This document shows positions 1 through 64,000 of a DNA stretch of 64,000 nt, in pieces. The first letter of the stretch is position 1, and the number at the start of each line of letters is the position of its first letter. A program made the translations under genes and the position numbers. The stretch comes from Candidatus Latescibacterota bacterium (GTDB taxonomy: Bacteria; Latescibacterota; UBA2968; GCA-2709665): positions 256,001 to 320,000 of the forward strand of contig CAXXXF010000004.1 in assembly GCA_963667175.2 (NCBI GenBank), read 5' to 3'. Below the pieces are notes generated by a model, which ran no database searches, was not told the DNA's origin, and was given only the letters and a program-made list of their open reading frames with translations.

Positions 1-933
1 TATGGAATCGCCCTGATTTACGGATCGACCGGCTCCACGAGCCTGCAGCAGGTTGGCGCGATGCTGTCCCGGCGCGTGGACGGCGGCCTGATGTTATACG
101 CCGGGATGGGTTTGCTGGTTGTGGGCTTTGCTTTCAAGGTGGCGGCGGTTCCGTTCCACATGTGGGCGCCCGACGTCTACGAAGGCGCGCCCGCGGCGGT
201 TACCGCCTTTCTTTCGGCGGGCCCCAAGGCGGCCGCCTTTGTTGCATTCCTGCGCGTGCTGATGGTGTCTCTGGAATCGCTGAAGACGGAGTGGACGGCG
301 GTGCTCTGGATCCTTGCCGCGCTGACCATGACCGTAGGCAACCTGAGCGCGTTGGGGCAGCGCAGCATTAAGCGAATGCTGGCATATTCCAGCGTTGCCC
401 ACGCCGGTTACGTATTGGTTGCGCTCACCGCGGCCAGCGAGAGCGGGATTTCCGCGGCGCTGTTTTATCTGCTGGCCTATACGTTCATGAATATCGGCGC
501 TTTTGCGGTCCTGATTCTGGTGGCGCGCAAGGGCGAAGAGAACCTGGATATTTCGGACTACGCGGGTCTGGGCTTCAAACATCCACTTCTCGGGCTGACG
601 ATGACGCTGTTCATGCTCTCTTTGGCCGGGCTGCCGCCCACTGCCGGATTCTTTGGTAAATTCTACATCTTCCGGGCGGCCATCGACGCGGGGCAGGTCA
701 CCCTCACCGTAATCGCGGTGCTGAACAGCCTGGTCTCCGTCTATTTCTATCTCGGCGTCGTCGTAAGTATGTATATGAGACAGCCCGCGGACCAGGAGCC
801 GGTGGGGACGTTTCCCGCGCTCGCACGAACCGCACTGCTGTTGACGTCCCTGGCGACTCTCTATATCGGACTGGCGCCCTCGCGGGTTCTGGAATATGCC
901 AGGCAGACGGTAGGCAACCTGATTGGGATTTGA
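1..933 (+). CDS. nuoN: NADH-quinone oxidoreductase subunit N (5'-partial)
   Basis: Frame is open from base 1 (YGIALIYGSTGS...). Motifs FKVAAVPFHMWAPDVYEGAP, KRMLAYSSVAHAGY, SLAGLPPTAGFFGKF. Confidence 0.95.
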   Translation, partial: YGIALIYGSTGSTSLQQVGAMLSRRVDGGLMLYAGMGLLVVGFAFKVAAVPFHMWAPDVYEGAPAAVTAFLSAGPKAAAFVAFLRVLMVSLESLKTEWTAVLWILAALTMTVGNLSALGQRSIKRMLAYSSVAHAGYVLVALTAASESGISAALFYLLAYTFMNIGAFAVLILVARKGEENLDISDYAGLGFKHPLLGLTMTLFMLSLAGLPPTAGFFGKFYIFRAAIDAGQVTLTVIAVLNSLVSVYFYLGVVVSMYMRQPADQEPVGTFPALARTALLLTSLATLYIGLAPSRVLEYARQTVGNLIGI

Positions 934-1008
934 GTGTCTCCGACCTTGCAACATGAGAGGATACACCGGCGCCTGCGCCTTTCGGCCCATAATCCATCAC
1001 ATTGAACG

Positions 1009-1260
1009 ATGGCGGAGGAAAGAAAACAATCGGGTCTCGCGGCAGCCTATCGGAAGGCGGGTCCCTATCTGAACCTGGGGATCGAGTTTGCGGCGGCCAT
1101 TCTGCTCTGCCTCTTTGGCGGACGGTGGCTGGACGGAAAACTGGGAACGGCCCCGTATCTGATGCTGGTCGGTACGTTTCTGGGCATCACCGTCGGTTTT
1201 CTGAACCTTTACAGAACGGCAATTCGACTCCAGGAACGCGATCAGAAGGACATCCAATAG
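1009..1260 (+). CDS. AtpZ/AtpI-family small membrane protein
   Basis: Two TM segments flanking GRWLDGKLGTAPYLMLVG; first gene before the Fo genes. Confidence 0.85.
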   Translation: MAEERKQSGLAAAYRKAGPYLNLGIEFAAAILLCLFGGRWLDGKLGTAPYLMLVGTFLGITVGFLNLYRTAIRLQERDQKDIQ

Positions 1261-1280
1261 CGGCCGTCCGGGGAGATTAG

Positions 1281-1467
1281 CAGTCCGTTGAAAAAGTCGC
1301 TCTGCAGGCGAGGGCGAGTCATTGTGGCCGCAGACAAGGCGCGCCTGTCTGCGTGCCTGCCTGCGCCGAGACGTGCTCGGCAGGCAGGCGGACACGCACA
1401 GGCAGGCAACGCCGTATTTCGGTCACAAGGGCCGGACGCAGACCGGATGGACTTTATCAACGGGCTG
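1281..1467. mobile_element. MITE copy 1 (187 bp) with 18-bp terminal inverted repeats
   Basis: CAGTCCGTTGAAAAAGTC ... GACTTTATCAACGGGCTG; related copies at 3026, 11836 and 44680. Confidence 0.85.
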
Positions 1468-1878
1468 TCAGACTTGGGAACGGAATTCCTCCGATTTGGC
1501 GGGCAGGTCGGGGCTGTCGTGATCGTGGCGGTGGTTTTGGGCGGTTTCCCGCTATACCTCTATTGGGGCGTTGAAATGGTCCATGCGGCCGCCGTCGGAT
1601 TTGGCATTGGCGCACTGAACGCACTGGCCGGGGGGCTCTCGGCCATCTGGTCGTTCGACCGGCCGCAGTCGGTCTTCCTGAAGACGCTGCTGGGTGGAAT
1701 GGTCCTGAGGATGCTGGTCATCTGCGGCGTGCTGGTTCTCCTGATCGAAATCACTGCGTTGTCGATTTACGGGTTGGTATTCTCTCTCTTTCTGTCGTAC
1801 CTGCTCTTTCAGATTCTGGAAATCCGGTTCTTTGTGAGGCGTGCCGCGGTTCGGCGGGCGACAAAAGAAGGGGTTTGA
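1447..1878 (+). CDS. atpI: ATP synthase subunit I-like membrane protein (start at ATG 1447 inside the MITE, or TTG 1474)
   Basis: Four TM segments, FLKTLLGGMVLRM and YLLFQILE; immediately upstream of atpB. Confidence 0.75.
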   Translation: MDFINGLSDLGTEFLRFGGQVGAVVIVAVVLGGFPLYLYWGVEMVHAAAVGFGIGALNALAGGLSAIWSFDRPQSVFLKTLLGGMVLRMLVICGVLVLLIEITALSIYGLVFSLFLSYLLFQILEIRFFVRRAAVRRATKEGV

Positions 1879-1882
1879 CTCA

Positions 1883-2683
1883 ATGGCCTCAGAAAACGCC
1901 GCGGAAGGCAAAAAAGACTACATCATGGAGCACCTGCTCGATTCTTCGGAGCTCCATCTGCCCTTCGTGCACGTCGAACTGCCTCGCTTCGAGCTGTTCG
2001 GCATTGACGTAACCATCACCCGGCACGTGGTCATGATGTGGGTTGCGGCCGCCTTTCTGCTGTGGATCTTCACCTCGACAACCCGGCGCCGCGGTCTGGT
2101 ACCCTCCGGGCTGGCCAATCTACTGGAGTGGGTTGTCGTCTTTATCCGGGATGAAGTCGCCGTTCCCAACATCGGCGCAAGAGAGGCCGGGCGGTTCCTG
2201 CCCTTTCTGTTTACCGTATTTTTCTTCATCCTGACCTGCAATCTGCTGGGCCTGGTACCCTACGGCGCAACCGCAACCGGCAATGTGAGCGTAACCGCCG
2301 GGCTGGCCGTCTGTGCCTTTCTGGTGATTCAAATGGGTGGCGTTCTGCACAACGGCCTTCTGGGTTACTTCAAAGGACTGGTGCCGCACGGACTTCCCCT
2401 GCCGATCACGCTCCTGATGATCCCTATCGAGCTCATCGGTCTGATTGCCAAGCCTTTTGCGCTGTGTATCCGTCTCTTCGCCAATATGACTGCCGGACAC
2501 GTGATTATTCTGGGGTTGCTGGGACTGATTTTCATGTTCAAGTCGTACGCCGTGGCGCCCGTGTCCGTGGCATTCGCGCTGGCGATTTACCTGCTCGAAA
2601 TCTTCGTGGCGCTGGTGCAGGCGTACATATTCACCATGTTGTCCGCCGTCTTTATCGGGATGGCTGTGCATCAGGACCACTGA
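1883..2683 (+). CDS. atpB: F0F1 ATP synthase subunit a
   Basis: KPFALCIRLFANMTAGH, EIFVALVQAYIFTML. Confidence 0.97.
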   Translation: MASENAAEGKKDYIMEHLLDSSELHLPFVHVELPRFELFGIDVTITRHVVMMWVAAAFLLWIFTSTTRRRGLVPSGLANLLEWVVVFIRDEVAVPNIGAREAGRFLPFLFTVFFFILTCNLLGLVPYGATATGNVSVTAGLAVCAFLVIQMGGVLHNGLLGYFKGLVPHGLPLPITLLMIPIELIGLIAKPFALCIRLFANMTAGHVIILGLLGLIFMFKSYAVAPVSVAFALAIYLLEIFVALVQAYIFTMLSAVFIGMAVHQDH

Positions 2684-2747
2684 GCGTAGAATCACGCTGT
2701 GATCGTTTCACTGTAAACCCTTATTTTCCTAGCGGAGGAGGTGTGTT

Positions 2748-2999
2748 GTGGCAGACGTGGCATCCGTGGCGGCCGAAGCATACGGTTATCTGTCCGCAGG
2801 CATTGGCGCGGGGCTGGTAACGATCGGCGCCGGTATTGGAATCGGACGTTTGGCCGGTATGGCCGTAGAGGGCACCGCGCGGCAGCCCGAAGCGGCCGGC
2901 GATATCCGTACCTCGATGATCATTACGGCGGCGTTCATAGAGGGTGTGGCCCTTTTCGGGCAGGTGGTCTGCTTTCTTCTGGCAACAAAAGGCGGCTGA
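2748..2999 (+). CDS. atpE: ATP synthase F0 subunit c
   Basis: GAGIGIG, ARQPEA, essential Glu in FIEGVALF; GGAGG RBS. Confidence 0.97.
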   Translation: MADVASVAAEAYGYLSAGIGAGLVTIGAGIGIGRLAGMAVEGTARQPEAAGDIRTSMIITAAFIEGVALFGQVVCFLLATKGG

Positions 3000-3025
3000 G
3001 AAAGCAACCCATTGAGGACGTCTAA

Positions 3026-3295
3026 CAGTCCGTTGAAAAAGTCGCTCCGCAGGCGAGGCCGAGGCATTGTGGCCGAAGACAAGGCGCGCCTGTCTGCGTG
3101 CCTGCCTGCGCCGAGACGTGCTCGGCAGGCAGGCGGACACGCACAGGCAGGCGACCGACGCGAATCCCTGGATTCAGGGAGGGAGCGCCTGCCTGCCGCA
3201 GGCAGGCAACACGGTAATCCGGCCACAAGGGCCGGACACCTGTCTGCGTGCGAACGCACAGGCAGGCAGCCCGGATGTGCTTTTTCAAAGGGCTG
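3026..3295. mobile_element. MITE copy 2 (270 bp) between atpE and atpF
   Basis: CAGTCCGTTGAAAAAGTC ... GCTTTTTCAAAGGGCTG; carries palindromic modules at 3089-3151, 3188-3206 and 3239-3266. Confidence 0.85.
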
Positions 3296-3314
3296 ATAAA
3301 CCAGAGGAACGGGT

Positions 3315-3812
3315 ATGTTGCTGAATGTCGATACAGGTCTGATGTTCTGGACCATTGTTACCTTTGTCCTGCTTCTGCTTGTTCTCAAGCGTGTTGCCTG
3401 GAAACCCCTGCTGGCCATGCTGGAGGAGCGTGAAAAGCGCATTCGGGATTCCCTGAACCAGGCCGAAAAAGCCAGGGAAGAAGCGCAGAGCGCGGCTGAA
3501 CAAAACCGTCGGGCCATGGAGCAGGCGCAGGCCGACGCCCGGCAGGCGATTTCGGAAGGGCGGGAAACGGCCGAGCGCGCGGCGCAGGAAGTGCGCGAAC
3601 GCGCGGCGGAAGAAGCGCGGCAGATGCTGGAGCAGGCCCGGCGGACGATTCGGCAGGAGAAGGAGCAGGCGATCCAGGAATTGCGCACGCACGCCGCGGG
3701 TTTGGCCATCGAAGCCGCGGGCAAAGTACTGGACGAGAATCTGGACAATGAGAGAAACCGGAAGCTGGTCGACGAGTTTATCGACAGCATTCCGGAACCG
3801 GGTCAAAACTGA
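3315..3812 (+). CDS. atpF: F0F1 ATP synthase subunit b
   Basis: N-terminal TM, AWKPLLAMLEERE, long coiled coil. Confidence 0.95.
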   Translation: MLLNVDTGLMFWTIVTFVLLLLVLKRVAWKPLLAMLEEREKRIRDSLNQAEKAREEAQSAAEQNRRAMEQAQADARQAISEGRETAERAAQEVRERAAEEARQMLEQARRTIRQEKEQAIQELRTHAAGLAIEAAGKVLDENLDNERNRKLVDEFIDSIPEPGQN

Positions 3813-3827
3813 TTTCCGGAGCCGAAC

Positions 3828-4367
3828 TTGAACGAAACCCCCGTCGCAATGCGATATGCCAGGGCGCTGATCCAGGCGGCAGAAGAGCGGGATGCGCTGG
3901 ACCGGGTCCGTGAGGACCTGGAGGGTCTTCTTGACCTGATCCGTGAGTCGGAAGACCTGCGGGCCTTTCTGAGCGACCCCCTGACTTATCCGGAACAGAA
4001 GCGGTCGGCCGTCCGGAGGCTTTTTTCGGGCCGGACCGGCGATCTCACGCTGAATTTCCTGCTGCTGTTGTGCGACAAAAGGCGCGAACGGGGACTCGAC
4101 GGGATCATCAGGGCCTTTCTGACGCTTCTCGATGAACGAAGGGGCATGATCACCGCATACGTGAGGTCGGCGCAGGAACTCTCAGAGGACCAGCGCGCGA
4201 GGATCGCGCGGCGGTTGTCGAGTTATTCAGGGAAGCAGGTACGGCTGGACGTGCAAGTCGACGAGGGACTCAAAGCGGGTTTTGTGACCAGGATGGGGGA
4301 CCACGTGTTCGACGCAACCCTCGAAGCGCAGTTGAATCGGATGCGCCAGAGGCTGGTTTCGGGCTGA
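3828..4367 (+). CDS. atpH: ATP synthase F1 subunit delta
   Basis: VAMRYARAL, NFLLLLCDKRR, VDEGLKAG; operon position. Confidence 0.93.
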   Translation: MNETPVAMRYARALIQAAEERDALDRVREDLEGLLDLIRESEDLRAFLSDPLTYPEQKRSAVRRLFSGRTGDLTLNFLLLLCDKRRERGLDGIIRAFLTLLDERRGMITAYVRSAQELSEDQRARIARRLSSYSGKQVRLDVQVDEGLKAGFVTRMGDHVFDATLEAQLNRMRQRLVSG

Positions 4368-4387
4368 TAACCGAGGTGTAGACACTT

Positions 4388-5908
4388 ATGGCGATGAACT
4401 TGCAGATTCGCCCCGATGAGGTCTCCGATATTCTCAAGCAGCAGATACTGGAGGTCGAACGGGACATTGACGTTTACGAAACCGGAACCGTGCTGCAGGT
4501 GGGGGACGGCGTGGCGCGCGTTCACGGCCTGGGCAACGCGCAGGCCAGCGAGTTGGTGGCGTTTCCCGATAACATCATGGGCATGGCGTTCAACCTGGAA
4601 GAGGACAACGTCGGCTGCGTCCTTTTCGGGGACGACACGGCAATCAAAGAGGGCGATCAGGTTCGGCGTACGGGACGCGTCGTCGAAGTCCCCGTGGGAG
4701 ACGAATTGCTGGGCCGGGTGGTGACGCCTCTGGGCGAACCGCTGGATGGAAAGGGGCCGGTTGGCGCCTCGCAGACGTTGCCGGTGGAGCGGATTGCGCC
4801 CGGCGTGATCCAGCGCCAGCCGGTGGAGGAAGCGCTGCAGACGGGAATCAAGGTCGTGGACGCCGCAACGCCGATCGGGCGCGGACAGCGGGAGTTGATC
4901 ATCGGGGACCGGCAAACCGGGAAGACGGCCATCGGGCTGGACGCCATCATCAATCAGAAAGACAGCGGCGTCAAATGCATCTACGTGGGTATCGGACAGA
5001 AGGCGTCGTCCGTGGCAAAAGTGGTTGCCGAACTCGAGGCAAACGGCGCCCTGGAGTACACAATCGTGGTTTCGGCCACGGCCAGCGATCCGGCGCCGCT
5101 CCAGTTCCTGGCGCCCTACGCCGGATGTTCGATGGGCGAATACTTCCGCGACAAGGGCGAACACGCGCTGATCGTGTACGACGATCTCTCCAAGCAGGCG
5201 TGGGCCTACAGGGAAATGGCCCTCGTCCTGCGCCGGCCGCCGGGGCGGGAAGCCTATCCCGGCGACGTGTTCTACCTGCACTCGCGCCTTCTGGAACGCG
5301 CCTGCAAATTGAGCGACGAGGAGGGCGCAGGCTCACTCACGGCGCTGCCCATCATCGAGATCCTCGAAGGAGACGTATCCACGTTCGTGCCGACCAACGT
5401 GATCTCGATCACCGACGGTCAGATTCTGCTGAAGCCGGAGTTGTTCTATTCCGGAATCCGTCCGGCCATGGACGTGGGCGCTTCCGTTTCCAGGGTCAGT
5501 TCGGCCAAAACACGGGCGATGCGGTCGGTTTCCGGCACGTTGAGCGGCGATATCGCGCGATACAACGAGGTCCAGGCCTTCGCACAGTTCGGGGCTTCGG
5601 ACCTGGACATGGCCACCCGGAACCTGCTGAACCGAGGAGAGAAACTGATCGAGATTCTCAAACAGGACCAGTACACGCCCATGTCGCTGGGCGAGCAGGT
5701 GGTGTCCCTGACCGTCGGCGCGAGCATCGACGAACTGCCCACGGACGACGTGCGGCGGTTTGAGACCGAGGCACTGGCCTACATGCGAGACCACCACCAG
5801 GACGTGGTGGACGAGATCACGAGAAGCGAAGAACTGAGCGATGAGGCGAAGACCGTCATCGAAGCCGCTATCGAGAGCGTAAAGCGCGGCTTTCAGGTGT
5901 CGGCGTAG
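4388..5908 (+). CDS. atpA: ATP synthase F1 subunit alpha
   Basis: [42 protein letters not shown]. Confidence 0.98.
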
Positions 5909-5927
5909 GCGCGCGGGGGAGTAGCCG

Positions 5928-6779
5928 GTGGCAACGTTGCGTCAACTCAGAAACCGGGTAACCGGGGTCACAAATATCCAGAAGGTGACACACGCCATGC
6001 AGCTGGTTGCCGCGGCCAGGGTGCGCAAAGCCCAGGATGCGATCCTGGCCGCCCGGCCCTATGCGGAGCAACTCGACCGCACCCTTCAACGGCTTACCGC
6101 AAGCATCGACGCGGATCGGCATCCTCTGTTCCGTCACGGGGAATCCGGCCGGACCGCGGTTGCGGTGGTGACGGCGGACCGCGGCCTGTGCGGCGGTTTT
6201 AACGCCGGCATCTGCCGGAAAGCGCTTTCGGTACTGGAAGAACATGGAGAGGTCGAACTGGTCGCGATCGGCAGGAAGGGACGCGACTTCTTTCACAACC
6301 GCGGAGTACCGATCAGTCGCGAATACCTCGACGTGTTTGGCAACCTGAATTTCGATCAGGCCATGGAAATCGCCGGCGACCTGACGGAGCGCTTCGTATC
6401 CGGTGACGTGGACCAGGTGTGGATTGCCAACAACGAATTCCTCTCGCTTGGACGGCAGGAGCCCGTGATCAACCTTCTTCTTCCGGTTGCGCCGCACGAA
6501 ACCGCCGAGGAAGGCCCGTCCGGCGAGTACATCTTCGAGCCTGAACCCGAACAATTGCTGAATTCGCTCGTTCCCAGGCACGTGAACTACCAGGTATGGC
6601 GCGCCCTGCTGGAGTCCAACGTCGGAGAGCAGGCTGCGCGCATGGCGGCCATGGACAACGCGACGAAGAACGCGGGAGACCTGATCGAAGATTTGACGCG
6701 CGAGATGAACAAGGTGCGCCAGTCTTCGATTACACTGGAGCTGATGGACATCATCGGCGGCGCCGAGGCCGTGGCGTAG
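5928..6779 (+). CDS. atpG: ATP synthase F1 subunit gamma
   Basis: KVTHAMQLVAAA, DRGLCGGFN, RMAAMDNATKNA, RQSSITLELMDI. Confidence 0.97.
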   Translation: MATLRQLRNRVTGVTNIQKVTHAMQLVAAARVRKAQDAILAARPYAEQLDRTLQRLTASIDADRHPLFRHGESGRTAVAVVTADRGLCGGFNAGICRKALSVLEEHGEVELVAIGRKGRDFFHNRGVPISREYLDVFGNLNFDQAMEIAGDLTERFVSGDVDQVWIANNEFLSLGRQEPVINLLLPVAPHETAEEGPSGEYIFEPEPEQLLNSLVPRHVNYQVWRALLESNVGEQAARMAAMDNATKNAGDLIEDLTREMNKVRQSSITLELMDIIGGAEAVA

Positions 6780-6806
6780 GACGGTTTTCGCGCATGTCGC
6801 GGCTAC

Positions 6807-8393
<1,587 letters not shown>

Positions 8394-8418
8394 GGTCTGT
8401 ATTACACACGGGGCACTG

Positions 8419-8823
8419 ATGCCGGGGTTTCATCTCGAGATTGTAACACCGGAAAAAACGGTTTATTCGGGTGAAGTGGAGAGCCTGCGCGCGCCTGGCG
8501 TCGAGGGCGGGTTCGGCGTGCTTGCCGGGCACCATCCGATGCTGACCGCGCTGGACATCGGCTGGATGTCCTTTTCCGACCGGGAGCATGGATCGAGGTC
8601 GGTCGCGATCGGCGGCGGGTTCGCGGAAGTCCAGCGCGATAGCGTTACCATTCTTGCGGAGACGGCGGAATTCGCGGAGGAAATCGACGTGACCCGAGCA
8701 GAAGGCGCCAGGGATCGCGCCCGTGAAAGGCTGGCGCGAAAACGGGAACAGCAGATCGACGAGACGCGGGCGAACCTGGCCCTGGCCCGGGCGGCCAACC
8801 GGCTGCGGATCGGGGGACTTTAG
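8419..8823 (+). CDS. atpC: ATP synthase F1 subunit epsilon
   Basis: LEIVTPE, GVLAGHHP, GGFAEV. Confidence 0.96.
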   Translation: MPGFHLEIVTPEKTVYSGEVESLRAPGVEGGFGVLAGHHPMLTALDIGWMSFSDREHGSRSVAIGGGFAEVQRDSVTILAETAEFAEEIDVTRAEGARDRARERLARKREQQIDETRANLALARAANRLRIGGL

Positions 8824-8853
8824 ACCTCCATTTCAGACAAGGTGTTTCCATGA

Positions 8854-8884
8854 ATGGGTGGGTTTTGAAACCCGCCCGTTTTTA
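8854..8884 (+). terminator. Probable intrinsic terminator of the atp operon (REP-like hairpin + T run)
   Basis: atgggtgggttt-tg-aaacccgcccgt followed by ttttt. Confidence 0.6.
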
Positions 8885-8901
8885 TTGGCTCTCAGCCTAA
8901 C

Positions 8902-9168
8902 GGCGGGCAACAACAAAGGTTGCCCCTACAACAAGGATTCGCAACGCAACGCGGGCGGTTCGCGAACCGCCCCGACACAAAGACGGGTTCCCCGTTCTGC
9001 TCCCCCTCTCCCTCCGGGAGAGGGGGCCTGCCTGCCGAGCAGAACTCGGCGCAGGCAGGCCGGGGGGAGAGGTCCCGGGAGCGAGGGCATCCTGCCCTCG
9101 GAACGCCCCTCGCGGTCCTGTCTCTTCACGGCGTTGACGTCATTGGGTTGGTCTTGATTCAAGCTGAC
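8902..9168. repeat. Cluster of REP-like palindromes, including a CCCCTCTCCC...GGGAGAGGGG repeat with a nested 33-bp CCTG...CAGG palindrome (9027-9059)
   Basis: gcgggcaac..gttgcccctac; cgggcggttcgcgaaccgcccc; the nested unit is identical to 43786-43818. Confidence 0.8.
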
Positions 9169-9190
9169 CACTGTCTTTACGAGGTTCTAC

Positions 9191-9943
9191 ATGTCCAATG
9201 CTACGATTGACCTCCTGATGTCACACCGAAGTGTCCGCCGGTTCCAGAACCGGCCGCTGCCCGACGGCGTCCTGGAGACCCTGATCCGGTGCGGGCAGCA
9301 GGCGAGCACGTCCAGCAACCTGCAGGCCTACACGGTCATCCACGTAGCAGATCCAGAGCGGAAGAAGAGACTGGCCGAACTGTGCGCCGACCAGGTGCAG
9401 ATTCACCAGAGTGCGGCGTTTCTGGCCTTCTGCGCGGACCTGCACCGGGACTGGATGGCCAACCGGATGCACGACGCGGAACGGTTTGACGGGGACTACG
9501 CGGAGGCCTTGATGATCGCGACGGTGGACGTGGCGCTGATGATGCAGAACGTGGCGATTGCCGCGGAATCGCTGGGACTGGGCATCTGTATGATCGGCGC
9601 GATGCGGAACAACCCGAAGTCGGTGGGCAAGTTGCTGGATCTGCCTCCGTACGTCGTGGCCGTGGCCGGCTTCTGCATCGGGTATCCGGCGCAGGATCCG
9701 GAGGTCAAACCGCGGTTGCCTCTGGACGCCGTTTTGCATCGCGAGCGGTATCTCTGCGACGAGACGCATCAATTGGCCATGGAGGAATACGACGAGACCA
9801 TGGTCGATTTCTATACCTCGCAGGGGATGCACGAAGGCGACCAGCGATGGACGACGGTCATGGCCGACCGCACCGGGCAATTCCACGCCCGCGCCGAACT
9901 GGACGAGTTCCTGACGGCCCAGGGGTTCCGGGTGCGTCGCTGA
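9191..9943 (+). CDS. NADPH-dependent nitroreductase (NfsA/FRP family)
   Basis: HRSVRRF, ASTSSNLQAY, AAESLGLG, KPRLP. Confidence 0.92.
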   Translation: MSNATIDLLMSHRSVRRFQNRPLPDGVLETLIRCGQQASTSSNLQAYTVIHVADPERKKRLAELCADQVQIHQSAAFLAFCADLHRDWMANRMHDAERFDGDYAEALMIATVDVALMMQNVAIAAESLGLGICMIGAMRNNPKSVGKLLDLPPYVVAVAGFCIGYPAQDPEVKPRLPLDAVLHRERYLCDETHQLAMEEYDETMVDFYTSQGMHEGDQRWTTVMADRTGQFHARAELDEFLTAQGFRVRR

Positions 9944-10030
9944 ATCCTGTCCGGCTTGCCTTGTTCTTGACGTCCGGCGGAACATTGTGTATACATTGAA
10001 AAACCGGTGCCTCAACGAAAGTATAGGACA

Positions 10031-10342
10031 ATGGCTGATTCGAAAGTAGACAGGCTCGTTGGCGAGGTCGTAAAGCGTGTGAATCCACTGCGAATCGTGC
10101 TCTTCGGCTCAGCAGCCAGAAACGAGTCAGGGCTGCAGGGCGACATCGATCTTCTGGTCGTCATGCCCGACGGCGCCCATCGGCGGCGAACCGCGCAGAA
10201 ACTCTACCGAGAAGTCAAAGGCCTGGCCGTACCATTCGATATTGTCGTCGCAACCGAACAGGACCTGAAAGAGCACAAAAACAATGACGGCCTGATCTAC
10301 AAGAACGCCCTCAGGGAAGGCATTGAAGTCTATGGGCTCTGA
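10031..10342 (+). CDS. Minimal nucleotidyltransferase (MNT antitoxin)
   Basis: LFGSAAR...GDIDLLVV; overlaps the downstream HEPN gene. Confidence 0.9.
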   Translation: MADSKVDRLVGEVVKRVNPLRIVLFGSAARNESGLQGDIDLLVVMPDGAHRRRTAQKLYREVKGLAVPFDIVVATEQDLKEHKNNDGLIYKNALREGIEVYGL

Positions 10343-10733
10343 GACTCAGGTTCCAGGGAATGCCGAAGACTGGCTGCGCTACGCCAGGAGCGACCTGAAG
10401 CTTGCCCGCATCGATAGGCCAGAGGGTGTCTTGCTGGAGAACCTTTGTTTTCATGCTCAACAGGCTGTAGAAAAGACGCTAAAGGCAGTTCTTGTGTTCC
10501 CTAAGGTACATTTCCCCACCACCCACAATATTCGAACATTGATCGATTTCTTACCTGATATGGATATTCCGGAGTTCGTAGAAGACTCCGCAGCTCTGAC
10601 GGACTATGCCGTTGTGTCTCGATATCCCGGAAACATCGAGCCGGTCGAAGAAAACAAATACCGGCATTCAATTTTCGTTGCAGAGGCAGTCCTGAGTTGG
10701 GCAGAGACGTTGATTTACAAAGGCGATACATGA
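10332..10733 (+). CDS. HEPN domain protein
   Basis: WLRYARSDL, CFHAQQAVEKTLKA, THNI, SRYP. Confidence 0.9.
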   Translation: MGSETQVPGNAEDWLRYARSDLKLARIDRPEGVLLENLCFHAQQAVEKTLKAVLVFPKVHFPTTHNIRTLIDFLPDMDIPEFVEDSAALTDYAVVSRYPGNIEPVEENKYRHSIFVAEAVLSWAETLIYKGDT

Positions 10734-11095
10734 ACAACGTCATTGAACATATCGATCGCCTGAAATCGGAGTTGGGCGAATTACGGCCATTGCCTTCCGA
10801 GGTCGTAGGGCGAATCGAGCAAAAGCTCCGGATCAAGTCCAATTACCACTCGAATGCCATCGAAGGCAACAGCCTGACGCTTGGAGAAACGAAAAGCGTG
10901 ATCCTCCATGGACTGTCCGCCCATGGCATGAGGATGCGGGATCATTTTGATATTGAGAGCCATGATGATGCGACAAAGGCAGTTGAGGATGCAGTCAAAC
11001 ACAACGAACCTCTCAATGAGATCTTCATTCGGAATCTCCACAAAATACCGTTGAAAGCGCCCGATAGAATCGCTACGTCCAATGAAGGCGTATAG
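10730..11095 (+). pseudogene. Truncated Fic-family gene (N-terminal ~110 aa paralog of 15867-17192, no catalytic motif)
   Basis: YHSNAIEGNSLTLGET is nearly identical to the full Fic; similarity stops after FIRNLHKIPLKAP. Confidence 0.85.
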
Positions 11096-11150
11096 ATTGG
11101 CCGATTTCTCAGCTAATGACGACAAGACGACTCGACAGGAGTAATTAGTA

Positions 11151-11846
11151 ATGAGAATTGAGCCCGAAATCTCCGGAGTTTCGCTCGTTATGCTTGGCCA
11201 TTTCAATCCTGTGATATTTACACCCGCCTGGTTCGGATGGCATCAGCTTCTACCTAAGAGGGTAATCGAAGTTGCAGATACGAACATTGCGCATCCCCAA
11301 ATTTCGAGCTTTAACGCCGATTGGCTCAACATTCAAGTCGTTCCCGAACGTATGCAAATGGATACAACCCAGCCGCCCTACGTTCGGATTCGAGACCTGG
11401 CTGTCCGAATATTTCTCGAACACCTTCACCATACACCGCTAACCTCTGTCGGTATTAACCGTGACGTCCACTTTTGCGTGCAGGACCATAAACAGAGAGA
11501 CCGACTCGGAAAATTATTGGCGCCCGCAGAGCCTTGGGGTGATTGGGCAGCAAAACTTGGCCTGGATGGAAACCGCGGTGGAATGGTATCCCTTACGATG
11601 AGACAGGTAGACCCTTGTAACAGACCGGTTGGCGGGCAAATTAACGTTAAGGTGGAGCCATCCAATAGGGTCGCGCAAGAGCTTCCCGGGGTATACGTTG
11701 GGGTCAATGACCACTACGTTGTAGGAAATGTGGAACCACAGACGCAAACCAGCGAAGTCGTTGAGTTGATCGAGGAGAAATTCGACGATTCATTGCGCCG
11801 TGCCGACGAAATTATCGATCACATAATGTCCTTGACAGCCCGTTGA
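11151..11846 (+). CDS. Uncharacterised protein with GxFNPxIFxPxWF motif (cassette gene 1)
   Basis: 231-aa ORF, CAGGAG RBS, motifs GHFNPVIFTPAWF, HTPLTSVGIN, VNDH; its stop codon lies inside a MITE TIR. Confidence 0.8.
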   Translation: MRIEPEISGVSLVMLGHFNPVIFTPAWFGWHQLLPKRVIEVADTNIAHPQISSFNADWLNIQVVPERMQMDTTQPPYVRIRDLAVRIFLEHLHHTPLTSVGINRDVHFCVQDHKQRDRLGKLLAPAEPWGDWAAKLGLDGNRGGMVSLTMRQVDPCNRPVGGQINVKVEPSNRVAQELPGVYVGVNDHYVVGNVEPQTQTSEVVELIEEKFDDSLRRADEIIDHIMSLTAR

Positions 11847-12206
11847 TAGAGTCCATCCGGGCTGCCTGCCTGTGCGTTCGTACGCAGACAGGCGTCCGGC
11901 CCTTGTGGCCGAAATACTGCGTTGCCTGCCTGCAGCAGGCAGGCGCTCCCTCCCCGAATCCAGGGAATCGCGTCGGTCGCATGCTTTGTCTTCGGCCACA
12001 ATGACAAGTGTTCCGTCCCGGAAATAGATTGCCGAAATTCGACCGCCGAGTCGCCCGGCTGGCAAGACGCCTGAGCGAGGCGACCTGCCCAGGGTCACCA
12101 AGCGAAGGCAACGCCGCCAGACGGGATGAATCGGCGGATGGATGGTGACATATTTCCGGGAAGGGACACCATACCTCGCCTGCAGAGCGACTTTTTCAAC
12201 GGACTG
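11836..12206. mobile_element. MITE copy 3 (371 bp, inverted) containing a second nested MITE at 12008-12169
   Basis: CAGCCCGTTGATAGAGTC ... GACTTTTTCAACGGACTG; inner IRs GTGTTCCGTCCCGGAAATA / TATTTCCGGGAAGGGACAC. Confidence 0.85.
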
Positions 12207-12223
12207 TTAACGGAGGAACAATA

Positions 12224-12835
12224 ATGCCAGATTCAGCAGCCGCACCTGAAAGCAATAGCTTACATAGTACATCCAGCCTCAACGATAATTCGAGCGATGC
12301 CAGTGCGCCTAACCAATTGCTTCGGGAAAGATATGCGGATCGGATTACGGCGACATTACAACAGCCTCGCATCCCTCCAACGCACGACACTGATGTCGCG
12401 GACACTACGATTGAGGATCAAGTGACGTCGGCCCGAATCGGATCCGATTTAGGCAAAGTAATAGATTTTCCTGATTTAGCCGGGGTTTCAAGAACCGCGC
12501 CCAGCAGCAGTTTCCATTTGCTTCAGGAATGGGAAGGCTACGTAATCTTGAAGGGAAAGGAAGACTTCACGGTACGGCTATTGGATCTAACCACAGGTTC
12601 CACGTATGAAGAGGAAGAAGCTGTTATACCATTTTCCGAGATCACGGACGACGAACGCAAGCGCATGGGTCCTGGTAGCATTTTTCGCTGGGTCATTGGC
12701 TACGAGCGATCCGCCAGTGGGACCAAACAGCGCGTATCCCGGATCGTCTTTCGCGATCTTCCTGTGCTTACGAAACAAGAAATAATGGAGGCCGACCAAC
12801 GGGCTAAGAGGACGTCTCGGTTATGGGCAGATTGA
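12224..12835 (+). CDS. Uncharacterised protein, low-complexity N-terminus + LQEWEGYV...FRWVIGYE domain (cassette gene 2)
   Basis: GGAGGA RBS, 203 aa, overlaps the start of the MBL gene. Confidence 0.8.
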   Translation: MPDSAAAPESNSLHSTSSLNDNSSDASAPNQLLRERYADRITATLQQPRIPPTHDTDVADTTIEDQVTSARIGSDLGKVIDFPDLAGVSRTAPSSSFHLLQEWEGYVILKGKEDFTVRLLDLTTGSTYEEEEAVIPFSEITDDERKRMGPGSIFRWVIGYERSASGTKQRVSRIVFRDLPVLTKQEIMEADQRAKRTSRLWAD

Positions 12836-13009
12836 CAGCAGTTGGCGAACCACCAGAACAGGACGTCCTGGAAGTAACCCTATTGGGACCTGGCTATGGA
12901 GAATGCATTTTACTTCACATAGGTAACGGGAGTTGGGTAATTGTCGATTCCTGCATTGATGTGGATTCGCGCCCGGCAGCGTTGGCATATTTTCAAGACC
13001 TCGGTCTAA

Positions 13010-14562
13010 CCTTGATTCCGCAAAAATCAGGCGGCTTTCTGTAGCGCGTTGCAGATTTTCCGGTATTGTTTTTCGGTGTGTTTGTTGCGTTGTAGTCTCA
13101 GGGTGAGTCGTCCTTTTGGTCGGACGAGGTATCCGGCTTTGTTGATGAGTTCGAACCGGAGTGTGCGTATGGATTTGAGGGCCCATCGGTTGGTACTTTT
13201 CAAGGTGCGATTGCGTTGTGTCAGTCCGGTTTCGATTTGGAAGTTGGCCAGGAGGTTATGAGCGAGAATGACGAACTGTTGCCAAGCGCTATTGGCGTGG
13301 TAATCGTTAGTGGGAATGGTATCGAAGCTGAGTCCGGTCTTGAGTTCGCCGATGGCTTTCTCGTGTGCGCCTCGGCCTGCCATGAAGCGCCACAGCGCGC
13401 GCAACTTGAGGGGTAGGTTGGTGGCCACCGCGGAGTATTCGAAGGTGCCGTCATTGGGATCGAACAGGTCCAACTGGTAGTTCTTGCGAGTTTTATGCAT
13501 CACGCGTTTTCGAAAGATCGCTATGTTGAACGTGCGTTTCCATTTCTTGATCGTCAGCGTTGACGTGAAGCCGTCGACGCCTTTCTCGATCCTTTGCCAG
13601 TGGGTGCGTTGTTGGATTTGCTGCCGCAAGTCCAGGCCTTTCCAGAAGGGCACTTTGATGGCGTATGAGGCCTTGTTCTTGATGAGCGTTTTAAGCACGT
13701 CTTCCTTGAAATAGTCGCCATCCATACGGAATCGGAGGGTGTAGGCATCCCCCAAGCTTTCTTCGACCTGGGTAAACACGTCCTTTAGAAACGGGATGGA
13801 GGCGCTGCCGTCATTGACGTTGCCTGGACGGTTGTGCACGCCCAGAAAATGACCACTGTCGGCCAGGTAGGCGGTAATCGGATAGTAACTGGGCACTTTA
13901 CGATGGTGCGGATTATAGCCACGACGGGCACCGTCGACGTGCTTTCCCGTGCACAAGACCGTGCCGTCGACGTCGATGGTTAACGTGCGGGCGCGTAGCG
14001 ATGGGAGCGCATCGGCTACAACGTCGGCGTTGAGGCGTTTCAGGGCTTCCACGCCACGCCCCGTAAAGCGCTTCAAAAAGCGGCTGACACTGTCGTCGGA
14101 GGGCAGGTCACACAGTCCACAAAACCGCTGTATCAGGGGGTCCCCTTTTAGGAAATTCAGATGTCGCAGCCGTCGCCCACCAACCACTAACAAGCCCAAG
14201 ATCACGCGAGAAAGACTCACTACACCAAAATCACCGCCACACACCACACCACGGAGTGAGCCACGCAATTGACGGTTCCATTCAATCTTTCGCAAAAAAC
14301 GCATGAACGGTTCCAATCCCGCATACGACGTGAGGCCTTCACCGGTGAATTCCATCTCCAATTTGTCGTTGACACGACACCGTAAATCCGCTTTCTTTCG
14401 TCTCACAGCAGGTGGCCTTTCGTTTTGAGTTAAATGGGGGTATTGTCGCTTCCCAATATACCAAAATGAAAGGCCTTTTCCTATTGAAAATTATACACTT
14501 ATTCACAATTTGACGCCAACTTCATTGTAACGGAACTCAACCGCTTTTTTGCGGAATCAAGG
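13010..14562 (-). mobile_element. IS1380-family insertion sequence, 1553 bp
   Basis: 17-bp perfect TIR CCTTGATTCCGCAAAAA; 4-bp target duplication CTAA (13006-13009, 14563-14566). Confidence 0.93.
13027..14406 (-). CDS. IS1380-family DDE transposase
   Basis: LTSYAGL, TIDVDGT, RPGN, FRMDGDY, RGAHEKAIGELK. Confidence 0.93.
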   Translation of the reverse strand: MRRKKADLRCRVNDKLEMEFTGEGLTSYAGLEPFMRFLRKIEWNRQLRGSLRGVVCGGDFGVVSLSRVILGLLVVGGRRLRHLNFLKGDPLIQRFCGLCDLPSDDSVSRFLKRFTGRGVEALKRLNADVVADALPSLRARTLTIDVDGTVLCTGKHVDGARRGYNPHHRKVPSYYPITAYLADSGHFLGVHNRPGNVNDGSASIPFLKDVFTQVEESLGDAYTLRFRMDGDYFKEDVLKTLIKNKASYAIKVPFWKGLDLRQQIQQRTHWQRIEKGVDGFTSTLTIKKWKRTFNIAIFRKRVMHKTRKNYQLDLFDPNDGTFEYSAVATNLPLKLRALWRFMAGRGAHEKAIGELKTGLSFDTIPTNDYHANSAWQQFVILAHNLLANFQIETGLTQRNRTLKSTNRWALKSIRTLRFELINKAGYLVRPKGRLTLRLQRNKHTEKQYRKICNALQKAA

Positions 14563-15507
14563 CTAAACCCTGCTGATGTCGTTCGCCTTATTGTCGCGTC
14601 TCATTGGCATGACGACCACATACGAGGAATTGGAGAATTGGTCGATGTCTGCGCCAATGCGCATTTCTGCTGCGCATCTGCCCTTCGAGCAGAGGAATTT
14701 CTTGCCATGATGGACTCTGTAGCAAGCCGTCCGATGTCTAATGTAAGTTCTGGAATGCAGGAACTCTATACGGTCCGATCTCTTCTCGAAAAGAGATCCG
14801 TCAAACCCCTTTTCGCAATAGCAAATCGTAGAATCTTCAGGTGTGACAATTGCGAATTATGGTCCCTCTCGCCATTTGATAAGCATGTCGATGTCTTTTT
14901 GCGCCAAATTGACCGAATCCGACCTCAAGAAGGGGCGACAAAAAGGCGAATACACAGCTTGACTCCCAACGAAATTTCGGTTGTCCTGTTAGTCAAAATC
15001 GACAATACGGCGATTCTCCTGGGTTCCGATCTTGAAAGGCCGGGCTGGTTGGAAATACTCGCCTCAAATGAAAGACCGAATTGCAAAGCGTCGGTATTCA
15101 AGATTCCGCACCATGGTTCCCGAAACGCCCACGAGGATCGAGTTTGGACTGAGATGCTACACGACAATCCGATAGCAACTCTCACTCCATGGAAGAAAGG
15201 TGGACGAAGTTTGCCAGATGAAACGGATGTAACACGAATTCTATCTTTCACCCGAAAGGCTTACGCTACCTCAGCGTTACGAGTTTCCAATCGCAAACCC
15301 GCACGCAGACGAGCTAAGACGGTCGAAAAGTCCATTAGAGAAGTTAGCAAAAGGATCGGCGCCATAGCCCGCTCTTCCGGAATGATCCGGCTCCGCAGGG
15401 AGTTCGCGTCAAAACTCGACTGGGATATTACGATTGTTGCGCCAGCTCGCCAATTGATGTAATTAGCGGTGGTTCAAATTCAGAATTGGCAACACTACGC
15501 TTTTAGA

Positions 15508-15815
15508 ATAGGGTAAGCCGGTCCGTCGGCACAGGATGTTTCTACCGTTGGCTGCGCGCGTTGCCTGCTTCCCCAACGACGGCGGCCTTCCCCGATCGAT
15601 AGACGGACGGCGCCCGTATTATCTTTTTCTAGGCCTGCTCAGCGTTCACTGCGCGTTTCGGCCTGCATACTCGCCAAGTCGCCTTGCGGCCCTCGACACC
15701 GGAGGCTTGGGAGAGGTCGTTACCCTCATTCCCCGCACCGATTGCTACCGACCGAAGCAACAATTGTCGGGTGGGTCTCTCACCCACTGGAGTTCCGCGC
15801 CTTTTCATGGCGCAC
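15508..15815 (-). ncRNA. Group II intron remnant (5' domain I segment plus a possible 3' terminus; no RT ORF)
   Basis: Minus strand starts GTGCGCCATGAAAAGGCGCG...CCAGTGGGTGAGAGACCCACCCG...GGTAAC...GTGAACGCTGAGCAGGCC...GGGGAAGGC and ends ...GGCTTACCCTAT. Confidence 0.7.
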
Positions 15816-15866
15816 TGTCGATTTAAGGCTAAGTTGGGAAGAATCACTGATCTGCAGAAACAGACC

Positions 15867-17192
15867 ATGAGCAACGTCATTGAAAAAATCGATGCGTTGA
15901 AAGCGGAGTTGGACGCATTGCGGCCGCTGCCACCCGATGTTGTGGGGCGAATTGAGCAAAAGCTCCGAATTGAGTCGAACTATCACTCCAATGCCATCGA
16001 AGGCAACAGCCTGACCCTCGGAGAAACGAGAAGCCTGATTCTGCACGGCCTCACTTCTCATGGGAAGTCCATGCGCGACCATCTGGATATCGAGGGGCAC
16101 GACGAAGCGGTAAAGGCGATTGCGGATGCAGTCGAACGAAACGAATCTCTCAATGAAGTCTTCATCAGAAATCTTCACGGCGTACTGCTGAAGCAGCCGT
16201 ATGAGATTGACGCAATCAAGCCGGATGGGGAACCGACGAAGCGACTCATTTCCATCGGTAAATACAAGACACTTTCCAATAACGTGAGAACGACTACGGG
16301 TGAAATCTACTATTTCACGCCCCCCGACCAGGTAAAGCCGGCAATGAGCGACCTCATCGACTGGTATCGGCGAGCCGAGAAAGAGGGAGAGCATCCGATT
16401 GTCATCGCGGCGACGTTTCACTATCGTTTCGTCAGGATTCATCCGTTTGACGATGGGAACGGGCGCATGGCTCGGCTTCTGATGAACATGATCCTGATTA
16501 AACACGGCTATACTGTGGCAGTTGTACCCATACAACAAAGAAGCCGATACATCAGCACGCTGGAACAGGCCGACAATTCAGAAGACCTGTCCGAGTTTAT
16601 TGAGTGTATCGCGGAAAATTGCGAAAATACCCTGAATCTCCATCTGCGCGCCGCCCGTGGCGAGGACATCGAAGACGTCGAGGACATCGATAAAGAGATC
16701 GCGCTCTTTAAACGATCGATTCAAACTGGCGGAGGTGAGTTGTTTCAGGCCAGAGCGTACGCTGGGAACGTGCTGTATCCGCTTTTTTCCTATTGCAAAG
16801 AAAAATGTGAGCAATTTTCCGGCATGTTCGAAAGTGTCAATGCAGATAATGGTGAATGTTCTGTGAGAAATGCGGATGACAACGTCTCAAGTCTTGATCT
16901 GACTAAGGATCAAGTTAAAGCTTGGCCGGAATACGCCGTGTACGTTTCTACATCTTTGCTGATTTCCCTCAATCAATTTCAGGCCAAACAAGATGCCGAT
17001 TTTTTAATCCAAATTGAGAATGAAGTTGGATCGCATGGCTCCGTCTGGCGGTTTATGTCAATGGGACTTGACTACGAAAGAGAATATGCGGGTCAGGACC
17101 TGGAGGTACTCAAGAGGATGTTTAACGATATTATCAGGCAACTCATGGTAAGCCTCTCAGAGATTTCGGACGATCGGAAGGATGAGGAATAA
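15867..17192 (+). CDS. Fic family protein (class II, N-terminal inhibitory motif)
   Basis: HPFDDGNGRMAR, SNAIEGN. Confidence 0.93.
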   Translation: MSNVIEKIDALKAELDALRPLPPDVVGRIEQKLRIESNYHSNAIEGNSLTLGETRSLILHGLTSHGKSMRDHLDIEGHDEAVKAIADAVERNESLNEVFIRNLHGVLLKQPYEIDAIKPDGEPTKRLISIGKYKTLSNNVRTTTGEIYYFTPPDQVKPAMSDLIDWYRRAEKEGEHPIVIAATFHYRFVRIHPFDDGNGRMARLLMNMILIKHGYTVAVVPIQQRSRYISTLEQADNSEDLSEFIECIAENCENTLNLHLRAARGEDIEDVEDIDKEIALFKRSIQTGGGELFQARAYAGNVLYPLFSYCKEKCEQFSGMFESVNADNGECSVRNADDNVSSLDLTKDQVKAWPEYAVYVSTSLLISLNQFQAKQDADFLIQIENEVGSHGSVWRFMSMGLDYEREYAGQDLEVLKRMFNDIIRQLMVSLSEISDDRKDEE

Positions 17193-17238
17193 CGAGGCGA
17201 ACGGACGATATGGCGCGAATTCCGGACGTAGGCAAACC

Positions 17239-18408
17239 ATGAGAAAATACCAGAAGACCCATCCCTGGATCACGTTTCAAGTCGATCTTCGTGATGTGCC
17301 GTATTCGCTTTGGATGAAACTGGGCGAATGCGCTTCCAAGATCGAGCACGTCTCCAGGGCGCCGCTCGTTCATGAATCGGCGGAGGACCTCTATAAGGTT
17401 TATCTGGCCAAGGGCGTCCATGCCACGACCGCCATTGAAGGAAATACCCTGTCCGAAGAGGATGTGTTGCGGCATATAGAGGGAAAACTGGAACTGCCCC
17501 CCTCGCGGGAGTATCTGGTCCAGGAGATTGACAACATTATTAAGGCGATCAACGCTACAATCAAGGGAATGCGCGAGGGGTCGGTCCAGCCTCTGGATTT
17601 CGAATGGATCAAAGAGGTGAATAGAGCCGTTCTCGACAAACTCGACCAACAGGAAGGTTCCATTCCGGGCACGATTCGAACCCACTCCGTGGGCGTGGGC
17701 AGGCGATATCGAGGCGCGCCCGCGGAGGATTGCGAACACCTGCTGGAGAAACTATGCAACTGGCTACGAGATGAATTCAAGGTACCGGCAGGCGAGGAGA
17801 TTACGTTTGCAATCATCAAGGCGGTAATGGCCCATCTTTATGTGGCATGGATCCATCCGTTTGGAGACGGCAACGGCCGCACGGCGAGGTTGCTGGAATT
17901 CGCAATCCTGTTGCGGTCGGGCATACCGGTACCCGCCTGTCACCTATTGAGCAGCCATTATAGCGCCACGCGTGTCGAATACGCGCGCCAACTCGCGCGG
18001 ACCAGCCAATCCGGTGGAAAGGTCGTACCCTTTCTCGCCTATGCCGTACAGGGATTCCTCGACGGGCTTCACGGTCAACTGGAGATGATCTGGAAGCAGC
18101 ATCTGGATATCGTTTGGCAGCACCACATATATCAGCATTTTCCAAGGCAGGATACTGTCGCTGGAAAAAGGCGCCGCGCCCTGCTTCTGGATCTATCGGC
18201 CGGCGATCAAGCAGTAGATCCATTGTCATTAATGATGACAGGTGACCGCTTAGGCGAGTCCTACAGGGAAAAACCATGGATCATCATGAAGGATCTACAA
18301 TGGCTCACGGAGAAGAATTGGATTACAAAGGAAGGGAACAGCTACTGCGCCAATAAGGAAACAATGCTGAAACGCCGGCCGTTTCGTGTGCCTTCAAGTG
18401 GGAGTTAA
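17239..18408 (+). CDS. Fic family protein with C-terminal wHTH-like tail (alternative start 17182)
   Basis: HPFGDGNGRTAR, TTAIEGN. Confidence 0.92.
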   Translation: MRKYQKTHPWITFQVDLRDVPYSLWMKLGECASKIEHVSRAPLVHESAEDLYKVYLAKGVHATTAIEGNTLSEEDVLRHIEGKLELPPSREYLVQEIDNIIKAINATIKGMREGSVQPLDFEWIKEVNRAVLDKLDQQEGSIPGTIRTHSVGVGRRYRGAPAEDCEHLLEKLCNWLRDEFKVPAGEEITFAIIKAVMAHLYVAWIHPFGDGNGRTARLLEFAILLRSGIPVPACHLLSSHYSATRVEYARQLARTSQSGGKVVPFLAYAVQGFLDGLHGQLEMIWKQHLDIVWQHHIYQHFPRQDTVAGKRRRALLLDLSAGDQAVDPLSLMMTGDRLGESYREKPWIIMKDLQWLTEKNWITKEGNSYCANKETMLKRRPFRVPSSGS

Positions 18409-18417
18409 CTGGAATTG

Positions 18418-18732
18418 ATGAGCGCAAGAATCGACGTTCCAAAGAAAAAGATCGCCACCTTCTGCCGGCGAAACGGTATCCGTCGCATGGCCCTGTTCGG
18501 CTCGGTACTGCGCGACGACTTCACGCCCGAGAGCGACGTGGATGTACTCGTGGAGTTCGAGCCAGGCAAGACGCCGGGACTGGCGTTCTTCACCATGCAG
18601 GACGAGTTGTCGGAAATATATGGGAGAAGAGTGGATCTCCACACCTTCCGGGGCGTCGAAAGCAACCCCAATTGGCTGCTTCGGAAGGAAATACTCGGCT
18701 CGGCGGAGGCGGTCTATGACCAGGCGGGATGA
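18418..18732 (+). CDS. Minimal nucleotidyltransferase (MntA-type antitoxin)
   Basis: LFGSVLRDDFTPESDVDVLVEF, GRRVDL. Confidence 0.92.
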   Translation: MSARIDVPKKKIATFCRRNGIRRMALFGSVLRDDFTPESDVDVLVEFEPGKTPGLAFFTMQDELSEIYGRRVDLHTFRGVESNPNWLLRKEILGSAEAVYDQAG

Positions 18733-18778
18733 CCTGCCGCGGCTGATAGAGCAACTGGAATCCATCGTCAAAGAATAG
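18716..18778 (+). pseudogene. Internally deleted DUF86/HepT toxin remnant (20 aa)
   Basis: MTRRDD-LPRLIEQLESIVKE overlaps the MNT stop and resembles fused N- and C-termini of DUF86 proteins. Confidence 0.6.
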
Positions 18779-18905
18779 GTGTACCAACACAGCGCGGTCA
18801 GATGGTTGGATGTGCCCGTTGCTCCGGGTTCTTCGACCATCTGGCCGCGTTTGGTACATAGGGATATTCAAGGGCGTCCTGCGGGATCTCCCAGTCACCC
18901 CCATA

Positions 18906-19652
18906 TCAGACGGTAGCGGCGGTCCGCATTGCGGCGGCGGCCAGGAGGTAGAGAACCCAGAGACCGAAAATCCCAATCACGGCAAGCTTTGTCCGAATAC
19001 CCGCAACAGCTCCAAGGCCGACGGAAACCAAAAGATACTTCCAGACGGCGAAGACGGTGACCATGGACAGGAAGTGATGCATGTAACTTCCTTCCATGGA
19101 TTTCGGCGCCAGCAGTCCCAGGCCGAGTTGGACCGTTGGCGCATCCCAAACCATACCGAGCAGCAACGCAACAACGGCGGCGGGTACCGCCACGAGCGAA
19201 CTGTAGCTCACAACGGCCAGCGTCTTTTTGTACGTACCGTCGCCGCCGAATACGAAATTGGCGAGCGCCAGAAAAATCGCCGCCTGGACAAAGATTGTGA
19301 TGGCGGTACCAATGGGCGGGAGGACAACAGCGCTAAGACCCATCATCCGTTGCGCGCTTTCCAGGGCCATCGTCCGCTGTTCCTCTGTAAGGGATTCGAG
19401 GGATTCGTCTTTCGCGAATTGCTCCTGCATCGCCTGCATCCCGGCTGTCTGAGCGGCGGGCATGAGCAGATACGCGGAGAACATTCCGATGATTGCGATG
19501 ACGATCATGGGGAGATACCAGTCCCTGTTTTCGGTATGCGCATTGACGGAAGCGAACGTCCGCCCCGGCGAAAGCAGAGCGCCGACCATGCGCCCGCCAA
19601 TCCCGATCTCCTCCGCGCTATCGACGTCCCGGACGTCCGTGGGTTCGTCCAT
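18906..19652 (-). CDS. YIP1-family membrane protein
   Basis: LLSPGRTF..., GGDGTYKKTLAVVSYS, five TM segments; GGAGGAG RBS. Confidence 0.85.
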   Translation of the reverse strand: MDEPTDVRDVDSAEEIGIGGRMVGALLSPGRTFASVNAHTENRDWYLPMIVIAIIGMFSAYLLMPAAQTAGMQAMQEQFAKDESLESLTEEQRTMALESAQRMMGLSAVVLPPIGTAITIFVQAAIFLALANFVFGGDGTYKKTLAVVSYSSLVAVPAAVVALLLGMVWDAPTVQLGLGLLAPKSMEGSYMHHFLSMVTVFAVWKYLLVSVGLGAVAGIRTKLAVIGIFGLWVLYLLAAAAMRTAATV

Positions 19653-19888
19653 TTTACTCTCCTCCGTATGAATGGCTCGTGAATTCCGGCTGATCCCGGC
19701 GACTCGAATGGTGCACGCCTCGCGTAATATAACCTCTCTCGCAGAGAATTCAACCGGGATAACGCGACGCGTCACACGTCCACCCGGATGTTTAGCAGTT
19801 GCGGAACACAGGAAATATCAACAAAATTAGACTCGAGGGGGTGTCCTGGAGTTCGACCCGGTGACGTGGTCTGAAAGGAGTGGACCGA

Positions 19889-22867
19889 ATGTCAATGAGG
19901 AAAAAGCGAAGCCGATTCGTCAGCGCGGCGATGCGGTCGAACGCGGTGGCGAATGCGAAGAGACACGACTGGGCGAGCGAGCGACAGGAGCGCGCGGTTG
20001 CGGCGGCCGGCGAGTGGGTCGGCCGCACCGACGATGCGTTGTGGGGCATGGTCACCGCGCAGGAGTTGCCGCGGACGGTCTACACCAACGAAGGGGTGAC
20101 GTACAAGGGACAGCAGCCCTATTGCCCCGGATGCGGCGAAGCGGCCCCGGCGAAATCCGGGCGCGAATGGTGGGAGTTCGACGACGCCAGGCCATGGAAA
20201 ATCTGGTGCGAACACTGCGGAGAGGTGTATCCGAAAAACGACTTCGGCGCCTTCTACAGGACGGCCCTGGACGAGCACGGGATGTTCCGTCGTGAGTTGG
20301 GCGACCGGTCGCTGCTGTTCAATGCCGATCATCCGGATCCGGACGACCCCCTGCACGAACGCTACGTCGACGACGGGTATGGCATGTTCGACGAGCAGGG
20401 CAATCGACACGATATCATCGCATACTACAATTTCGAAGCCGTGTGGCGCCGGATACAGCAGGGCGTTGCCGCGCTGTCCGACGCGTACGCGCTCACCAAT
20501 GACCGGCGCTACGCACATAAAGCGAGCGTTCTGCTGGACCGGATCGCCGACGTCTATCCGGAGATGGACTACCTGCCGCTGCACGAAATGGGATTTCAGC
20601 ACAGCCAGGGCGGTTCCGGGAGAGGTCGGATCGAGGGTTGCATCTGGGAAACCTTCGTCGCACAGGGCCTCGCGCGCAGCTACGACGTCATCTTCGACGG
20701 CCTTCAGGGCGACGAAGAACTGGTGGCTTTCTGCTCGGACAGAGCCGGGAAATATGACCTGGGGGACAAAGAGAGCATCGCCGCAATCTGCGGACATATC
20801 CACGATCACCTGCTTTTAGAGGTGCTTGCCTCTGTTAAGGACGGCCGGATCAGCGGTAACACGGGCATGAACCACACGTCCCTCGCCACCGCCGCGATCG
20901 CTCTGGACCATCCGGAACTGACGCCCGAATGGCTGGACTGGCTGTTCCATCCCGGGTTTCCCGGAGACCACTCAGCTCAGCATGATCCGGTGTCGTGGGT
21001 GCTGACCGAGGGGCTGGACCGGGATGGCATGGGCGGCGAGTGCGGGGGATACGGTCTCATCTGGACCCGCCACATGCGGGAACTGGCACAGATTCTGTCC
21101 GCATGGCCGGAATACACGAAACACAATCTCGTCGAGGATTACCCGAAGCTCAAACAGGCTTATCTCGTGGAGTCCCGGCTGAACGTCCTGGATGGCATGA
21201 TGCCCAATACGGGCGACAGCGGCGCCGTGGGCGCGTGGGGCCGGCAGGGCGATGCCGCGACCTATGTCCGGGCGTACCGGCTGTACGGAGACCCGCGTTT
21301 CGCGGCCCTGGCCTGGCACGAACACTCCGCGCACGGTTCCACGCTGCGCCTGGACGACGATATCTTCCGCGAGGATCCGGACGCGCTGATCCGTGAGATT
21401 CGAAACGTCGGGCGAAAAGGCCCGGACAACCTCACGAGCGAACATTTCGGGCGGTACGGACAGGCGCAATTGCAGACCGAACGGCCGGAAAACGGCCGCG
21501 CCGTGTTCATCCACTACGGGCAGGGCAAGGGCCACTCCCACCACGATGCTCTCAACCTGGGACTGCTGGCGAACAACGTGGCGATGATGCCGGACCTCGG
21601 CTATCCCGAATATACGGGAACGTGGCCCAAACGGCACGCGTGGACCGCCAACACGATCAGTCACAATACGCTGCTGGTGGGGGATACGAGGTCGGCGTAC
21701 AGCCCCGGCGGACAGGTCGAGTACTTCGCCGTCGAACCGCCCCTGAGAGCGATCCAGGTGGATGCGCCAGACGCCTATGAGGATTTGCAAACCTACCGGC
21801 GCACCGTCGCCCTGGTCGACGTGGACGAGGACAACAGCTACGTGCTGGACGTGTTCCGGGCACGGGGCGGGAGCAACCACCGTCTGTCCTGGCATGGCGC
21901 CGCGGAAACGGCTGACGTTGCCGGCCTGGAACTCGTCGTTCAGAAAGGCGGCGCCTTCGCGGGTTCCGACGTTTCGTTCGCCACGCTGGACGGCGAGAAC
22001 GCAGACTTCTTCAAAGAGAGCGGCTTCACGTACCTGTACGACGTGGAACGCTCACCCGGGGCGGTCCGGAAGCCCTACCGGGTCGACTGGAAGATCGAAG
22101 ATATCCACGGACGAATTTCGGAAGGCTGCGAGCCGCACCTTCGCCTGCACGCGCTTACGCCCTGCGATGAGGTGGCGCTCGCCACAGGGGATTCGCCGCG
22201 GCGGCTGCAGCGGCCCAGGTATCTGATCCAGAGCAGGCTGGGCGAGGAGATGCAAAGCATATATCTCAACGTCCTGGAACCTTACGATACAAATCGGTTC
22301 ATCTCTCGGGTGCGAGAACTGGAGGTGAGGCACGACGGGGATGCCTGCTGTGCCGCAGCCGTGGCCGTGGAACTATTCGACGGCCACACGGACGTCCTGA
22401 TCAGCTGTGAGGAAGCGATGGAAGTCGAAGTGGACGGCGGGATCAGGTTCGACGGTACCCTTGGACTGATCCGCCTGGCGAGGGATGAGGTGAAGCTGAT
22501 GCGAATGATCGGCGGCACGTCACTCGCTGTCGGTGGCGTTGAACTGACAGCGGAACGCCCGGCATGGCGCGGGAGGGTGACAGGGACCGACGCTTCCGAC
22601 CCGGCGAACAATCTGGTTGACCTGGATCCGCCACTTCCGGCCGGTCCCGACCTCGTCGGCCGCACGATCCATTTCATCAACGATCTGCCGATGGACACGA
22701 GCTACAGGATCGCGGCCGTCACGAACGGCGGCGTCTCAACGGGCGACATTACGATTGTCCGGGGGCTAAGGGAAGGCACGGATCTCGCGGGTGGGTACAC
22801 TTACCTGGTCAATCCCGGGGACGAATACATCGTCCCGTCGATCGCAGGGCTCGGAGAAATGACCTAA
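19889..22867 (+). CDS. Heparinase II/III-family polysaccharide lyase-like protein with N-terminal CxxC...CxxC
   Basis: GHSHHDALNLGL, DLGYP, TISHNTLLV, YRRTVALVD; CPGC...CEHC. Confidence 0.8.
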   Translation: MSMRKKRSRFVSAAMRSNAVANAKRHDWASERQERAVAAAGEWVGRTDDALWGMVTAQELPRTVYTNEGVTYKGQQPYCPGCGEAAPAKSGREWWEFDDARPWKIWCEHCGEVYPKNDFGAFYRTALDEHGMFRRELGDRSLLFNADHPDPDDPLHERYVDDGYGMFDEQGNRHDIIAYYNFEAVWRRIQQGVAALSDAYALTNDRRYAHKASVLLDRIADVYPEMDYLPLHEMGFQHSQGGSGRGRIEGCIWETFVAQGLARSYDVIFDGLQGDEELVAFCSDRAGKYDLGDKESIAAICGHIHDHLLLEVLASVKDGRISGNTGMNHTSLATAAIALDHPELTPEWLDWLFHPGFPGDHSAQHDPVSWVLTEGLDRDGMGGECGGYGLIWTRHMRELAQILSAWPEYTKHNLVEDYPKLKQAYLVESRLNVLDGMMPNTGDSGAVGAWGRQGDAATYVRAYRLYGDPRFAALAWHEHSAHGSTLRLDDDIFREDPDALIREIRNVGRKGPDNLTSEHFGRYGQAQLQTERPENGRAVFIHYGQGKGHSHHDALNLGLLANNVAMMPDLGYPEYTGTWPKRHAWTANTISHNTLLVGDTRSAYSPGGQVEYFAVEPPLRAIQVDAPDAYEDLQTYRRTVALVDVDEDNSYVLDVFRARGGSNHRLSWHGAAETADVAGLELVVQKGGAFAGSDVSFATLDGENADFFKESGFTYLYDVERSPGAVRKPYRVDWKIEDIHGRISEGCEPHLRLHALTPCDEVALATGDSPRRLQRPRYLIQSRLGEEMQSIYLNVLEPYDTNRFISRVRELEVRHDGDACCAAAVAVELFDGHTDVLISCEEAMEVEVDGGIRFDGTLGLIRLARDEVKLMRMIGGTSLAVGGVELTAERPAWRGRVTGTDASDPANNLVDLDPPLPAGPDLVGRTIHFINDLPMDTSYRIAAVTNGGVSTGDITIVRGLREGTDLAGGYTYLVNPGDEYIVPSIAGLGEMT

Positions 22868-23048
22868 ACCTACTCACACAAAGACACCAAGACACAAAGA
22901 AAACCGGAAACAACCAAAAGACGGGCAACCCGGAGAGATAGTGACGGGAGACGGGAGACGAATACGTCGTACCCTCATTCACAGGGCTCGGAGGAATGAC
23001 CTAAACCTACTCACACAAAGACACCAAGACACAAAGAAAACCGGAAAC
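22820..23048 (+). repeat. ~91-bp direct repeat (22820-22910, 22957-23048): 3' end of the lyase gene + CACAAAGACACCAAGACACAAAG tail
   Basis: DEYIVPSIAGLGEMT* versus DEYVVPSFTGLGGMT*, with identical downstream 45 bp. Confidence 0.9.
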
Positions 23049-23085
23049 GAAATTCTTCACTCTACGCATGGGACATTTCGGATCG

Positions 23086-23469
23086 ATGAATGAAAACGAG
23101 ATAGGTGCAGAGGTCGTGAATTGTGCGGTCCGCCTCCATAAGGATCTTGGCCCAGGCTTGCTTGAATCGGTCTATGAAGTGATTCTGGCAAAGCAGCTTC
23201 AGACGGCTGGCATGAAAGTTAAAGTGCAGGCGCCAATACCAATTGAGTTCGAAGGAGTGCGATTCTCCGAAGCATTTCGCGTGGATATAATCGTCGAGGA
23301 CCGCGTCATCCTGGAGTTGAAATCAATTGAGAAAATCACGAGAGCACACCGGAAGCAAGTCCTTACCTACCTCAAATTGACCGATTTGAAGCTCGGCTTT
23401 ATACTGAACTTTGGCGCCGCAACAATGAGGGAGGGCATTGCTCGAATTATCAACGGCAAGATCACGTAG
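23086..23469 (+). CDS. GxxExxY protein (PD-(D/E)xK-like)
   Basis: LGPGLLESVYE, FRVDIIVE, LELKS, QVLTYL, LNFG. Confidence 0.93.
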   Translation: MNENEIGAEVVNCAVRLHKDLGPGLLESVYEVILAKQLQTAGMKVKVQAPIPIEFEGVRFSEAFRVDIIVEDRVILELKSIEKITRAHRKQVLTYLKLTDLKLGFILNFGAATMREGIARIINGKIT

Positions 23470-23510
23470 ACCGTTTTTGATTTAGACCTCTTGCACTGGT
23501 TAGAAGCGCC

Positions 23511-23971
23511 GTGTGTCCCCCTGGCCATCTCGCTAGCAACGGCCCCTGACCAGTGTTGCATTTCTCCGTGTCTTTGTGTCTTCGTGTGAGAACGGGTTTG
23601 CTGGTTTCATCACCCCATCCGCTCGTAGTCCGCCCGCCGGGTCAATCTAAGGCGTGCAACACTTCAAGTGACGGTAAAATCTCGTGCGTCCCCCTGGCCA
23701 TCTCAACAGCAACATCCCCTGACCTGCCTTGCATTTCTTCGTGTCTTTGTGTGAGACGGATTTTGTGGCTTTTCTCACGCCATCCGCCCATAGTCCGCCC
23801 GCCGGGTCAATCCAAGACGTTCAGCACGTCAGATGGCGGAAAAATCTCGGTGCGTCCGCTAGGCTTTCTTGACAGCAAGGTCCCCTGACCCTTCTTGCTT
23901 TTCTCCGTGTCTTTGTGTCTTTGTGTGAGGAGGGTTATGTGGGTTTCATCACCCCATCCGCTCGTAGTCCG
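23511..23971. repeat. Three degenerate tandem ~170-bp units, each containing a copy of the GNAT gene 3' end and a GTGTCTTTGTGT repeat
   Basis: Units start gtgYgtccc at ~23511, 23683 and 23850; tcatcaccccatccgctcgtagtccgc recurs. Confidence 0.8.
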
Positions 23972-24527
23972 CACGTGTGATCTCGAAATCCAGCACACTA
24001 CCACCGTCCACTTCCCTCGCGACGGTGAGGCCCAGCGACCGCCACAGCGCTACCGATCGCGCATTGTCCGTGCGCACGTCCATCGGGCAGAAGCGATCGA
24101 TTTTCAGTTCTTCAAACGCGTACGTTATCAGACGGCGCGCCACCTCGCTTCCGTATCCTCGACCCCACAGCGACTTGTCCCAGATCCCGATCGGCACGCG
24201 CATCGCCTTCTCCCCCGGAATCCTTCCACGGTCCAGGTTCATCCACTGCAGACACACTTCGCCGATGGTGCGGCCGGACTCTTTTTCGACAATCGCGAAC
24301 AGAAAACCCTGCGCCGCCATCGCCCTGCCCGCGCCTTCGAGATAGTCCCGGGTAACGGGCTCCTCGGGCGGCGACAATTCCATCGCGTTCAGGAAGTCCG
24401 GATCCTGATAGAACGGAACGGCCAAATCGAAATCCGCCGCCTTAAACGGCCGCAGTTTCAGGCGCGCCGTTTCCAGGCGCAGGTTGTGACCCGGAAAACC
24501 GTCCATCTTCGGGGCCTCTACTGTCAC
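23949..24527 (-). CDS. GNAT N-acetyltransferase (RimJ/RimL-like)
   Basis: LETARLKLRPF, WGRGYGSE, NARSVAL. Confidence 0.88.
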   Translation of the reverse strand: MTVEAPKMDGFPGHNLRLETARLKLRPFKAADFDLAVPFYQDPDFLNAMELSPPEEPVTRDYLEGAGRAMAAQGFLFAIVEKESGRTIGEVCLQWMNLDRGRIPGEKAMRVPIGIWDKSLWGRGYGSEVARRLITYAFEELKIDRFCPMDVRTDNARSVALWRSLGLTVAREVDGGSVLDFEITRADYERMG

Positions 24528-24555
24528 GGTTTCGCAAGCCGTTTCGGGATTGGTT

Positions 24556-25548
24556 CTACGCCGAATACGTCAACTCCATCCCGTCCTCCACGTCCACCGT
24601 GATTCGCAAAACACCGGGACTCACGAGCGAGCCGGGCATGGGTTGACTGTTGACGAGGACGCGGGGATACCGGCACCAGGCCGCGGGCACGTCGGCGTCC
24701 AGGGTCAGCGCGCGGCAGGTGACCCGATCGGACAATCCACTCAGATTCAGCCGGTATCGCTTTTCATCGGCGGTGTCCGACACGGTTGTGATTTCGGCGT
24801 GGCGACGAGTCAAGTGGTAGAAGATGGCTTCTTCCGGAACCGCGCACCACACGTCGTCCCCGCCTTCGCCGAGAACCGCTTCGAAACGCCTCCGAAGCTG
24901 TTCCGCGGTGCAGTCTTTGTTCCGGTGGACGGCCTCATCCAGCGGACAGTGGCAATAGTCGATGATCCATCCGCTGTCCCTCTGCGCATGGCGTATGTTC
25001 CGGTACGGATCGAACTCGCTGTAGAAGGGCTCGTAGAACTGGTCGTGCAGCGCGGTGCGGTTCAGCCAGAAGCCTTCGTCGCCGGGGCGGTTGAGGGCAT
25101 CCGTGAGGCTCATCGCGCCCAGATAGCCGTACTCCCGGCAGGCAGCCAGGACATGATCGGCCATATTCGTATTGTTTCCCGGCGAACAGTAAAGATCCAC
25201 GGGACCGTCAATGGCCTCTTCCAGCACGACCTTCGCCTCCCGCAATTCCCGGTCCAGCATGTCCGGCCGGATGACTTCGTGGCTCCATGAATGGTTGCCC
25301 ACACCCCAGCCGCGATCCACCATCTCCCTCATTTCCTCGCCGGTCATATGCCGGAATCCGTTGTAGCTCGAGTTGCCAAGTTGCCGGATCTCCCCGATGT
25401 GCCCGGCCACCGCCTCCATATGCCCGGGAACGTTGAATTCTTCGTGTATGGGCACGGCGCGCTCGTGCAACTCGATCAGCGCTTCGTCGTACGTGATGGA
25501 GTAGACCCATTGCTTTCCGTGTTTCCAGTCACAAATTCTGAGAGCCAT
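24556..25548 (-). CDS. Polysaccharide deacetylase (NodB-like) family protein
   Basis: SITYDEA, GVGNHSWSH. Confidence 0.75.
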   Translation of the reverse strand: MALRICDWKHGKQWVYSITYDEALIELHERAVPIHEEFNVPGHMEAVAGHIGEIRQLGNSSYNGFRHMTGEEMREMVDRGWGVGNHSWSHEVIRPDMLDRELREAKVVLEEAIDGPVDLYCSPGNNTNMADHVLAACREYGYLGAMSLTDALNRPGDEGFWLNRTALHDQFYEPFYSEFDPYRNIRHAQRDSGWIIDYCHCPLDEAVHRNKDCTAEQLRRRFEAVLGEGGDDVWCAVPEEAIFYHLTRRHAEITTVSDTADEKRYRLNLSGLSDRVTCRALTLDADVPAAWCRYPRVLVNSQPMPGSLVSPGVLRITVDVEDGMELTYSA

Positions 25549-25585
25549 CGAATTTTCCTTTCCTTTTCGCCTCGTCTGTTGAGTT

Positions 25586-26362
25586 TCAGGCTCTTTGACC
25601 GGTTCCTGCCGCTGCCATAAACGCTTCGAACGTGGTGCTGTACCCGATCTTCCATTCGAATATGTGGATACCGTAGCGCGTGGCAAGGCGTTCGTCGAAG
25701 GTATCCGGACGTTCCACGCCCACCGTGCCGTCGCGCATCAGGATGCAGCGGTACCCTCGGGAGAGCATCGCCTGCCCGCCGCCCTCGGAGCCCAGAACGC
25801 ACATATCGGCCGCGAATCCGGTGTAGATGAGCGTATCGACGTCGTTCGCTTTCAGGGTTGCGTCCAGGGTGTCGGTGTAGAAGACCATGGGCTCATCGCC
25901 GACGGGAGACACGATTTCTGCCCGTCGCATCTTCGCCAGCGGGGAGTGCTTCATATAGTCGGGGCCATGCGCGCGGTCCAGCATCTCCTTCTGGCGCCCG
26001 GTGGGTTTCCAGTCGCTTGTCTTGTCCCGTCTGGTGGGAATGTGCGGGTATTGTTCGTCCATCCAGTCGGCTTCCACGTGCACGACGGGGAGCCCGATCG
26101 ACCGCGCCGCATCCATGGCGGGGCGCATCACCTCGCGCATGATGCGGTACCCTTCCGCCGTGGCCTCGGGCCAGCCCAGGTCCACGCAGTAGTCCATGTT
26201 CAGGGGAGGACCGTCGGGACAGCCGATATTCCAACAGTGCATTCCGATGAGCGCCGTTCGGTGGACGGGAAGTTCGAACGTGACCGATTCGTACCCGGGA
26301 CTGTCGATGGGCAGCGCGCGGTAATAGCGCGCGTCCAGATGGATGGTTGCGGAATCAGGCAT
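25586..26362 (-). CDS. Isochorismatase-family cysteine hydrolase
   Basis: RTALI, TLIYTGFAADMCV, RGYRCILMRD. Confidence 0.8.
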   Translation of the reverse strand: MPDSATIHLDARYYRALPIDSPGYESVTFELPVHRTALIGMHCWNIGCPDGPPLNMDYCVDLGWPEATAEGYRIMREVMRPAMDAARSIGLPVVHVEADWMDEQYPHIPTRRDKTSDWKPTGRQKEMLDRAHGPDYMKHSPLAKMRRAEIVSPVGDEPMVFYTDTLDATLKANDVDTLIYTGFAADMCVLGSEGGGQAMLSRGYRCILMRDGTVGVERPDTFDERLATRYGIHIFEWKIGYSTTFEAFMAAAGTGQRA

Positions 26363-26430
26363 TGCAATTGCCTTTCTGGATCGACGACGGCACATTTGGG
26401 CCGGGCCGGGTGGCGCCGGGTGCTGCGGCG

Positions 26431-28302
26431 TCAACGCATCGGTCCGCGACCGTCGATAAGAATATCCACCGGATCGGAAAGCACAATCAGGTCTTCGATA
26501 TCGAACTGTTCGAGCAGGCCGAAACAAAACGGGACGGGCTCTTCGGTATAGTCGATGCTCCAGTCGATGAGCCGGCGCAGCGTGTCCGGAAGGTTGGCGC
26601 TCAATGCGTCGACGCCCCGGGGCCTCAGCGCCGCCGTACAGAGAGCGATCAGGCCGGTGGAGAGGCCATGCGCGGTAATATTGAGAGAACTGCCGCCGGA
26701 CGTCGACTCGATCCAGCGCCGCAGGGCGAGCAACTGGGCCGTGCAGATGCCCAGGGGACGATCGCCGGCCGCGGCAATGCACTCCATGAAGAGGTAGTGG
26801 TAGGCGCCTTCAGCGATAACCTGTTCGCCGAATGCCAGCAGATCGGCTACGAAAACACGTTTCCCGGCGTCGAGCGCGTTCTCAACGGCCCTGGCAGCGC
26901 CCGCGCGGCCGTTTTCGGGCAGGATGAGCAGGACTTCGTCCGAACCCTGCGGATCGAATTCCGTGACCGGAACGTTCCAGCGGCCCATTTCCAGGATATG
27001 GTGCGAGATGCTCACGCCTGCCATCGATCTCGTCTTTCGGACGGTTCGCGATGCAACGGTGTACGCGGACGGAAGACGCAACACACTGGCGAGGCGTCTG
27101 CGATCCGCCGGTTTTGTGCCGGCGGTCGACCGCGTCCCGGGCAGGCGCCCGGCGAGTTCGCCGGCGATCGTCAGATACGTGGGATTGCCCGGCGGCAGCC
27201 CGACGTTGAGTTCCCATTCGGAGCGGATTTCGTCGTCACATGGGATGTCTTCAGTCGAAATATCCAGATCCCACGCGCTTTTCAGAAACCTGTACAGTTG
27301 CTCGCGGACGTCTTTCCCGTAGTTGTGCGTGCCCGGATCTTCATTCGCGTAGAAGCCGATGCGTTCGGATACGCCGAGCCGTTCGTAAACCCTTCGTGCG
27401 GGCGTATACAGGGCCGGCCGCATGAACTCCGGGCGGAAAATCGAGTCATTGACGCTGTGGACCAGCAGCGCCGGGCGGGGCGCGAACATCGCGGTGAGGG
27501 TGTCGTAGTCCGCCACGGTGCAGAGATCGACCGGTGTCTGTTCCAGGTCGCCGTGGTCCTGCCACCGTTTCGTCGCCCGGTGCCAGATCGGGGAGTGCCC
27601 GGAAACGGGGATGGAGACGCCAATGCGTTCGTCGATCGCCGTGAGCACGGCGGTCTGCCACCCCCCACCCGAGAGGCCGGTCATGGCCACCCGGTCAGGG
27701 TCGGCGTGTTCGTGCGCGAGCAGCACGTCCAGTCCGCGTTTCATGGCCAGGTACATGGCGCTGACGCCGGCCACGCCGCACAGGTCCATATGGGCCTGGT
27801 GCATGTGGTTGAGCGAGCCCTGAAGTTCCCCCATGCCGATGAACTCAAAGTTCAGGGCGAGCATGCCGCGTCTGGCCAGGTTGATGCACCGCGCCTGCTT
27901 GTAGTCCATGGCCTTGCCGCCGCGATGGTGACCGTTGGGGTTGAGCACGGCCGGGACTTTGCCCTTGAGATTCTCGGGCTCGTAGAGCAGCGCCGGAATC
28001 CGCATGCCCGGATATCCTTCGTAGTGGAGTTTCCGGATGCGATACCCGTTGCCCTCGAGGACGCCTCGCCACCGGACCGACGGCGGGCGATCGTTGACGG
28101 CAGGATCGAGGCCGGTCAGGTAGACCTTTTTCAGCAGATCCCGGCGAATCCTGGCGGTTCGCTTCTTCCATTCCACGTGGGACTCCGGCGTTTCCAGGCG
28201 CGGCAGCTTTTCCGCATAATAGTCCATCATGATGCGGGTATGCCGGTTGCGCAGGAGCTTGCGCGAAAGCGCGTGTTCGATCTGCCTGGGTGTGAGAGGC
28301 AT
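26431..28302 (-). CDS. Alpha/beta-hydrolase (acetylxylan esterase-like)
   Basis: PAVLNPNGH, GLSGGG nucleophile elbow, HNY. Confidence 0.8.
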   Translation of the reverse strand: MPLTPRQIEHALSRKLLRNRHTRIMMDYYAEKLPRLETPESHVEWKKRTARIRRDLLKKVYLTGLDPAVNDRPPSVRWRGVLEGNGYRIRKLHYEGYPGMRIPALLYEPENLKGKVPAVLNPNGHHRGGKAMDYKQARCINLARRGMLALNFEFIGMGELQGSLNHMHQAHMDLCGVAGVSAMYLAMKRGLDVLLAHEHADPDRVAMTGLSGGGWQTAVLTAIDERIGVSIPVSGHSPIWHRATKRWQDHGDLEQTPVDLCTVADYDTLTAMFAPRPALLVHSVNDSIFRPEFMRPALYTPARRVYERLGVSERIGFYANEDPGTHNYGKDVREQLYRFLKSAWDLDISTEDIPCDDEIRSEWELNVGLPPGNPTYLTIAGELAGRLPGTRSTAGTKPADRRRLASVLRLPSAYTVASRTVRKTRSMAGVSISHHILEMGRWNVPVTEFDPQGSDEVLLILPENGRAGAARAVENALDAGKRVFVADLLAFGEQVIAEGAYHYLFMECIAAAGDRPLGICTAQLLALRRWIESTSGGSSLNITAHGLSTGLIALCTAALRPRGVDALSANLPDTLRRLIDWSIDYTEEPVPFCFGLLEQFDIEDLIVLSDPVDILIDGRGPMR

Positions 28303-28354
28303 GGGCGGGGTTCCCGGAGGACCGTGCGCAAACTTTGTGCGGCGCGCGGGTCGG

Positions 28355-29410
28355 TCAGTTCAGCGAATACGTCTCGTACGGGTTCTGGCAGGGGTTGTTC
28401 TTACTCACGTGCATGCGGCCGGTATCGGTTTCGATGATCACGGAGAACGCGGTCGACCAATACCCGGTCGTGGGATGATCGTTGGGATGGCGACAGATGG
28501 AGGTGGGGTGATTCTCGTGATCGCTCAGGGCGGCCTTCAGGCTTTCGATCGCAAAGGGACGTTCCATCTCACTGAAGAGCTTCTGGATTCGGATCTTGCG
28601 CCCGCCCGATTGGATGAGTTCGGGGAAGACGTCGTTGTTGTGTGCCAGTTCCGGATGCTCGCAGTGGTTCGTATGGGTCACCAGGCCCACGCCGTCGTCC
28701 CGGATCACGTGCACGTTGTCCAGGGTAACCTCCAGATCCGCCGGCCCCTGTGGCGTTGCGAGTATGATGTTGGCGGGAATGGCGCGCTTCGCCCGGCGAA
28801 CCGCCTGGACGGCGTCTTCCATATTCCTGGTTTCGTAAATGCCGCGAACGGTGAAGTAGTGCGGCACGCCCACGAGTCGGGCGGGCGCGGGCAGGGTATT
28901 CAGGCAAAGCCCGATGCCTTCGCTGTTCAGACCGATATAGGCGATAATGCCGGCCTGGGTGACATTCAGGAGGGCGGGCATCCCTTCCGGACGGCGGGTG
29001 AGGACGATGGTAAAGGGGTTCAGCGCCGGGTCGTTGTCCCAGTTCTGGCCCACAACGTTGCCCGTTCCGGCGGGCGTGGCGACCGAAAAGGACGTGCAGC
29101 CCGAATCCGGGTCAGCCTGAAGCTGATTGCGGATCTGTAGCATCATGAGGTCATCCAGCGAGACGCCGGAAGACTCGGACATGCCGCGCATCTCCTCCAG
29201 GTGGTGGGGCGCGTATTGTTCTACATACGGGATGCAATCGCGGGCAACGGACGTGGCCTTGTCCACCGATGCCGCAACGCTCTTGTTAACCCGTTCGAGC
29301 GCAATATCCACAAAGCCGCGGATTTCGTCGCGGGCGGCCTCGCCGATCTGTCGCCCCATTTCAATGGGCGACCCGCCGACTTCGATTTCCCGATAGCGGG
29401 TATCTGACAT
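28355..29410 (-). CDS. C45-family Ntn hydrolase/acyltransferase
   Basis: GCTSF, GQNWD, HTNH, SICRH. Confidence 0.88.
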   Translation of the reverse strand: MSDTRYREIEVGGSPIEMGRQIGEAARDEIRGFVDIALERVNKSVAASVDKATSVARDCIPYVEQYAPHHLEEMRGMSESSGVSLDDLMMLQIRNQLQADPDSGCTSFSVATPAGTGNVVGQNWDNDPALNPFTIVLTRRPEGMPALLNVTQAGIIAYIGLNSEGIGLCLNTLPAPARLVGVPHYFTVRGIYETRNMEDAVQAVRRAKRAIPANIILATPQGPADLEVTLDNVHVIRDDGVGLVTHTNHCEHPELAHNNDVFPELIQSGGRKIRIQKLFSEMERPFAIESLKAALSDHENHPTSICRHPNDHPTTGYWSTAFSVIIETDTGRMHVSKNNPCQNPYETYSLN

Positions 29411-29440
29411 CCGGACCTCCTCGTCTCCGCCGCCCGGCGT

Positions 29441-30682
29441 TTACGCGCGATTCCGATCGGCTACTTCCCGGACAATCTGCGCGGCGAGTTCGCAGTGTTC
29501 GGGTTCATATCGTTCGCAGAATGACGTCCAGCGTATGAAGGACTCCAGGAATCTCCGGGCATTCGGACAGGTATCCCCGTCATACGAATACTCCCTTGAA
29601 GCCGGGGGCATGGAATAGGGATGCAGCTTCTTTTTTGCCTTTTCTGAGAGGAAGGGCAGGGCCGGGGGCATCAGGTAATAACGTCCCATGCCCGTGCCAG
29701 GAATTCCCCCGTCCGCGACCTGTTGCGCGAATTCATCCGGGGTACAGGCGAAGGCGTCGGGGTCGACGCTGAAGCCGGTCATCCAGCAGGAGTAGACGTC
29801 CATGTAATCCGGAATCGGAAGCGGGGCAATGCCCGGGATATCCTCCAGTTTTTCCGTGAGCAACCGGATCATCCGGTCGCGCTGTTCCACGTTGGGACGG
29901 ATGATCTCGAGCTGCGCCAGGGAAATGGCGGCGGTGCACTGGGGCATGCGGTGGGCGAACCCGGGCACAACGTGCTGCCGCCCGAACCCCTCCAGCACTT
30001 GGCCGCCGCGGCTGTGGCCGATGAATCGCATGCGTTCAGCCAGGTCATCGTCGTCGGTCACGACGCAGCCGCCAACGTCCGAACCCATGGTCTTTTCGGA
30101 ATCGAAAGAAAAAGCGCCCGCATCGGACAGAACTCCCGCCAACCGACCCCTGTATTCCCCGAAAACAGCCTGGCAGACGTCTTCATAGACGACGAGACCG
30201 TGTTTGCCGGCGAGTTCGACAATGGGGTCCATATCGCAGATCGTTCCGGTCATGTGCACAACCAGAATCGCGCGCGTGCGATCCGTGATACAGGGCTCGA
30301 TGGTTTCGGCGCTGCTGACCAGCGTCCCGGCATCGGTGTCCGCGAAGACCGGGATATAGTTCTCCCGGATAAGCCCCTGCACGGTACCGTAGTCCGTGAC
30401 GGAACTGACAACGATCTCGTCCCCCGGATCAAACGCCAATGCGCATGCCAGAACGGCCAGAGCCGGCGTGCAACCCGGCGTGGCGACGCAGTGCTTCACA
30501 CCCATCTCTTCGGCGAATGCGTCTTCGAATCGCCCGATCATGTTGCACGTCAGACCCGATTCGACCACCTCCTGGAGGTAGGTCATTGCGTTGGGTCCGA
30601 TGGTGCGCGGAAAGGGTTGAGGCAGCGTGCCGGCCAACCCCGCGGCGGCATCCGCGCCGTATCGTGCCCGCTCGACGGTCAT
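29441..30682 (-). CDS. DegT/DnrJ/EryC1/StrS PLP-dependent aminotransferase
   Basis: EDVCQA, FSFDSEKTM, GGCVVTDD. Confidence 0.9.
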   Translation of the reverse strand: MTVERARYGADAAAGLAGTLPQPFPRTIGPNAMTYLQEVVESGLTCNMIGRFEDAFAEEMGVKHCVATPGCTPALAVLACALAFDPGDEIVVSSVTDYGTVQGLIRENYIPVFADTDAGTLVSSAETIEPCITDRTRAILVVHMTGTICDMDPIVELAGKHGLVVYEDVCQAVFGEYRGRLAGVLSDAGAFSFDSEKTMGSDVGGCVVTDDDDLAERMRFIGHSRGGQVLEGFGRQHVVPGFAHRMPQCTAAISLAQLEIIRPNVEQRDRMIRLLTEKLEDIPGIAPLPIPDYMDVYSCWMTGFSVDPDAFACTPDEFAQQVADGGIPGTGMGRYYLMPPALPFLSEKAKKKLHPYSMPPASREYSYDGDTCPNARRFLESFIRWTSFCERYEPEHCELAAQIVREVADRNRA

Positions 30683-30713
30683 GGCTCATCCTTTCAGATA
30701 TTGCTTCCGAAGG

Positions 30714-31466
30714 CTATTTCTTTGCCTGATCGGCGTACATTTCTTTAGAATAGACGTGGGGTTGTATCTCGCGGTTCGTGGCGTCGATCATGCCCTGAAG
30801 ATATTCGACGGTTTTCTGAACCGCGGCATCCACCAGAATCCGGCCCAGTTCTTCCGTGGCTTTCATCGGCTGCTGGTCCTCCTGGTCCTGCATGGCATCG
30901 TGCCGGATGTTCTCCGGGCAGATGACCATGGCCATGGCGGTTTCGTATTCGCCCGCATGGCCGGGCACTCGGCTCGTACAGTGCTGCTCGGCAATTTCAC
31001 GACTCAGGTTCCAGTAGGAATGAAACTGTACATTGGCTTCCGGGGCGGTGAGTTGAAAGAACAGTTGCCACTGCCGGAGGATGCCCATCATGGGAGCTTC
31101 GTTGCCCCCGTGTCCATTGAGAATCAGCACGTTATTGACACCGTGGCGAACCAGGCTCTCGACAGCGTCGAAGAGTACTGCCAGCCAGCTGCCGGGTTTG
31201 GCGGTGACGGTTCCCTTATGGATCATGTGATGCTCGGAGATGCCCACCGCCATAGGTACGTTCACGACGACGTTGGGGTAGAGTCTTCCGGCGGCTTCGG
31301 TGGCCACGTAGGTCGCCGCGCGGATATCGTACTCCATGGCCAGGTGCTCGAGGTGCTGTTCATTGCTCCCCGTTGGAATGACGGCGGTTCCGAACTTTCC
31401 GGCGTCCAGGGCTTCCCGGAATTCTCTGCGGGTGAATTTGGCCACCGCGACTTCCTGGTTGGGCAT
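30714..31466 (-). CDS. Creatininase-family amidohydrolase
   Basis: PTGSNEQH, NGHGGN, HAGEYET. Confidence 0.9.
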   Translation of the reverse strand: MPNQEVAVAKFTRREFREALDAGKFGTAVIPTGSNEQHLEHLAMEYDIRAATYVATEAAGRLYPNVVVNVPMAVGISEHHMIHKGTVTAKPGSWLAVLFDAVESLVRHGVNNVLILNGHGGNEAPMMGILRQWQLFFQLTAPEANVQFHSYWNLSREIAEQHCTSRVPGHAGEYETAMAMVICPENIRHDAMQDQEDQQPMKATEELGRILVDAAVQKTVEYLQGMIDATNREIQPHVYSKEMYADQAKK

Positions 31467-31526
31467 ACTGAATCTCCTTCTCGCGTTTTTCATTCAGAAA
31501 ACGGAACGCCCATGGATGGTCCGGAT

Positions 31527-32822
31527 TCAGACCCCCGTCTTGACGCGGGCGAAGTTGACGGTATCGTCCAGTACGATGAGGGCCAGATAGGTCGTGACAT
31601 CCGTTCTGGACGGATCCAAATCCGCGATTCTTCCCCGGAACCAGTCCAGCCGCTTTTCGTTCCAGGGCTCGATCGTACCTGTATTGCGATTGAAATCGCC
31701 GATTTCAGAGCCGGTTTTGCGATAGTGTTCGTCGATCCAGTCGGATATCTCCTCGTCGGTGCGGCCCGCCCTGATGGCATCGGTAAAGTCGCCCATGGTA
31801 ACCCCGATGAATTCCGCGACCATCCTGTCCAGGCCGGACTCTTCCGCGTATTTGTAATCCCCCAGCAACCCGTGGATGGCCGCCCTGCCCTTGTCGATCA
31901 TCCGGGCCAGGCCGAAGAGCCCGCCCACGGCAACGTCGTAAGGGCTTCTCGGAGGGTGGCGCGTCAGATCCACAACGCCGAAAGACACTTCATCATCCAC
32001 GTCGAGCAGGTCGAACCACGTGGTAACGTCCGTCCGTTTCGGCGCGGCGTTCTCGAGCGACGCCTTGAAAATCGCGCATTCCTTGATGGTCTCCGGGCCC
32101 TTTCCGGAAATGCGATGGTTGAATCCGGAAATCTCACCCGAGTGTGCGCTGATATGTTCCCGAACCCAGTCCCCGAGTTCCAGGTCGTTCGGATTGAGGT
32201 ACGCGGCTTCCTTGAAATCCTCCGCCGAAAATCCGAGAAAGTCCGTAATCGCCTGGTCGATGGGGCAGTTGTAGACGTACTCGCCCAGCCGACCGCCCTT
32301 GTCCGCGCGGGCCTTGTCCGCCATCCGGGCAAGGCCGAAGACGCCCGCGACGTCCCGCACGTAGGGTGACCTCGGCGCCCTTTTCCCGAGGTCGACCTCC
32401 CGGAAGTTTGCCCAGTCGTCCAGCTCGATGGACTGGAATACGGTCACGATATCCGTACGTCCGGGCGCGAACTGTTCGATCCGGTCTCTGAGGCGCTGTC
32501 TGCCGGCATCGTCGTCGGGTTCGCGCTGGAGGTGATGCCGATTGAATGCATCGATTTCATCGTCCGTACGATCCGAAGCTTCCCGTATCCATTGACCCAG
32601 ATCCGAATCGCCATATCGTCCCGCGGCATCGGCAAAGCCGTCGTGCGAGACGCCCAGAAAATCCAGCAGGATCTTGTCCAGGCCCGAATCGTCGCCGTAC
32701 AGAAATTCACCCAGCGTCCGCCGGTTGTACGCGCGTGCCTTGTCCGCCATTCGCGCGAGGTTGACGACACCGGCGGTGGAGGCGTTTGACGGGCGGCGCG
32801 GGGGCTGGCGTCTCAGATCCAC
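31527..32822 (-). CDS. Protein with three tandem DUF5069-like domains
   Basis: Repeated DL...PR.P...G...LARM.DK.RA...LG.Y...D units, three times. Confidence 0.8.
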   Translation of the reverse strand: MDLRRQPPRRPSNASTAGVVNLARMADKARAYNRRTLGEFLYGDDSGLDKILLDFLGVSHDGFADAAGRYGDSDLGQWIREASDRTDDEIDAFNRHHLQREPDDDAGRQRLRDRIEQFAPGRTDIVTVFQSIELDDWANFREVDLGKRAPRSPYVRDVAGVFGLARMADKARADKGGRLGEYVYNCPIDQAITDFLGFSAEDFKEAAYLNPNDLELGDWVREHISAHSGEISGFNHRISGKGPETIKECAIFKASLENAAPKRTDVTTWFDLLDVDDEVSFGVVDLTRHPPRSPYDVAVGGLFGLARMIDKGRAAIHGLLGDYKYAEESGLDRMVAEFIGVTMGDFTDAIRAGRTDEEISDWIDEHYRKTGSEIGDFNRNTGTIEPWNEKRLDWFRGRIADLDPSRTDVTTYLALIVLDDTVNFARVKTGV

Positions 32823-32876
32823 AGGCGGTTCCTTTCAAGGCAAATAGGCTGTTTCAAAAAACCTGGCGACACCTCG

Positions 32877-33131
32877 TTACACAGTGTGCGCAATGGCTTC
32901 TGCTTCGATCTCGGCACGTTCTACAAGGTAACCTGCCGATTTTACATCCTCTATCGCCGACAGAATGGCTGCTTCCAGTGAATCACCTTCACGGCAGAAA
33001 TCAACTGAAAATACGCCGTTGCACATTCCGGGCGATCCATCGTCACATCCAGCCTCGAACAATTCGTCCGCGATCTCTACAGTCAATTCGAGCTGACCCT
33101 CTAGTATCAATGCAAACTCGTACTTTGCCAT
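32877..33131 (-). CDS. Small acidic protein, putative antitoxin
   Basis: YEFALIL...LFEAGCDD...DFCRE..SLEAAILSAIEDV; downstream of a basic HicA-like gene. Confidence 0.7.
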   Translation of the reverse strand: MAKYEFALILEGQLELTVEIADELFEAGCDDGSPGMCNGVFSVDFCREGDSLEAAILSAIEDVKSAGYLVERAEIEAEAIAHTV

Positions 33132-33157
33132 CGTACTAACCCTTCCTGACATACTCT

Positions 33158-33406
33158 CTAAATCACGTGGTGCGGGCACCTCTCTACGGACCGTCGGATT
33201 GCTCTGGCATGGTGTTCAGGATTCCTTGGCGTTGAGTATACGGCCTTCACACAACCGGTCCGTTCCCGCAGCGGACAAAACAACCGACCCCATGTGTGGG
33301 CGCGTGGGCCAGCTTTTCGAAAGGTCCACCCATGATACACGGCGTACGTAATTGCGTTACGAATATGCCTATTTGGGTGATCAGACAATAGTACGCAAAC
33401 CCCCAT
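33158..33406 (-). CDS. Small basic HicA-like putative toxin (start uncertain)
   Basis: HPNRHI..AI.YA..HGW, HTWGRLFCP, STPRNP; lower GC than the flanks. Confidence 0.65.
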   Translation of the reverse strand: MGVCVLLSDHPNRHIRNAITYAVYHGWTFRKAGPRAHTWGRLFCPLRERTGCVKAVYSTPRNPEHHARAIRRSVERCPHHVI

Positions 33407-33523
33407 GCAGTGTCAAGGAATGCGGGAAGTCTCAATTGCAGCAGCAGGTTCGTTTCGCCAGGCGTCTCGGCTGAAGCCAATCGCCAGGTCGCCGCAGATA
33501 CACTTCGTGAGGCCAGTGTCCTG

Positions 33524-34366
33524 TTACGAAGTGATTGCGACCTCAACCCCTTGCCTTGGACTCAGAAGCGGACCCCGTACCCCGCGTTCGATCCTGGCGA
33601 AGGCGTCGTGGTTGTGTATGCTCTCGTTATTTCGGCTGGCAATGTCGAACCAGAGGATCCTGTCGGCATCCAGAAGACCAAAAAGGTCCATCCCGATATC
33701 CCTGACCATATCTTCGACAAATCGCGGATTGTCATACGCCCGTTCGGTCACCGCTTTTTCGTCCGGCCGCTTCAGGACGGGATAGAGTCGGCTCGAAGCG
33801 TTCGTTTCCGCGATATCGATCAGATCTTCGAACCAGATAAACTCGTCGCGAGCCGGACGAACGTCGATGGCGATTTCGGAGCGCTGGTTGTGGGCGCCGT
33901 AGTCGCTGATCTCCTTACTGCATGGACAAAGCGTCGTAACGTTCACCTTTACGCCTACAATCTTGTCGAAGGCGCCGGTTCCGGACATCATGCCTCGGAA
34001 AGTACAGTCGTAGTCCATCAAGCCCTGTTCATCGGTCACCGGCGCCCGCCGGGTAACGAAGATAGGAAATTCCATCTCGATAAAGGCTTCTGCAGCATCG
34101 AGCAGATCAAGAAGCTCCTCCAGCACCAGATGCACGGTGTCGGGTCTGAACTGATGGTTTCGCTCGTTCAGGGCGATCATAAACCTGGACATATGAGTGC
34201 CCTTCAGATAGTGCGGCAGACTCACGGTCATTGAAAGATTCGCGACTGTATTGAATTCACCGCCGGCGCGAAGGGGCAGGGTCAGCGGATAGCGCACGTT
34301 CGAGACACCCACCTGGTCGATGTCGATTCCGCGACGATCCTCGCGGTTCTGCAGATCGGGTAACAT
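33524..34366 (-). CDS. folE2: GTP cyclohydrolase I, FolE2 type
   Basis: PDLQ, KGTHMSRF, TLCPCSKEISDYGAHNQRS, KRPDEK, ESIHNHDA. Confidence 0.96.
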   Translation of the reverse strand: MLPDLQNREDRRGIDIDQVGVSNVRYPLTLPLRAGGEFNTVANLSMTVSLPHYLKGTHMSRFMIALNERNHQFRPDTVHLVLEELLDLLDAAEAFIEMEFPIFVTRRAPVTDEQGLMDYDCTFRGMMSGTGAFDKIVGVKVNVTTLCPCSKEISDYGAHNQRSEIAIDVRPARDEFIWFEDLIDIAETNASSRLYPVLKRPDEKAVTERAYDNPRFVEDMVRDIGMDLFGLLDADRILWFDIASRNNESIHNHDAFARIERGVRGPLLSPRQGVEVAITS

Positions 34367-34418
34367 GGTATCCTCTTCGTTATGTAGTCGCGTTTTCCTT
34401 GATGATGCCGTTTCCCGG

Positions 34419-35045
34419 CTACGTGTTCATCCGTGTAAGTGTATCGCGGTCGTTGAGATAGGGGACGGACCCGTCCAGAAAGGCCTGGAGAAGGTCGTGA
34501 GGCCTCATGTCGGACGTATCGATTTCGAATTTGCGCATGATCCAGCAGGCGGCGTACTCCGACTGGAATTCGTCCAGGATCTCCCGGACGTCCTCTCTGG
34601 GTACTATGTGATAGGTATGGCGGTCTTCCTCCATACGTCTTTCGATGACGTCGGCGCGGGCTTTAAGGTGGACCAGAATGGTGTCCTTCGGCATTTCGGC
34701 CTCCCAGGCCCTGGGCGTTTCCGAGAGCCGGCCGACAGCGGGGTAATAGTACCGTGGGCCGTAGATGTACTCCTCGATGTGAAACCCGCCCAGCAGAATG
34801 TGTTCGTACTTGTTGATCAGCCGGACGTGGTAGGCAAGCTGGAAGCGCTGGTAGCGTTCCTTGATGGCTTCGGGCAGACCCAGCATGATCCGCTGGTCGC
34901 CTTCGGTCTTGAGCATCTGGCAGTCTGGAATGCTGAAGTGATCGTCCAGGTGATGGACGATGCCCCGGTCGCGCCCCCATTGCATGAGAGCGTCGAAAAG
35001 GGTTGTCTTTCCGGTGTATTCACAGCCGATGGCGATGATGCGCAT
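34419..35045 (-). CDS. P-loop nucleotide kinase-like protein
   Basis: N-terminal Walker A GCEYTGKTT. Confidence 0.65.
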   Translation of the reverse strand: MRIIAIGCEYTGKTTLFDALMQWGRDRGIVHHLDDHFSIPDCQMLKTEGDQRIMLGLPEAIKERYQRFQLAYHVRLINKYEHILLGGFHIEEYIYGPRYYYPAVGRLSETPRAWEAEMPKDTILVHLKARADVIERRMEEDRHTYHIVPREDVREILDEFQSEYAACWIMRKFEIDTSDMRPHDLLQAFLDGSVPYLNDRDTLTRMNT

Positions 35046-35133
35046 AGTGAGGTCTCCTCAATGGCATGAAGGTTGGCGGTCGAATATGCATTAGATCAGG
35101 ATCTGTACGAAATAACGCGACGACCGGTCCGAA

Positions 35134-35883
35134 TCAGGCCCTCACCGCGTCTATGAAGGCTTTGACGCGGTTGGCATCCGTGAGCGAATGCGAGAATTCA
35201 GGAGGGCGCAACTCGCCGCCCATAAAGGCGTTGGGGTTGCGGTACGTCATCCGGCTGGAGACGCTGCTCCCGGCGGCAACGTGGATTTCACGGGCGCCTG
35301 CGCCTGCCGCCACCCTGGCGACGTTGCGTTCCGTAATTCCGCCCCCCGGCATAACCACGATCCGGTCGGCGGCCTTTTCGATCAGCTCGACGATAAGATC
35401 GATGCCTTCCAGCGCCGAAATCTCCTGGCCCGACGTAAGCGCCCTGTCCACGCCGAGCGAAATCAGGTCGTCCAGCGCCTGGTATGGGTCGGCGGTCATG
35501 TCGAACGCTCGGTGGAACGTCACCGGAAGCGGGCGGATGCGCTCGATGAGGACGCCGGTGCGCTCCACGTCCACCGATCCGTCCGGATTCAAAAGGCCGA
35601 TCACGATCCCGTCCGCGCCCGACTCCGCGGCCAGTTCGACGTCCCGCGCCATGGTTTCGAACTCGACGTCGGAATAGCAGAAGTCGCCTCCACGGGGGCG
35701 CACCATTACGTTGAGTCCGATATCGATGTGCTTCCGGGCGACCTGAACGGCGCCCGCGCTGGGCGTGGTGCCGCCTTCGATCAAATTGTCGCACAATTCC
35801 ACGCGATGTGCGCCGCCTTCCTGCGCCGCGATGGCGCCTTGCGGGGAACCGACGCAGATTTCAAAGAGAACTGACGGGTTCAA
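35134..35883 (-). CDS. cutC: Copper homeostasis protein CutC
   Basis: RVELC, GGTTPS, RPRGGDFCY, TFHRAFD, LTSG. Confidence 0.95.
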   Translation of the reverse strand: MNPSVLFEICVGSPQGAIAAQEGGAHRVELCDNLIEGGTTPSAGAVQVARKHIDIGLNVMVRPRGGDFCYSDVEFETMARDVELAAESGADGIVIGLLNPDGSVDVERTGVLIERIRPLPVTFHRAFDMTADPYQALDDLISLGVDRALTSGQEISALEGIDLIVELIEKAADRIVVMPGGGITERNVARVAAGAGAREIHVAAGSSVSSRMTYRNPNAFMGGELRPPEFSHSLTDANRVKAFIDAVRA

Positions 35884-35954
35884 TTTCCACCTCCCGGCGT
35901 GACGTCTTGAGTCGGTCGCAATCCGGACAGAAGGCCCAGGCCCGTCGCCGGCGG

Positions 35955-38900
35955 TTATGCGATATACCCGAATTCCATATCGTCCACCCGCAGGACCTGA
36001 TCCGGTTCTCCTCCTCTATCGAACGCAATAGACACGGTTGTATAGCCCGGTTGGATGTCCAGTTCCGCCCGGTACTCCGTCCACGCCTCGCAGGGGCGGA
36101 CCGGAACCACGAGATGCGTTCCCTGCTGACCCGACACGGAAACCTGCGCGTGGGTGGCGAAACCCCGGGCCTTGAACCGCAGGTGATAGCGACCGGGCGA
36201 CCGCAGACGCATGGGGCGGCTCTTGAGCGAAATGGGGTCGCGGGGTCTCGTGAACTTCAGGCAGGCGCTCCCCTCCGCTGCATCCTCGGTACTCCACGCC
36301 GGCCAGCCGGGATCGTGCGTGCGGGGATGCTGCACGTTCCAGTAACGGGGCGGGTAATCCACGATGCCGGCTTCGAAGCCGCCGTTGCAGAGCAGGTTGA
36401 CGAGTTTACCCTTGTGGCTCTCAACGAGAGATGCCCGGAGATTCGGTCGACAATCGGGCGGGTAGCGGACGAATATTTCCGTTCCCTCTCTCAGGCAGGC
36501 CGTGACACGGCCATTCCCTCGCGCGCTCAAGTCCGGGTCCCACCGGTCCTGGACGAGCACCTCTGTGTCTTCCGCGACGAGTTCATAGACACCCGGCTCC
36601 CGCGGACTGATCTCGGCAAAGGCGATGATGTCGCCGTTGTCCGCGACAGCGGCCTCCAGACTCAGCGACACTTCGCCGGCGCCGTCGTTCAGCATCATCA
36701 GGAGCGAACGCGGGGAGGCCGCGAGATCCGTGACCGGGTCAATCCACAGAACGGATTCGCCCGCGTTGTTCAATTCGACTTCGACCTTACCTTCGCGCCA
36801 TCTGAAGTCAACCGGTTTCGCGCTTCCCGGCCGATCCGGCGTCGACGCGACCACGGCGCGTGGTGCATCGGGGAGGTGGATGGCGAGGCGCACGGCTTCC
36901 CGGTGCCTGACCTGGACCTGCGCACGGGCGCTTCGCAGGTCGTAACTCGCGGCGGCATCGCAAGCCGCATCGGCCACCAGGAGGTCTTTGCCTTCCAGGG
37001 TGAGCCGTTTTCCGCCATGAAGCAGCCATCGTTGAAGCCGATTCCTGCGACGGCGGACGTTGACGATCCGGGCGTCCGACCGAATACCCGCGCCTTCAAT
37101 CGCGCCGCGTCTTCCGTCACGGTACAGGACGCATTCGGACGCGTTACCGGATCGAAAGCCGACACCTTCTCCGCCGGCTGCTTCCACGGGTCGGACGTCG
37201 TCAACTCCCGGTCCTCCCGTTTTGGTGTACGTATGCAGGACCGAGATGATCTGCGCGGTCGGACTCCTCTCAGTGGTCACCCGGATGTTCCATTGCTGGG
37301 GAAAGGCTTCGGTGAAACGGCACCAGTCCCGGGTTTTCAATGGAAACGGACGGTCGTTGTCCTGCGTGTACCTCAGGGGGCCGCCCGCCAGGTGACGGAC
37401 CAGGAGGCGCTGGTCCCGCTGCCGGACGGTCATGCTTCGGCCGCTCTCGTCTATTTCCGCCCGTTCGAAGGTGTTGAGCGTCCAGGCGTATTCGCGGGGT
37501 TCGGAAGCCTCGAGATCGTCACAGACGACAAAGACGTCGGGTCGGATGAAGAGGACCTGGCGCCGGAACTTTTGCAGCAGTTCCCCATACGCGCCAGAAG
37601 CGTCTCCCGTGAAGACACAGGCATCGTGCGTGTTGAAAAAGGCCGTTATCTTTCCCTTGTGGGCAATGCCCCGGCGCTGACTCTCGCCATCGACGAGGAT
37701 GGAATTGTGCGCCTGTGTGGTCCGGCTCCACCGGGAATGGTAGGTATCCCCGGAATAGGTGTAATAGCCCGCATCGCAGCAGAGGATCTCGCCCCCGGCG
37801 TGGAGGACGAAGCCGTTCTGGTCCTGGTGGGCGTGGCTGTGATCCCCCCATGGACTGCTTCTGAAGAAGATGCGGCTGCTTCCGTGGTCGTAGAACCGGT
37901 CGAACGCGGCGAGTTGCCCGACGTCGGGAAACAGGCGGGCCTGCGCGATATCCACGGGTGGGCGGGACGGAACGCCGCTGTCGGAGAGATACTGGAGCGG
38001 GAGATGGACCGGGTTGCAGACCCGGGAATCGCTCCACCACTTGACCGCGGGATCTCCGGTCATCGCGGACAGAAAGGCGGAGACGTACGTATCGGCGTCG
38101 CTGCCGAAATTGGGGTCGATCAGGGAATAGCAGTCTCCCCAGTGGTTCCACCAGTAATTGAGGGACATGCAGTACAACCAGAATGCGCCGGAATTCCGCC
38201 ATCGGGGTTCGCGGAAGACGTCCAGACCCGTTGAGGACCTGAGGGCGGCGAGGGCTTCCAGGATGAATTGAATCTTATGGCCGTATTTCTGCCCTTCGGT
38301 ATACCCGCCGTCCACGCTTCCCCACGCAATCCGGTTGACGTACTGGCGTATGAGATAGTCGGCCCATTCCCGGGTTCTGTCGGATTCGGTCGCAGTGGCC
38401 AGGACCGTGGGCAGCAGCGCATGCATGCACTGCTGACCGTGAGAATTCTGATAATTCAGGTGGATCTGAAGCCCGTCTCTGAGCCACGCGTAAGCGGCTT
38501 CGCAGTGGAACTCGATGTGCGCCAGAACAAGCGCGCGTTCCTCCGGTTCAAGCAGAGCGTACAGCCGATCGTAAGCCAGCGCCGTCCCCTTCAGGCCGAA
38601 CTCGTAGCAGTAAACGACCGTGTCGTGCTGCCCGCGGTCCTCAAGGTGGATGTCAACGCGGAAATGCGAAAGAAAAGCCAACCAGCGTCTCGCTGCCGCG
38701 GCGTACTTTTCGTCGCCGGAGACCAGGTACGCAAAGGAAAGTGCATTGGCGTAATCCGCGCCTCTCTTGAGTCCGGCAATCTGGCAGTTTGCCGGAAACG
38801 TGACACGGTCGTCCTTCAAATGAAAGACCTGTCCGCGACGTTCGCCGAGGTCCGGCGGCACGGATTGAAGGTTCAGTCGCGGCGGTTCGCTCTGAATCAG

Positions 38901-39377
38901 GGCGTCGGCCCGGTGTTTGAGGTGGCGCCAGGCCTCACGCGCCGGTCCATGCCTTCGTGCGCGGAACTCGTCAAGGGTGTCCGGGGTCACAAAGATGCGG
39001 GGGTGGTCCGGCATCTCGTCGAGGATGCGCTCCGTCGGGGGTACGGGAAGCGAGACGGATTCGGACGTGATGTGAAAGCTCCGGACAGGACCGGGTCGGG
39101 ATTGCTCACCCTCGGGCGTAATCGCGAAGTAACGCCAGTACCATGTACCGCTGTCGAGTTCGATTGACGGGTTATGGAACGGCATGTCGATGCCCGCGCT
39201 GCGGATGACCTCACCCCGGAAGCCGGAATTCCTGCAGATCTCCACGACGTACGTGGCGGCCCTGTCGTCCGCGCGCCAGATCAGGGCCGGGGGATTCTGG
39301 ATCGCGGCGGAACCGTCGGCCGGTGTGATCGGGGGATGGCGGTCCGGCGGCGGCGAGGTATCGACTGCAAAACCCAT
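35955..39377 (-). CDS. DUF4962 + heparinase II/III lyase-like protein with C-terminal carbohydrate-binding module
   Basis: QNPP, HPRIF, SHAHQDQNGF, HNSILVDG, NLLCNGGFE. Confidence 0.82.
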   Translation of the reverse strand: MGFAVDTSPPPDRHPPITPADGSAAIQNPPALIWRADDRAATYVVEICRNSGFRGEVIRSAGIDMPFHNPSIELDSGTWYWRYFAITPEGEQSRPGPVRSFHITSESVSLPVPPTERILDEMPDHPRIFVTPDTLDEFRARRHGPAREAWRHLKHRADALIQSEPPRLNLQSVPPDLGERRGQVFHLKDDRVTFPANCQIAGLKRGADYANALSFAYLVSGDEKYAAAARRWLAFLSHFRVDIHLEDRGQHDTVVYCYEFGLKGTALAYDRLYALLEPEERALVLAHIEFHCEAAYAWLRDGLQIHLNYQNSHGQQCMHALLPTVLATATESDRTREWADYLIRQYVNRIAWGSVDGGYTEGQKYGHKIQFILEALAALRSSTGLDVFREPRWRNSGAFWLYCMSLNYWWNHWGDCYSLIDPNFGSDADTYVSAFLSAMTGDPAVKWWSDSRVCNPVHLPLQYLSDSGVPSRPPVDIAQARLFPDVGQLAAFDRFYDHGSSRIFFRSSPWGDHSHAHQDQNGFVLHAGGEILCCDAGYYTYSGDTYHSRWSRTTQAHNSILVDGESQRRGIAHKGKITAFFNTHDACVFTGDASGAYGELLQKFRRQVLFIRPDVFVVCDDLEASEPREYAWTLNTFERAEIDESGRSMTVRQRDQRLLVRHLAGGPLRYTQDNDRPFPLKTRDWCRFTEAFPQQWNIRVTTERSPTAQIISVLHTYTKTGGPGVDDVRPVEAAGGEGVGFRSGNASECVLYRDGRRGAIEGAGIRSDARIVNVRRRRNRLQRWLLHGGKRLTLEGKDLLVADAACDAAASYDLRSARAQVQVRHREAVRLAIHLPDAPRAVVASTPDRPGSAKPVDFRWREGKVEVELNNAGESVLWIDPVTDLAASPRSLLMMLNDGAGEVSLSLEAAVADNGDIIAFAEISPREPGVYELVAEDTEVLVQDRWDPDLSARGNGRVTACLREGTEIFVRYPPDCRPNLRASLVESHKGKLVNLLCNGGFEAGIVDYPPRYWNVQHPRTHDPGWPAWSTEDAAEGSACLKFTRPRDPISLKSRPMRLRSPGRYHLRFKARGFATHAQVSVSGQQGTHLVVPVRPCEAWTEYRAELDIQPGYTTVSIAFDRGGEPDQVLRVDDMEFGYIA

Positions 39378-39631
39378 ACGCGGGGTTCCTTCCTGGTAAA
39401 TTGACGATGTTCGCCGCACAATATACCAAGCCGTCCGGTCTACGGGCAAGCACCTTGACATGCCGTTCGGGTCGGGCTATCTTTGTACTGGAGGCGCAAT
39501 CGAGAAGTGCGTTTCTCACGCCGGGTGTGTCCCGACCGCGCGAGGGAACGCCTCGTTTCGCTGCCTGTCCGCTTCCGTACGTGAGGACGGTTTCCCCGGA
39601 TCTGCTTCTTTGTTGACCGAAGGAGACGCTT

Positions 39632-40312
39632 ATGCGACAGTTTCAATGGCCGGTAATTGCATTCGTCACGCTCTGGGTTGCCGGGTGCAGCGCACGGGAC
39701 CCCATCCAGGAAATGCGGAAGAGCCTGGCAAACGCGCCCGAGTATATGATCATACTGGAAGACATGAGGGAGGCAGGGACCTTCTCTACGGATTACTACC
39801 ATAAGTATACGGTGGTCCAGGGCGAACGGCGGCGCACGACGGATTGGATTGAGGTGTCCCATGAGGTCTATCGGAAGTACCGTCCATTTCTCGGCATGGC
39901 CATCGTGGCCAAGTCGGACCAGGGCGTGAACGACACGCCCCACCCGCCCGGATACCACTACGTCGGGAACCCGCATTACGGCCACTGGGGTGGCGGCGGG
40001 AGCTTCTGGGTGTTCTACGGACAGTACGCGTTGATGCGGGACTTGATGGGCGGGGGTTTCGGGCGGCAGATTTACCGGAACGACTATGACGACTATCGCA
40101 ACAGCCGCGATCGGCGGCGGCCGTACTATGGGCGCAACCGCGAGTACGGCACTGAAGGGTCGGTCACGAAGAGGCAAAGGCCGGGGTTTTACAAGCGCCG
40201 GCAACAGGCGACGGCAAACAGGCAGCGGTCCTTCTCCCAGAGGGTCCGGGACCGGTCCGGTCGCAACAGGTCGGGCTTTGGCAGCCGCAGCGGAGGGAGG
40301 TTTGGAAAATGA
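39632..40312 (+). CDS. Lipoprotein with Gly/Arg-rich C-terminal tail (PspA-DUF350 cluster associated)
   Basis: Lipobox VAGC; PPGYHYVGNPHYGHW..SFWVFYGQY; RSGGRFGK tail; overlaps the DUF350 gene. Confidence 0.75.
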   Translation: MRQFQWPVIAFVTLWVAGCSARDPIQEMRKSLANAPEYMIILEDMREAGTFSTDYYHKYTVVQGERRRTTDWIEVSHEVYRKYRPFLGMAIVAKSDQGVNDTPHPPGYHYVGNPHYGHWGGGGSFWVFYGQYALMRDLMGGGFGRQIYRNDYDDYRNSRDRRRPYYGRNREYGTEGSVTKRQRPGFYKRRQQATANRQRSFSQRVRDRSGRNRSGFGSRSGGRFGK

Positions 40313-41154
40313 CGTTGGACAACTTGATGGAATCGGGGATTTACCTTGTCTGCGCGTACCTGCTGTTTTGGATCGGAAAACTGGTGTACGACTGGACCAC
40401 GCCGAGCTACCGGGTGAAAGAGGAGCTTGTCGAAAAGGACAATACGGCGCTTTCTGTAGCGATCATGGGGTACTTTTTCGGACTGGTGATGGCCATCGGA
40501 GGGGTGATTTCCGGACCGTCACATGGACTTGAGCTTGACCTGATCGACGTACTCATTTACGGCCCGTTGTCGATCGTGCTGATGAACCTGTCCCGGATCA
40601 TCAACGACCGGTTGATCCTGCACCAGTTCTCCGTTCGCGATGAAATTATCAGGGATCAGAATTCGGGGACCGGCGCCGTTGTATGCGCCTCGTACATCGC
40701 CACCGGTCTGGTGATTTTCGGCGCCGTTTCCGGCGAACTGGGCGGCCTGGGCACAACGCTCGCGTTCTGGGTGCTGGGGCAGGCGGCTCTGGTATTGGCC
40801 GGAATCGTCTACAACTGGGCGACGCCGTACGACCTGCATAAGGAAATCGAACGGGACAACGCGGCGGCAGGCGTGGCGTTCGCCGGCGCGTTGGTGGGCA
40901 TCGGCATTGTCGTGCGGCACGCTGTTGCGGGAGACTTTATTTCATGGACGACGAGCCTGCAGGACTTCGCGCTCGAGGTGGTCATCGGACTGGCCCTGCT
41001 GCTGCTGGTGCGTGTAGCCACGGACAAGATCCTGTTGCCGGGCCTGAATCTGTCGGCTGAGATTTCAGATCCCGAAAAGCCGCACCTGGGCGCCGGATTT
41101 ATCGAAGCGTTCTCATACGTGGGCGCGTCGCTGCTGATCGTGTGGGCATTATAG
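40309..41154 (+). CDS. DUF350 domain membrane protein (two repeats)
   Basis: ELVEKDNTAL, EIIRDQN.G, EIERDNAAAG repeats. Confidence 0.85.
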   Translation: MTLDNLMESGIYLVCAYLLFWIGKLVYDWTTPSYRVKEELVEKDNTALSVAIMGYFFGLVMAIGGVISGPSHGLELDLIDVLIYGPLSIVLMNLSRIINDRLILHQFSVRDEIIRDQNSGTGAVVCASYIATGLVIFGAVSGELGGLGTTLAFWVLGQAALVLAGIVYNWATPYDLHKEIERDNAAAGVAFAGALVGIGIVVRHAVAGDFISWTTSLQDFALEVVIGLALLLLVRVATDKILLPGLNLSAEISDPEKPHLGAGFIEAFSYVGASLLIVWAL

Positions 41155-41237
41155 TGCTCGGTCCCGGTAATTTCCCACCATTTGGTCGAACTCAGGCAAC
41201 CTGTTCCGGAGACCGAACACTGTAGGAAACGGCTGCG

Positions 41238-42038
41238 ATGGGAAACCGCCTGAACGATAAGGTCGCGATCGTGACGGGGGCCGGTTCGGTCGGACCCGGA
41301 TGGGGTAACGGCAAGGCGGCGGCCGTTCTCTTCGCGCGAGAAGGCGCCCGCGTATTCGCCGCGGATATCAATTCGGACGCGGCGGCGGAGACCCGCGACC
41401 TGATCGCGGGTGAGGGAGGGGACTGTACGGCTCACACGGCGGACGTATCGAGGTCGGAAGACGTCGAGACCCTGGTCGCCGGATGCATAGACACGTACGA
41501 CCGAATCGATGTCCTGCACAATAACGTCGGTATTCTCCAGGTGGGCGGGTGCGCCGAACTCAGCGAGGAAACCTGGGATCGCGTGGTTGACGTGAATCTC
41601 AAGAGCATGTTTCTGACCTGCAAGCACGTGCTTCCGCATATGGAACGCCAGGGGGGAGGGGCGATCGTGAATATCTCTTCGATCACCTCCATCCGCTGGC
41701 TGGGCGTGCCCTATGTTTCCTACAGCGCGTCCAAGGGTGGGGTGAATCAGCTGACCCAGAGTATCGCCATGCAGTACGCGAAGAAAAACATCCGCGCCAA
41801 TACCATATTGCCGGGATTCATGAATACGCCGATGGTGGCGAAATCACTGGCCGAGTTCTACGCGGAAGGCGACGTCGAGAGAATGATCGAGATTCGCGAC
41901 AGTCAGTGTCCGATGGGCAGGATGGGCGATGCCTGGGACGTGGCCTACGCGGCCCTGTATCTGGCTTCGGACGAGGCGAAATACGTCACAGGCGCCGAAC
42001 TCGTCGTGGATGGCGGATTGACGTGTAAAGCCGTCTGA
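41238..42038 (+). CDS. SDR family oxidoreductase
   Basis: TGAGS...GNG, NNVG, YSASK. Confidence 0.93.
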   Translation: MGNRLNDKVAIVTGAGSVGPGWGNGKAAAVLFAREGARVFAADINSDAAAETRDLIAGEGGDCTAHTADVSRSEDVETLVAGCIDTYDRIDVLHNNVGILQVGGCAELSEETWDRVVDVNLKSMFLTCKHVLPHMERQGGGAIVNISSITSIRWLGVPYVSYSASKGGVNQLTQSIAMQYAKKNIRANTILPGFMNTPMVAKSLAEFYAEGDVERMIEIRDSQCPMGRMGDAWDVAYAALYLASDEAKYVTGAELVVDGGLTCKAV

Positions 42039-42066
42039 TGTTCTGACCCGGACAGAAGAAACGGGT

Positions 42067-43671
42067 ATGTCGGTAAGAGACAGCGTGCCGGAAGACCGTG
42101 GCGCCGGAAGAGCCGCCCCTGCCGTAACACCGGGCGGAACTGGAAGCGGCCGGCTGATGAAGGCGTGTCTGTTCGCGACGGGGCTGGCCGGAATCGTCGC
42201 GGAGTTCGTGCTCTCGACGCTCGCCAGCTATCTGCTTGGAAACGCGACGTTGCAGTGGACGCTGGTGATGTCGTTGATGTTTTTTACGATGGGGCTCGGA
42301 AGCCGTCTGAGCCGATATCTCACCGAGCGGTTGCTGGACCGGTTTATCGCGGTTGAATTTATCCTGTCGATGCTGTGCGCAACGTCAGCCGCAGCGGCCT
42401 ATTGGGGTACGGCGTTCGTCGAGGGGGCGAGCGCCATTATTTATGCCTATGCGGCAGCGATCGGACTTCTGATCGGACTGGAGATTCCCCTTGTCACGCG
42501 CCTGAACGACGCGTATGAGGTGTTGCGAACCAATATTGCGTCTGTTTTGGAGAAGGACTATTTCGGCGCGCTCGCGGGGGGGCTGCTGTTTGCGTTTTTC
42601 GCGTTGCCGAAGCTGGGATTGACGTATACGCCAATCGCGCTTGGGGCGGTCAATTTCGCGGTTGCATCCGCGCTATTGTGGAAATATCGGACCCTGCTGG
42701 CGCGGCGCAAAGCGTTGATCGCCGCGTTCTGGTTCACCGCGGCCGGACTGATTGCCCTGGGCGTGTACATGAAGCCCATCGTTCGATACGGAGAGCAGAG
42801 CCGTTACCGGGACCGCGTGATCTACGAGGCACAAACCCCGTACCAGCGGATCGTGGTGACGCAGTGGAAGGGGTACCATTGGTTGTACCTGAACGGCGGC
42901 ATGCAATTCAGCACGTACGACGAGGATCGGTACCACGAGCCCCTCGTGCATCCGGCAATGGGACTGGCGGCATCCAGGGAACGGGTGCTCATTCTGGGCG
43001 GGGGGGATGGACTGGCGCTCCGGGAAGTATTGAAATACGGCGATGTGAAACGGGTGACGCTGGTGGACCTGGATCCCGAAATGATCCGGTTGGCGCGGAC
43101 CCATCCGGTGTTTGTCGATGCGAATGACGGCGCGTTAAGCGACGATCGAGTGACGGTAGCGACCCGTGACGCAGGTCGGTTTCTGGCGGACGACGATACG
43201 ATTTATGACGTCATTCTCGTCGATCTCCCGGACCCCAAGGGGCCGGACCTGGCCCGACTGTATTCGAAGGAGTTCTATACGGCGTGCAGGCGGCATCTGT
43301 CGCAATACGGAGTTCTCGTGACGCAGAGTTCCAGCCCGCTCCACGCCAGACGGGCGTTTATCTGCGTGTACCGGACCATGAAGGCGTCGGGCTTCCATGT
43401 TTTGCCCTACCACAATGCGATTCCGACCATGGGAGATTGGGGGTGGCACCTGGGCATGAAGGAAGAGGTGATTTCGGAAGCGGACCTGAAACGCAGGGCA
43501 TTGGCGCTGCGCTTTTCGGACGTCGAGACCGTCTTCCTGAACCGCGAGGCGATGTTGGGCATGCTGCACTTCTGGAAGGGCATGTTCGATGGCGTCGAAG
43601 ACGTGGCCGTGAATACGGAACTGGCGCCTGTGGTGGACAGCTATTACCGGGAAGGGGAGTGGGGATGGTAG
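42067..43671 (+). CDS. speE: Membrane-fused polyamine aminopropyltransferase (spermidine synthase)
   Basis: Seven N-terminal TM segments; DEDRYHEPLVHP, LGGGDGLALRE, VDLD, DLPDP. Confidence 0.88.
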   Translation: MSVRDSVPEDRGAGRAAPAVTPGGTGSGRLMKACLFATGLAGIVAEFVLSTLASYLLGNATLQWTLVMSLMFFTMGLGSRLSRYLTERLLDRFIAVEFILSMLCATSAAAAYWGTAFVEGASAIIYAYAAAIGLLIGLEIPLVTRLNDAYEVLRTNIASVLEKDYFGALAGGLLFAFFALPKLGLTYTPIALGAVNFAVASALLWKYRTLLARRKALIAAFWFTAAGLIALGVYMKPIVRYGEQSRYRDRVIYEAQTPYQRIVVTQWKGYHWLYLNGGMQFSTYDEDRYHEPLVHPAMGLAASRERVLILGGGDGLALREVLKYGDVKRVTLVDLDPEMIRLARTHPVFVDANDGALSDDRVTVATRDAGRFLADDDTIYDVILVDLPDPKGPDLARLYSKEFYTACRRHLSQYGVLVTQSSSPLHARRAFICVYRTMKASGFHVLPYHNAIPTMGDWGWHLGMKEEVISEADLKRRALALRFSDVETVFLNREAMLGMLHFWKGMFDGVEDVAVNTELAPVVDSYYREGEWGW

Positions 43672-43680
43672 ATCGAAGAG

Positions 43681-43985
43681 CGGGGAGACGGGAGACCTAC
43701 CCCCTACCCCCCTTCCTGAAGGAAGGGGAACTGTGAACCGCTCAGGGCCTTCTGGTTTTCTCCCCCTTTCCTTTAGGAGAGGGGGCCTGCCTGCCGAGCA
43801 GAACTCGGCGCAGGCAGGCCGGGGGGAGAGGTCTGCGGCTATGATGTGACTTCATCACCTGGTCATATCGCTATCCGGCTTCGGCTGGAAGTCGAACGCA
43901 GATAGTTGCTTTTCTTTGTGTCTTCGTGTCTTTGTGTGAGCTGATTGTCAGCCTTTGATTCAAGCTGACCGCTGATGGCTGCTTT
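43681..43985. repeat. Composite intergenic repeat bundle with nested 33-bp CCTG...CAGG palindrome (43786-43818), GTGTCTTTGTGTGAG and TTGATTCAAGCTGAC modules
   Basis: Direct matches to 9027-9059, 23565-23590 and 6943-6957. Confidence 0.8.
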
Positions 43986-44007
43986 ATGACCAGAAAGGAT
44001 TTATCCC

Positions 44008-44679
44008 ATGGATTTCGACGAACTCAAACGCCGCCTTTCCCGGCTGGACACGGCGTGCGTCTGCGATGGGTATAAGGCGCTCGATAGGCCGGTCAGAGCC
44101 GTCGACCCCGCTGTCCGGCCGATCACGCCAGGCCTCCGGCTGATCGGGCGCGCGCATACGGTCACCTGCCACGAGGACTTTCTGACCGTGATCGCGGCCC
44201 TTCGCGATGCCTCGCCAGGGGAAGTGCTGGTGATCGACTCCCAGGGGAGCACGAAGGCGCTGACCGGGGAACTGTTTCCGACCGAGGCGAGGCGAAAAGG
44301 GCTGGCCGGGATTGTCAACGACGGACCGTGCAGGGACACGGCCGCGATCCGCCGGCTGGGCGTTCCCTATTTCGCACGGTCGGTTACTCCGGTTGCCGGC
44401 ACAACGGACAGGCTCTTCGAGACCCAGGTTCCCGTCACATGCGGTGGCGTGCGGGTTCATCCGGGTGAGATCGTCTTCGGAGACGACGACGGGTTGATTG
44501 TCGCTGCTGAGAAAGAGATTGCGGAAGTCATCCCCGTGGCAGAAGAGGTGCAACGGAAAGAGGCGCGGCTGCTTGCTGAAATGAAAAACGGGGTGAGTCT
44601 CATCGAGATGCTGAACCTCGAGGATCACTGCGCCCGGATTCGAGCCGGCGAGGAGAGCAAGTTACAGTTCCTGGCCTGA
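44008..44679 (+). CDS. RraA / HMG-aldolase family protein
   Basis: PGEVLVID, GELF, DGPCRD, PGEIVFGDDDG. Confidence 0.9.
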   Translation: MDFDELKRRLSRLDTACVCDGYKALDRPVRAVDPAVRPITPGLRLIGRAHTVTCHEDFLTVIAALRDASPGEVLVIDSQGSTKALTGELFPTEARRKGLAGIVNDGPCRDTAAIRRLGVPYFARSVTPVAGTTDRLFETQVPVTCGGVRVHPGEIVFGDDDGLIVAAEKEIAEVIPVAEEVQRKEARLLAEMKNGVSLIEMLNLEDHCARIRAGEESKLQFLA

Positions 44680-44769
44680 CAGCCCGTTGAGAAAGTCCAT
44701 CCGGTCTGCCTGGCTGGCCGGCAGACAGGCGTCCTGACTCGCCTGCGGAGCGACGTTCTCAACGGATTC
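44680..44769. mobile_element. MITE copy 4 (minimal ~90 bp, inverted)
   Basis: CAGCCCGTTGAGAAAGTC ... CGACGTTCTCAACGGATTC; abuts the rraA stop codon. Confidence 0.75.
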
Positions 44770-44799
44770 CTGAGAAGCTGTTTTATACGGGTCAACGGG

Positions 44800-44847
44800 C
44801 AACAAGAGCAGGCGGGACGACAGTTGTCGTCCCGCCTGCTCTTGTTG
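44800..44847. terminator. 23-bp perfect stem hairpin between convergent genes
   Basis: caacaagagcaggcgggacgaca-gt-tgtcgtcccgcctgctcttgttg. Confidence 0.6.
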
Positions 44848-44888
44848 GGAATTATGCACAATTGTAATGCAAATTTACAGTCAGCCGC

Positions 44889-45305
44889 TCAGCTTGCGTC
44901 GTGACGACACGATTCGGAACGACAGAGCCTGAAATTGCGAACGTGGGCGGCAATGAGAATGGAAGCGGACACCAGGGTCACAACGACTTCGCCGAATTCT
45001 CCGACCAAACCGTGTAATGCCACGCTTGACAGAACCATGCCTGTGAGGCCAATTGCGCCCAACAGCAGTGCCCACCGGTCCTTATGTCGCCAGCAGCCAA
45101 GCCCTAACGCCAATGCCGCAGAAGGCACGACCAACCACAACATCGCGCGGTGAAAGGACTCGTCATCAAGAAAAACGGTCGGAACAGCGGTCCCGACAAT
45201 CAGAATGGCCGGTAAGGCGATACAGTGCAATGCGCAAGCCGTCGCGCTCAGTGCCCCGATGCCGTCGGCAATGGTAGTGACGTAGAGTGTGGCAGCTCGC
45301 TTCAT
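44889..45305 (-). CDS. MerC domain membrane protein
   Basis: DGIG...CALHCIALP, HVRNFRLC. Confidence 0.85.
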   Translation of the reverse strand: MKRAATLYVTTIADGIGALSATACALHCIALPAILIVGTAVPTVFLDDESFHRAMLWLVVPSAALALGLGCWRHKDRWALLLGAIGLTGMVLSSVALHGLVGEFGEVVVTLVSASILIAAHVRNFRLCRSESCRHDAS

Positions 45306-45373
45306 CTCCGGAATTCCTCGTAACGCGTCAGCCTGCTGCTGCAAATAAGTCCCCGTTTAATTCGCGGAATCGT

Positions 45374-45907
45374 CTACCCGGTTGGCAGAATATCGGTGAA
45401 CTGGTATTCTTCGACGATTTCGCCGACCGAGGCTTCGAAGTCGTCCTCGCCCCACTGTTCGATCGTCAGCGTCTTCCGCTCGGAATCGTCCAGGTACTCC
45501 CAGGTAATCAGTTCCCGCGGCGTTCCTTCGCCGTCCTTGTAAAATTCACCCGCATCGGAAGATTCCGCATAGTAGGCGACCCCGTCGCAGGTTACTTCTT
45601 CGGGCGGGTCTTCGTGTTCGACAATGTGGGACCTCGGGTCGCCGTCAATCCTGGAGATCGGCACCTTGCGTGATACGGACCAGCCGAGGCCGTCATCCTC
45701 CTCACGTTCAAGGTACAAGACGTCATCGGCGCAGGTCAACTCCCACTCGTCCACGCGGTCTCCATCGAAATCGTAGTGGTTCTTCGCCGTGACCTTCCAG
45801 GTTTTGAGGTCATAGTCGACCACGTAACCCGGCTTGAGGTCGGACAGCGTGAAGTCGACCACGGGGTCGACTTCATCGGTCTTTTTCTTGAAGGGATTCC
45901 AGTTCAC
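45374..45907 (-). CDS. DUF4178 domain protein
   Basis: L.PG..VDYDLKTWKV, EWEL, LTIEQWG; follows pspA. Confidence 0.82.
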   Translation of the reverse strand: MNWNPFKKKTDEVDPVVDFTLSDLKPGYVVDYDLKTWKVTAKNHYDFDGDRVDEWELTCADDVLYLEREEDDGLGWSVSRKVPISRIDGDPRSHIVEHEDPPEEVTCDGVAYYAESSDAGEFYKDGEGTPRELITWEYLDDSERKTLTIEQWGEDDFEASVGEIVEEYQFTDILPTG

Positions 45908-45966
45908 GAAAACGCCTCCGGCCGCCGCCTGGAACCCGTATTCCAGGCCGCGACGATTTGCCGGAC

Positions 45967-46668
45967 TTACGCCTGAATGCCCATCTTGTTCTTGAGTTCG
46001 GCCAGCTTGTCCGCGCCGGGACTCTTTTCCTGCAGCGCGGCGTCGATCTCCTCGTCCACGCTCTTGGACGCGTCGGCCACTTCGCCGTAGGCCTGCGACA
46101 GGGACTCGTCTTCTTCCACCCGCTCCTTCATGCGTTCGAGCATGGCCAGCGTGCCGTTAGAGTCCACTTTCGCCATTTGCCTGTTGATCTTCTTCGTCGC
46201 CGCGGCCGTTCGGGCCCGGGCGCGCAGCGTTACCAGGTCGTTTTCGTACCCGGCAATGGATGATTTGAGTTTGTCCACCTGGGTCTGCAACTGAGCGGCC
46301 ATTTCCTCCTGCTGTTGGGCGTTCTGGCTCAAGGTGGCCGACCGGTTCACGTTCTCCTCCTTGCGAGCAAGCGCTTCACCGGCCAAACGGTCTGCTTCGG
46401 CGGGGTTGATGTCGTCCTTCTGGGCCCTCTGAAGCAGCGCCATGGCTTTGCGTTCGTAGTCCTCCGCCGCCTTTTTGCTGTCGGCTGCCTGTTTGCGCAG
46501 CCGGATGCCCTGCCCCTTGACCTCGGCGAGGCTGGTCATCGCGTTGCTCAGATCTTTCTTGAGATCCCGGATGCCCTGTTCGGTCAATCGGATCGGATCT
46601 TCGAGTTTGTCGATGGCAGCGTGTACTTCGGCCTGGCCCACGCGAAAGATGCGTTGAAAGACGCCCAT
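45967..46668 (-). CDS. pspA: PspA/IM30 family protein
   Basis: MGVFQRIF, DKLEDP, long coiled coil, LAELK.KMG. Confidence 0.92.
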   Translation of the reverse strand: MGVFQRIFRVGQAEVHAAIDKLEDPIRLTEQGIRDLKKDLSNAMTSLAEVKGQGIRLRKQAADSKKAAEDYERKAMALLQRAQKDDINPAEADRLAGEALARKEENVNRSATLSQNAQQQEEMAAQLQTQVDKLKSSIAGYENDLVTLRARARTAAATKKINRQMAKVDSNGTLAMLERMKERVEEDESLSQAYGEVADASKSVDEEIDAALQEKSPGADKLAELKNKMGIQA

Positions 46669-46755
46669 GGTATGCTCCTATATGATGCGGGATTCGATGT
46701 CCGGAGGTCGGGATACGCAACGGCGTGATTTCCGAGGCGCCGACCCCTGCTCTGA

Positions 46756-47151
46756 TTATCGTCTGCTGTAACTAATCAGTTCTTCGGCGTTTTCGCCCAG
46801 TGCAAAACCCAGGGCGTTAATGGCGCCCTCGATTTCCGCCCGGTCCAGCGTATCCAGGCGAAGGGTGTCGCGGAACAGAATGGTTCCTGTCTCCTCGTCC
46901 AGCGCGAAAGCGCCGTGGATGAGCGTCCGGTTTATCTCCAGCAGGCGCTTGTAGAGATCGCCGGGGTTATTGGGGATCGGCATGATGGCCTGTTCCAGAA
47001 TGAGGATGGGATCTTCGCAGTCGACAATGAGCTGGTGGATCCCGCGGTCTTCGTCGGAAACAACCACCAGTTCCTCACCGGAATCTTCTTCTTCAATGAC
47101 CAGTTCGAGGTCCTGAAGATAGGCCTTTACGGTTTCAAAATGGCGCGACAT
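46756..47151 (-). CDS. YbjN/CesT-like chaperone-fold protein
   Basis: LLEINRTLIHGAFALD...FRDTL; upstream of pspA. Confidence 0.75.
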   Translation of the reverse strand: MSRHFETVKAYLQDLELVIEEEDSGEELVVVSDEDRGIHQLIVDCEDPILILEQAIMPIPNNPGDLYKRLLEINRTLIHGAFALDEETGTILFRDTLRLDTLDRAEIEGAINALGFALGENAEELISYSRR

Positions 47152-47238
47152 GTATACTCCTTTGTTCTTGCGGGGAGAAGCGTTTTCGTGAATATATGAT
47201 TCTCAAGCGTGCATTTTGTTTCAAAAAACGTCGGCGCT

Positions 47239-47610
47239 TCAGATCCGGATCAAATTTCCAACCCGGACGGCCAGAGACTCGGGGGTCGCCGGCTTTACCA
47301 GGATTTGGCCGCGTGAAATATCCAGATCCGCAAGTTCACTCACGCGCTCCTGATCCGGAGTGTCCAGAAGAACCAGCACGGGTAGACGGGCGAACATCCT
47401 GCGTATGAAACGTATGCAATCAACCCCGCTGATTTCCGGCAATTCGTATGCGAGAATGACGAGTGCGTACCCCTTTGGATTCTCGGCGAGGCGCTCCAGA
47501 GCGCTGCGGCCGTCTGTGACCACGTCCAGTTCGACGTCTCGGTGATCGAACAGTCCGCCGGCGAGGGTCATGGCGGTCGGGCCGTCTTCCGCGAGCAGGA
47601 TTCTGGGCAA
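47239..47610 (-). CDS. Single-domain response regulator receiver (atypical, phosphoacceptor Asp replaced by Ala)
   Basis: ILLAED, DG, LVILAYELP, KP. Confidence 0.8.
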   Translation of the reverse strand: MPRILLAEDGPTAMTLAGGLFDHRDVELDVVTDGRSALERLAENPKGYALVILAYELPEISGVDCIRFIRRMFARLPVLVLLDTPDQERVSELADLDISRGQILVKPATPESLAVRVGNLIRI

Positions 47611-47751
47611 ACCGTGAACCGTATGGAATTCGGGTTGACTTCAGGTCAGATATCCAGGGAGAAATATACGGCATTCGCCCGATACGCCAACAATTATATT
47701 TCGCAGATGGAGGCAAAGAGAATGAACGAAAGGCGAGAGGCACCCGGAAAG

Positions 47752-48258
47752 CGGGGAGACGTAAGACGTGAGACGGTAGAAGACGTCCTTGCCCGAATAG
47801 CTCTTCCTTTAAGCCGCCGACAGGAAGTGAAATCGCTCGGCGCATTCATATTCTCTCCCCGTCGACCACCCCCTATCCCCCTTCCCACGGGAAGGGGGAA
47901 CTGTCATCGCTTCAAGACATCTCGCTCTGCTCCCCCTCTCCCCCGGGAGAGGGGGCCTGCCTGCCGGCAGGCCGGCCGGGGGGAAGAGGTCTGCGCATCG
48001 GCGAGATTGTCTCGCCAGGCCGTATCGTCGTCCTGTGGCGCAGTGAGGTCCTCTTCCGTCTCCCGCCTGACCTCTCCCGTCTCACCGCCTTCAGGGAATT
48101 TGGGCAGACGTGGACGTTGATCTTGATTCTTGCTTTTGCTTCTCGCTGACCGCTGTTTGTTTTTCTTCGTGTCTTTGTGTCTCCGTGTGAGCTGCTTTTC
48201 GCTCTTGGTTCAAGCTGACGGCTGATAGCTGAACGCTGATAGCTGACGGCCGATAGCT
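47752..48258. repeat. Composite intergenic repeat bundle (GAGACG heptamers, CCCCTCTCCC repeat with nested 20-bp palindrome 47956-47975, GTGTCTTTGTGT, GCTGA heptamers)
   Basis: Same modules as at 6.9, 9.0 and 43.8 kb. Confidence 0.8.
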
Positions 48259-48347
48259 ATCCCCAAGATGTATTTTGTCCGACGACGGGAGTCATGATAT
48301 ATTGGTCGACGCTTCTTTGGGGAAACCAATTCAATCTTGAGGTACCG

Positions 48348-50084
48348 ATGCAGAAATACCCGATCTGGACGCTGAGGCACAAACGGGATTCCGACTCCGA
48401 AGCGGGGAGGCCGGCCGAGCCGCTCGTGGACGTGGTGCTGTCCAACCGCGGACTGACGGCGGACGATATCGCCGATTCTCCCGGAGTTCTTCAGGACCCG
48501 TTTTCCATGAAGGACATGGACCGGTTGGCGGACCGCATTGTGAAGGCGGTTCGCGCGGGCGAGCGAATCGTCGTGTTCGGCGATTACGACGTAGACGGGG
48601 TGACGAGCACGGCCGTGTTCATGGATTTTCTGGAGAGGGTGAGCGCCGACGCCGTGCCCCTCCTGCCGGACCGCCACCGGGACGGATACGGGATGAAGCT
48701 GCCCGGCGTTGAGCGGGCGATCGAAGCGGGCGCGCGTCTGATCGTGACGGCGGACAACGGCATTTCCTCGTTCGAGGCGGTCGACGCGGCAAACGCGGCC
48801 GGCGTCGACGTGCTGGTCACCGATCATCACCAGCCCCCGGGGCGGTTGCCCGACGCTTACGCGGTGGTCAATCCCAACCGCCCGGATTGCGGCTACGCGT
48901 TCAAGGGGCTCGCGGCCGTCGGCGTGGCGTTCAAGGCCGTGCAGGCCCTTTCGGATTCGCTGATCGATGCAGCGGAGCGCAGGGCCTATCTGAATTCGCT
49001 GCTGGACCTGGTCGCTCTGGGAACGGTGGCGGACATCGCGCCCATGTTGGGCGAGAACCGGCTGCTGACGCGCAGGGGAATGCAGATTCTGGATCGCACG
49101 CAGCGTCCGGGCCTTCAGGCCCTGAAGGCCGTAGCCGGCGCCGATACCCGGCCTGTCGACACAACGGCGATCGGATTCTTCCTGGGGCCGCGCATCAACA
49201 GCGCCGGTCGGCTGGCCTCCGCGGACCTGGCGCTGGACTTGCTGCGCGCCACCGAGGCGCGCGAGGCCGCCCGATTGGCGGAACGGTTGAACGCGCTCAA
49301 CCGAAGGCGGCGGGAGCTCGAACTCGAGGGCGTCAAACAGGCCCTGGAGCAGGTGGAATCCATGTCGCTTGATGCCCATCGCATTCTGGTTGCGAAAGGC
49401 GACGAATGGCACCTGGGTGTGGTGGGGTTGATCGCGGGACGCCTGGCGGAGCAGTACGGCAGGCCCGGCATCGCCTGTACCGAGGTTCGCGGTGATGGAA
49501 GTTTTACGGGTTCGGCGAGGTCGGTGGCGGGCTACAATATGGCGGAGGCGATTTTTCGCTGCGCGGACCTGCTGACCGAGTACGGCGGGCATGCCGATGC
49601 GGCCGGCTTTACGGGCGACCTCGAAAATTTCGACACGTTCAAGGCCAGACTGGAGGCCGATGCGGCGGAGCGGATTTCGGATGAGGACCTGAGAAGCAGG
49701 CTGGAGCTGGATGCGGCGCTGCTGTCCGGTGAGATCTCGCTGGACACGGTCTCGGCGCTGTCTGCCCTGGCGCCGTTCGGCGCGGGAAACGAAGCGCCGC
49801 TGTTTATGGCGCCGAACTGTACGATCGATCGCGCCATTGCGGTCGGGAAGGGGGCGCACCTCAAAATGAACCTGGACACGGGATCGCCCGTGGACGGGGC
49901 GGGCGGCGCAGCGCGAACGGGCCGGCTGATATGCGACGCGGTCTGGTGGGGGCAGGGCGAATTGGCGGGTCGGCTTCAACGGGGCGAACGCGTGGACGTG
50001 GCCTGCGCCCTGGAGGCCAACACCTGGAACGGCCGGACGCAGGTGCAGCTTGTTCTGAAGGACATGCGCCCGGCGGAGGAATGA
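48348..50084 (+). CDS. recJ: Single-stranded-DNA-specific exonuclease RecJ
   Basis: GDYDVDG, DNG, TDHH, GTVAD, PRINSAGR, GSARS, GGH..AAG. Confidence 0.96.
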   Translation: MQKYPIWTLRHKRDSDSEAGRPAEPLVDVVLSNRGLTADDIADSPGVLQDPFSMKDMDRLADRIVKAVRAGERIVVFGDYDVDGVTSTAVFMDFLERVSADAVPLLPDRHRDGYGMKLPGVERAIEAGARLIVTADNGISSFEAVDAANAAGVDVLVTDHHQPPGRLPDAYAVVNPNRPDCGYAFKGLAAVGVAFKAVQALSDSLIDAAERRAYLNSLLDLVALGTVADIAPMLGENRLLTRRGMQILDRTQRPGLQALKAVAGADTRPVDTTAIGFFLGPRINSAGRLASADLALDLLRATEAREAARLAERLNALNRRRRELELEGVKQALEQVESMSLDAHRILVAKGDEWHLGVVGLIAGRLAEQYGRPGIACTEVRGDGSFTGSARSVAGYNMAEAIFRCADLLTEYGGHADAAGFTGDLENFDTFKARLEADAAERISDEDLRSRLELDAALLSGEISLDTVSALSALAPFGAGNEAPLFMAPNCTIDRAIAVGKGAHLKMNLDTGSPVDGAGGAARTGRLICDAVWWGQGELAGRLQRGERVDVACALEANTWNGRTQVQLVLKDMRPAEE

Positions 50085-50110
50085 AAGGGCGCCCGACTCA
50101 CGGCGCATTC

Positions 50111-51109
50111 TCACGTCATCATTGGAACCTCGACCCGCTTCCCGGTCCTTGCGGATTCGTGAGCTGCGGCGGCCACCGCGACAACGCGCCTTCCGTCCCT
50201 TCCATCCGACCGGGGCGCTTCGCCCTGTTGGATACAACCGACAAAGTGAGCGATCTCGTCCACCAGACCGTTGTTTCGGGGTACGTCTATGGCCGTGGAC
50301 TTGTCGCCGTGCCGGGCGAACAGGATGGGGCCGCCCGGATCGTTGAGCTTGAGCGCGCCCGCCGTTCCGGCAACGCCGAGTTCGTAGCTGTTGACCGGGT
50401 ACACGCGGCTGCTGCTTAAGGCGCCGACCGCGCCCGATGCGAATTCGATGCCGATAAAGATGCTTTCTTCGATTTCGTTTTCAGGGTCATCTCCATATTT
50501 CATGACGGCATTGACGGCGCGGACTTCACCGGCAATCCAGGCGAGTTGGTCGAGTTCGTGGCTGTACATGGAAAACATACCGCCGTAGTCGTCCTTACGG
50601 GTTTGCCATCCTCCCACGCCGCCCGGCGCGCCGGTTCCCAGACGCACGGCGTGCGCAAGGGTTACTTCGCCCACGTCTCCCCGGTCCACCCGGCGCTTGA
50701 GCTCCTGATACGAGGCCTGAAACCGGCGAACGTAGCCGATCATAAGAAATACGCCTGACCGTTGCGCAGCGCGGTTCATCGTGTCGCAGTCTTCAACGGT
50801 CAGCGCCATCGGCTTTTCGCAGAAGACGTGGGCGCCCGCCAGCGCGGCATCTGTACTGATGCGGCTGTGGGTGTGGTTGGGCGTAACCACCAGCACGGCG
50901 TCCGGATTCTCAGCGGCCAGCATCGCGCGGTGGTCCGCGTAAGGCGTCGGGCCGGACGCCAGTTGCGCGGCAAGCTGCGCGGCGGATTCCGATACGACGT
51001 CGCAGACGGCGACAAGCCGGGCGCTTTCCAGCGCTTCCACGTTTCTGGCGTGGGCGCGGCCCAACCCGCCACATCCCGCGAGCGCGACCTTAATGGGTCC
51101 TCCAGGCAT
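50111..51109 (-). CDS. Gfo/Idh/MocA oxidoreductase
   Basis: GCGGLG, CEKPMA, SHELD. Confidence 0.92.
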   Translation of the reverse strand: MPGGPIKVALAGCGGLGRAHARNVEALESARLVAVCDVVSESAAQLAAQLASGPTPYADHRAMLAAENPDAVLVVTPNHTHSRISTDAALAGAHVFCEKPMALTVEDCDTMNRAAQRSGVFLMIGYVRRFQASYQELKRRVDRGDVGEVTLAHAVRLGTGAPGGVGGWQTRKDDYGGMFSMYSHELDQLAWIAGEVRAVNAVMKYGDDPENEIEESIFIGIEFASGAVGALSSSRVYPVNSYELGVAGTAGALKLNDPGGPILFARHGDKSTAIDVPRNNGLVDEIAHFVGCIQQGEAPRSDGRDGRRVVAVAAAAHESARTGKRVEVPMMT

Positions 51110-51113
51110 TGAA

Positions 51114-51168
51114 GTTCCTCGTTCCCTCGTTCCCTCGTCTTCTCGTTCTCTCGTCCCTTCGTTCCCTC
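51114..51168. repeat. Degenerate 8-bp tandem repeat (GTTCCCTC x7) filling the intergenic gap
   Basis: gttcctc gttccctc gttccctc gtcttctc gttctctc gtcccttc gttccctc. Confidence 0.85.
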
Positions 51169-51170
51169 GC

Positions 51171-52184
51171 CTACTCTATCTCGATCGGCATGGAACCGTT
51201 CGCCGCCGATTCTTCAGCGGCAAAACACGCGGCGTGGGTGTTGACGGCCACGGTAAGATTGTCGTGCGATTCCACGTCGTCGAGGATGCATTCGACGAGG
51301 TGGTCGACCATTTCCTGGAAAGGATGGTGCGACACGGCGCCGCTGTCCGGCATGACCGCGGGAAAACTGCCGAACGCGTCCTGGCCGGACAACTGCCGGG
51401 TGTAGAATTGGTTGTTCCGGATCGCGCCCTCCGTTCCGAACACTTCGACGTTGAAGACGTAAGGCATGAAGAAAGCCGTGGATCCCGAGAACTTCCCGGC
51501 GGCGCCCCCCGCGAATTCAACTGTTGCGACCGTCGTGGAACGGTAGCTCTCTCCATGCGTTCGATGGCGTGGAGACATGCCCGTTACCCGGATGACGGTG
51601 TCATTGTCCAGAATGTGTCTCGCGGCGTCGAGGGCATGACAGCCGCCGTGCACGATTGCCCCGTTCACGAGCGGTTTCCAACCTGTCCGGCTGAATGTTT
51701 CCGGGTGTGCGTTGGTGGGGCCGTGCCAGTAGTCGGCATGAACGAGCAGAGGAACGCCGACCCACCCTTTCTCGATGGCCCGCTTGATGGAAACGATCAG
51801 CGGATTCCATCGAAGCACGAAGCCGACGACCGTTTTGACGCCGGCGCTTTTCACGGCCCGGTGCATCGCGTTCAGTTCTTGGTGATTCGTGGCCACCGGC
51901 TTTTCAATCAGCAGGTGTTTGCCGGCGCGGGCGGCGGCAATGGCTTCTCCGGCGTGGCGGTCGGGCGGCGTGCAGATGGAAACGACGTCGACGTCCGGAT
52001 GCTCGAGAAGCCTGTCGTAGTTATCGTACAGGTCGCATTCAACGCCCAGTTCCACCGCTTTCTTGCGTGCGCTCTCCAGCGTCCGGCTCCCGATGGCCGC
52101 CAGCCGGACGTGGGGATTGTTCAGGTAGGCTCTGATGTGTTCGGTGGAGACGTTTCCCGAGCCCTGGATGGCTACGCCAAGCAT
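51171..52184 (-). CDS. Gfo/Idh/MocA oxidoreductase
   Basis: GSGNVS, IEKP, GCHALD. Confidence 0.92.
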   Translation of the reverse strand: MLGVAIQGSGNVSTEHIRAYLNNPHVRLAAIGSRTLESARKKAVELGVECDLYDNYDRLLEHPDVDVVSICTPPDRHAGEAIAAARAGKHLLIEKPVATNHQELNAMHRAVKSAGVKTVVGFVLRWNPLIVSIKRAIEKGWVGVPLLVHADYWHGPTNAHPETFSRTGWKPLVNGAIVHGGCHALDAARHILDNDTVIRVTGMSPRHRTHGESYRSTTVATVEFAGGAAGKFSGSTAFFMPYVFNVEVFGTEGAIRNNQFYTRQLSGQDAFGSFPAVMPDSGAVSHHPFQEMVDHLVECILDDVESHDNLTVAVNTHAACFAAEESAANGSMPIEIE

Positions 52185-52496
52185 GGCTTCTCCCTTCCTA
52201 CTGTCTGCTGAAGGATGTTCTCGTCTCGTGCCGACGGGTGGGAAAATGGGGGTTCCCGGTCTCGACACACGTCCGACGCAAAGATAGGGGCGCGGGATGG
52301 CGCCGTCAAGATGGATCCCTGACGTCCGGCAGGGTACCCGTCATAACCTGTCGGGGTGTCTGACGGACGCCCGGCGCAGGGTCATATCGTATCCCGGCCC
52401 TTTGGAGGCAACCCTGGGAACCATTGATTTTTCGGGCATGACGCGTTATGTTAAACCGTCGAATTGAGTCCTTCCAATTTGCGGGACAAACGACAG

Positions 52497-53357
52497 ATGC
52501 CGGAACGGATCAACAAAGCGATTGAGCTGCTGGAACGGGGGCAGCCGATCTATTACGTCGGCGTCTCCGAGCTTTCCTACGAGACCGGCGTGGAGATGGC
52601 CGCAACGTGGGCCGACTATATCAACGTCAGCATCGAGCACGGCGCATTCGATATGCGTGGCCTGGGCGATTTCATGACGGGCCTGGTGGACGGCGGTCCC
52701 ACGGCCAGCGGGCACCGGACGCCGGCCGTCATTGTGGACCTGCCGGTGGAGGGGTCGAGTGAAGCGGTGGTTCGCGCCAATGCCTGGATGTTCAAGCAGG
52801 CGCTCGCCCGCGGCGTGCACGGTATCCTGCTGTGTCATGCCGACGACCCGGAGGCCGTCCGGGCTTTCGTGGAGAGTTGCAGGTACCCGTTCCGGAAGCC
52901 GGCCGCGGGACATGGGGACGGGCGGCGAGGGGCCGGCGGACAGGGCTGGGCCGCCCAGACCTGGGGCGTGACCGCAGCCGAATATCTGAAAAAGGCCGAC
53001 CCGTGGCCCCTGAGTCCGGACGGAGAATTGATGCTCGGCGTGAAGATCGAGAACAAACGCGCGCTGGCACACGCGGAGGCCACGGCGAAGGTGCGGGGAC
53101 TCGCCTTCGGCGAGTGGGGTCCCGGGGATATGGGCATGTCGCTTGGGCACGCCGATCGGCACGACCCGCCCTATCCGGCTGAAATGGCAGCTGCCCGGGC
53201 TCGTGTGATGGCGGCCTGCACGGACGCCGGTCTGTTCTTCCTGAACGGCGCGAACCCGGAAAACGTCACGGAGATCATTGACGAGGGGGTGATGATCATC
53301 TCCGGAGGCGGCGAGGCCGTGGCGAGGCTGGGACGGGCGTATACCGGAAGAAGATAG
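52497..53357 (+). CDS. HpcH/HpaI aldolase family protein
   Basis: EHGAFD, ARGVHGILL, GVKIE, GPGDMGMS. Confidence 0.85.
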   Translation: MPERINKAIELLERGQPIYYVGVSELSYETGVEMAATWADYINVSIEHGAFDMRGLGDFMTGLVDGGPTASGHRTPAVIVDLPVEGSSEAVVRANAWMFKQALARGVHGILLCHADDPEAVRAFVESCRYPFRKPAAGHGDGRRGAGGQGWAAQTWGVTAAEYLKKADPWPLSPDGELMLGVKIENKRALAHAEATAKVRGLAFGEWGPGDMGMSLGHADRHDPPYPAEMAAARARVMAACTDAGLFFLNGANPENVTEIIDEGVMIISGGGEAVARLGRAYTGRR

Positions 53358-53547
53358 GCACGTCAAAGATCGAAGACACTGGCGAACAATCGTGTTTCAA
53401 ACAGACTGACGGGTATCCGTCGGTGAATGGAGCGCCGACGCGATTTGAACGCACCGGTCGGCGGCGCCTGGCGCGGGACGTTAAAACGAGCGACGAAACC
53501 ACGGTCGTATGAATTGCAGGTAAACCGTCTGAAACGGGAGGGAAAAG

Positions 53548-54249
53548 ATGTCGAGCTCACGTATCCGAACCGTCATTGAAGTCGTCCTGGCGGCGGGGTG
53601 CGCGTACCTGGCGCACGTCGCGTATATCGCCCCCGTCGACATCGCCATCAACTACGATGCCGAGAACGCCATTCAAATGCGGATTGAAGACAAAATGGTG
53701 GCGCATAACGCCGTCCTGGACTCGATCTGGAGCAAGGATTTCTCGAGAGACGCGACGCTGGGATGGTTGAGTGCAAAGGACGTCTATCACTACCGGAACA
53801 GCGCAATCGCAGGGCGCCTGGCAGAAGCAATGCCTGCTGCGCCGGAGGGCGCCGGCGAGACCATTGAAGAGCGAAAGGCGCGCCTTGAAGCCGCGATCGC
53901 GGAGAGCCCGTTGATCGCAGACCTTCGCGGCCGTGCCCGCGGATTACAGCCCCCGTTTCAGTATCTCGGCAAAAAGGTCAGCGTGGGCGTTCCCAGCGGA
54001 AACAGACCGCGTACGAACGTGGCGTACGTCGCCTTCGGGAGCGAATTCGACGGCAGGGTCGTTGAAATCTGGAATCCCGTAAACGACAAACGCGTGACGG
54101 TCTTTGCACAGGGCGCTTTCGTGCCCACGGAATCGGTCACCGTCGACTTCCAGATGAACCGGCGGCAGGCGGTAGACCTGTTCGATCGCGTCGAAGACAC
54201 CGCGGACGCCGTGGTGGTTATTCTTCCGCCGGCCACACCCGCGCCGTAG
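53548..54249 (+). CDS. Membrane-anchored hypothetical protein, C-terminus RlpA/DPBB-like
   Basis: N-terminal TM; G.VVEIWNPVNDKRVTV...DFQMNRRQA resembles a double-psi beta-barrel. Confidence 0.55.
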   Translation: MSSSRIRTVIEVVLAAGCAYLAHVAYIAPVDIAINYDAENAIQMRIEDKMVAHNAVLDSIWSKDFSRDATLGWLSAKDVYHYRNSAIAGRLAEAMPAAPEGAGETIEERKARLEAAIAESPLIADLRGRARGLQPPFQYLGKKVSVGVPSGNRPRTNVAYVAFGSEFDGRVVEIWNPVNDKRVTVFAQGAFVPTESVTVDFQMNRRQAVDLFDRVEDTADAVVVILPPATPAP

Positions 54250-54538
54250 GGGAACTACACGTTAGCGGCTTTTCATCTTTTATGTGTCTGAGTGACAAGG
54301 ATTTACCTGATGCCTGATTCTCACTCATACGTTGGCACGAAATTCGCCTTTAAGTGCCAATTTATCAACTCAATTCCCTCCTCGATGATCAGGCCTGAAA
54401 CTCTGAGTGACCTAAATACCCTTTTATACTTAACTGTAAGCCCAGGCGTGTAAAGAGGGAGGGAGGGACAAGGTTTGATTTGGTGTAGAGGAAATTAACG
54501 ATGGGTGCTTTAAACCGACTCCGGCCGGTATATGGAAA

Positions 54539-54769
54539 CTACTTACTCGTGTCAAGCCCGAGGTGAAGCCAGGCGTCGAGCAAAGCCAAAAATCGCTTTT
54601 CCTCTACTTCTTGTGACTCAGGAACTAAAGGCATATCGTGTTTCCAATCCTGAAGAGTCTGCTTAAGTTTCAAGTGATATTCAGGGGGCAAGGTACGTAA
54701 TATGAAGATAGTTCCATAAAAAGCGACGGCTGCAATTTCAGATGGTGTGAGAGAATCGAGATCGGACAT
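54539..54769 (-). CDS. Hypothetical protein in AT-rich island
   Basis: 76-aa ORF with GGAGG RBS. Confidence 0.55.
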   Translation of the reverse strand: MSDLDSLTPSEIAAVAFYGTIFILRTLPPEYHLKLKQTLQDWKHDMPLVPESQEVEEKRFLALLDAWLHLGLDTSK

Positions 54770-55024
54770 TTAATGCCTCCCCGCTAAAAGGTTTTGAGTA
54801 GTTGGTAGCGAGGACATGATAGATAGAACTAACTCAATCAGCAATAAAAAATCGGTCTAAGATCCGCGTCCTAGACCGTCACTTATTCGAGATCGGTAGC
54901 GTTTAACTTATAGGTATAATATACCTTTTGAGGGGTCAGAGGACAACAAGTTGGTTGTCAGGTTGATTATTTTCTGGCCGGAAGTATTAATTAATTCATA
55001 GTATCAGTTTAGAGAGGCGCTTTA

Positions 55025-55189
55025 ATGAAGAATTGTCCTCCTGTTTTAATTGAATGGGAAGACTCACGTCAACCAGGTTCCAATTGGCAATATCTCATTA
55101 ATTATACAAAACAGGGAGCTGTGCGTTGTGTTTCGGTTGGCTGGTTAATTCAAAATAAAACGCGATCATTGTGGATTCAGACTTTTTAA
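55025..55189 (+). pseudogene. Short, probably truncated ORF (54 aa) with IEWEDS...W...CVSVGWL motif
   Basis: GAGG RBS; MKNCPPVLIEWEDSRQPGSNW...RCVSVGWLIQ; resembles small phage/mobile-element hypothetical proteins. Confidence 0.45.
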
Positions 55190-55273
55190 TTGACACCCCA
55201 CCTCGTCCCTTGTATATTCCCCCTCGGATCGCTTCTCACCCTTACACCCCACGCGTAGAATTGCAGTTCCCCG

Positions 55274-56095
55274 CTGGACATCTTCACCCTCGCAGAACGG
55301 TTCAATTCCCAGGCTATTAGCCACCTTGAGCAAGTTCGCTTTGGAGAGAGGCCCTATTGCCCTCTCTGCGGTACTGTGGGCCGGTGCGCCCGGAAGCAAG
55401 AGAATGGTTTAATCGGCAGGTGGAACTGCTATGCCTGCAAGAGTTCCTTTAACGTCCTCTCGAAGACCATATTTCAAAAGACCCGAGTTCCATTGCCCAG
55501 GTGGTTTTTGGCCATCGCGCTAATGCTGAATGCGAAGAACGGTATTTCGTCATATCAACTGACCCGGAGCATCGGGGTGCTCCCGATGACCGCCTATCGG
55601 ATGCAACGGAAGATCCGGGAGCAGATGCAACGGGCCGAAGGTAAGGAGTTGCTGACCGGTATAGTAGAGGCCGGCGAAGCCTACCTGGGCGGAAAGCCGC
55701 GATACAGTAAGTCGGTTCGTGCTTACTGGACCAAAAAGACAATGTTGGTGGGTGCGATCGAGCACGGGGGAAGGGTCGCGGTCCGGGTCGGTACGAGTAA
55801 GTCCAGTGGCGCGGTCTATGAGGCTCTCAAGGATATGATTAAACGGGGGACGCGGTTGATCACCACGCGGCATAACTTATTCAAGTTGCTGTGGATTTTT
55901 GATCATCAGCCCAGGGCGACGCCTCTGCGTCAAATTGGGTTGTTTTTTGAATCGGTGAAACGGGCGTACTACTGCACTCATCATCACTACAGTTTGAAGG
56001 AGATGGAACTGTATCTGGCCGAGGCGTGTTATCGGTATAATCGGCGGAAGGAGGGGGATTTGTGGAGGGAGTTTTTGGAGGGTGTGGTTAACTAA
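55274..56095 (+). pseudogene. Degenerate IS1595-family transposase
   Basis: Frame open from CTG 55274; zinc ribbon CPLC...CYAC, SFNVLSKTIF, ISSYQL, GIVEAGEAYLGGK, HHHYS...YLAEACYRYNRR. Confidence 0.85.
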
Positions 56096-56752
56096 TGTGG
56101 AATTTCAAGTATGACATCTGTGTGTATGGCAAGATCGTTTTGTATAGTTGAATGATAGAATTTTGTCAAACCAACTCTAAGTCCTTCTGTTCTAGCTAAT
56201 TTCATTGCAGGTACTAAATCAGAATCTCCAGAGACAACAATAATGCTGGAAACAAGTCGTTTTAATGCTAGACTGGTCATGTCAATACCCATCATCATAT
56301 CGACACCCTTTTGGGTGATGTTGGGGAGTAATGTCGCTATAATACGCAGCATTGCGCAGATCATGTTCTAAACCACGCACCTGATCTAATAATTTACTTA
56401 TGAATGATTTTTTAAGAGACCAACCACGATGAACTAATCGACCACGTCTAACTGCCACATTTGGTGATTTTTCTAATTCTGTGATGAGTTGGGTATTTTG
56501 TTTATATTGTGTTGTTGTGCGATAATTTTTACGTTTATCGGTACTTAGGGGATTTATAATTATCTCGGTGAGGGGGTTAGCTGTATAGTAAAAAATACGA
56601 TAAAGTTTTGTGATACCTGCAGAAGCTTGAAGATTGCGGATAGTGTGTAACACGGTATGTGCGTTTGGAAATTCTTTATTTTGGTGATGTAGATTTTTTT
56701 TAAACCATTCACCATCAATTAATATGGCGACTCGATCTCCTGGAAAGCTCAT
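56092..56752 (-). pseudogene. NYN/LabA-DUF88 PIN-like RNase, frameshifted at a C4 run (~56323-56326)
   Basis: VAILIDG, RIFYY in frame 1; QKGVDM, SGDSDLVPA in frame 2. Confidence 0.88.
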
Positions 56753-56772
56753 CTTTTACTCCTAATGCGTAT

Positions 56773-56854
56773 GCCCCCTGCGCTGCGTGCGATCTCCACC
56801 TAACCGCGTCCGGAGAGGTTTAATCGCTTTGGATAGTGACGAAGCGCAGGGGGC
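56773..56854 (-). ncRNA. Candidate structured RNA in the leader of the NYN gene
   Basis: 15/16-bp stem gccccctgcgctgcgt / acgaagcgcagggggc with inner gcgat/atcgc and ctcc/ggag helices; GC-rich within AT-rich DNA. Confidence 0.55.
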
Positions 56855-56893
56855 TAGATTTCAAGAAAAATATACTGAAAAGACAACTACAAT

Positions 56894-56922
56894 ATTATAT
56901 ATAATTTTGTGGCAAAGAGCAA
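56894..56922 (-). promoter_or_regulatory. Sigma70-type promoter for hairpin + NYN gene
   Basis: TTGCTC-N17-TATAAT on the minus strand. Confidence 0.6.
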
Positions 56923-57033
56923 GTCTTTTTAATATCAAGTCACTGGATCAAAATTTTATATAGTGGAGATAAAGAAACCGACTGATGGCGTTTCGGAACG
57001 TGTCAATAGAAATGAGACACCTCCCGTTGGGGT

Positions 57034-58048
57034 TTAGTGTAGCAGTTGTTGGCATTCGATGGTGTTCTGTGGTTGGTTAATCCAGACTTGGTCCGGAACG
57101 TGTGGTGGTCGAGGATGGCCCCTTAACAAATCGTTCAGGGTGGTTGTGATAAGCCTGATCCAGCACCGATTGTCTGGCGGCTTGCACCTGCTGTGTGAGC
57201 CCATGGTGGACGGTGTCGGGCGTGAGTAAGCCCAGTCCACTGTGCCGGTGTTGCGTGTTGTACCAGGAAAAGAAGGTCTGTAAATAGGTACGGGCTTCTT
57301 GCGGACCGGTGAAGCGCCCGGGGTATGAAGGCGCGTATTTGAGCGTTTTGAACTGGCTTTCGGAATACGGGTTGTCATCGGAGACGCGGGGTCGAGCGTA
57401 GCTGGCCAGGATGTCGAGGTCCATCAGCAACTGCGAAAACGTCTTGGCTGTCATGGGTGCGCCGCGGTCCTGGTGCAGCGTCAGTTGTCGGGGTTGAATG
57501 CCCTGCTTGTTGCAGGCGTTGGTGATCAGGCGCTTGGCGTATGTGGCGCTTTCCCTTGTGGCGACCATCCAGGCCACGACATAGCGTGAGAACAGATCCA
57601 GTACGACGTAGAGGGGATAGGTTTCCCACTTGCGGGTTCCTGGCAGCCGCGTGATATCCCATGTCCAGACCTGGTTGGGCGCATCCGCCATCAAGCGGGG
57701 CGGTTCCAGACGTGGATGACGCCGCTGGTGTCGCCGCTGGGGCACCTCTCCTGCATCGTGCAGCAGACGGTACATGGTCCGGATCGAGCAGACATACCGC
57801 CCTTCCTCGAGCAGCGCGGCGTAGACTGCCGGTGGCGCCTGGTCTACGAAGCGGTCCTCGTGCAGGATGTACAGCACGGTAGCGCGCTCGTTTTGGGAAA
57901 GCGCACGTGGCGACGAGGACCGGGCGCCACGAGGCCCGCGTTGGGCTGGCTGACGCGCACGGTAGACCGATGCCCGCGCCACACCCAGCGCCCGGCACGC
58001 GGAAGCCAACCCGACCTTCGGGGCCAGTTGTTCTGCCGCCCGTATCAT
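57034..58048 (-). pseudogene. IS3-family transposase OrfB; frameshift near the C-terminus (G4 run ~57118-57122)
   Basis: WTWDIT, DLFSRYVV, HQDRG, DNPYSESQFKTLKY; the tail PRPPHVPDQVWIN is in another frame. Confidence 0.85.
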
Positions 58049-58512
58049 ACGTCGTCGTCGCCTGCTGGCGGATTCAGGGGGATGCCCAGGATCTCGGAGG
58101 CTTTTTTTTGGATCTCGAGGATCGTGTTCGCCTGTTCCAATCGTCGTCGCAAACGGGCGATCTCCTTGCGCAGTTGCTCGTTCTCGACGGATACCTCGTC
58201 GCGGCGACGCCCTTTCGGTCCCCGCAGCTTCAACAGCGCCTTGAGCGACCCCTCGCGACGCGCACGACGCCACTGCGTCAACTGCGAGGAATACAGACCC
58301 TCGCGGCGCAGCAGCGCGCCGACTTCGCCAGGGGCACGGCACGCGTCGGCCTCTTCCAAGATGCGAAGCTTGTACTTTGCCGTGAAACGGCGACGCCGCG
58401 CACGCGCCGGCACTTCCGGATTCGGCCTCGTGGTTGTGGAGGTCCCGCGCGGGACCTCCACAACCAGAGACCCCTTGCTGCCGTTGCCTACAACATCGGT
58501 CCTTGACCTCAT
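58045..58512 (-). CDS. IS3-family transposase OrfA
   Basis: RRRFTAKYKLRIL, LLRREGLYSSQLTQWR, QKKASEILG; ATGA overlap with orfB. Confidence 0.88.
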   Translation of the reverse strand: MRSRTDVVGNGSKGSLVVEVPRGTSTTTRPNPEVPARARRRRFTAKYKLRILEEADACRAPGEVGALLRREGLYSSQLTQWRRARREGSLKALLKLRGPKGRRRDEVSVENEQLRKEIARLRRRLEQANTILEIQKKASEILGIPLNPPAGDDDV

Positions 58513-58976
58513 CTCTTGTTCTCCTCTCCGCCCATGATACGACATTAATCTCGAAGGGGGAGTTGTCTCACCCTATATTGGCACGTAGGGAGGAAGGACT
58601 ATTTTATCAATACAGCTAAACCCCCGTAAATTCAGTATTTATGGTGAAATAATCAGTAAAAATGCTTGATTTGATGAAAGACAAATAAAGTTTGAGATGG
58701 TAAGTTGCACTGGTACTGTGTATTAGAAAAGGAAAAAGCCTGTGACGTGGTATTCCGCGCCATAGCTCCGTTCGGTGTGCGCCACTCGATTGGTTGATCG
58801 ACCGACTCGATGCGACTCTGGTCTCTGCATCCCCGCTATTTGAACGCGCTCGGGAGACTCGAATCCGGGCGCACGCCGCTTCCGCAACCGTTATTGGTTG
58901 TGAATCCGTGACCATTAAGGCATGGGAACGCCGCGCGGTATCCTGGCGGAAGTAGAAAAGACTGGAGGAGAATCGA

Positions 58977-59351
58977 ATGGCGGATGAAAGGAATCCCGTC
59001 GGCTGGTTCGAAATCCCGGTGCGCGAGCTGGAAAGGGCCCGGCGATTCTACGAAAACGTGCTGGGTCTTGAACTGACAGCCAGCAGGATGGGCGACACGG
59101 AGTTGGCATGGTTTCCGATGACCGAGGGACCCGGAGCGGCGGGAACGCTGATCAAGTCCGAAGGATACAAACCGTCCCACGAGGGCGCCCTGGTCTACTT
59201 TTCTGTGACCGACATCGACGGGATCCTGGAAAAGATCGAGTCAAACGGCGGAACGACGCTGATTCCGAAAACCAGCGTCGGCGAACACGGATTCTTCGCC
59301 CATTTCGAAGACTGCGAAGGCAACCGGGTTGCGATGCACTCCTGGACCTGA
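58977..59351 (+). CDS. VOC/glyoxalase family protein
   Basis: WFEIPV...RARRFY, YFSV.DID, DCEGNRV. Confidence 0.9.
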   Translation: MADERNPVGWFEIPVRELERARRFYENVLGLELTASRMGDTELAWFPMTEGPGAAGTLIKSEGYKPSHEGALVYFSVTDIDGILEKIESNGGTTLIPKTSVGEHGFFAHFEDCEGNRVAMHSWT

Positions 59352-59489
59352 TTCAATTGACCCGCGCCGCATCCGACCCGGCTGAAACGACCCAATCGAT
59401 GGCAATTCCACCGCTCACACTTACCGCGCTGTCCCCGGTTGCGATTCCTTTACGACCCGAAAATCCCGCCTCGAATAGATCCCCCTCTC

Positions 59490-60026
59490 CTACCGTCCCA
59501 ATAGCTGTGCGAGGGCCCATTCCAGTTCCGTTTCGGTATCGGGCCCGTAGCCCGTTTGCATGAACCTGAGGCGTCCCTTTCTGTCAACCAGGAAGGTGGT
59601 TGGAATGCTGCGGACGGCGTAGTCGGCCTGGATTCCCGGATCGGCGAACAGGACCGGGAAGGTGTAGCCGTATTCCTGAATGAACGGACCCACGCGCGCC
59701 CGGTCGAAGTCCGTGCTGACGGCAAGTACGGTCAGGCCCTTTTCGCGGTACCGGTCGTACAACTTCTGGATATGCGGCAATTCGTACAGGCACGGCATGC
59801 ACCACGTCGCCCAGAAGTTGATCAGGACAACGCGACCCTCATTATCGGACAGCCGGACGACCGAGCCGTCCAGGCTGTCCAGCGTGAAGTCGGACGCGCC
59901 CGGGCCCACGGGCAGCGCGTTCTTCGGTTCCGGCTCCTCGACGAGAATCTGACCCAGCGCGGCGCCCGCCAGGACCACTGCGACGCCCATAAACACCCAG
60001 GATTTCCATCCGACGCTCAGCTTCAT
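59490..60026 (-). CDS. TlpA-family thiol:disulfide oxidoreductase
   Basis: NFWATWCMPC, IPTTFLVDRKG. Confidence 0.92.
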   Translation of the reverse strand: MKLSVGWKSWVFMGVAVVLAGAALGQILVEEPEPKNALPVGPGASDFTLDSLDGSVVRLSDNEGRVVLINFWATWCMPCLYELPHIQKLYDRYREKGLTVLAVSTDFDRARVGPFIQEYGYTFPVLFADPGIQADYAVRSIPTTFLVDRKGRLRFMQTGYGPDTETELEWALAQLLGR

Positions 60027-60059
60027 TTGGCAGTACCTTTCAGTTGAGTAAGGGCGCGC

Positions 60060-61196
60060 TTAAGGCGTAAAAATCAGAATCTGATCCGTCGTCTCTTCCG
60101 TGAACGTGTGTCCATTGCCGGTATCTTTCGTTCCACCGGCAATCATCACGCGCCCGTCCGCAAGCAGCGTTACCGTAGGCGACGACCGCCACCCTATGCT
60201 GTGTCCTGTAGGAGAAAACGCGTGTGTGGCGGGGTTGTACATTACGATATCACCGTTGTGGGAGTGGACGAGCAACACCGTGCCGGAAGGCAGCAACGCC
60301 GCGGCAAGGGGATCGATGGTAGAAACGCCGGCCGGCGAAAAGGCGTTTGTTTCAGGGTCATATATCTCGGCCCTCTGCACGAAGGGCCCTTTCCCAGCGG
60401 TGCCGCCTACAATCAGAACCCTGCCGTCCTGAAGTAGCACGGCTTTATGGTTGATGCGGTCGACCTCCAGATTACCGGCCTCGGAAACGCCCCTGGACGA
60501 AGGATCGTAAATGACGTTCCGACCAACCAGCCCGTCTTCAAGTCCGCCACGCAATCCTCCAACGATCAGCACACGGCCGTCCTTCAACAGCGTCGCTGTA
60601 TGTAGCCTTCGGATTTCCTCCCTCTTGAAGATGGAGTGAAATGCGCGTGCATCCGGGTCGAAGACACCCGTGTGGTCCATGTTAGTCAGAAAGACCTCTC
60701 CGCTGGGTAGAAGCGTTGCCGTCGCGATGGTGACATTGGAAGGCACGTCCGCCACGGCCTGGAATCGCCTGGAATGAGGATCGTACATCTCAATGGGGAG
60801 CTGTCCATTTCTGGGCATGATCAGGACGCGACCGTCAGATAGCAGCATTCCATTGTCCGCGTAACGTCTGACGGTCATGGCTCCGGTTGGCGACGAGATC
60901 CCGGTTTCGGGATCGAACACTTCCGCGCTGGCGAGAGGGCCCGAGGGCCGATAAATGACGGTACCGCCCGGAGACGGATCAGGGACTTCTGCAGGTGGCT
61001 CCGCCAGGCCGCCTGCGATCAGGACCTTGCCGTCCGGCAACAATGTCGCGGTGTGCCAATGCCGAGGTTGGGTCAGCTTGCCGACCTCGTGGAGACCCCG
61101 TTCAAGGGTCGGCTGCTCCGGCGTCGTCACCGAATCCCCACCACATGCCCAAAAGCTCGAGACGACCAATAGCGCGAGTCCAATTCTGGTGGTCAT
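60060..61196 (-). CDS. Kelch-repeat beta-propeller lipoprotein (copy 3)
   Basis: Lipobox FWAC-GG; repeats HTATLL.DG.VLI.GG...AEIYDP. Confidence 0.88.
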   Translation of the reverse strand: MTTRIGLALLVVSSFWACGGDSVTTPEQPTLERGLHEVGKLTQPRHWHTATLLPDGKVLIAGGLAEPPAEVPDPSPGGTVIYRPSGPLASAEVFDPETGISSPTGAMTVRRYADNGMLLSDGRVLIMPRNGQLPIEMYDPHSRRFQAVADVPSNVTIATATLLPSGEVFLTNMDHTGVFDPDARAFHSIFKREEIRRLHTATLLKDGRVLIVGGLRGGLEDGLVGRNVIYDPSSRGVSEAGNLEVDRINHKAVLLQDGRVLIVGGTAGKGPFVQRAEIYDPETNAFSPAGVSTIDPLAAALLPSGTVLLVHSHNGDIVMYNPATHAFSPTGHSIGWRSSPTVTLLADGRVMIAGGTKDTGNGHTFTEETTDQILIFTP

Positions 61197-61228
61197 TTTG
61201 TGTCTCCTTTCTGACAGAAGGCTGGCGA

Positions 61229-61257
61229 GGCGGGCAGACAGGAATGTCTGCCCCACC
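61229..61257. repeat. REP-like palindrome GGCGGGCAGACAGGAATGTCTGCCCCACC (also 62445-62473, 63669-63697)
   Basis: Three near-identical copies, one upstream of each Kelch gene. Confidence 0.88.
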
Positions 61258-61302
61258 TTCACTCCGGTTTCCTCAGATTTGCAGTGACGGCTCCTGTGTC
61301 TC

Positions 61303-62412
61303 TCATGGCGTGAAAATGAAAATCTGATCCGAAATGGACTCATGAGAATGATTGACATCACTCCACTTCAATCCGCCGACGATAACGACGCGCCCGTCAT
61401 CGAGGAGCGTCACGGTCGCGCCGTGTCGCCACGGTCCTATGCTGTGTCCTGTAGGTGAAAATACCTGAGTGTCCGGATTATACAGTGCGATCTTGCCGTT
61501 GTCCCGATGGATGAAAAACACCCTGCCTGACGGCAGCAGCAGGGCGGCTAACGGATCCATTACGGACGTTCCGGCGGGCGAGAAGCTGTTTGTTTCGGGG
61601 TCGTAGATCTCGGCCGTCTGTACGCGAGGCCCGTCTCCGACCTGGCCGCCGACGATCATTACCCTGCCGTCCTGAAGGAGCACCGCCTTGTGGTGTGCGC
61701 GGTCGAACTGAAGGTCGCCTGCTCTTGAAAAGGCTTCGGACGAGGGATCGTAGATCAGATTCCGTCCGGTCAACTCGATTCCCCTGCGGGCTCCTCCAAC
61801 GATCAACACCCGGCCGTCCTTCAGCAAAGTCGCCGTATGGCCATAGCCGGGATGGTCTATCGCGTTTGTGTCGGAAAATGTACCTGACGCGGGATCGAAG
61901 ACACGCGCGCGCCCCGCGGATGACGCGCCGATTAAAAGGACCTCTCCGTTGGGCAACAGGGTGGCGGTCCGGGCTCCATTTGACCAGGGCGCGTCTGCCA
62001 CGGCGTCGAATCTGCCGGAGTGAGGGTCGTACATCTCAATAGGGAGTCTAAGAAATCTGGATATCATCAGGACCCGACCTTCAGCAAGCAATATCCCGTG
62101 GTCGTCCCATCGACTGGCGGTCAGGTCTCCCGTTGGTGTTGAGACCCCGGTTTCAGGATCGAAAATCTCCGCGCTGACAAGACCGTTGGGCATGAAAAGT
62201 ACACCATGTTCAGCAGGAGGCATTTCCGCGTTGCCGCCGGCAATCAGGACTTTACCATTCTGCAATAGCATCGCGACATGCTCAGATCTGGGTTGCGTCA
62301 TATTGCCGACCTCGCGGAGACCCCGTTCAAGGTCCGGCGCCGTCACCGAATCGCTTCCGCAAGCGCAGAAGCTCGCGACGACAAACAGCTTTATTACGAT
62401 TCTGGCGGTCAT
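61303..62412 (-). CDS. Kelch-repeat beta-propeller lipoprotein (copy 2)
   Basis: FCAC-GS lipobox; Kelch repeats; DQIFIFTP end shared with paralogs. Confidence 0.88.
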   Translation of the reverse strand: MTARIVIKLFVVASFCACGSDSVTAPDLERGLREVGNMTQPRSEHVAMLLQNGKVLIAGGNAEMPPAEHGVLFMPNGLVSAEIFDPETGVSTPTGDLTASRWDDHGILLAEGRVLMISRFLRLPIEMYDPHSGRFDAVADAPWSNGARTATLLPNGEVLLIGASSAGRARVFDPASGTFSDTNAIDHPGYGHTATLLKDGRVLIVGGARRGIELTGRNLIYDPSSEAFSRAGDLQFDRAHHKAVLLQDGRVMIVGGQVGDGPRVQTAEIYDPETNSFSPAGTSVMDPLAALLLPSGRVFFIHRDNGKIALYNPDTQVFSPTGHSIGPWRHGATVTLLDDGRVVIVGGLKWSDVNHSHESISDQIFIFTP

Positions 62413-62505
62413 TTTGTATCTCCTCTCGGACAGAACGCTGAAGAGGCGGGCAGACAGGAATGTCCGCCCCACCTTCGCTACGGATTCCTCAGATTGAGAT
62501 CGCGC

Positions 62506-63609
62506 TTAAGGCGTAAAGATGAAGATTTGGTCCGTCATCTCCCAATTGTCGTTTTGCGTCACCCTGATGCCACCGGCGACCATGACACGGCCGTCTTCAA
62601 GCAGTGTAACCGTTGCCCACTGCCGCAGCGACCCCAGGCTGTGTCCGGTAGGTGCAAATGTATGTGTGGCGGGATCGTACAGCACGATATCGCCATTGAG
62701 CCGGTGGATGAGAAATACCTTGCCGGTCGGAAGCAGCGTGGCTGCGACCGGCTGGATGAGGGAAGTTCCGGCCGGTGAAAACGTATTGGTTTCAGGGTCG
62801 TAGATCTCGGCCGTCTGTACCTGAGTCTGCTGATCGGCCTTCAGGCCGCCCGCGATCAGGACCCTGCCATCCTGGAGAAGCACCGCTTTATGGGCCGAGC
62901 GGTCGAACTGTAATTCGCCGGCTTTCGTAAACGCGTTCGTCGAGGGATCGAAAATCAGATTTCGTCCGACCAAACCGTCTTCAGGTCGACCGCGCGTTCC
63001 ACCAACGATCAGCACGCGACCGTCCTTCAACAGCGTCGACGTATGGCCGAAGCTGCGATCGTCAGTCGCGACGATCGAGGGAAATGTCCCGGTTCCCGGG
63101 TCGAAGACACCCGTGTGCTGCGGGTTCGTTGCAAAGACCTTTCCGCTGGGAAGCAGGGTTGCCGTCGCGATGGCCGGATTCGCGGGTACGGTCGCCACGG
63201 CGCTGAAGCTGCCCGTACCTGGATCGTAATATTCAATGGGGAAACGACCAAGCCGCGACATAATCAGGACCCGACTGTCCGGAAGCAGGATTCCCTTGTC
63301 ATTGTAACGACCCACGGTCAGGTTCCCCGTTGGCGATGAAATCCCGGTTTCAGGATCGAATATCTCCGCGCTGATATGGCGATTCGATTCGTCTGCGATA
63401 TTGGGGAGCAGTTCTCTGTAGCCGCCTGCGATCAGGACCTTGCCACTCTGCAATAACGTTGCGACGTGCATACCCCGCCGGTGATTCATAGCGCCGACCT
63501 CGTGGAGACCCCGTTCAAGGGCCGGCGGCTCCGGCGTCGTTACCGAGTCCCCACCGCAGGCACACAAACCGGAAATAACAAACAGCATTATTGCGATTCT
63601 GGCGGTCAT
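62506..63609 (-). CDS. Kelch-repeat beta-propeller lipoprotein (copy 1)
   Basis: LCAC-GG lipobox; Kelch repeats. Confidence 0.88.
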   Translation of the reverse strand: MTARIAIMLFVISGLCACGGDSVTTPEPPALERGLHEVGAMNHRRGMHVATLLQSGKVLIAGGYRELLPNIADESNRHISAEIFDPETGISSPTGNLTVGRYNDKGILLPDSRVLIMSRLGRFPIEYYDPGTGSFSAVATVPANPAIATATLLPSGKVFATNPQHTGVFDPGTGTFPSIVATDDRSFGHTSTLLKDGRVLIVGGTRGRPEDGLVGRNLIFDPSTNAFTKAGELQFDRSAHKAVLLQDGRVLIAGGLKADQQTQVQTAEIYDPETNTFSPAGTSLIQPVAATLLPTGKVFLIHRLNGDIVLYDPATHTFAPTGHSLGSLRQWATVTLLEDGRVMVAGGIRVTQNDNWEMTDQIFIFTP

Positions 63610-63712
63610 CTTCTTTCCCCCGCGTCAACGGTACTGTGAGTGAGAAGTCTACGCAATCGCGCCGGCGTGGCGGGCAGACAGGAATGTCTGCCCCACCTTC
63701 AAATCGGTTCCC

Positions 63713-64000
63713 TCAGGACCCGGATTGGGACTCGGTCCTGCCGTTCTCACGGCTGATGTCGATTGGCGCGTATATCCTGAATCCTGTGGAGCCGTTCTTT
63801 CGTCTATCACGGCTCGACGATTCTTTCTGACCCACCGGACCCATCGGCCTTCCGTTTTCCGCCCTCGTCGCCACCCCAGATTCCGCGGATCCGTTGCGGC
63901 GCGACCGAAGCGCCTCCAGCTTCTCCACAAACAGGTCGAGCATTTGGAACAGGAATTCTTCGTAAGTCCGTTCCGCGCCCCGCCCGGTGGCCCCTTCGTT
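63713..64000 (-). CDS. Hypothetical protein, C-terminal part (runs off the window)
   Basis: Frame is open to base 64000 (...ERTYEEFLFQMLDLFVEKLEAL...). Confidence 0.5.
   Translation of the reverse strand, partial: NEGATGRGAERTYEEFLFQMLDLFVEKLEALRSRRNGSAESGVATRAENGRPMGPVGQKESSSRDRRKNGSTGFRIYAPIDISRENGRTESQSGS

What the first reader, a model, noticed from the sequence alone, without database searches (positions are those of the whole stretch)
1344..1406. Tiny CCTG...CAGG palindromes (19-33 bp) behave as mobile units, inserting without duplication into MITEs, other repeats and each other
Seen: palindromic modules starting CCTG and ending CAGG (one ends CCGG) at 1344-1406 (with a 33-bp unit nested at 1356-1388), 3089-3151 (nested 3101-3133), 3188-3206, 3239-3266, 9027-9059, two in 11865-11944, 43786-43818, ~44709-44729 and 47956-47975. 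Filled and empty alleles can be compared inside the window. MITE copy 1 reads GCCGGACG|CAGACCGG (empty) where copies 2-4 carry 28- or 21-bp modules. Copy 3 reads AAAGCATG|CGACCGAC (empty) where copy 2 is filled. The CCCCTCTCCC...GGGAGAGGGG host repeat carries a 33-bp unit twice and a 20-bp unit once at the same position. Insertion is almost always at G^C with no target duplication. Inference: a minimal hairpin element mobilised in trans, perhaps by an HUH/RAYT-like or GIY-YIG-type enzyme, with a preference for other hairpin DNA.
Basis: partly seen in the sequence, partly recalled or inferred. Interest (0 to 1): 0.75.

Follow-up and report, generated by a model that had tools for sequence, protein, structure and literature searches.

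The report
Tiny palindromic hairpins that spread
Short DNA palindromes of 18 to 33 bases with the same nine-base ends sit inside this genome's repeats and, letter for letter, in many unrelated bacteria, so they look like one of the smallest kinds of mobile DNA, probably moved by a small nuclease.

Summary
There are twelve CCTG[C/T]CTG...CAG[G/A]CAGG hairpin modules at ten intergenic places (CCTGYCTGC: 21 matches against 1.0 expected). The filled and empty alleles in four copies of a MITE-like repeat are as described. The window alone cannot tell gain from loss, and one "empty" allele is better read as a deletion between module arms.

Outside evidence supports mobility. A truncated scan of species genomes (124 loci) gave 63 copies of one exact 20-mer, CCTGCCTGCCGGCAGGCAGG. 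Their flanks are unrelated and they come from at least nine phylum-level groups. They sit in the apex of other hairpins (11 of 62 against 1.4 expected) and nested in each other. One is an exact 20-bp insertion without duplication in a spare tRNA fragment. Others read in frame in proteins: 13 of 116 FtsK orthologues carry an insert, needing at least 7 to 10 changes on the tree.

The commonest recurrent neighbour is a small single-domain GIY-YIG nuclease (6 of 124 loci, all within 285 bp). This resembles the published Ssn nuclease and its hairpin repeats. However, the modules fail that paper's motif, and the window encodes no such gene.

Verdict: a new variant of the REP/SRM kind of hairpin repeat. 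The enzyme is inferred, not shown.

The parts
1344..1406 (+). 63-bp composite: outer hairpin (1344-1355 + 1389-1406) with a 33-bp unit nested at 1356-1388
   Evidence: Read directly. Folds at -24.8 kcal/mol, z -4.18. Identical to 3089-3151.
3089..3151 (+). Second copy of the 63-bp composite (nested 33-bp unit at 3101-3133)
   Evidence: The direct repeat 1278-1410 / 3023-3155 is 95% identical.
3188..3206 (.). 19-bp unit: 9-bp arms CCTGCCTGC/GCAGGCAGG with one loop base (C)
   Evidence: Folds at -8.0 kcal/mol. The same 19-mer occurs in 8 matches of the genome scan.
3239..3266 (+). 28-bp unit (arms CCTGTCTGC / CAGGCAGG, imperfect stem)
   Evidence: It occupies the site that is empty in host copy 1.
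9027..9059 (-). 33-bp unit, reverse orientation of the 1356 type with 3 loop differences
   Evidence: Folds at -13.9 kcal/mol, z -4.78. Lies between atpC and a nitroreductase gene.
11865..11892 (-). 28-bp unit in host copy 3 (one base differs from 3239-3266)
11925..11943 (.). 19-bp unit with loop base A on the + strand
43786..43818 (-). 33-bp unit identical to 9027-9059
44709..44729 (-). 21-bp unit in the short host copy 4
   Evidence: Its reverse complement differs by one base from a 21-mer in L124 (Thermodesulfobacteriota MAG, positions 162-182).
47956..47975 (.). 20-bp unit, one base away from the widespread 20-mer CCTGCCTGCCGGCAGGCAGG
   Evidence: Compared with the 63 exact copies.
1281..1467 (+). 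Host repeat (MITE-like) copy 1, terminal inverted repeats CAGTCCGTTGAAAAAGTC / GACTTTATCAACGGGCTG
3026..3295 (+). Host repeat copy 2, with three module sites filled
11836..12206 (-). Host repeat copy 3. Site 1 is empty and sites 2 and 3 are filled. It has an extra insert of about 190 bp near the left end.
44680..44769 (-). Host repeat copy 4, a short form without the central part that carries the 21-bp unit
9000..9074 (+). Second host: C-rich/G-rich hairpin, then the unit, then a G-rich flank. Further copies at 43760-43833 and 47930-47991.
   Evidence: (family D20). Folds at -30.2 kcal/mol, z -4.2 for 8998-9075.

Best explanation
The modules belong to a widespread family of minimal, non-coding hairpin elements. 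The family is defined by the 9-base arms CCTGCCTGC and GCAGGCAGG (one T/A variant per arm occurs in this window). The arms are either abutted (18, 19 or 20 bp) or hold a short variable middle (21-44 bp).

The elements multiply within genomes and have passed between distant phyla. A new copy enters precisely, without target duplication or loss. It often lands at or beside the apex of another hairpin, including another unit. Copies persist where they do little harm: between genes, in spare gene fragments, or in frame in surface loops of proteins. In this window they have colonised two other repeat families and were then copied along with them.

The most likely mover is a small single-domain GIY-YIG nuclease encoded elsewhere in the genome. 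By analogy with the Ssn nucleases, it would recognise the folded hairpin in single-stranded DNA and cut beside it.

Shown: the repeat family, the fold, precise insertion, nesting, hairpin preference, spread across phyla, and neighbourhood to GIY-YIG genes.

Inferred: that the nuclease acts on the unit, that the intermediate is single-stranded, and how the unit is joined into the target (host repair or ligation).
For: 1. Family and excess.
- Window counts are 21 against 1.01 and 28 against 3.36.
- In the scan for arms with 0-30 bases between them, the matches pile up at gaps 0, 1 and 2 (12, 21 and 65). There are none at gaps 3-7 and 37 spread over gaps 8-26.
- Of the 65 gap-2 matches, 63 have the centre CG, which makes a perfect palindrome; 1 in 16 would be expected.
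- By my arithmetic, one 20-mer palindrome is expected about 0.5 times in 596 Gb.

2. Not an artefact and not universal.
- No exact copy was reported in 28 Gb of complete E. coli genomes, 2.3 Gb of phages or 7.3 Gb of plasmids.
- It is present in cultured isolates (L024, L063).
- It has diverged in place in protein genes.

3. Spread. By record titles, the 63 copies lie in 61 loci: Patescibacteria 18, Bacteroidota 14, Omnitrophota 6, Gammaproteobacteria 6, Planctomycetota 5, deltaproteobacterial/Desulfobacterota 4, a PVC bacterium 2, one each of Bdellovibrionales, Thermodesulfovibrionales and Chloroflexi, and 3 unnamed.

4. Precise insertion.
- In L071, taking out the 20-mer leaves 33 bases (25 before, 8 after) identical to the intact tRNA-Lys gene 276 bp downstream.
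- In L073, a different 33-bp palindrome sits one base away in the same tRNA arm.

5. Hairpin preference. Flanks form an inverted repeat of 6 bp or more in 11 of 62 cases, against 1.44 in 200 shuffles (largest 5). Units are nested in units in L039, L081, L101, L043 and L054 and at 1356 and 3101 here.

6. Coding inserts.
- RmlB (L043) and TruB (L003) have extra residues exactly at the unit when compared with solved homologues.
- In FtsK, 13 of 116 orthologues carry LPAGRQA-like inserts at one site, 94 have none and 9 have other long inserts.
- On a tree built without those columns, the 13 need 10 changes, of which 7 are forced by starred branches.

7. Nuclease neighbour.
- In an all-against-all clustering of every ORF of 40 aa or more in the 124 loci, the largest cross-locus family is a small GIY-YIG protein.
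- Pfam GIY-YIG scores 1e-14 to 1e-18 in L051, L071, L023 and L124. Fragments in L017 and L073 were seen only with my own profile.
- The five in loci with 2-kb flanks lie 19, 64, 91, 148 and 284 bp from the unit. Under uniform placement within 2 kb, the chance is about 6e-5 for all five and 0.003 for the three with Pfam support.
- Of the 120 best homologues of these proteins, 8 have 12 or more residues ahead of the domain, and 3 of those 8 carry the unit's peptide there.

8. Precedent. Single-domain GIY-YIG Ssn nucleases cut single-stranded DNA beside hairpin repeats of 20-50 nt that flank their genes and occur in hundreds of copies (PMC11893778; Results, Discussion and Methods sections read).
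Against: - The window encodes no GIY-YIG or Y1 transposase. 72 ORFs were scanned with Pfam, and my profile was run over all ORFs of 40 aa or more.
- 118 of 124 loci show no GIY-YIG gene near the unit, although 44 of them have only about 300-bp flanks.
- The unit is a perfect palindrome without the directional 5' motif that SsnA needs. The paper's SRM pattern matches once in the window against 0.76 in shuffles, and that match is not at a module.
- GIY-YIG enzymes hydrolyse DNA. No strand-joining activity is known (my knowledge), so the insertion step is unexplained.
- Neighbourhood could mean that the nuclease genes, like the IS110 gene in L025 and the RAYT-like gene in L061, land next to hairpins rather than move them.
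- Inside the window, gain and loss cannot be told apart. Copy 1's missing 55 bp looks like a deletion between repeated arms.
- The FtsK pattern could be repeated precise loss or recombination. The tree is FastTree only, and the homologue search favoured sequences that share the insert.
Some long matches (actinomycete and Lachnospiraceae coding regions) are probably chance.
Confidence: 0.5

Rival explanations
1. The units are REP-like sequences moved by an HUH tyrosine transposase (a RAYT or IS200/IS605-type TnpA). This enzyme cuts and rejoins single-stranded hairpins itself, which would explain insertion without duplication.
For: - Insertion is precise and without duplication.
- The units prefer hairpins and sit in mosaics of hairpins, as REPs do in BIMEs (PMC2817692 and PMC3116915, search listing only).
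- One locus (L061) has a Y1_Tnp gene 39 bp from a 42-bp unit (Pfam 1.9e-19).
- An HUH enzyme supplies the joining step that a GIY-YIG nuclease lacks (my knowledge).
Against: - Only 1 of 124 loci has such a gene. That gene is flanked on both sides by its own different hairpin repeats (205-nt direct repeats 98% alike, with TCAACCCC...GGGGTTGA and CCGGTG...CCGGTGG hairpins). The CCTGCCTGC unit there is an odd member of that cluster.
- There is no Y1_Tnp in the window.
- The units start with CCTG, not the GTAG head recalled for REPs.
- No conserved base or tetranucleotide lies 5' of the 20-mer. The IS200/IS605 mechanism requires one (recalled).
Confidence: 0.15
2. The units are not moved by a dedicated enzyme. 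They are hot spots and by-products of general DNA metabolism at palindromes: slippage, template switching, gene conversion between hairpins, and deletion. They are kept because they are useful, for example as RNA-stabilising or protein-binding hairpins. Nuclease, IS110 and RAYT genes merely insert next to them.
For: - Copy 1 of the host repeat lost 36 bp plus a 19-mer between two GCAGGCAGG repeats.
- Three states (empty, 28-mer, 21-mer) at one site could be remodelling of one hairpin.
- All three copies of the second host are filled.
- Several different mobile genes lie near units.
- Units lie mostly between genes: 55 of 80 loci are intergenic.
Against: - Local processes cannot write the same 20 letters into unrelated flanks in at least nine phylum-level groups. 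They also cannot explain 63 of 65 gap-2 matches having the same centre.
- No run of T follows the units in the window (read directly), so they are not intrinsic terminators.
- Units occur in coding regions and in a spare tRNA fragment, where no such function is expected.
Confidence: 0.15
3. The short units are footprints or internally deleted remnants of a larger cut-and-paste transposon whose terminal inverted repeats are the 9-base arms.
For: The arms are constant while the middle varies from 0 to 26 bases. This is the pattern of transposon ends.
Against: - There is no target duplication.
- In 80 loci with 2-kb flanks, the half-sites outside full units are sparse and never bracket an ORF as a left and a right end.
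- The three DDE transposase genes in the window are not bounded by the arms.
Confidence: 0.07

Closest known systems
Ssn single-domain GIY-YIG nucleases with their hairpin repeats (NTS, dRS3, SRM). Chenal et al., Nat Commun 2025, PMC11893778 (sections read; supplementary spreadsheets).
   Same: - Hairpin repeats of 20-50 nt.
- Many copies, mostly between genes.
- Similar repeats in distant bacteria.
- A nuclease gene of about 80-95 aa with the repeat beside it.
- The authors themselves compare the layout with an insertion sequence.
- dRS3 is likewise a 20-bp palindrome.
   Different: - The units here are perfect palindromes with no oriented 5' motif.
- They fail the paper's SRM pattern.
- Neither the 8-base arm strings (CCTGCCTG, CAGGCAGG) nor Patescibacteria, Bacteroidota or Latescibacteria occur in its 10 readable supplementary files.
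- Insertion into hairpin apices, nesting and in-frame protein inserts are not reported in the sections I read.
- Whether the neighbouring GIY-YIG proteins belong to cd10448 could not be tested. The nearest solved chains are UPF0213 proteins at E about 6e-4.
REP / REPIN elements with RAYT transposases (PMC2817692 and PMC3116915, search listing only; details recalled)
   Same: - Short intergenic palindromes in many copies.
- Arranged in mosaics.
- Non-autonomous and moved in trans.
- No target duplication.
   Different: - No GTAG head.
- No linked Y1 transposase: 0 in the window and 1 of 124 loci, and that one has its own repeats.
- REP sequences are lineage-specific, whereas this 20-mer is identical across phyla.
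GC-rich hairpin elements of mitochondrial genomes: yeast GC clusters, Neurospora PstI palindromes beside tRNA genes, double-hairpin and repetitive hairpin-forming elements (recalled). PMC2800124 and PMC7218506 were seen in the search listing only.
   Same: - Very small GC-rich palindromes scattered in AT-richer DNA.
- Found next to tRNA genes and occasionally in frame in genes.
- Mobility inferred from filled and empty sites.
- Mover unknown.
   Different: They are organellar and lineage-restricted, and their sequence is unrelated. Here the elements are bacterial, shared by many phyla and linked to a candidate nuclease.
Rickettsia palindromic elements (recalled; the Ssn paper lists Rickettsia among SRM-rich genera)
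   Same: Palindromic repeats that also insert in frame into protein genes and are tolerated.
   Different: RPEs are about 100-150 bp and restricted to one genus. The units here add 6-10 residues.
IS200/IS605 and their miniature derivatives (recalled; mentioned in the Ssn paper's Discussion)
   Same: Single-strand hairpin recognition and insertion without duplication.
   Different: Those need two different subterminal hairpins and a fixed target tetranucleotide. A single 18-20-bp perfect palindrome with free flanks does not fit.

Membership tests
Ssn-related motifs (SRM/NTS) of PMC11893778 | Hairpin-forming inverted repeat of 20-50 nt | tested here: met
   All modules fold as hairpins. The abutted forms of 18-19 bp are just under the stated range.
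Ssn-related motifs (SRM/NTS) of PMC11893778 | Oriented conserved 5' sequence; match to the degenerate SRM pattern (Methods) | tested here: not met
   One match in the window against 0.76 in 50 shuffles, and not at a module. The flanks of 62 copies of the 20-mer share no motif.
Ssn-related motifs (SRM/NTS) of PMC11893778 | Repeats flank a single-domain GIY-YIG (cd10448) gene | tested here: inconclusive
   None in the window. Elsewhere, 6 of 124 loci have a small GIY-YIG ORF within 285 bp, on one side only. No CDD library is on hand, so cd10448 membership is untested.
Ssn-related motifs (SRM/NTS) of PMC11893778 | Hundreds of copies per genome | not testable with these tools
   Only 64 kb of the genome is held (12 modules).
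Ssn-related motifs (SRM/NTS) of PMC11893778 | Cut by the cognate nuclease as single-stranded DNA only | not testable with these tools
   Needs biochemistry.
REP/REPIN with RAYT | Conserved GTAG-type head next to an imperfect palindrome (recalled) | tested here: not met
   Units begin with CCTG, and the short forms are perfect palindromes.
REP/REPIN with RAYT | A Y1 (HUH) transposase gene flanked by the repeats | tested here: not met
   No Y1_Tnp among 72 window ORFs. There is one in 124 loci, flanked by other repeats.
MITE of a DDE transposon | Target-site duplication at each insertion | tested here: not met
   The L071 insertion is exact, with no duplicated or lost base. There are no direct repeats at the window sites.
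MITE of a DDE transposon | A parent element with the same ends and a transposase | tested here: not met
   No bracketing half-sites in 80 loci with 2-kb flanks. Whole genomes were not examined.
IS200/IS605-derived miniature elements | Insertion 3' of a fixed short target sequence; distinct left and right hairpins (recalled) | tested here: not met
   No conserved 5' flank. The unit is a single symmetric hairpin.

The most novel reading that the evidence does not exclude
An 18-20-bp perfect palindrome, nothing more than two abutted 9-base arms, is a self-propagating genetic element that has crossed at least nine bacterial phylum-level groups. It would be the smallest mobile DNA known. It would be moved by a small GIY-YIG single-strand nuclease through a hairpin-into-hairpin route that needs no transposase-type strand transfer. 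That route writes 6-10-residue peptides into essential proteins and marks the spare halves of tRNA genes split by the nuclease's own gene cassette.
Probability: 0.3. Interest if true: 0.9.

Novelty: new variant of a known kind. Interest (0 to 1): 0.78.

Why it matters
If these units are mobile as the evidence suggests, they set a lower size limit for mobile DNA of 18-20 bp with no coding capacity.

- They would show that one sequence can spread across Patescibacteria, Bacteroidota, the PVC and FCB groups and Proteobacteria.
- They would give the newly described Ssn-type nucleases a possible biological role, as movers of hairpin repeats, that could be tested directly with a defined 20-base substrate.
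- They explain short odd inserts (LPAGRQA, PACRQAG and the like) in conserved proteins of uncultured bacteria.
- They explain part of the mosaic make-up of intergenic repeats, which matters for annotation, for alignment-based phylogeny and for assembly of such genomes.

Tried and rejected
- Source genome. I could not retrieve it. Copy number per genome, the genome's own nuclease genes and orthologous empty sites therefore stayed unchecked.
- tRNA search after unit removal. ARAGORN run after computational removal of the units found only one doubtful tRNA across a junction (L056). The interrupted tRNA pieces in L071, L031, L056 and L073 are partial copies, not split genes. They were recognised by eye and by comparison with the intact gene. 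MAFFT did not open the 20-bp gap in two short alignments.
- Rfam. No family at any module at gathering thresholds.
- Host repeat ends. The terminal repeat of the host element is absent from all 124 loci.
- NCBIfam. No name for the GIY-YIG proteins.
- Literature. No paper in the searched library holds the 20-mer. The 269 papers that hold any of the five terms (the two 10-base halves, three peptides) matched only through the halves in the 30 listed, none in a bacterial-repeat context; LPAGRQA, PACRQAG and PAGRQAG scored 0 in every listed paper. Searches on GIY-YIG, palindromes, hairpins and Patescibacteria and for follow-ups to Ssn gave only the Ssn paper as relevant. Subscription journals and the PDF supplements of that paper were not searchable.
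- Artefact. I considered adapter or assembly artefact and rejected it. There is no exact copy in E. coli, phage or plasmid sets. The unit is present in isolates, and the in-frame copies have diverged.
- Terminator role. Rejected for the window because no T run follows the units.
- Failed calls. One call failed on wrong coordinates and was repeated without them.
Full report
WHAT IS IN THE WINDOW

The window appears to come from a member of, or a relative of, the Latescibacterota. Its AtpD has its best named relatives, at 83-86% identity, in Latescibacteria and Gemmatimonadetes MAGs. One Latescibacterota locus shares another of the window's repeats.

Genes include the end of a nuo gene, an atp operon (1009-8823), toxin-antitoxin and Fic genes, three DDE transposase genes, polysaccharide-lyase-like genes and three kelch paralogues.

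All begin with CCTG[C/T]CTG. All end with CAG[G/A]CAGG except two: the 21-mer at 44709-44729, which on the + strand begins CCTGGCTG and ends CAGACAGG, and the 20-mer at 47956-47975, which ends in CCGG.
- CCTGYCTGC occurs 21 times against 1.01 expected (0 of 100 shuffles reach it).
- CAGRCAGG occurs 28 times against 3.36.
- Three of the 21 matches belong to an unrelated hairpin ahead of the kelch paralogues.
- As single-stranded DNA the modules fold as hairpins.
- All are intergenic.
- No run of T follows them, so they do not look like intrinsic terminators (read).
- Rfam has no family there.

THE HOSTS AND THE FILLED AND EMPTY ALLELES

Eight modules sit in four copies of a MITE-like repeat with terminal inverted repeats: 1281-1467, 3026-3295, 11836-12206 on the minus strand, and 44680-44769 on the minus strand. 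The alignment shows three module sites.
- Site 1 holds the identical 63-bp composite in copies 1 and 2 and is empty in copy 3.
- Site 2 holds a 19-mer in copies 2 and 3.
- Site 3 holds a 28-mer in copies 2 and 3 and a 21-mer in copy 4, and is empty in copy 1.

The composite is an outer hairpin with a 33-bp unit at the edge of its loop.

Four further modules stand after a C-rich/G-rich hairpin at three places (33, 33 and 20 bp at one position). No empty copy of this second host exists in the window.

Three cautions follow.
- The identical composite in two host copies was copied with the host, so the modules are fewer independent events than twelve.
- Copy 1 lacks 36 bp plus the 19-mer exactly between two GCAGGCAGG repeats. 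That is best read as a deletion between module arms, not as an empty site.
- From the window alone, gain cannot be told from loss.

THE SAME UNIT ELSEWHERE

The internal pattern of the sample is nevertheless clear.
- Gaps of 0, 1 and 2 bases give 12, 21 and 65 matches.
- Gaps of 3-7 give none.
- Gaps of 8-26 give 37 in all.
- Of the 65 gap-2 matches, 63 read CCTGCCTGCCGGCAGGCAGG.

Their flanks are unrelated and local G+C runs from 0.32 to 0.73. By their record titles, the 61 loci that hold them come from Patescibacteria (18), Bacteroidota (14, including cultured Winogradskyella and Flagellimonas), Omnitrophota (6), Gammaproteobacteria (6), Planctomycetota (5), deltaproteobacterial lineages (4), a PVC bacterium (2), Bdellovibrionales, Thermodesulfovibrionales, Chloroflexi and three unnamed bacteria. 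The grouping is mine.

The 20-mer was not found in 28 Gb of complete E. coli genomes, 2.3 Gb of phages or 7.3 Gb of plasmids at a threshold that would have shown an exact copy.

The window's units belong to this family.
- The 20-mer at 47956 differs by one base from the widespread one.
- The 19-mers are exact members.
- The 21-mer differs by one base from a 21-mer in a Thermodesulfobacteriota MAG.
- The 33-bp type shares its first 13-15 bases with units in three other genomes (L026, L084, L121).

HOW THE UNITS SIT

1. Precise entry. In L071 (a curated WWE3 genome) a 31-base copy of the 5' part of tRNA-Lys carries the 20-mer between bases 22 and 23. Taking the 20-mer out leaves 33 bases identical to the intact gene downstream. 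Nothing is duplicated or lost. In L056 the event is imprecise by one base.

2. Hairpins as targets. The flanks of the 20-mer form an inverted repeat of at least 6 bp in 11 of 62 cases, against 1.44 in 200 shuffles. Units lie inside units in five unrelated genomes, as in the window's composite. The tRNA insertions lie in the D arm.

3. Position.
   - Of 80 loci with long flanks, 55 have the unit between genes (39 tandem, 8 convergent, 8 divergent).
   - 16 have it inside ORFs of 150 aa or more, and 9 are at contig edges.
   - tRNA genes lie within 100 bp in 7 of 120 loci scanned.

4. In-frame copies.
   - The unit is read through in TruB, FtsW, SecF, FtsK, RmlB and others.
   - Against solved homologues, RmlB and TruB have extra residues exactly there.
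   - In FtsK of Patescibacteria the 20-mer plus one base adds LPAGRQA.
   - Among 116 orthologues that could be aligned (4 of 120 dropped for lack of an anchor motif), 13 carry this or a decayed form at the same site, 94 have none and 9 have other long inserts.
   - A FastTree tree without those columns needs 10 changes for the 13, 7 of them forced by well-supported branches. The shuffled mean is 12.5, and 6 of 500 shuffles are as low.
   - That means repeated gain or repeated precise loss at one site. The search ranked insert-bearing sequences higher, which inflates their share but not the scatter.

WHO MOVES THEM

No gene lies consistently beside the units. An unbiased clustering of all ORFs of the 124 loci nevertheless puts a small GIY-YIG protein first.
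- Pfam confirms the domain in L051, L071, L023 and L124.
- My own profile adds fragments in L017 and L073.
- The nearest solved chains are UPF0213 proteins.
- In L071, L051 and L124 the unit lies 19 to about 90 bp upstream of the ORF. In L017 it lies 64 bp downstream.
- In L023 and L073 a tRNA gene lies between the unit and the ORF.
- All five cases with 2-kb flanks are within 285 bp.
- Among the 120 best database homologues, 8 have predicted N-terminal extensions of 12 or more residues, and 3 of these read through a unit just ahead of the domain.
- L071 and L073 share a layout: spare tRNA 5' piece with a palindrome in its D arm, then the GIY-YIG ORF, then the intact tRNA. The palindromes differ, as if each nuclease had its own hairpin.

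This matches the published Ssn system. There, single-domain GIY-YIG nucleases cut single-stranded DNA beside hairpin repeats (NTS, SRM) that flank their genes and occur in hundreds of copies, and the authors note the likeness to an insertion sequence (PMC11893778).

The match is not membership.
- The units lack the oriented 5' motif.
- The SRM pattern is not enriched in the window (1 against 0.76).
- Neither the 8-base arm strings nor these phyla appear in the readable supplements.
- The subfamily of the neighbouring nucleases could not be assigned.
- The window itself encodes neither a GIY-YIG nor a Y1 transposase.

The HUH alternative has one neighbour only (L061), and that gene is flanked by its own different repeats. 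A parent transposon with these ends was not seen.

MOST LIKELY MECHANISM

Shown: a family of hairpins with constant arms and free middles that enters DNA exactly, favours hairpins, nests, tolerates coding contexts, is shared by distant phyla and tends to lie beside small GIY-YIG genes.

Inferred: on single-stranded DNA the unit folds. The nuclease recognises the arms and cuts at the feet, and because the unit is a perfect palindrome this works on either strand. It also nicks exposed hairpin loops. The freed or copied hairpin is then joined in by host repair or ligase. Precise excision by the same cuts would give clean empty sites. The joining step is the weak point, since GIY-YIG enzymes are not known to join DNA.

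I put 0.8 on the units being a mobile, horizontally spreading element and about 0.5 on the whole statement including the nuclease.

NOVELTY

Hairpin repeats moved in trans are known: REP/RAYT, Ssn/SRM, mitochondrial GC clusters and Rickettsia palindromic elements (the last two recalled). The following combination was not found in print in my searches:
- a unit of 18-20 bp identical across many phyla;
- entry into hairpin apices;
- recurrent in-frame inserts in essential proteins;
- the tRNA, palindrome and GIY-YIG layout.

Those searches do not cover subscription journals. I rate it a new variant of a known kind.

Noticed in passing
window 15651-15789 (-): Rfam match to group II intron domains D1-D4 (78 bits, gathering score 49). 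It overlaps the start of a Fic-domain ORF (15684-17192, +). A 300-nt direct repeat links 10692-10991 and 15829-16128 at 75%.
   Followed up: no
window 22817-23975; also 43906-43940, 48157-48191; L034 1946-1972: A PD-(D/E)XK (PDDEXK_3) gene at 23068-23469 is flanked by tandem repeats of about 140-170 nt. Their 35-nt T/G-rich motif recurs 90-180 bp from two hairpin units in the window. It also occurs beside a 33-bp unit in a Latescibacterota genome.
   Followed up: partly
window 6931-6982, 9150-9173, 43943-43994, 48193-48244: A further intergenic repeat (GATTCAAGCTGAC...GCTGATGGCTGA) lies next to the hairpin units and the 35-nt motif. Several intergenic regions are therefore mosaics of at least four repeat families.
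   Followed up: no
window 1313-1330 and 1415-1430 (and the same parts of host copies 2 and 3): The core of the MITE-like host reads GTCATT followed by an 8-bp stem (TTGTGGCC ... GGCCACAA). This is the same layout as the NTS of the Ssn paper (GTCAT plus stem), and the hairpin units sit in its loop. It fails the paper's SRM pattern, so the likeness is unproven.
   Followed up: partly
window 11990-12180 (host copy 3): Copy 3 of the host repeat carries an extra insert of about 190 bp near its left end that the other copies lack.
   Followed up: no
window 60060-63609; hairpins near 61230, 62446, 63670: Three tandem kelch-repeat paralogues. Each is preceded by a conserved hairpin (GGGCAGACAGG AA TGTCTGCCC type) that shares a CAGACAGG string with the units but belongs to the gene duplication.
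   Followed up: partly
window 51118-51181: A tandem array of an 8-bp unit (CTCGTTCC-like), about eight copies.
   Followed up: no
window 10000-19000 and 54000-58000: Islands of lower G+C (0.50-0.53 against about 0.60). They hold nucleotidyltransferase/HEPN and Fic genes and three DDE transposase genes.
   Followed up: no
L073 1670-1720 and 1930-2090: A different 33-bp GC-rich palindrome (arms CCCGCCCG / CGGGCGGG) sits in the D arm of a spare tRNA-Val fragment ahead of a GIY-YIG remnant. An insert of about 170 bp holding the 20-mer follows the intact tRNA, with a duplicated tRNA 3' end.
   Followed up: partly
L035, L090, L115: Rrf2-family regulator genes lie 4-140 bp from a unit in three unrelated genomes. 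This could be chance or an operator-like use.
   Followed up: no
proteins P0267 and P0286: Two GIY-YIG homologues share another odd N-terminal extension (PAWRGRNERSEFDDP-like). It may be the read-through of a different repeat.
   Followed up: no
L124 1-300; protein P0242: The unit and a GIY-YIG domain are fused in frame to the C-terminal end of a type I restriction S-subunit-like ORF in two different sequences.
   Followed up: partly

Follow-up and report, generated by a model that had tools for sequence, protein, structure and literature searches.

The closest described relative of the locus analysed here is DS-42 (working id PRO1), a three-gene set from E. coli lambdoid prophages reported in the DefensePredictor study (DeWeirdt et al., Science 2026, PMC13092281). 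Its published record consists solely of supplementary-table rows, which give a single phage phenotype and no mechanism; the name DS-42 does not occur in the main text. Table S6 lists WP_001198055.1, WP_001024069.1 and WP_249925928.1 as PRO1 and DS-42 with a defensive score of 1, which was obtained with the set cloned alone in MG1655. The cloned E. coli member lowers the plating of one phage: in Table S7 the titre of Bas1 falls from 5e6 to 4e5 PFU and the plaques are smaller, a small effect of about 12-fold that comes from a single row, is the only one recorded and concerns one phage of a 24-phage panel. In the authors' HHpred table DS-42C is assigned to cd07731 at a probability of 0.998, DS-42B has a weak 'dimerisation' match and DS-42A has nothing. 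Another operon of three genes with the nuclease gene last is Canu (PMC12799240; bioRxiv 2025.11.14.688446).

We compared these systems with a locus in a 64,000 nt stretch of DNA (the window) from a Candidatus Latescibacterota bacterium (GCA_963667175.2 CAXXXF010000004.1:256001-320000). A first-pass annotation had presented the locus as an undescribed three-gene system that matched no named one. This is ruled out, since each of the three genes has a remote homologue in DS-42 and their order agrees. The reading we favour, with a probability of roughly 0.7, is that of a decayed DS-42-family anti-phage operon, in which a soluble DNase effector would be held latent by one or both of two non-protease partners.

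The interrupted operon in the window

The trio spans 11151-15462 and comprises genes for proteins of 231 aa and 203 aa and for a ComEC-like metallo-beta-lactamase-fold (MBL) hydrolase; genes 1, 2 and 3 of the annotation are here named A, B and C. The features are as follows.

10697..11095, plus strand: truncated Fic gene (context), a remnant of a full-length Fic gene
11151..11846, plus strand: gene A, 231-aa ORF, homologue of DS-42A, without known domain
11847..12223, unstranded: MITE-like repeat between A and B, 377 nt, with other partial copies in the window
12224..12835, plus strand: gene B, 203 aa, homologue of DS-42B
12823..13009, plus strand: gene C, 5' part (MBL hydrolase residues 1-62), with a 13-nt overlap with gene B
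13010..14562, minus strand: IS1380-family insertion sequence, 1553 bp, transposase at 13027-14406 on the minus strand, CTAA target duplication
14567..15462, plus strand: gene C, 3' part (residues 63-360), with HxHxDH, GSDLE, HHGS and a basic C-terminal tail

The three genes were found with the lengths and coordinates first given for them, as was their lower GC content (0.49-0.51, against 0.61-0.63 in the flanks). The MNT-HEPN and Fic surroundings were likewise recovered by family matches: an MNT-HEPN pair at 10007-10733, a further MNT gene at 18415-18732 and Fic genes at 15684-17192 and 17182-18408. The block had also been described as bracketed by two copies of a Fic 5' end. Both are present, but 10729-11041 and 15866-16178 share 78% DNA identity and their proteins 71% over 125 aa, and the pair is one of diverged paralogues and not a fresh duplication. 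In two relatives (L005 and L006) the gene immediately upstream of the trio is a full-length Fic gene.

Gene C is split by the insertion sequence, which has 17-bp terminal inverted repeats (CCTTGATTCCGCAAAAA) and is flanked by the 4-bp duplication CTAA at 13006-13009 and 14563-14566. Its transposase scores 220 bits with NF033539 (cut-off 180), which places the element in the IS1380 family; no second copy was found in the window and no match in 80 related loci. When 12823-13009 is joined by coordinates to 14567-15462, a single open frame of 360 aa with all expected motifs results, as had been proposed for the gene with the element removed.

A second insertion, overlooked in the annotation, is the 377 nt between A and B. 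Partial copies with conserved ends lie at 3023-3277 (minus strand), 1277-1439 (minus strand) and 44694-44766; the GC content of the repeat (0.605) resembles that of the host, and the A-B gap in related loci is a few nucleotides or an overlap, against 377 nt here. Because gene C is interrupted by the insertion sequence and the repeat uncouples A from B, we predict from the sequence that this copy, a decayed operon of the DS-42 type, is inactive. Among 13 disruptions, the window included, gene C was hit in 10 (rough binomial p = 0.02).

Conservation of the trio and its homology to DS-42

A genome scan yielded 163 relatives; the 80 best of these, spread over more than ten phyla, were fetched as related loci. 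B comes after A on the same strand in all 79 evaluable loci, and an MBL sequence is next in 78 of them. Gene C is uninterrupted in 68 and runs off a contig end in two; in eight it is broken or a remnant, and one locus lacks it. The same order is kept at 20-33% identity on an Adhaeribacter plasmid, on a Pantoea conjugative plasmid and in E. coli lambdoid prophages. The operon A-B-C is tightly packed, passes both vertically and horizontally as one unit, and occurs on plasmids, within prophages and at defence loci; this synteny supports the earlier proposal that the three genes form one co-transcribed system. The distribution is patchy, and across phyla the identity to gene A of the window is 50-68%. 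Inter-gene distances of A, B and C are correlated (Mantel r 0.61-0.78), which shared descent alone may explain.

Mean pairwise identities of 0.59 for A, 0.53 for C and 0.47 for B make A the most conserved of the trio. Its motifs GHFNPVIFTPAWF, HTPLTSVGIN and VNDH were all located at 11151-11846 (plus strand), as annotated. It has 442 word-indexed homologues and 2448 cluster representatives (50% identity clusters) at E<=1e-3, and one natural A-B fusion was seen (P0362). No Pfam, NCBIfam or PADLOC family matched A, and none of 115 A members matched a protease family at E<=1. H94 is conserved in 78% and S171 in 90% of the sequences, and there is no conserved Cys; since no His, Ser or Cys is invariant in the family, an enzymatic role for A seems unlikely from the alignment.

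Gene B was equally without a match in Pfam, NCBIfam or PADLOC, and 40 B members gave no protease family match at E<=1; it has no conserved His. Its product is acidic (pI 4.9). Both parts described for it are found: residues 1-95 are poorly conserved, acidic and rich in Ser, Thr, Asn and Pro (56% small or polar, net charge -7), and the conserved C-terminal half of about 108 aa carries LQEWEGYV, DLT, FRWVIGYE and FRDLP. It should be noted that a B-like domain occurs on an Acetobacter plasmid with no detectable A or MBL, which we counted against our preferred explanation.

Gene C starts at 12823, and the overlap with B and the SHWHDDH and GSDLE motifs are as annotated. In the joined product SHWHDDH stands at 74-80, GSDLE at 215 and HHGS at 244; HxHxDH, D217 and H244-H245 are invariant among 49 family sequences. 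These intact catalytic motifs, together with PDB matches over the HHGS region to the ComEC MBL domains 9ic4 and 30bt, bear out its description as a ComEC-type MBL hydrolase. An intact relative of 360 aa (P0241) shares 97% identity with the 274-aa C-terminal ORF of gene C in the window. The product is basic (pI 9.0), with a net charge of +12 in the last 65 aa. No 19-residue Kyte-Doolittle window reaches 1.6 in any of the three proteins (maxima 1.27, 0.47 and 1.37 for A, B and C), in agreement with the claim that C has no transmembrane segment.

Below family cut-offs, C matches the RTasMBL, Lamassu MBL, PDC-M48B, Avs1a and 6A-MBL models. E values are 2e-13 to 8e-7 for PADLOC RTasMBL and 1e-12 to 2e-5 for Lamassu MBL, and the score with NCBIfam Avs1a is 14-20 bits where the cut-off is 420. 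Relatives of the proteins behind such matches are DNases according to excerpts of PMC12799240 and bioRxiv 2025.11.14.688446. Weak matches to B3 beta-lactamases, glyoxalase II and RNase Z were also seen.

The ECOR29 trio is annotated with the three DS-42 accessions and served for the comparison. For C, BLASTP of P0241 against the ECOR29 protein (WP_001198055.1) gave 31% identity at E 2e-49. For A, hhalign of profile A3, built from 115 sequences, against its ECOR29 counterpart (WP_249925928.1) gave a probability of 98.4%, E 5.7e-15 and 20% identity over 185 columns. The corresponding search for B against WP_001024069.1 reached 90.3%, E 1.5e-6 and 23% identity over 71 columns, all within the C-terminal domain; on these alignments the putative homology of B is weaker than that of A or C. 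A and B have no PADLOC family; the trio as a whole matches the named DS-42 as a remote homologue.

Neighbourhoods, mechanism and alternative explanations

The claim of a defence context is supported beyond the window: at least 35 of the 80 loci have one or more annotated defence genes nearby. No such gene was annotated in the other 45, in a scan that covered flank ORFs occurring in more than one locus; 346 of the 563 flank ORFs occur in a single locus. In 13 of the 80 the trio is embedded in an Hma / BREX-related operon, between HmaC (DUF499) and HmaB/HmaA, and an Hma gene is found within 6 kb in 18 and in none of the remaining 62. A type III Mod gene occurs in eight loci and a Res gene in four. 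The interval between HmaC and HmaB/HmaA also holds Septu (L034) and a PDC-S01 gene (L039) along with the trio, and NsnAB lies between HmaC and the trio in two loci (L020, L030).

In the decayed DS-42-family operon that we favour, C would be the effector, a soluble, ComEC-like, metal-dependent DNase akin to the pro-nucleases of Avs1, Lamassu, Hachiman and Canu. In uninfected cells it would be kept latent through A and/or B, with no protease encoded. A, most conserved and with no conserved catalytic set, may act as sensor or scaffold, and B may be an adaptor or an inhibitor of the basic nuclease, with a small, possibly dimerising C-terminal domain and a variable, presumably disordered N-terminus. 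The annotation had cast A as a putative sensor or chaperone and B as a putative antitoxin; what bears on these roles is that B is acidic with a variable tail, that C is basic and that one A-B fusion occurs. A phage cue would free C, whereupon DNA would be degraded and replication stopped, probably at a cost to the cell. Further, we speculate that A and B make up a protease-independent switch for a ComEC-like DNase, a fourth gating mode built from two protein families without known fold, and that the trio is a mobile 'plug-in' cassette captured time and again in a fixed slot by Hma / BREX-related and type III R-M systems of uncultured symbiont phyla; this extension is doubtful, if conceivable.

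The alternative nearest in kind is a protease-gated pro-nuclease, with A (or B) an unrecognised protease cutting gating loops in C, by analogy with the trypsin, caspase and subtilisin partners of HamM, Avs1a and CanC. The nearest defence MBLs are all proenzymes activated by cleavage, and C aligns nearly end to end with two of their models (L003 residues 16-257 on RTasMBL positions 1-247 of 322; L085 residues 15-314 on Lamassu MBL positions 9-330 of 345). Judged from alignment ends, it is also about 40 residues longer than the ComEC MBL domain between HxHxDH and HHGS, and the gene order of Canu is comparable. Against this, neither partner gave a protease match at E<=1 among 115 A and 40 B members, A has no invariant Ser/His/Asp or Cys/His set, B lacks a conserved His and the HHpred results for DS-42A and DS-42B contain only the weak 'dimerisation' match of the latter; we set the protease-gated module aside as unlikely. 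An addiction module resembling toxin-antitoxin pairs, which would stabilise mobile elements with C as toxin, B (or A) as labile antitoxin and phage protection as a side effect, accords with the overlapping genes, the acidic partner of a basic nuclease, the carriage on plasmids and prophages and the preferential loss of gene C, and the disordered tail of B could be a degradation signal. Yet there are three conserved genes and not two, with A the most conserved, many copies are chromosomal and within restriction-like operons, and the cloned E. coli operon alters phage plating, so that we regard this explanation as rather improbable.

The trio might instead be an accessory effector that works only with its neighbours, an Hma / DUF499-centred BREX-related system or type III R-M. 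Such a role fits the 13 embedded and 18 nearby Hma loci and the Mod and Res genes, and excerpts of PMC12839542, the main text of which does not contain the term 'MBL', describe BREX and BREX-related loci as harbouring auxiliary nucleases. It is nevertheless very unlikely in view of the 62 loci without Hma, the plasmid and prophage versions that have none, the defensive score of DS-42 cloned alone, and the self-sufficient Septu and NsnAB in or beside the same interval. That the operon encodes a non-defence hydrolase, acting for instance in DNA uptake or processing or on a small molecule, is suggested by the MBL fold being common in non-nuclease hydrolases and by the weak matches to such enzymes. 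This seems to us scarcely credible, given the patchy spread over more than ten phyla at 50-68% gene A identity, a GC content unlike the host, the defence, prophage and plasmid contexts, the lack of membrane or competence domains and the DS-42 plaque data.

For the window alone the finding is modest, a predicted-inactive copy in a small defence island. The E. coli prophage trio is now tied to a very large family, with gene A alone counting thousands of cluster representatives, that spans more than ten phyla and is carried on plasmids and prophages and embedded in BREX-related loci, and its alignments, conserved residues and natural knock-outs can guide mutagenesis.

Comparison with known systems

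Hma / BREX-related type 2 (PADLOC HmaABC) houses the trio in 13-18 of the 80 relatives, but shares no gene with it. The window locus is not such a system: among the ORFs at 7000-20000 no Hma gene was found, that is, no DUF499 ATPase, DUF1156 methylase or PLD-SNF2 helicase, and the neighbours are MNT, HEPN and Fic genes. 6A-MBL resembles gene C as an MBL-fold protein of a named anti-phage system, with a weak match to NF058524; identity with it was rejected at 16.6-28.4 bits against a cut-off of 220, and the ubiquitin-related components given for 6A-MBL in excerpts of a review have no counterpart in the trio.

With ComEC/Rec2, gene C has in common HxHxDH, the N..S.VL...GD.E strand and PHHGS. It differs in being a predicted soluble protein of 360 aa without membrane channel or OB domain, and compared with 9ic4 it has, by the alignment ends, about 40 extra residues within the domain and about 44 at the C-terminus. 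A ComEC/Rec2 competence protein was excluded by a TIGR00361 score of 22.7 bits against 190 and by the absence of a hydrophobic segment. The MBL pro-nucleases HamM (Hachiman), Avs1a (AVAST), CanC (Canu) and those of Lamassu and the DRT systems resemble C in that each is a ComEC-like effector with a gene of its own within a defence operon, and the models match C over most of its length (E 1e-7 to 1e-13) with scores far below family cut-offs. Unlike these recently solved relatives, the nuclease of the trio is apparently controlled without a protease, as the searches with the A and B families revealed no trypsin, caspase or subtilisin partner.

DS-42 is the nearest of all. Both trios lie on mobile or defence DNA and have the same order and sizes, namely an unknown protein of about 238 aa, an unknown protein of about 190 aa and a ComEC-like MBL of 363 aa in DS-42. 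The E. coli trio sits at the prophage Q-lysis site, on the opposite strand between the antiterminator Q and holin genes, whereas the clade of the window copy occupies islands on the chromosomes of uncultured phyla, in many cases within Hma or type III R-M loci. In sequence the two trios are very far apart, and the copy in the window is interrupted.

Gene structure and surroundings of the trio in the window

The block at window positions 11151-15462 carries three genes, A, B and C, of which C encodes a ComEC-like MBL hydrolase. ORF listing and base composition (GC 0.49-0.51 in the three genes vs 0.61-0.63 in the flanks) agree with the first-pass annotation of three co-oriented genes of lower GC.

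Trio genes and insertions (window coordinates)
11151-11846, plus strand: gene A, 231 aa (ORF listing, direct reading)
11847-12223, 377 nt: second insertion, between A and B, GC 0.605, host-like
12224-12835, plus strand: gene B, 203 aa (ORF listing, direct reading)
Start 12823, plus strand: gene C, MBL fold, overlapping B by 13 nt
13010-14562, 1553 bp: element inserted in C; inverted ends of 17 bp, target duplication CTAA

C is interrupted after codon 62 by the 1553-bp element, whose minus-strand transposase scores 220 bits with the curated IS1380 model (cut-off 180). When the element and one CTAA copy were excised by coordinates, a single C frame of 360 aa was obtained, with SHWHDDH at 74-80, GSDLE at 215 and HHGS at 244; this coordinate joining confirmed the earlier claim of a 360-aa MBL protein with SHWHDDH, GSDLE and KIPHHGS once the IS is removed. 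The protein had also been described as lacking a transmembrane segment, and no hydrophobic segment was indeed found in A, B or C of the window. The insertion between A and B had been overlooked: in relatives the two genes overlap or lie a few nucleotides apart, as against 377 nt here. Partial copies of this repeat lie at 3023-3277 and 1277-1439, both on the minus strand, and at 44694-44766. The family consists of small GC-rich repeats with conserved ends (5' ...AAAGTCCATCCGG..., 3' ...CTCGCCTGCAGAGCGACTTTTTCAACGGACTG...) and variable, palindrome-rich interiors, hence the copies in the window look MITE- or REP-like. With the IS1380 element in C and the repeat between A and B, this copy of the operon thus bears two insertions. 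A promoter and terminator scan gave signal no better than shuffled sequence.

Around the trio extends a low-GC island of about 9 kb (GC 0.52) with an MNT-HEPN pair, a second MNT gene and two full Fic genes. It lies directly after atpD and atpC (window 6987-8823), and no tRNA was found within window positions 1-30000.

Neighbouring features (window coordinates)
10007-10733: overlapping MNT-HEPN pair
10697-11095: truncated Fic gene, about 130 aa
15651-15789, minus strand: group II intron domains D1-D4 (Rfam RF02003, 78 bits vs a gathering score of 49)
18415-18732: second MNT gene

At the DNA level the truncated Fic gene corresponds to the 5' end portion of the full-length gene (493-498 aa) found directly upstream of the trio in two related loci (L005, L006), so a deletion took the 3' part of the window gene. 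The idea that the Fic 5' ends are the target duplication of an inserted cassette was rejected, as they are just 78% identical. The intron match falls within the 400 nt that separate the MBL gene from the Fic gene further downstream; as D5/D6 gave no match near it, it is probably a fragment of an intron. A 502-aa Fic ORF, whose true start is probably near 15870, overlaps it with its upstream extension.

Conservation of the operon and its genomic settings

A word-indexed search gave 442 relatives of A, 1180 of B and 215 of C, and the A profile matched 2448 cluster representatives at E<=1e-3. Scanning with the A alignment, one genome per species, gave 163 relatives; the best 80 were fetched, which biases the locus set to close relatives. 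All 80 loci are from MAGs, titled Latescibacterota, Poribacteria, Gemmatimonadota, Nitrospirota, Dehalococcoidia/SAR202, Acidobacteriota, Binatia, Entotheonella, Alpha- and Gammaproteobacteria, Rhodothermales, Thermodesulfobacteriota and Spirochaetia. A number of these lineages are known chiefly from the microbiomes of marine sponges.

Gene content was determined by running B and C HMMs against every ORF. Among these best 80 of 163 relatives, B follows A directly and in the same orientation in each of the 79 evaluable loci (L002, outside the count, ends 130 nt past A). C is intact in 68, truncated by the contig end in two (L012, L018), broken, deleted or a remnant in eight (L001, L022, L025, L044, L049, L052, L063, L070) and absent in one (L029). 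The three-gene synteny that had been proposed as a check is thereby conserved, and A-B-C is a conserved operon and no chance neighbourhood. A is broken in two loci (L002, L029) and B in at most one (L070). With the window included, C accounts for 10 of 13 disruptions vs 45% of the coding length (rough binomial p = 0.02, with disruption classes assigned partly by eye). Pairwise protein distances of A, B and C correlate over the 68 loci that remain when those with broken or truncated genes (L001, L002, L012, L018, L022, L025, L029, L044, L049, L052, L063, L070) are excluded (Mantel r 0.61-0.78), which we read as showing co-inheritance of the three genes, not necessarily co-evolution.

Two unusual arrangements were seen. 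A single cluster representative, P0362 (438 aa), is an apparent A-B fusion, in which residues 1-229 correspond to A and residues 265-435 align with B profile positions 34-200. At L049 (7272-10055) a 927-aa ORF incorporates MBL residues 1-136 in frame; a deletion apparently joined the MBL 5' end to the downstream gene of an Hma locus.

To describe the neighbours, flank ORFs of at least 90 aa (greedy choice, n=563) were clustered over the 80 loci; the 57 clusters that recurred in two or more loci were compared with Pfam, and 26 of them with PADLOC too. The 346 single-locus ORFs were left out, so the defence-neighbour counts are lower bounds. A recognised defence neighbour was found in at least 35 of the 80 loci; in the other 45, clusters in at least two loci gave housekeeping or unannotated neighbours only. 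At least 18 loci hold a gene of Hma (the ATPase HmaC/DUF499, the methylase HmaB/DUF1156 or the PLD-SNF2 helicase HmaA), and at least 13 have the trio placed between HmaC and HmaB/HmaA, in many cases behind a DUF7680 gene. Septu PtuAB (L034) or a PDC-S01/DUF4143 gene (L039) stands between trio and HmaB, and NsnAB between HmaC and trio (L020, L030).

The interval from HmaC (DUF499, often followed by DUF7680) to HmaB (DUF1156) holds cassettes that vary by genome (L015, L020, L030, L034, L039 and others), and these differing cassettes (trio, NsnAB, Septu PtuAB, PDC-S01/DUF4143) suggest a hot spot for embedded defence genes. Hma has been renamed a 'DUF499-centred BREX-related' system, and auxiliary nucleases embedded in such loci are described in the same source (PMC12839542), whose main text has 0 occurrences of 'MBL'.

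The Latescibacterota relatives nearest the window have type III Mod (8 loci), Res (4), Fic (9) and MNT (5) genes as neighbours, all counts being lower bounds. In four loci (L038, L047, L061, L077) the trio has parAB (preceded by mnmE-gidAB) on one side and the atp operon on the other; this region, which the window island also abuts, may be a recurrent integration region.

Relatives in cultured bacteria and homology to DS-42

The same three-gene order occurs on an Adhaeribacter swui plasmid (28-33% identity, tblastn), where the first two genes are annotated as hypothetical and the third as MBL fold metallo-hydrolase. A more distant trio lies on a Pantoea agglomerans conjugative plasmid (A-like 97.8% and B-like 76% by hhalign; MBL 30% identity by tblastn). 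Starting from the Pantoea trio, a search at the DNA level found the trio in 14 of 5426 complete E. coli genomes, at least 99% identical among carriers; in ECOR29 and strain F5 it sits in a lambdoid prophage between the antiterminator Q and holin genes, on the opposite strand. The ECOR29 proteins match the window family with 98.4% probability for A (E 5.7e-15) and 90.3% for B (E 1.5e-6, 71 columns) by hhalign, and with 31% identity for C (E 2e-49, BLASTP with the intact 360-aa relative P0241). Enterobacterial A, B and C fall in the PHROGs unknown-function families phrog_36401, phrog_29493 and phrog_28593; in the phage collection there was no tblastn match to A or to the Pantoea MBL.

A full-text literature search on the three ECOR29 accessions found no paper, and one on prophage antiterminator/lysis-site MBL defence systems gave nothing relevant among the matches listed. 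The accessions were found in five supplement files of the DefensePredictor study (Science 2026; PMC13092281). Its Table S6 has, under the working id PRO1, an MBL fold metallo-hydrolase (WP_001198055.1) and two hypothetical proteins (WP_001024069.1, WP_249925928.1), with the entries random = 1, defensive = 1 and DS-42. The screen used MG1655 carrying each unit under its native promoter and challenged with 24 phages, smaller plaques or at least a ten-fold plating drop being the criterion. The single PRO1 row of Table S7 is for phage Bas1, from 5e6 PFU in the reference to 4e5 PFU with the system, with smaller plaques 'Y' and -log(EOP) 1.10. In the main text of the study the name 'DS-42' does not occur.

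The trio had been proposed as an undescribed system; this did not hold, since the ECOR29 homologues of all three genes are DS-42, named and screened (PMC13092281). In PADLOC, which had been proposed for comparison, A and B are unmatched. The defence reading itself is well supported, and by sequence comparison we take the block in the window to be a divergent, inactivated member of the DS-42 family.

Further related proteins were also noted. On an Acetobacter pasteurianus plasmid (L082, NZ_CP039845.2, 5263-7761) a 133-aa protein with a B-type C-terminal domain (31% identity, E 2e-8) is preceded by a 234-aa protein without similarity to A; no MBL is present, and neighbours include HipA, a Dcm methylase and a TaqI-like protein. 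Hence the B domain may serve in other modules too. In E. coli MEI148-20EC (L086, 1501-2217) RefSeq calls the A-type protein WP_000143147.1 an 'anti-phage protein', and near-identical proteins are named hypothetical in other assemblies; no NCBIfam model matched the A proteins of two further loci (L084, L085).

Protein features, proposed mechanism and related MBL systems

In 49 sequences C has invariant D42, H75-x-H77-x-D78... (HWHDDH), D217 and H244-H245. Its best overall PDB match is the MBL-fold protein 6auf (E 7e-6, N-terminal part), and over the N..S.VL...GD.E...PHHGS region the sequence matches are the ComEC MBL domains 9ic4 and 30bt (E 3e-4 to 6e-4). For the E. coli protein, PRO1 protein 3, Table S8 reports an HHpred match to cd07731, ComA/ComEC-like MBL (residues 12-251, probability 0.998; PMC13092281). 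The best defence models, protease-associated RTasMBL, Lamassu MBL, PDC-M48B, Avs1a and 6A-MBL, all score far under family cut-offs. C is basic (pI 9.0), the last 65 residues having a net charge of +12.

For A and B nothing was found in Pfam (models to 2025), NCBIfam release 20 (June 2026) or PADLOC-DB 2.0.0 in any variant scanned, namely the window, the related locus L003, Adhaeribacter, Pantoea and two E. coli loci, with Pfam and permissive scans confined to the window clade. The permissive scans gave scattered chance-level matches only, such as Imm53 in 3 of 115 A members (best E 0.029); the A and B profiles matched nothing in the PDB under E 0.05, and the ESM Atlas has no entry for window A or for P0009. 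Over 115 diverse A sequences G16, P20 and W27 are invariant, D82/E, N103, LAP123-125, W129, G144, P170 and N186 are the other best-kept residues, conservation is 90% at S171 and 78% at H94, and no Cys is conserved. This pattern would suit a scaffold or sensor more than an enzyme; without an invariant nucleophile, A as a caspase or Ser-His-Asp hydrolase was rejected. B is acidic (pI 4.9), with low conservation over the first ~95 residues (mean consensus frequency 0.45 vs 0.77 in the C-terminal domain). Table S8 lists for PRO1 protein 2 a 'Dimerization' match, PF16892 CHS5_N (residues 108-166, probability 0.78); the part of that table covered has no PRO1 protein 1 row, and the number of 'PRO1' occurrences in the file allows for no such row (PMC13092281).

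Most likely, C is a latent DNase which A and B would hold or activate without proteolysis. A would sense or scaffold, and the acidic B, perhaps as a dimer, would serve as adaptor or inhibitor; once released by a phage cue, C would degrade DNA. That C is so often lost in nature is in keeping with an effector that is costly. A less likely account is a cryptic protease within the trio; the family scans of A and B gave no recognisable protease, and neither S171 nor H94 is invariant in A. An addiction module, likewise less likely, would agree with the preferential loss of C and has the Bas1 result against it. With similarly low probability the trio might act as an accessory effector for Hma or for type III R-M, as its embedding in such loci would allow; the loci in which no Hma neighbour was found and the E. 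coli prophage copies stand on the other side. The least likely account, a non-defence hydrolase, would accord with the MBL fold, and has the DS-42 screen and the defence neighbours to account for.

The latent DNase reading can be compared with protease-associated defence MBLs, which are described as DNase proenzymes whose active site is covered by two loops until a partner trypsin, caspase or subtilisin cleaves them, Canu being the caspase form in a three-gene operon (PMC12799240; bioRxiv 2025.11.14.688446). Since CanA can be recognised as a paracaspase and A and B have no such match, the trio was not equated with Canu. New here are the tie of E. coli DS-42 to a very large, multi-phylum family, the repeated embedding of this family in BREX-related and type III R-M loci, and, in contrast to the protease-gated MBLs as described in those sources, a trio in which the protease partner is apparently absent.
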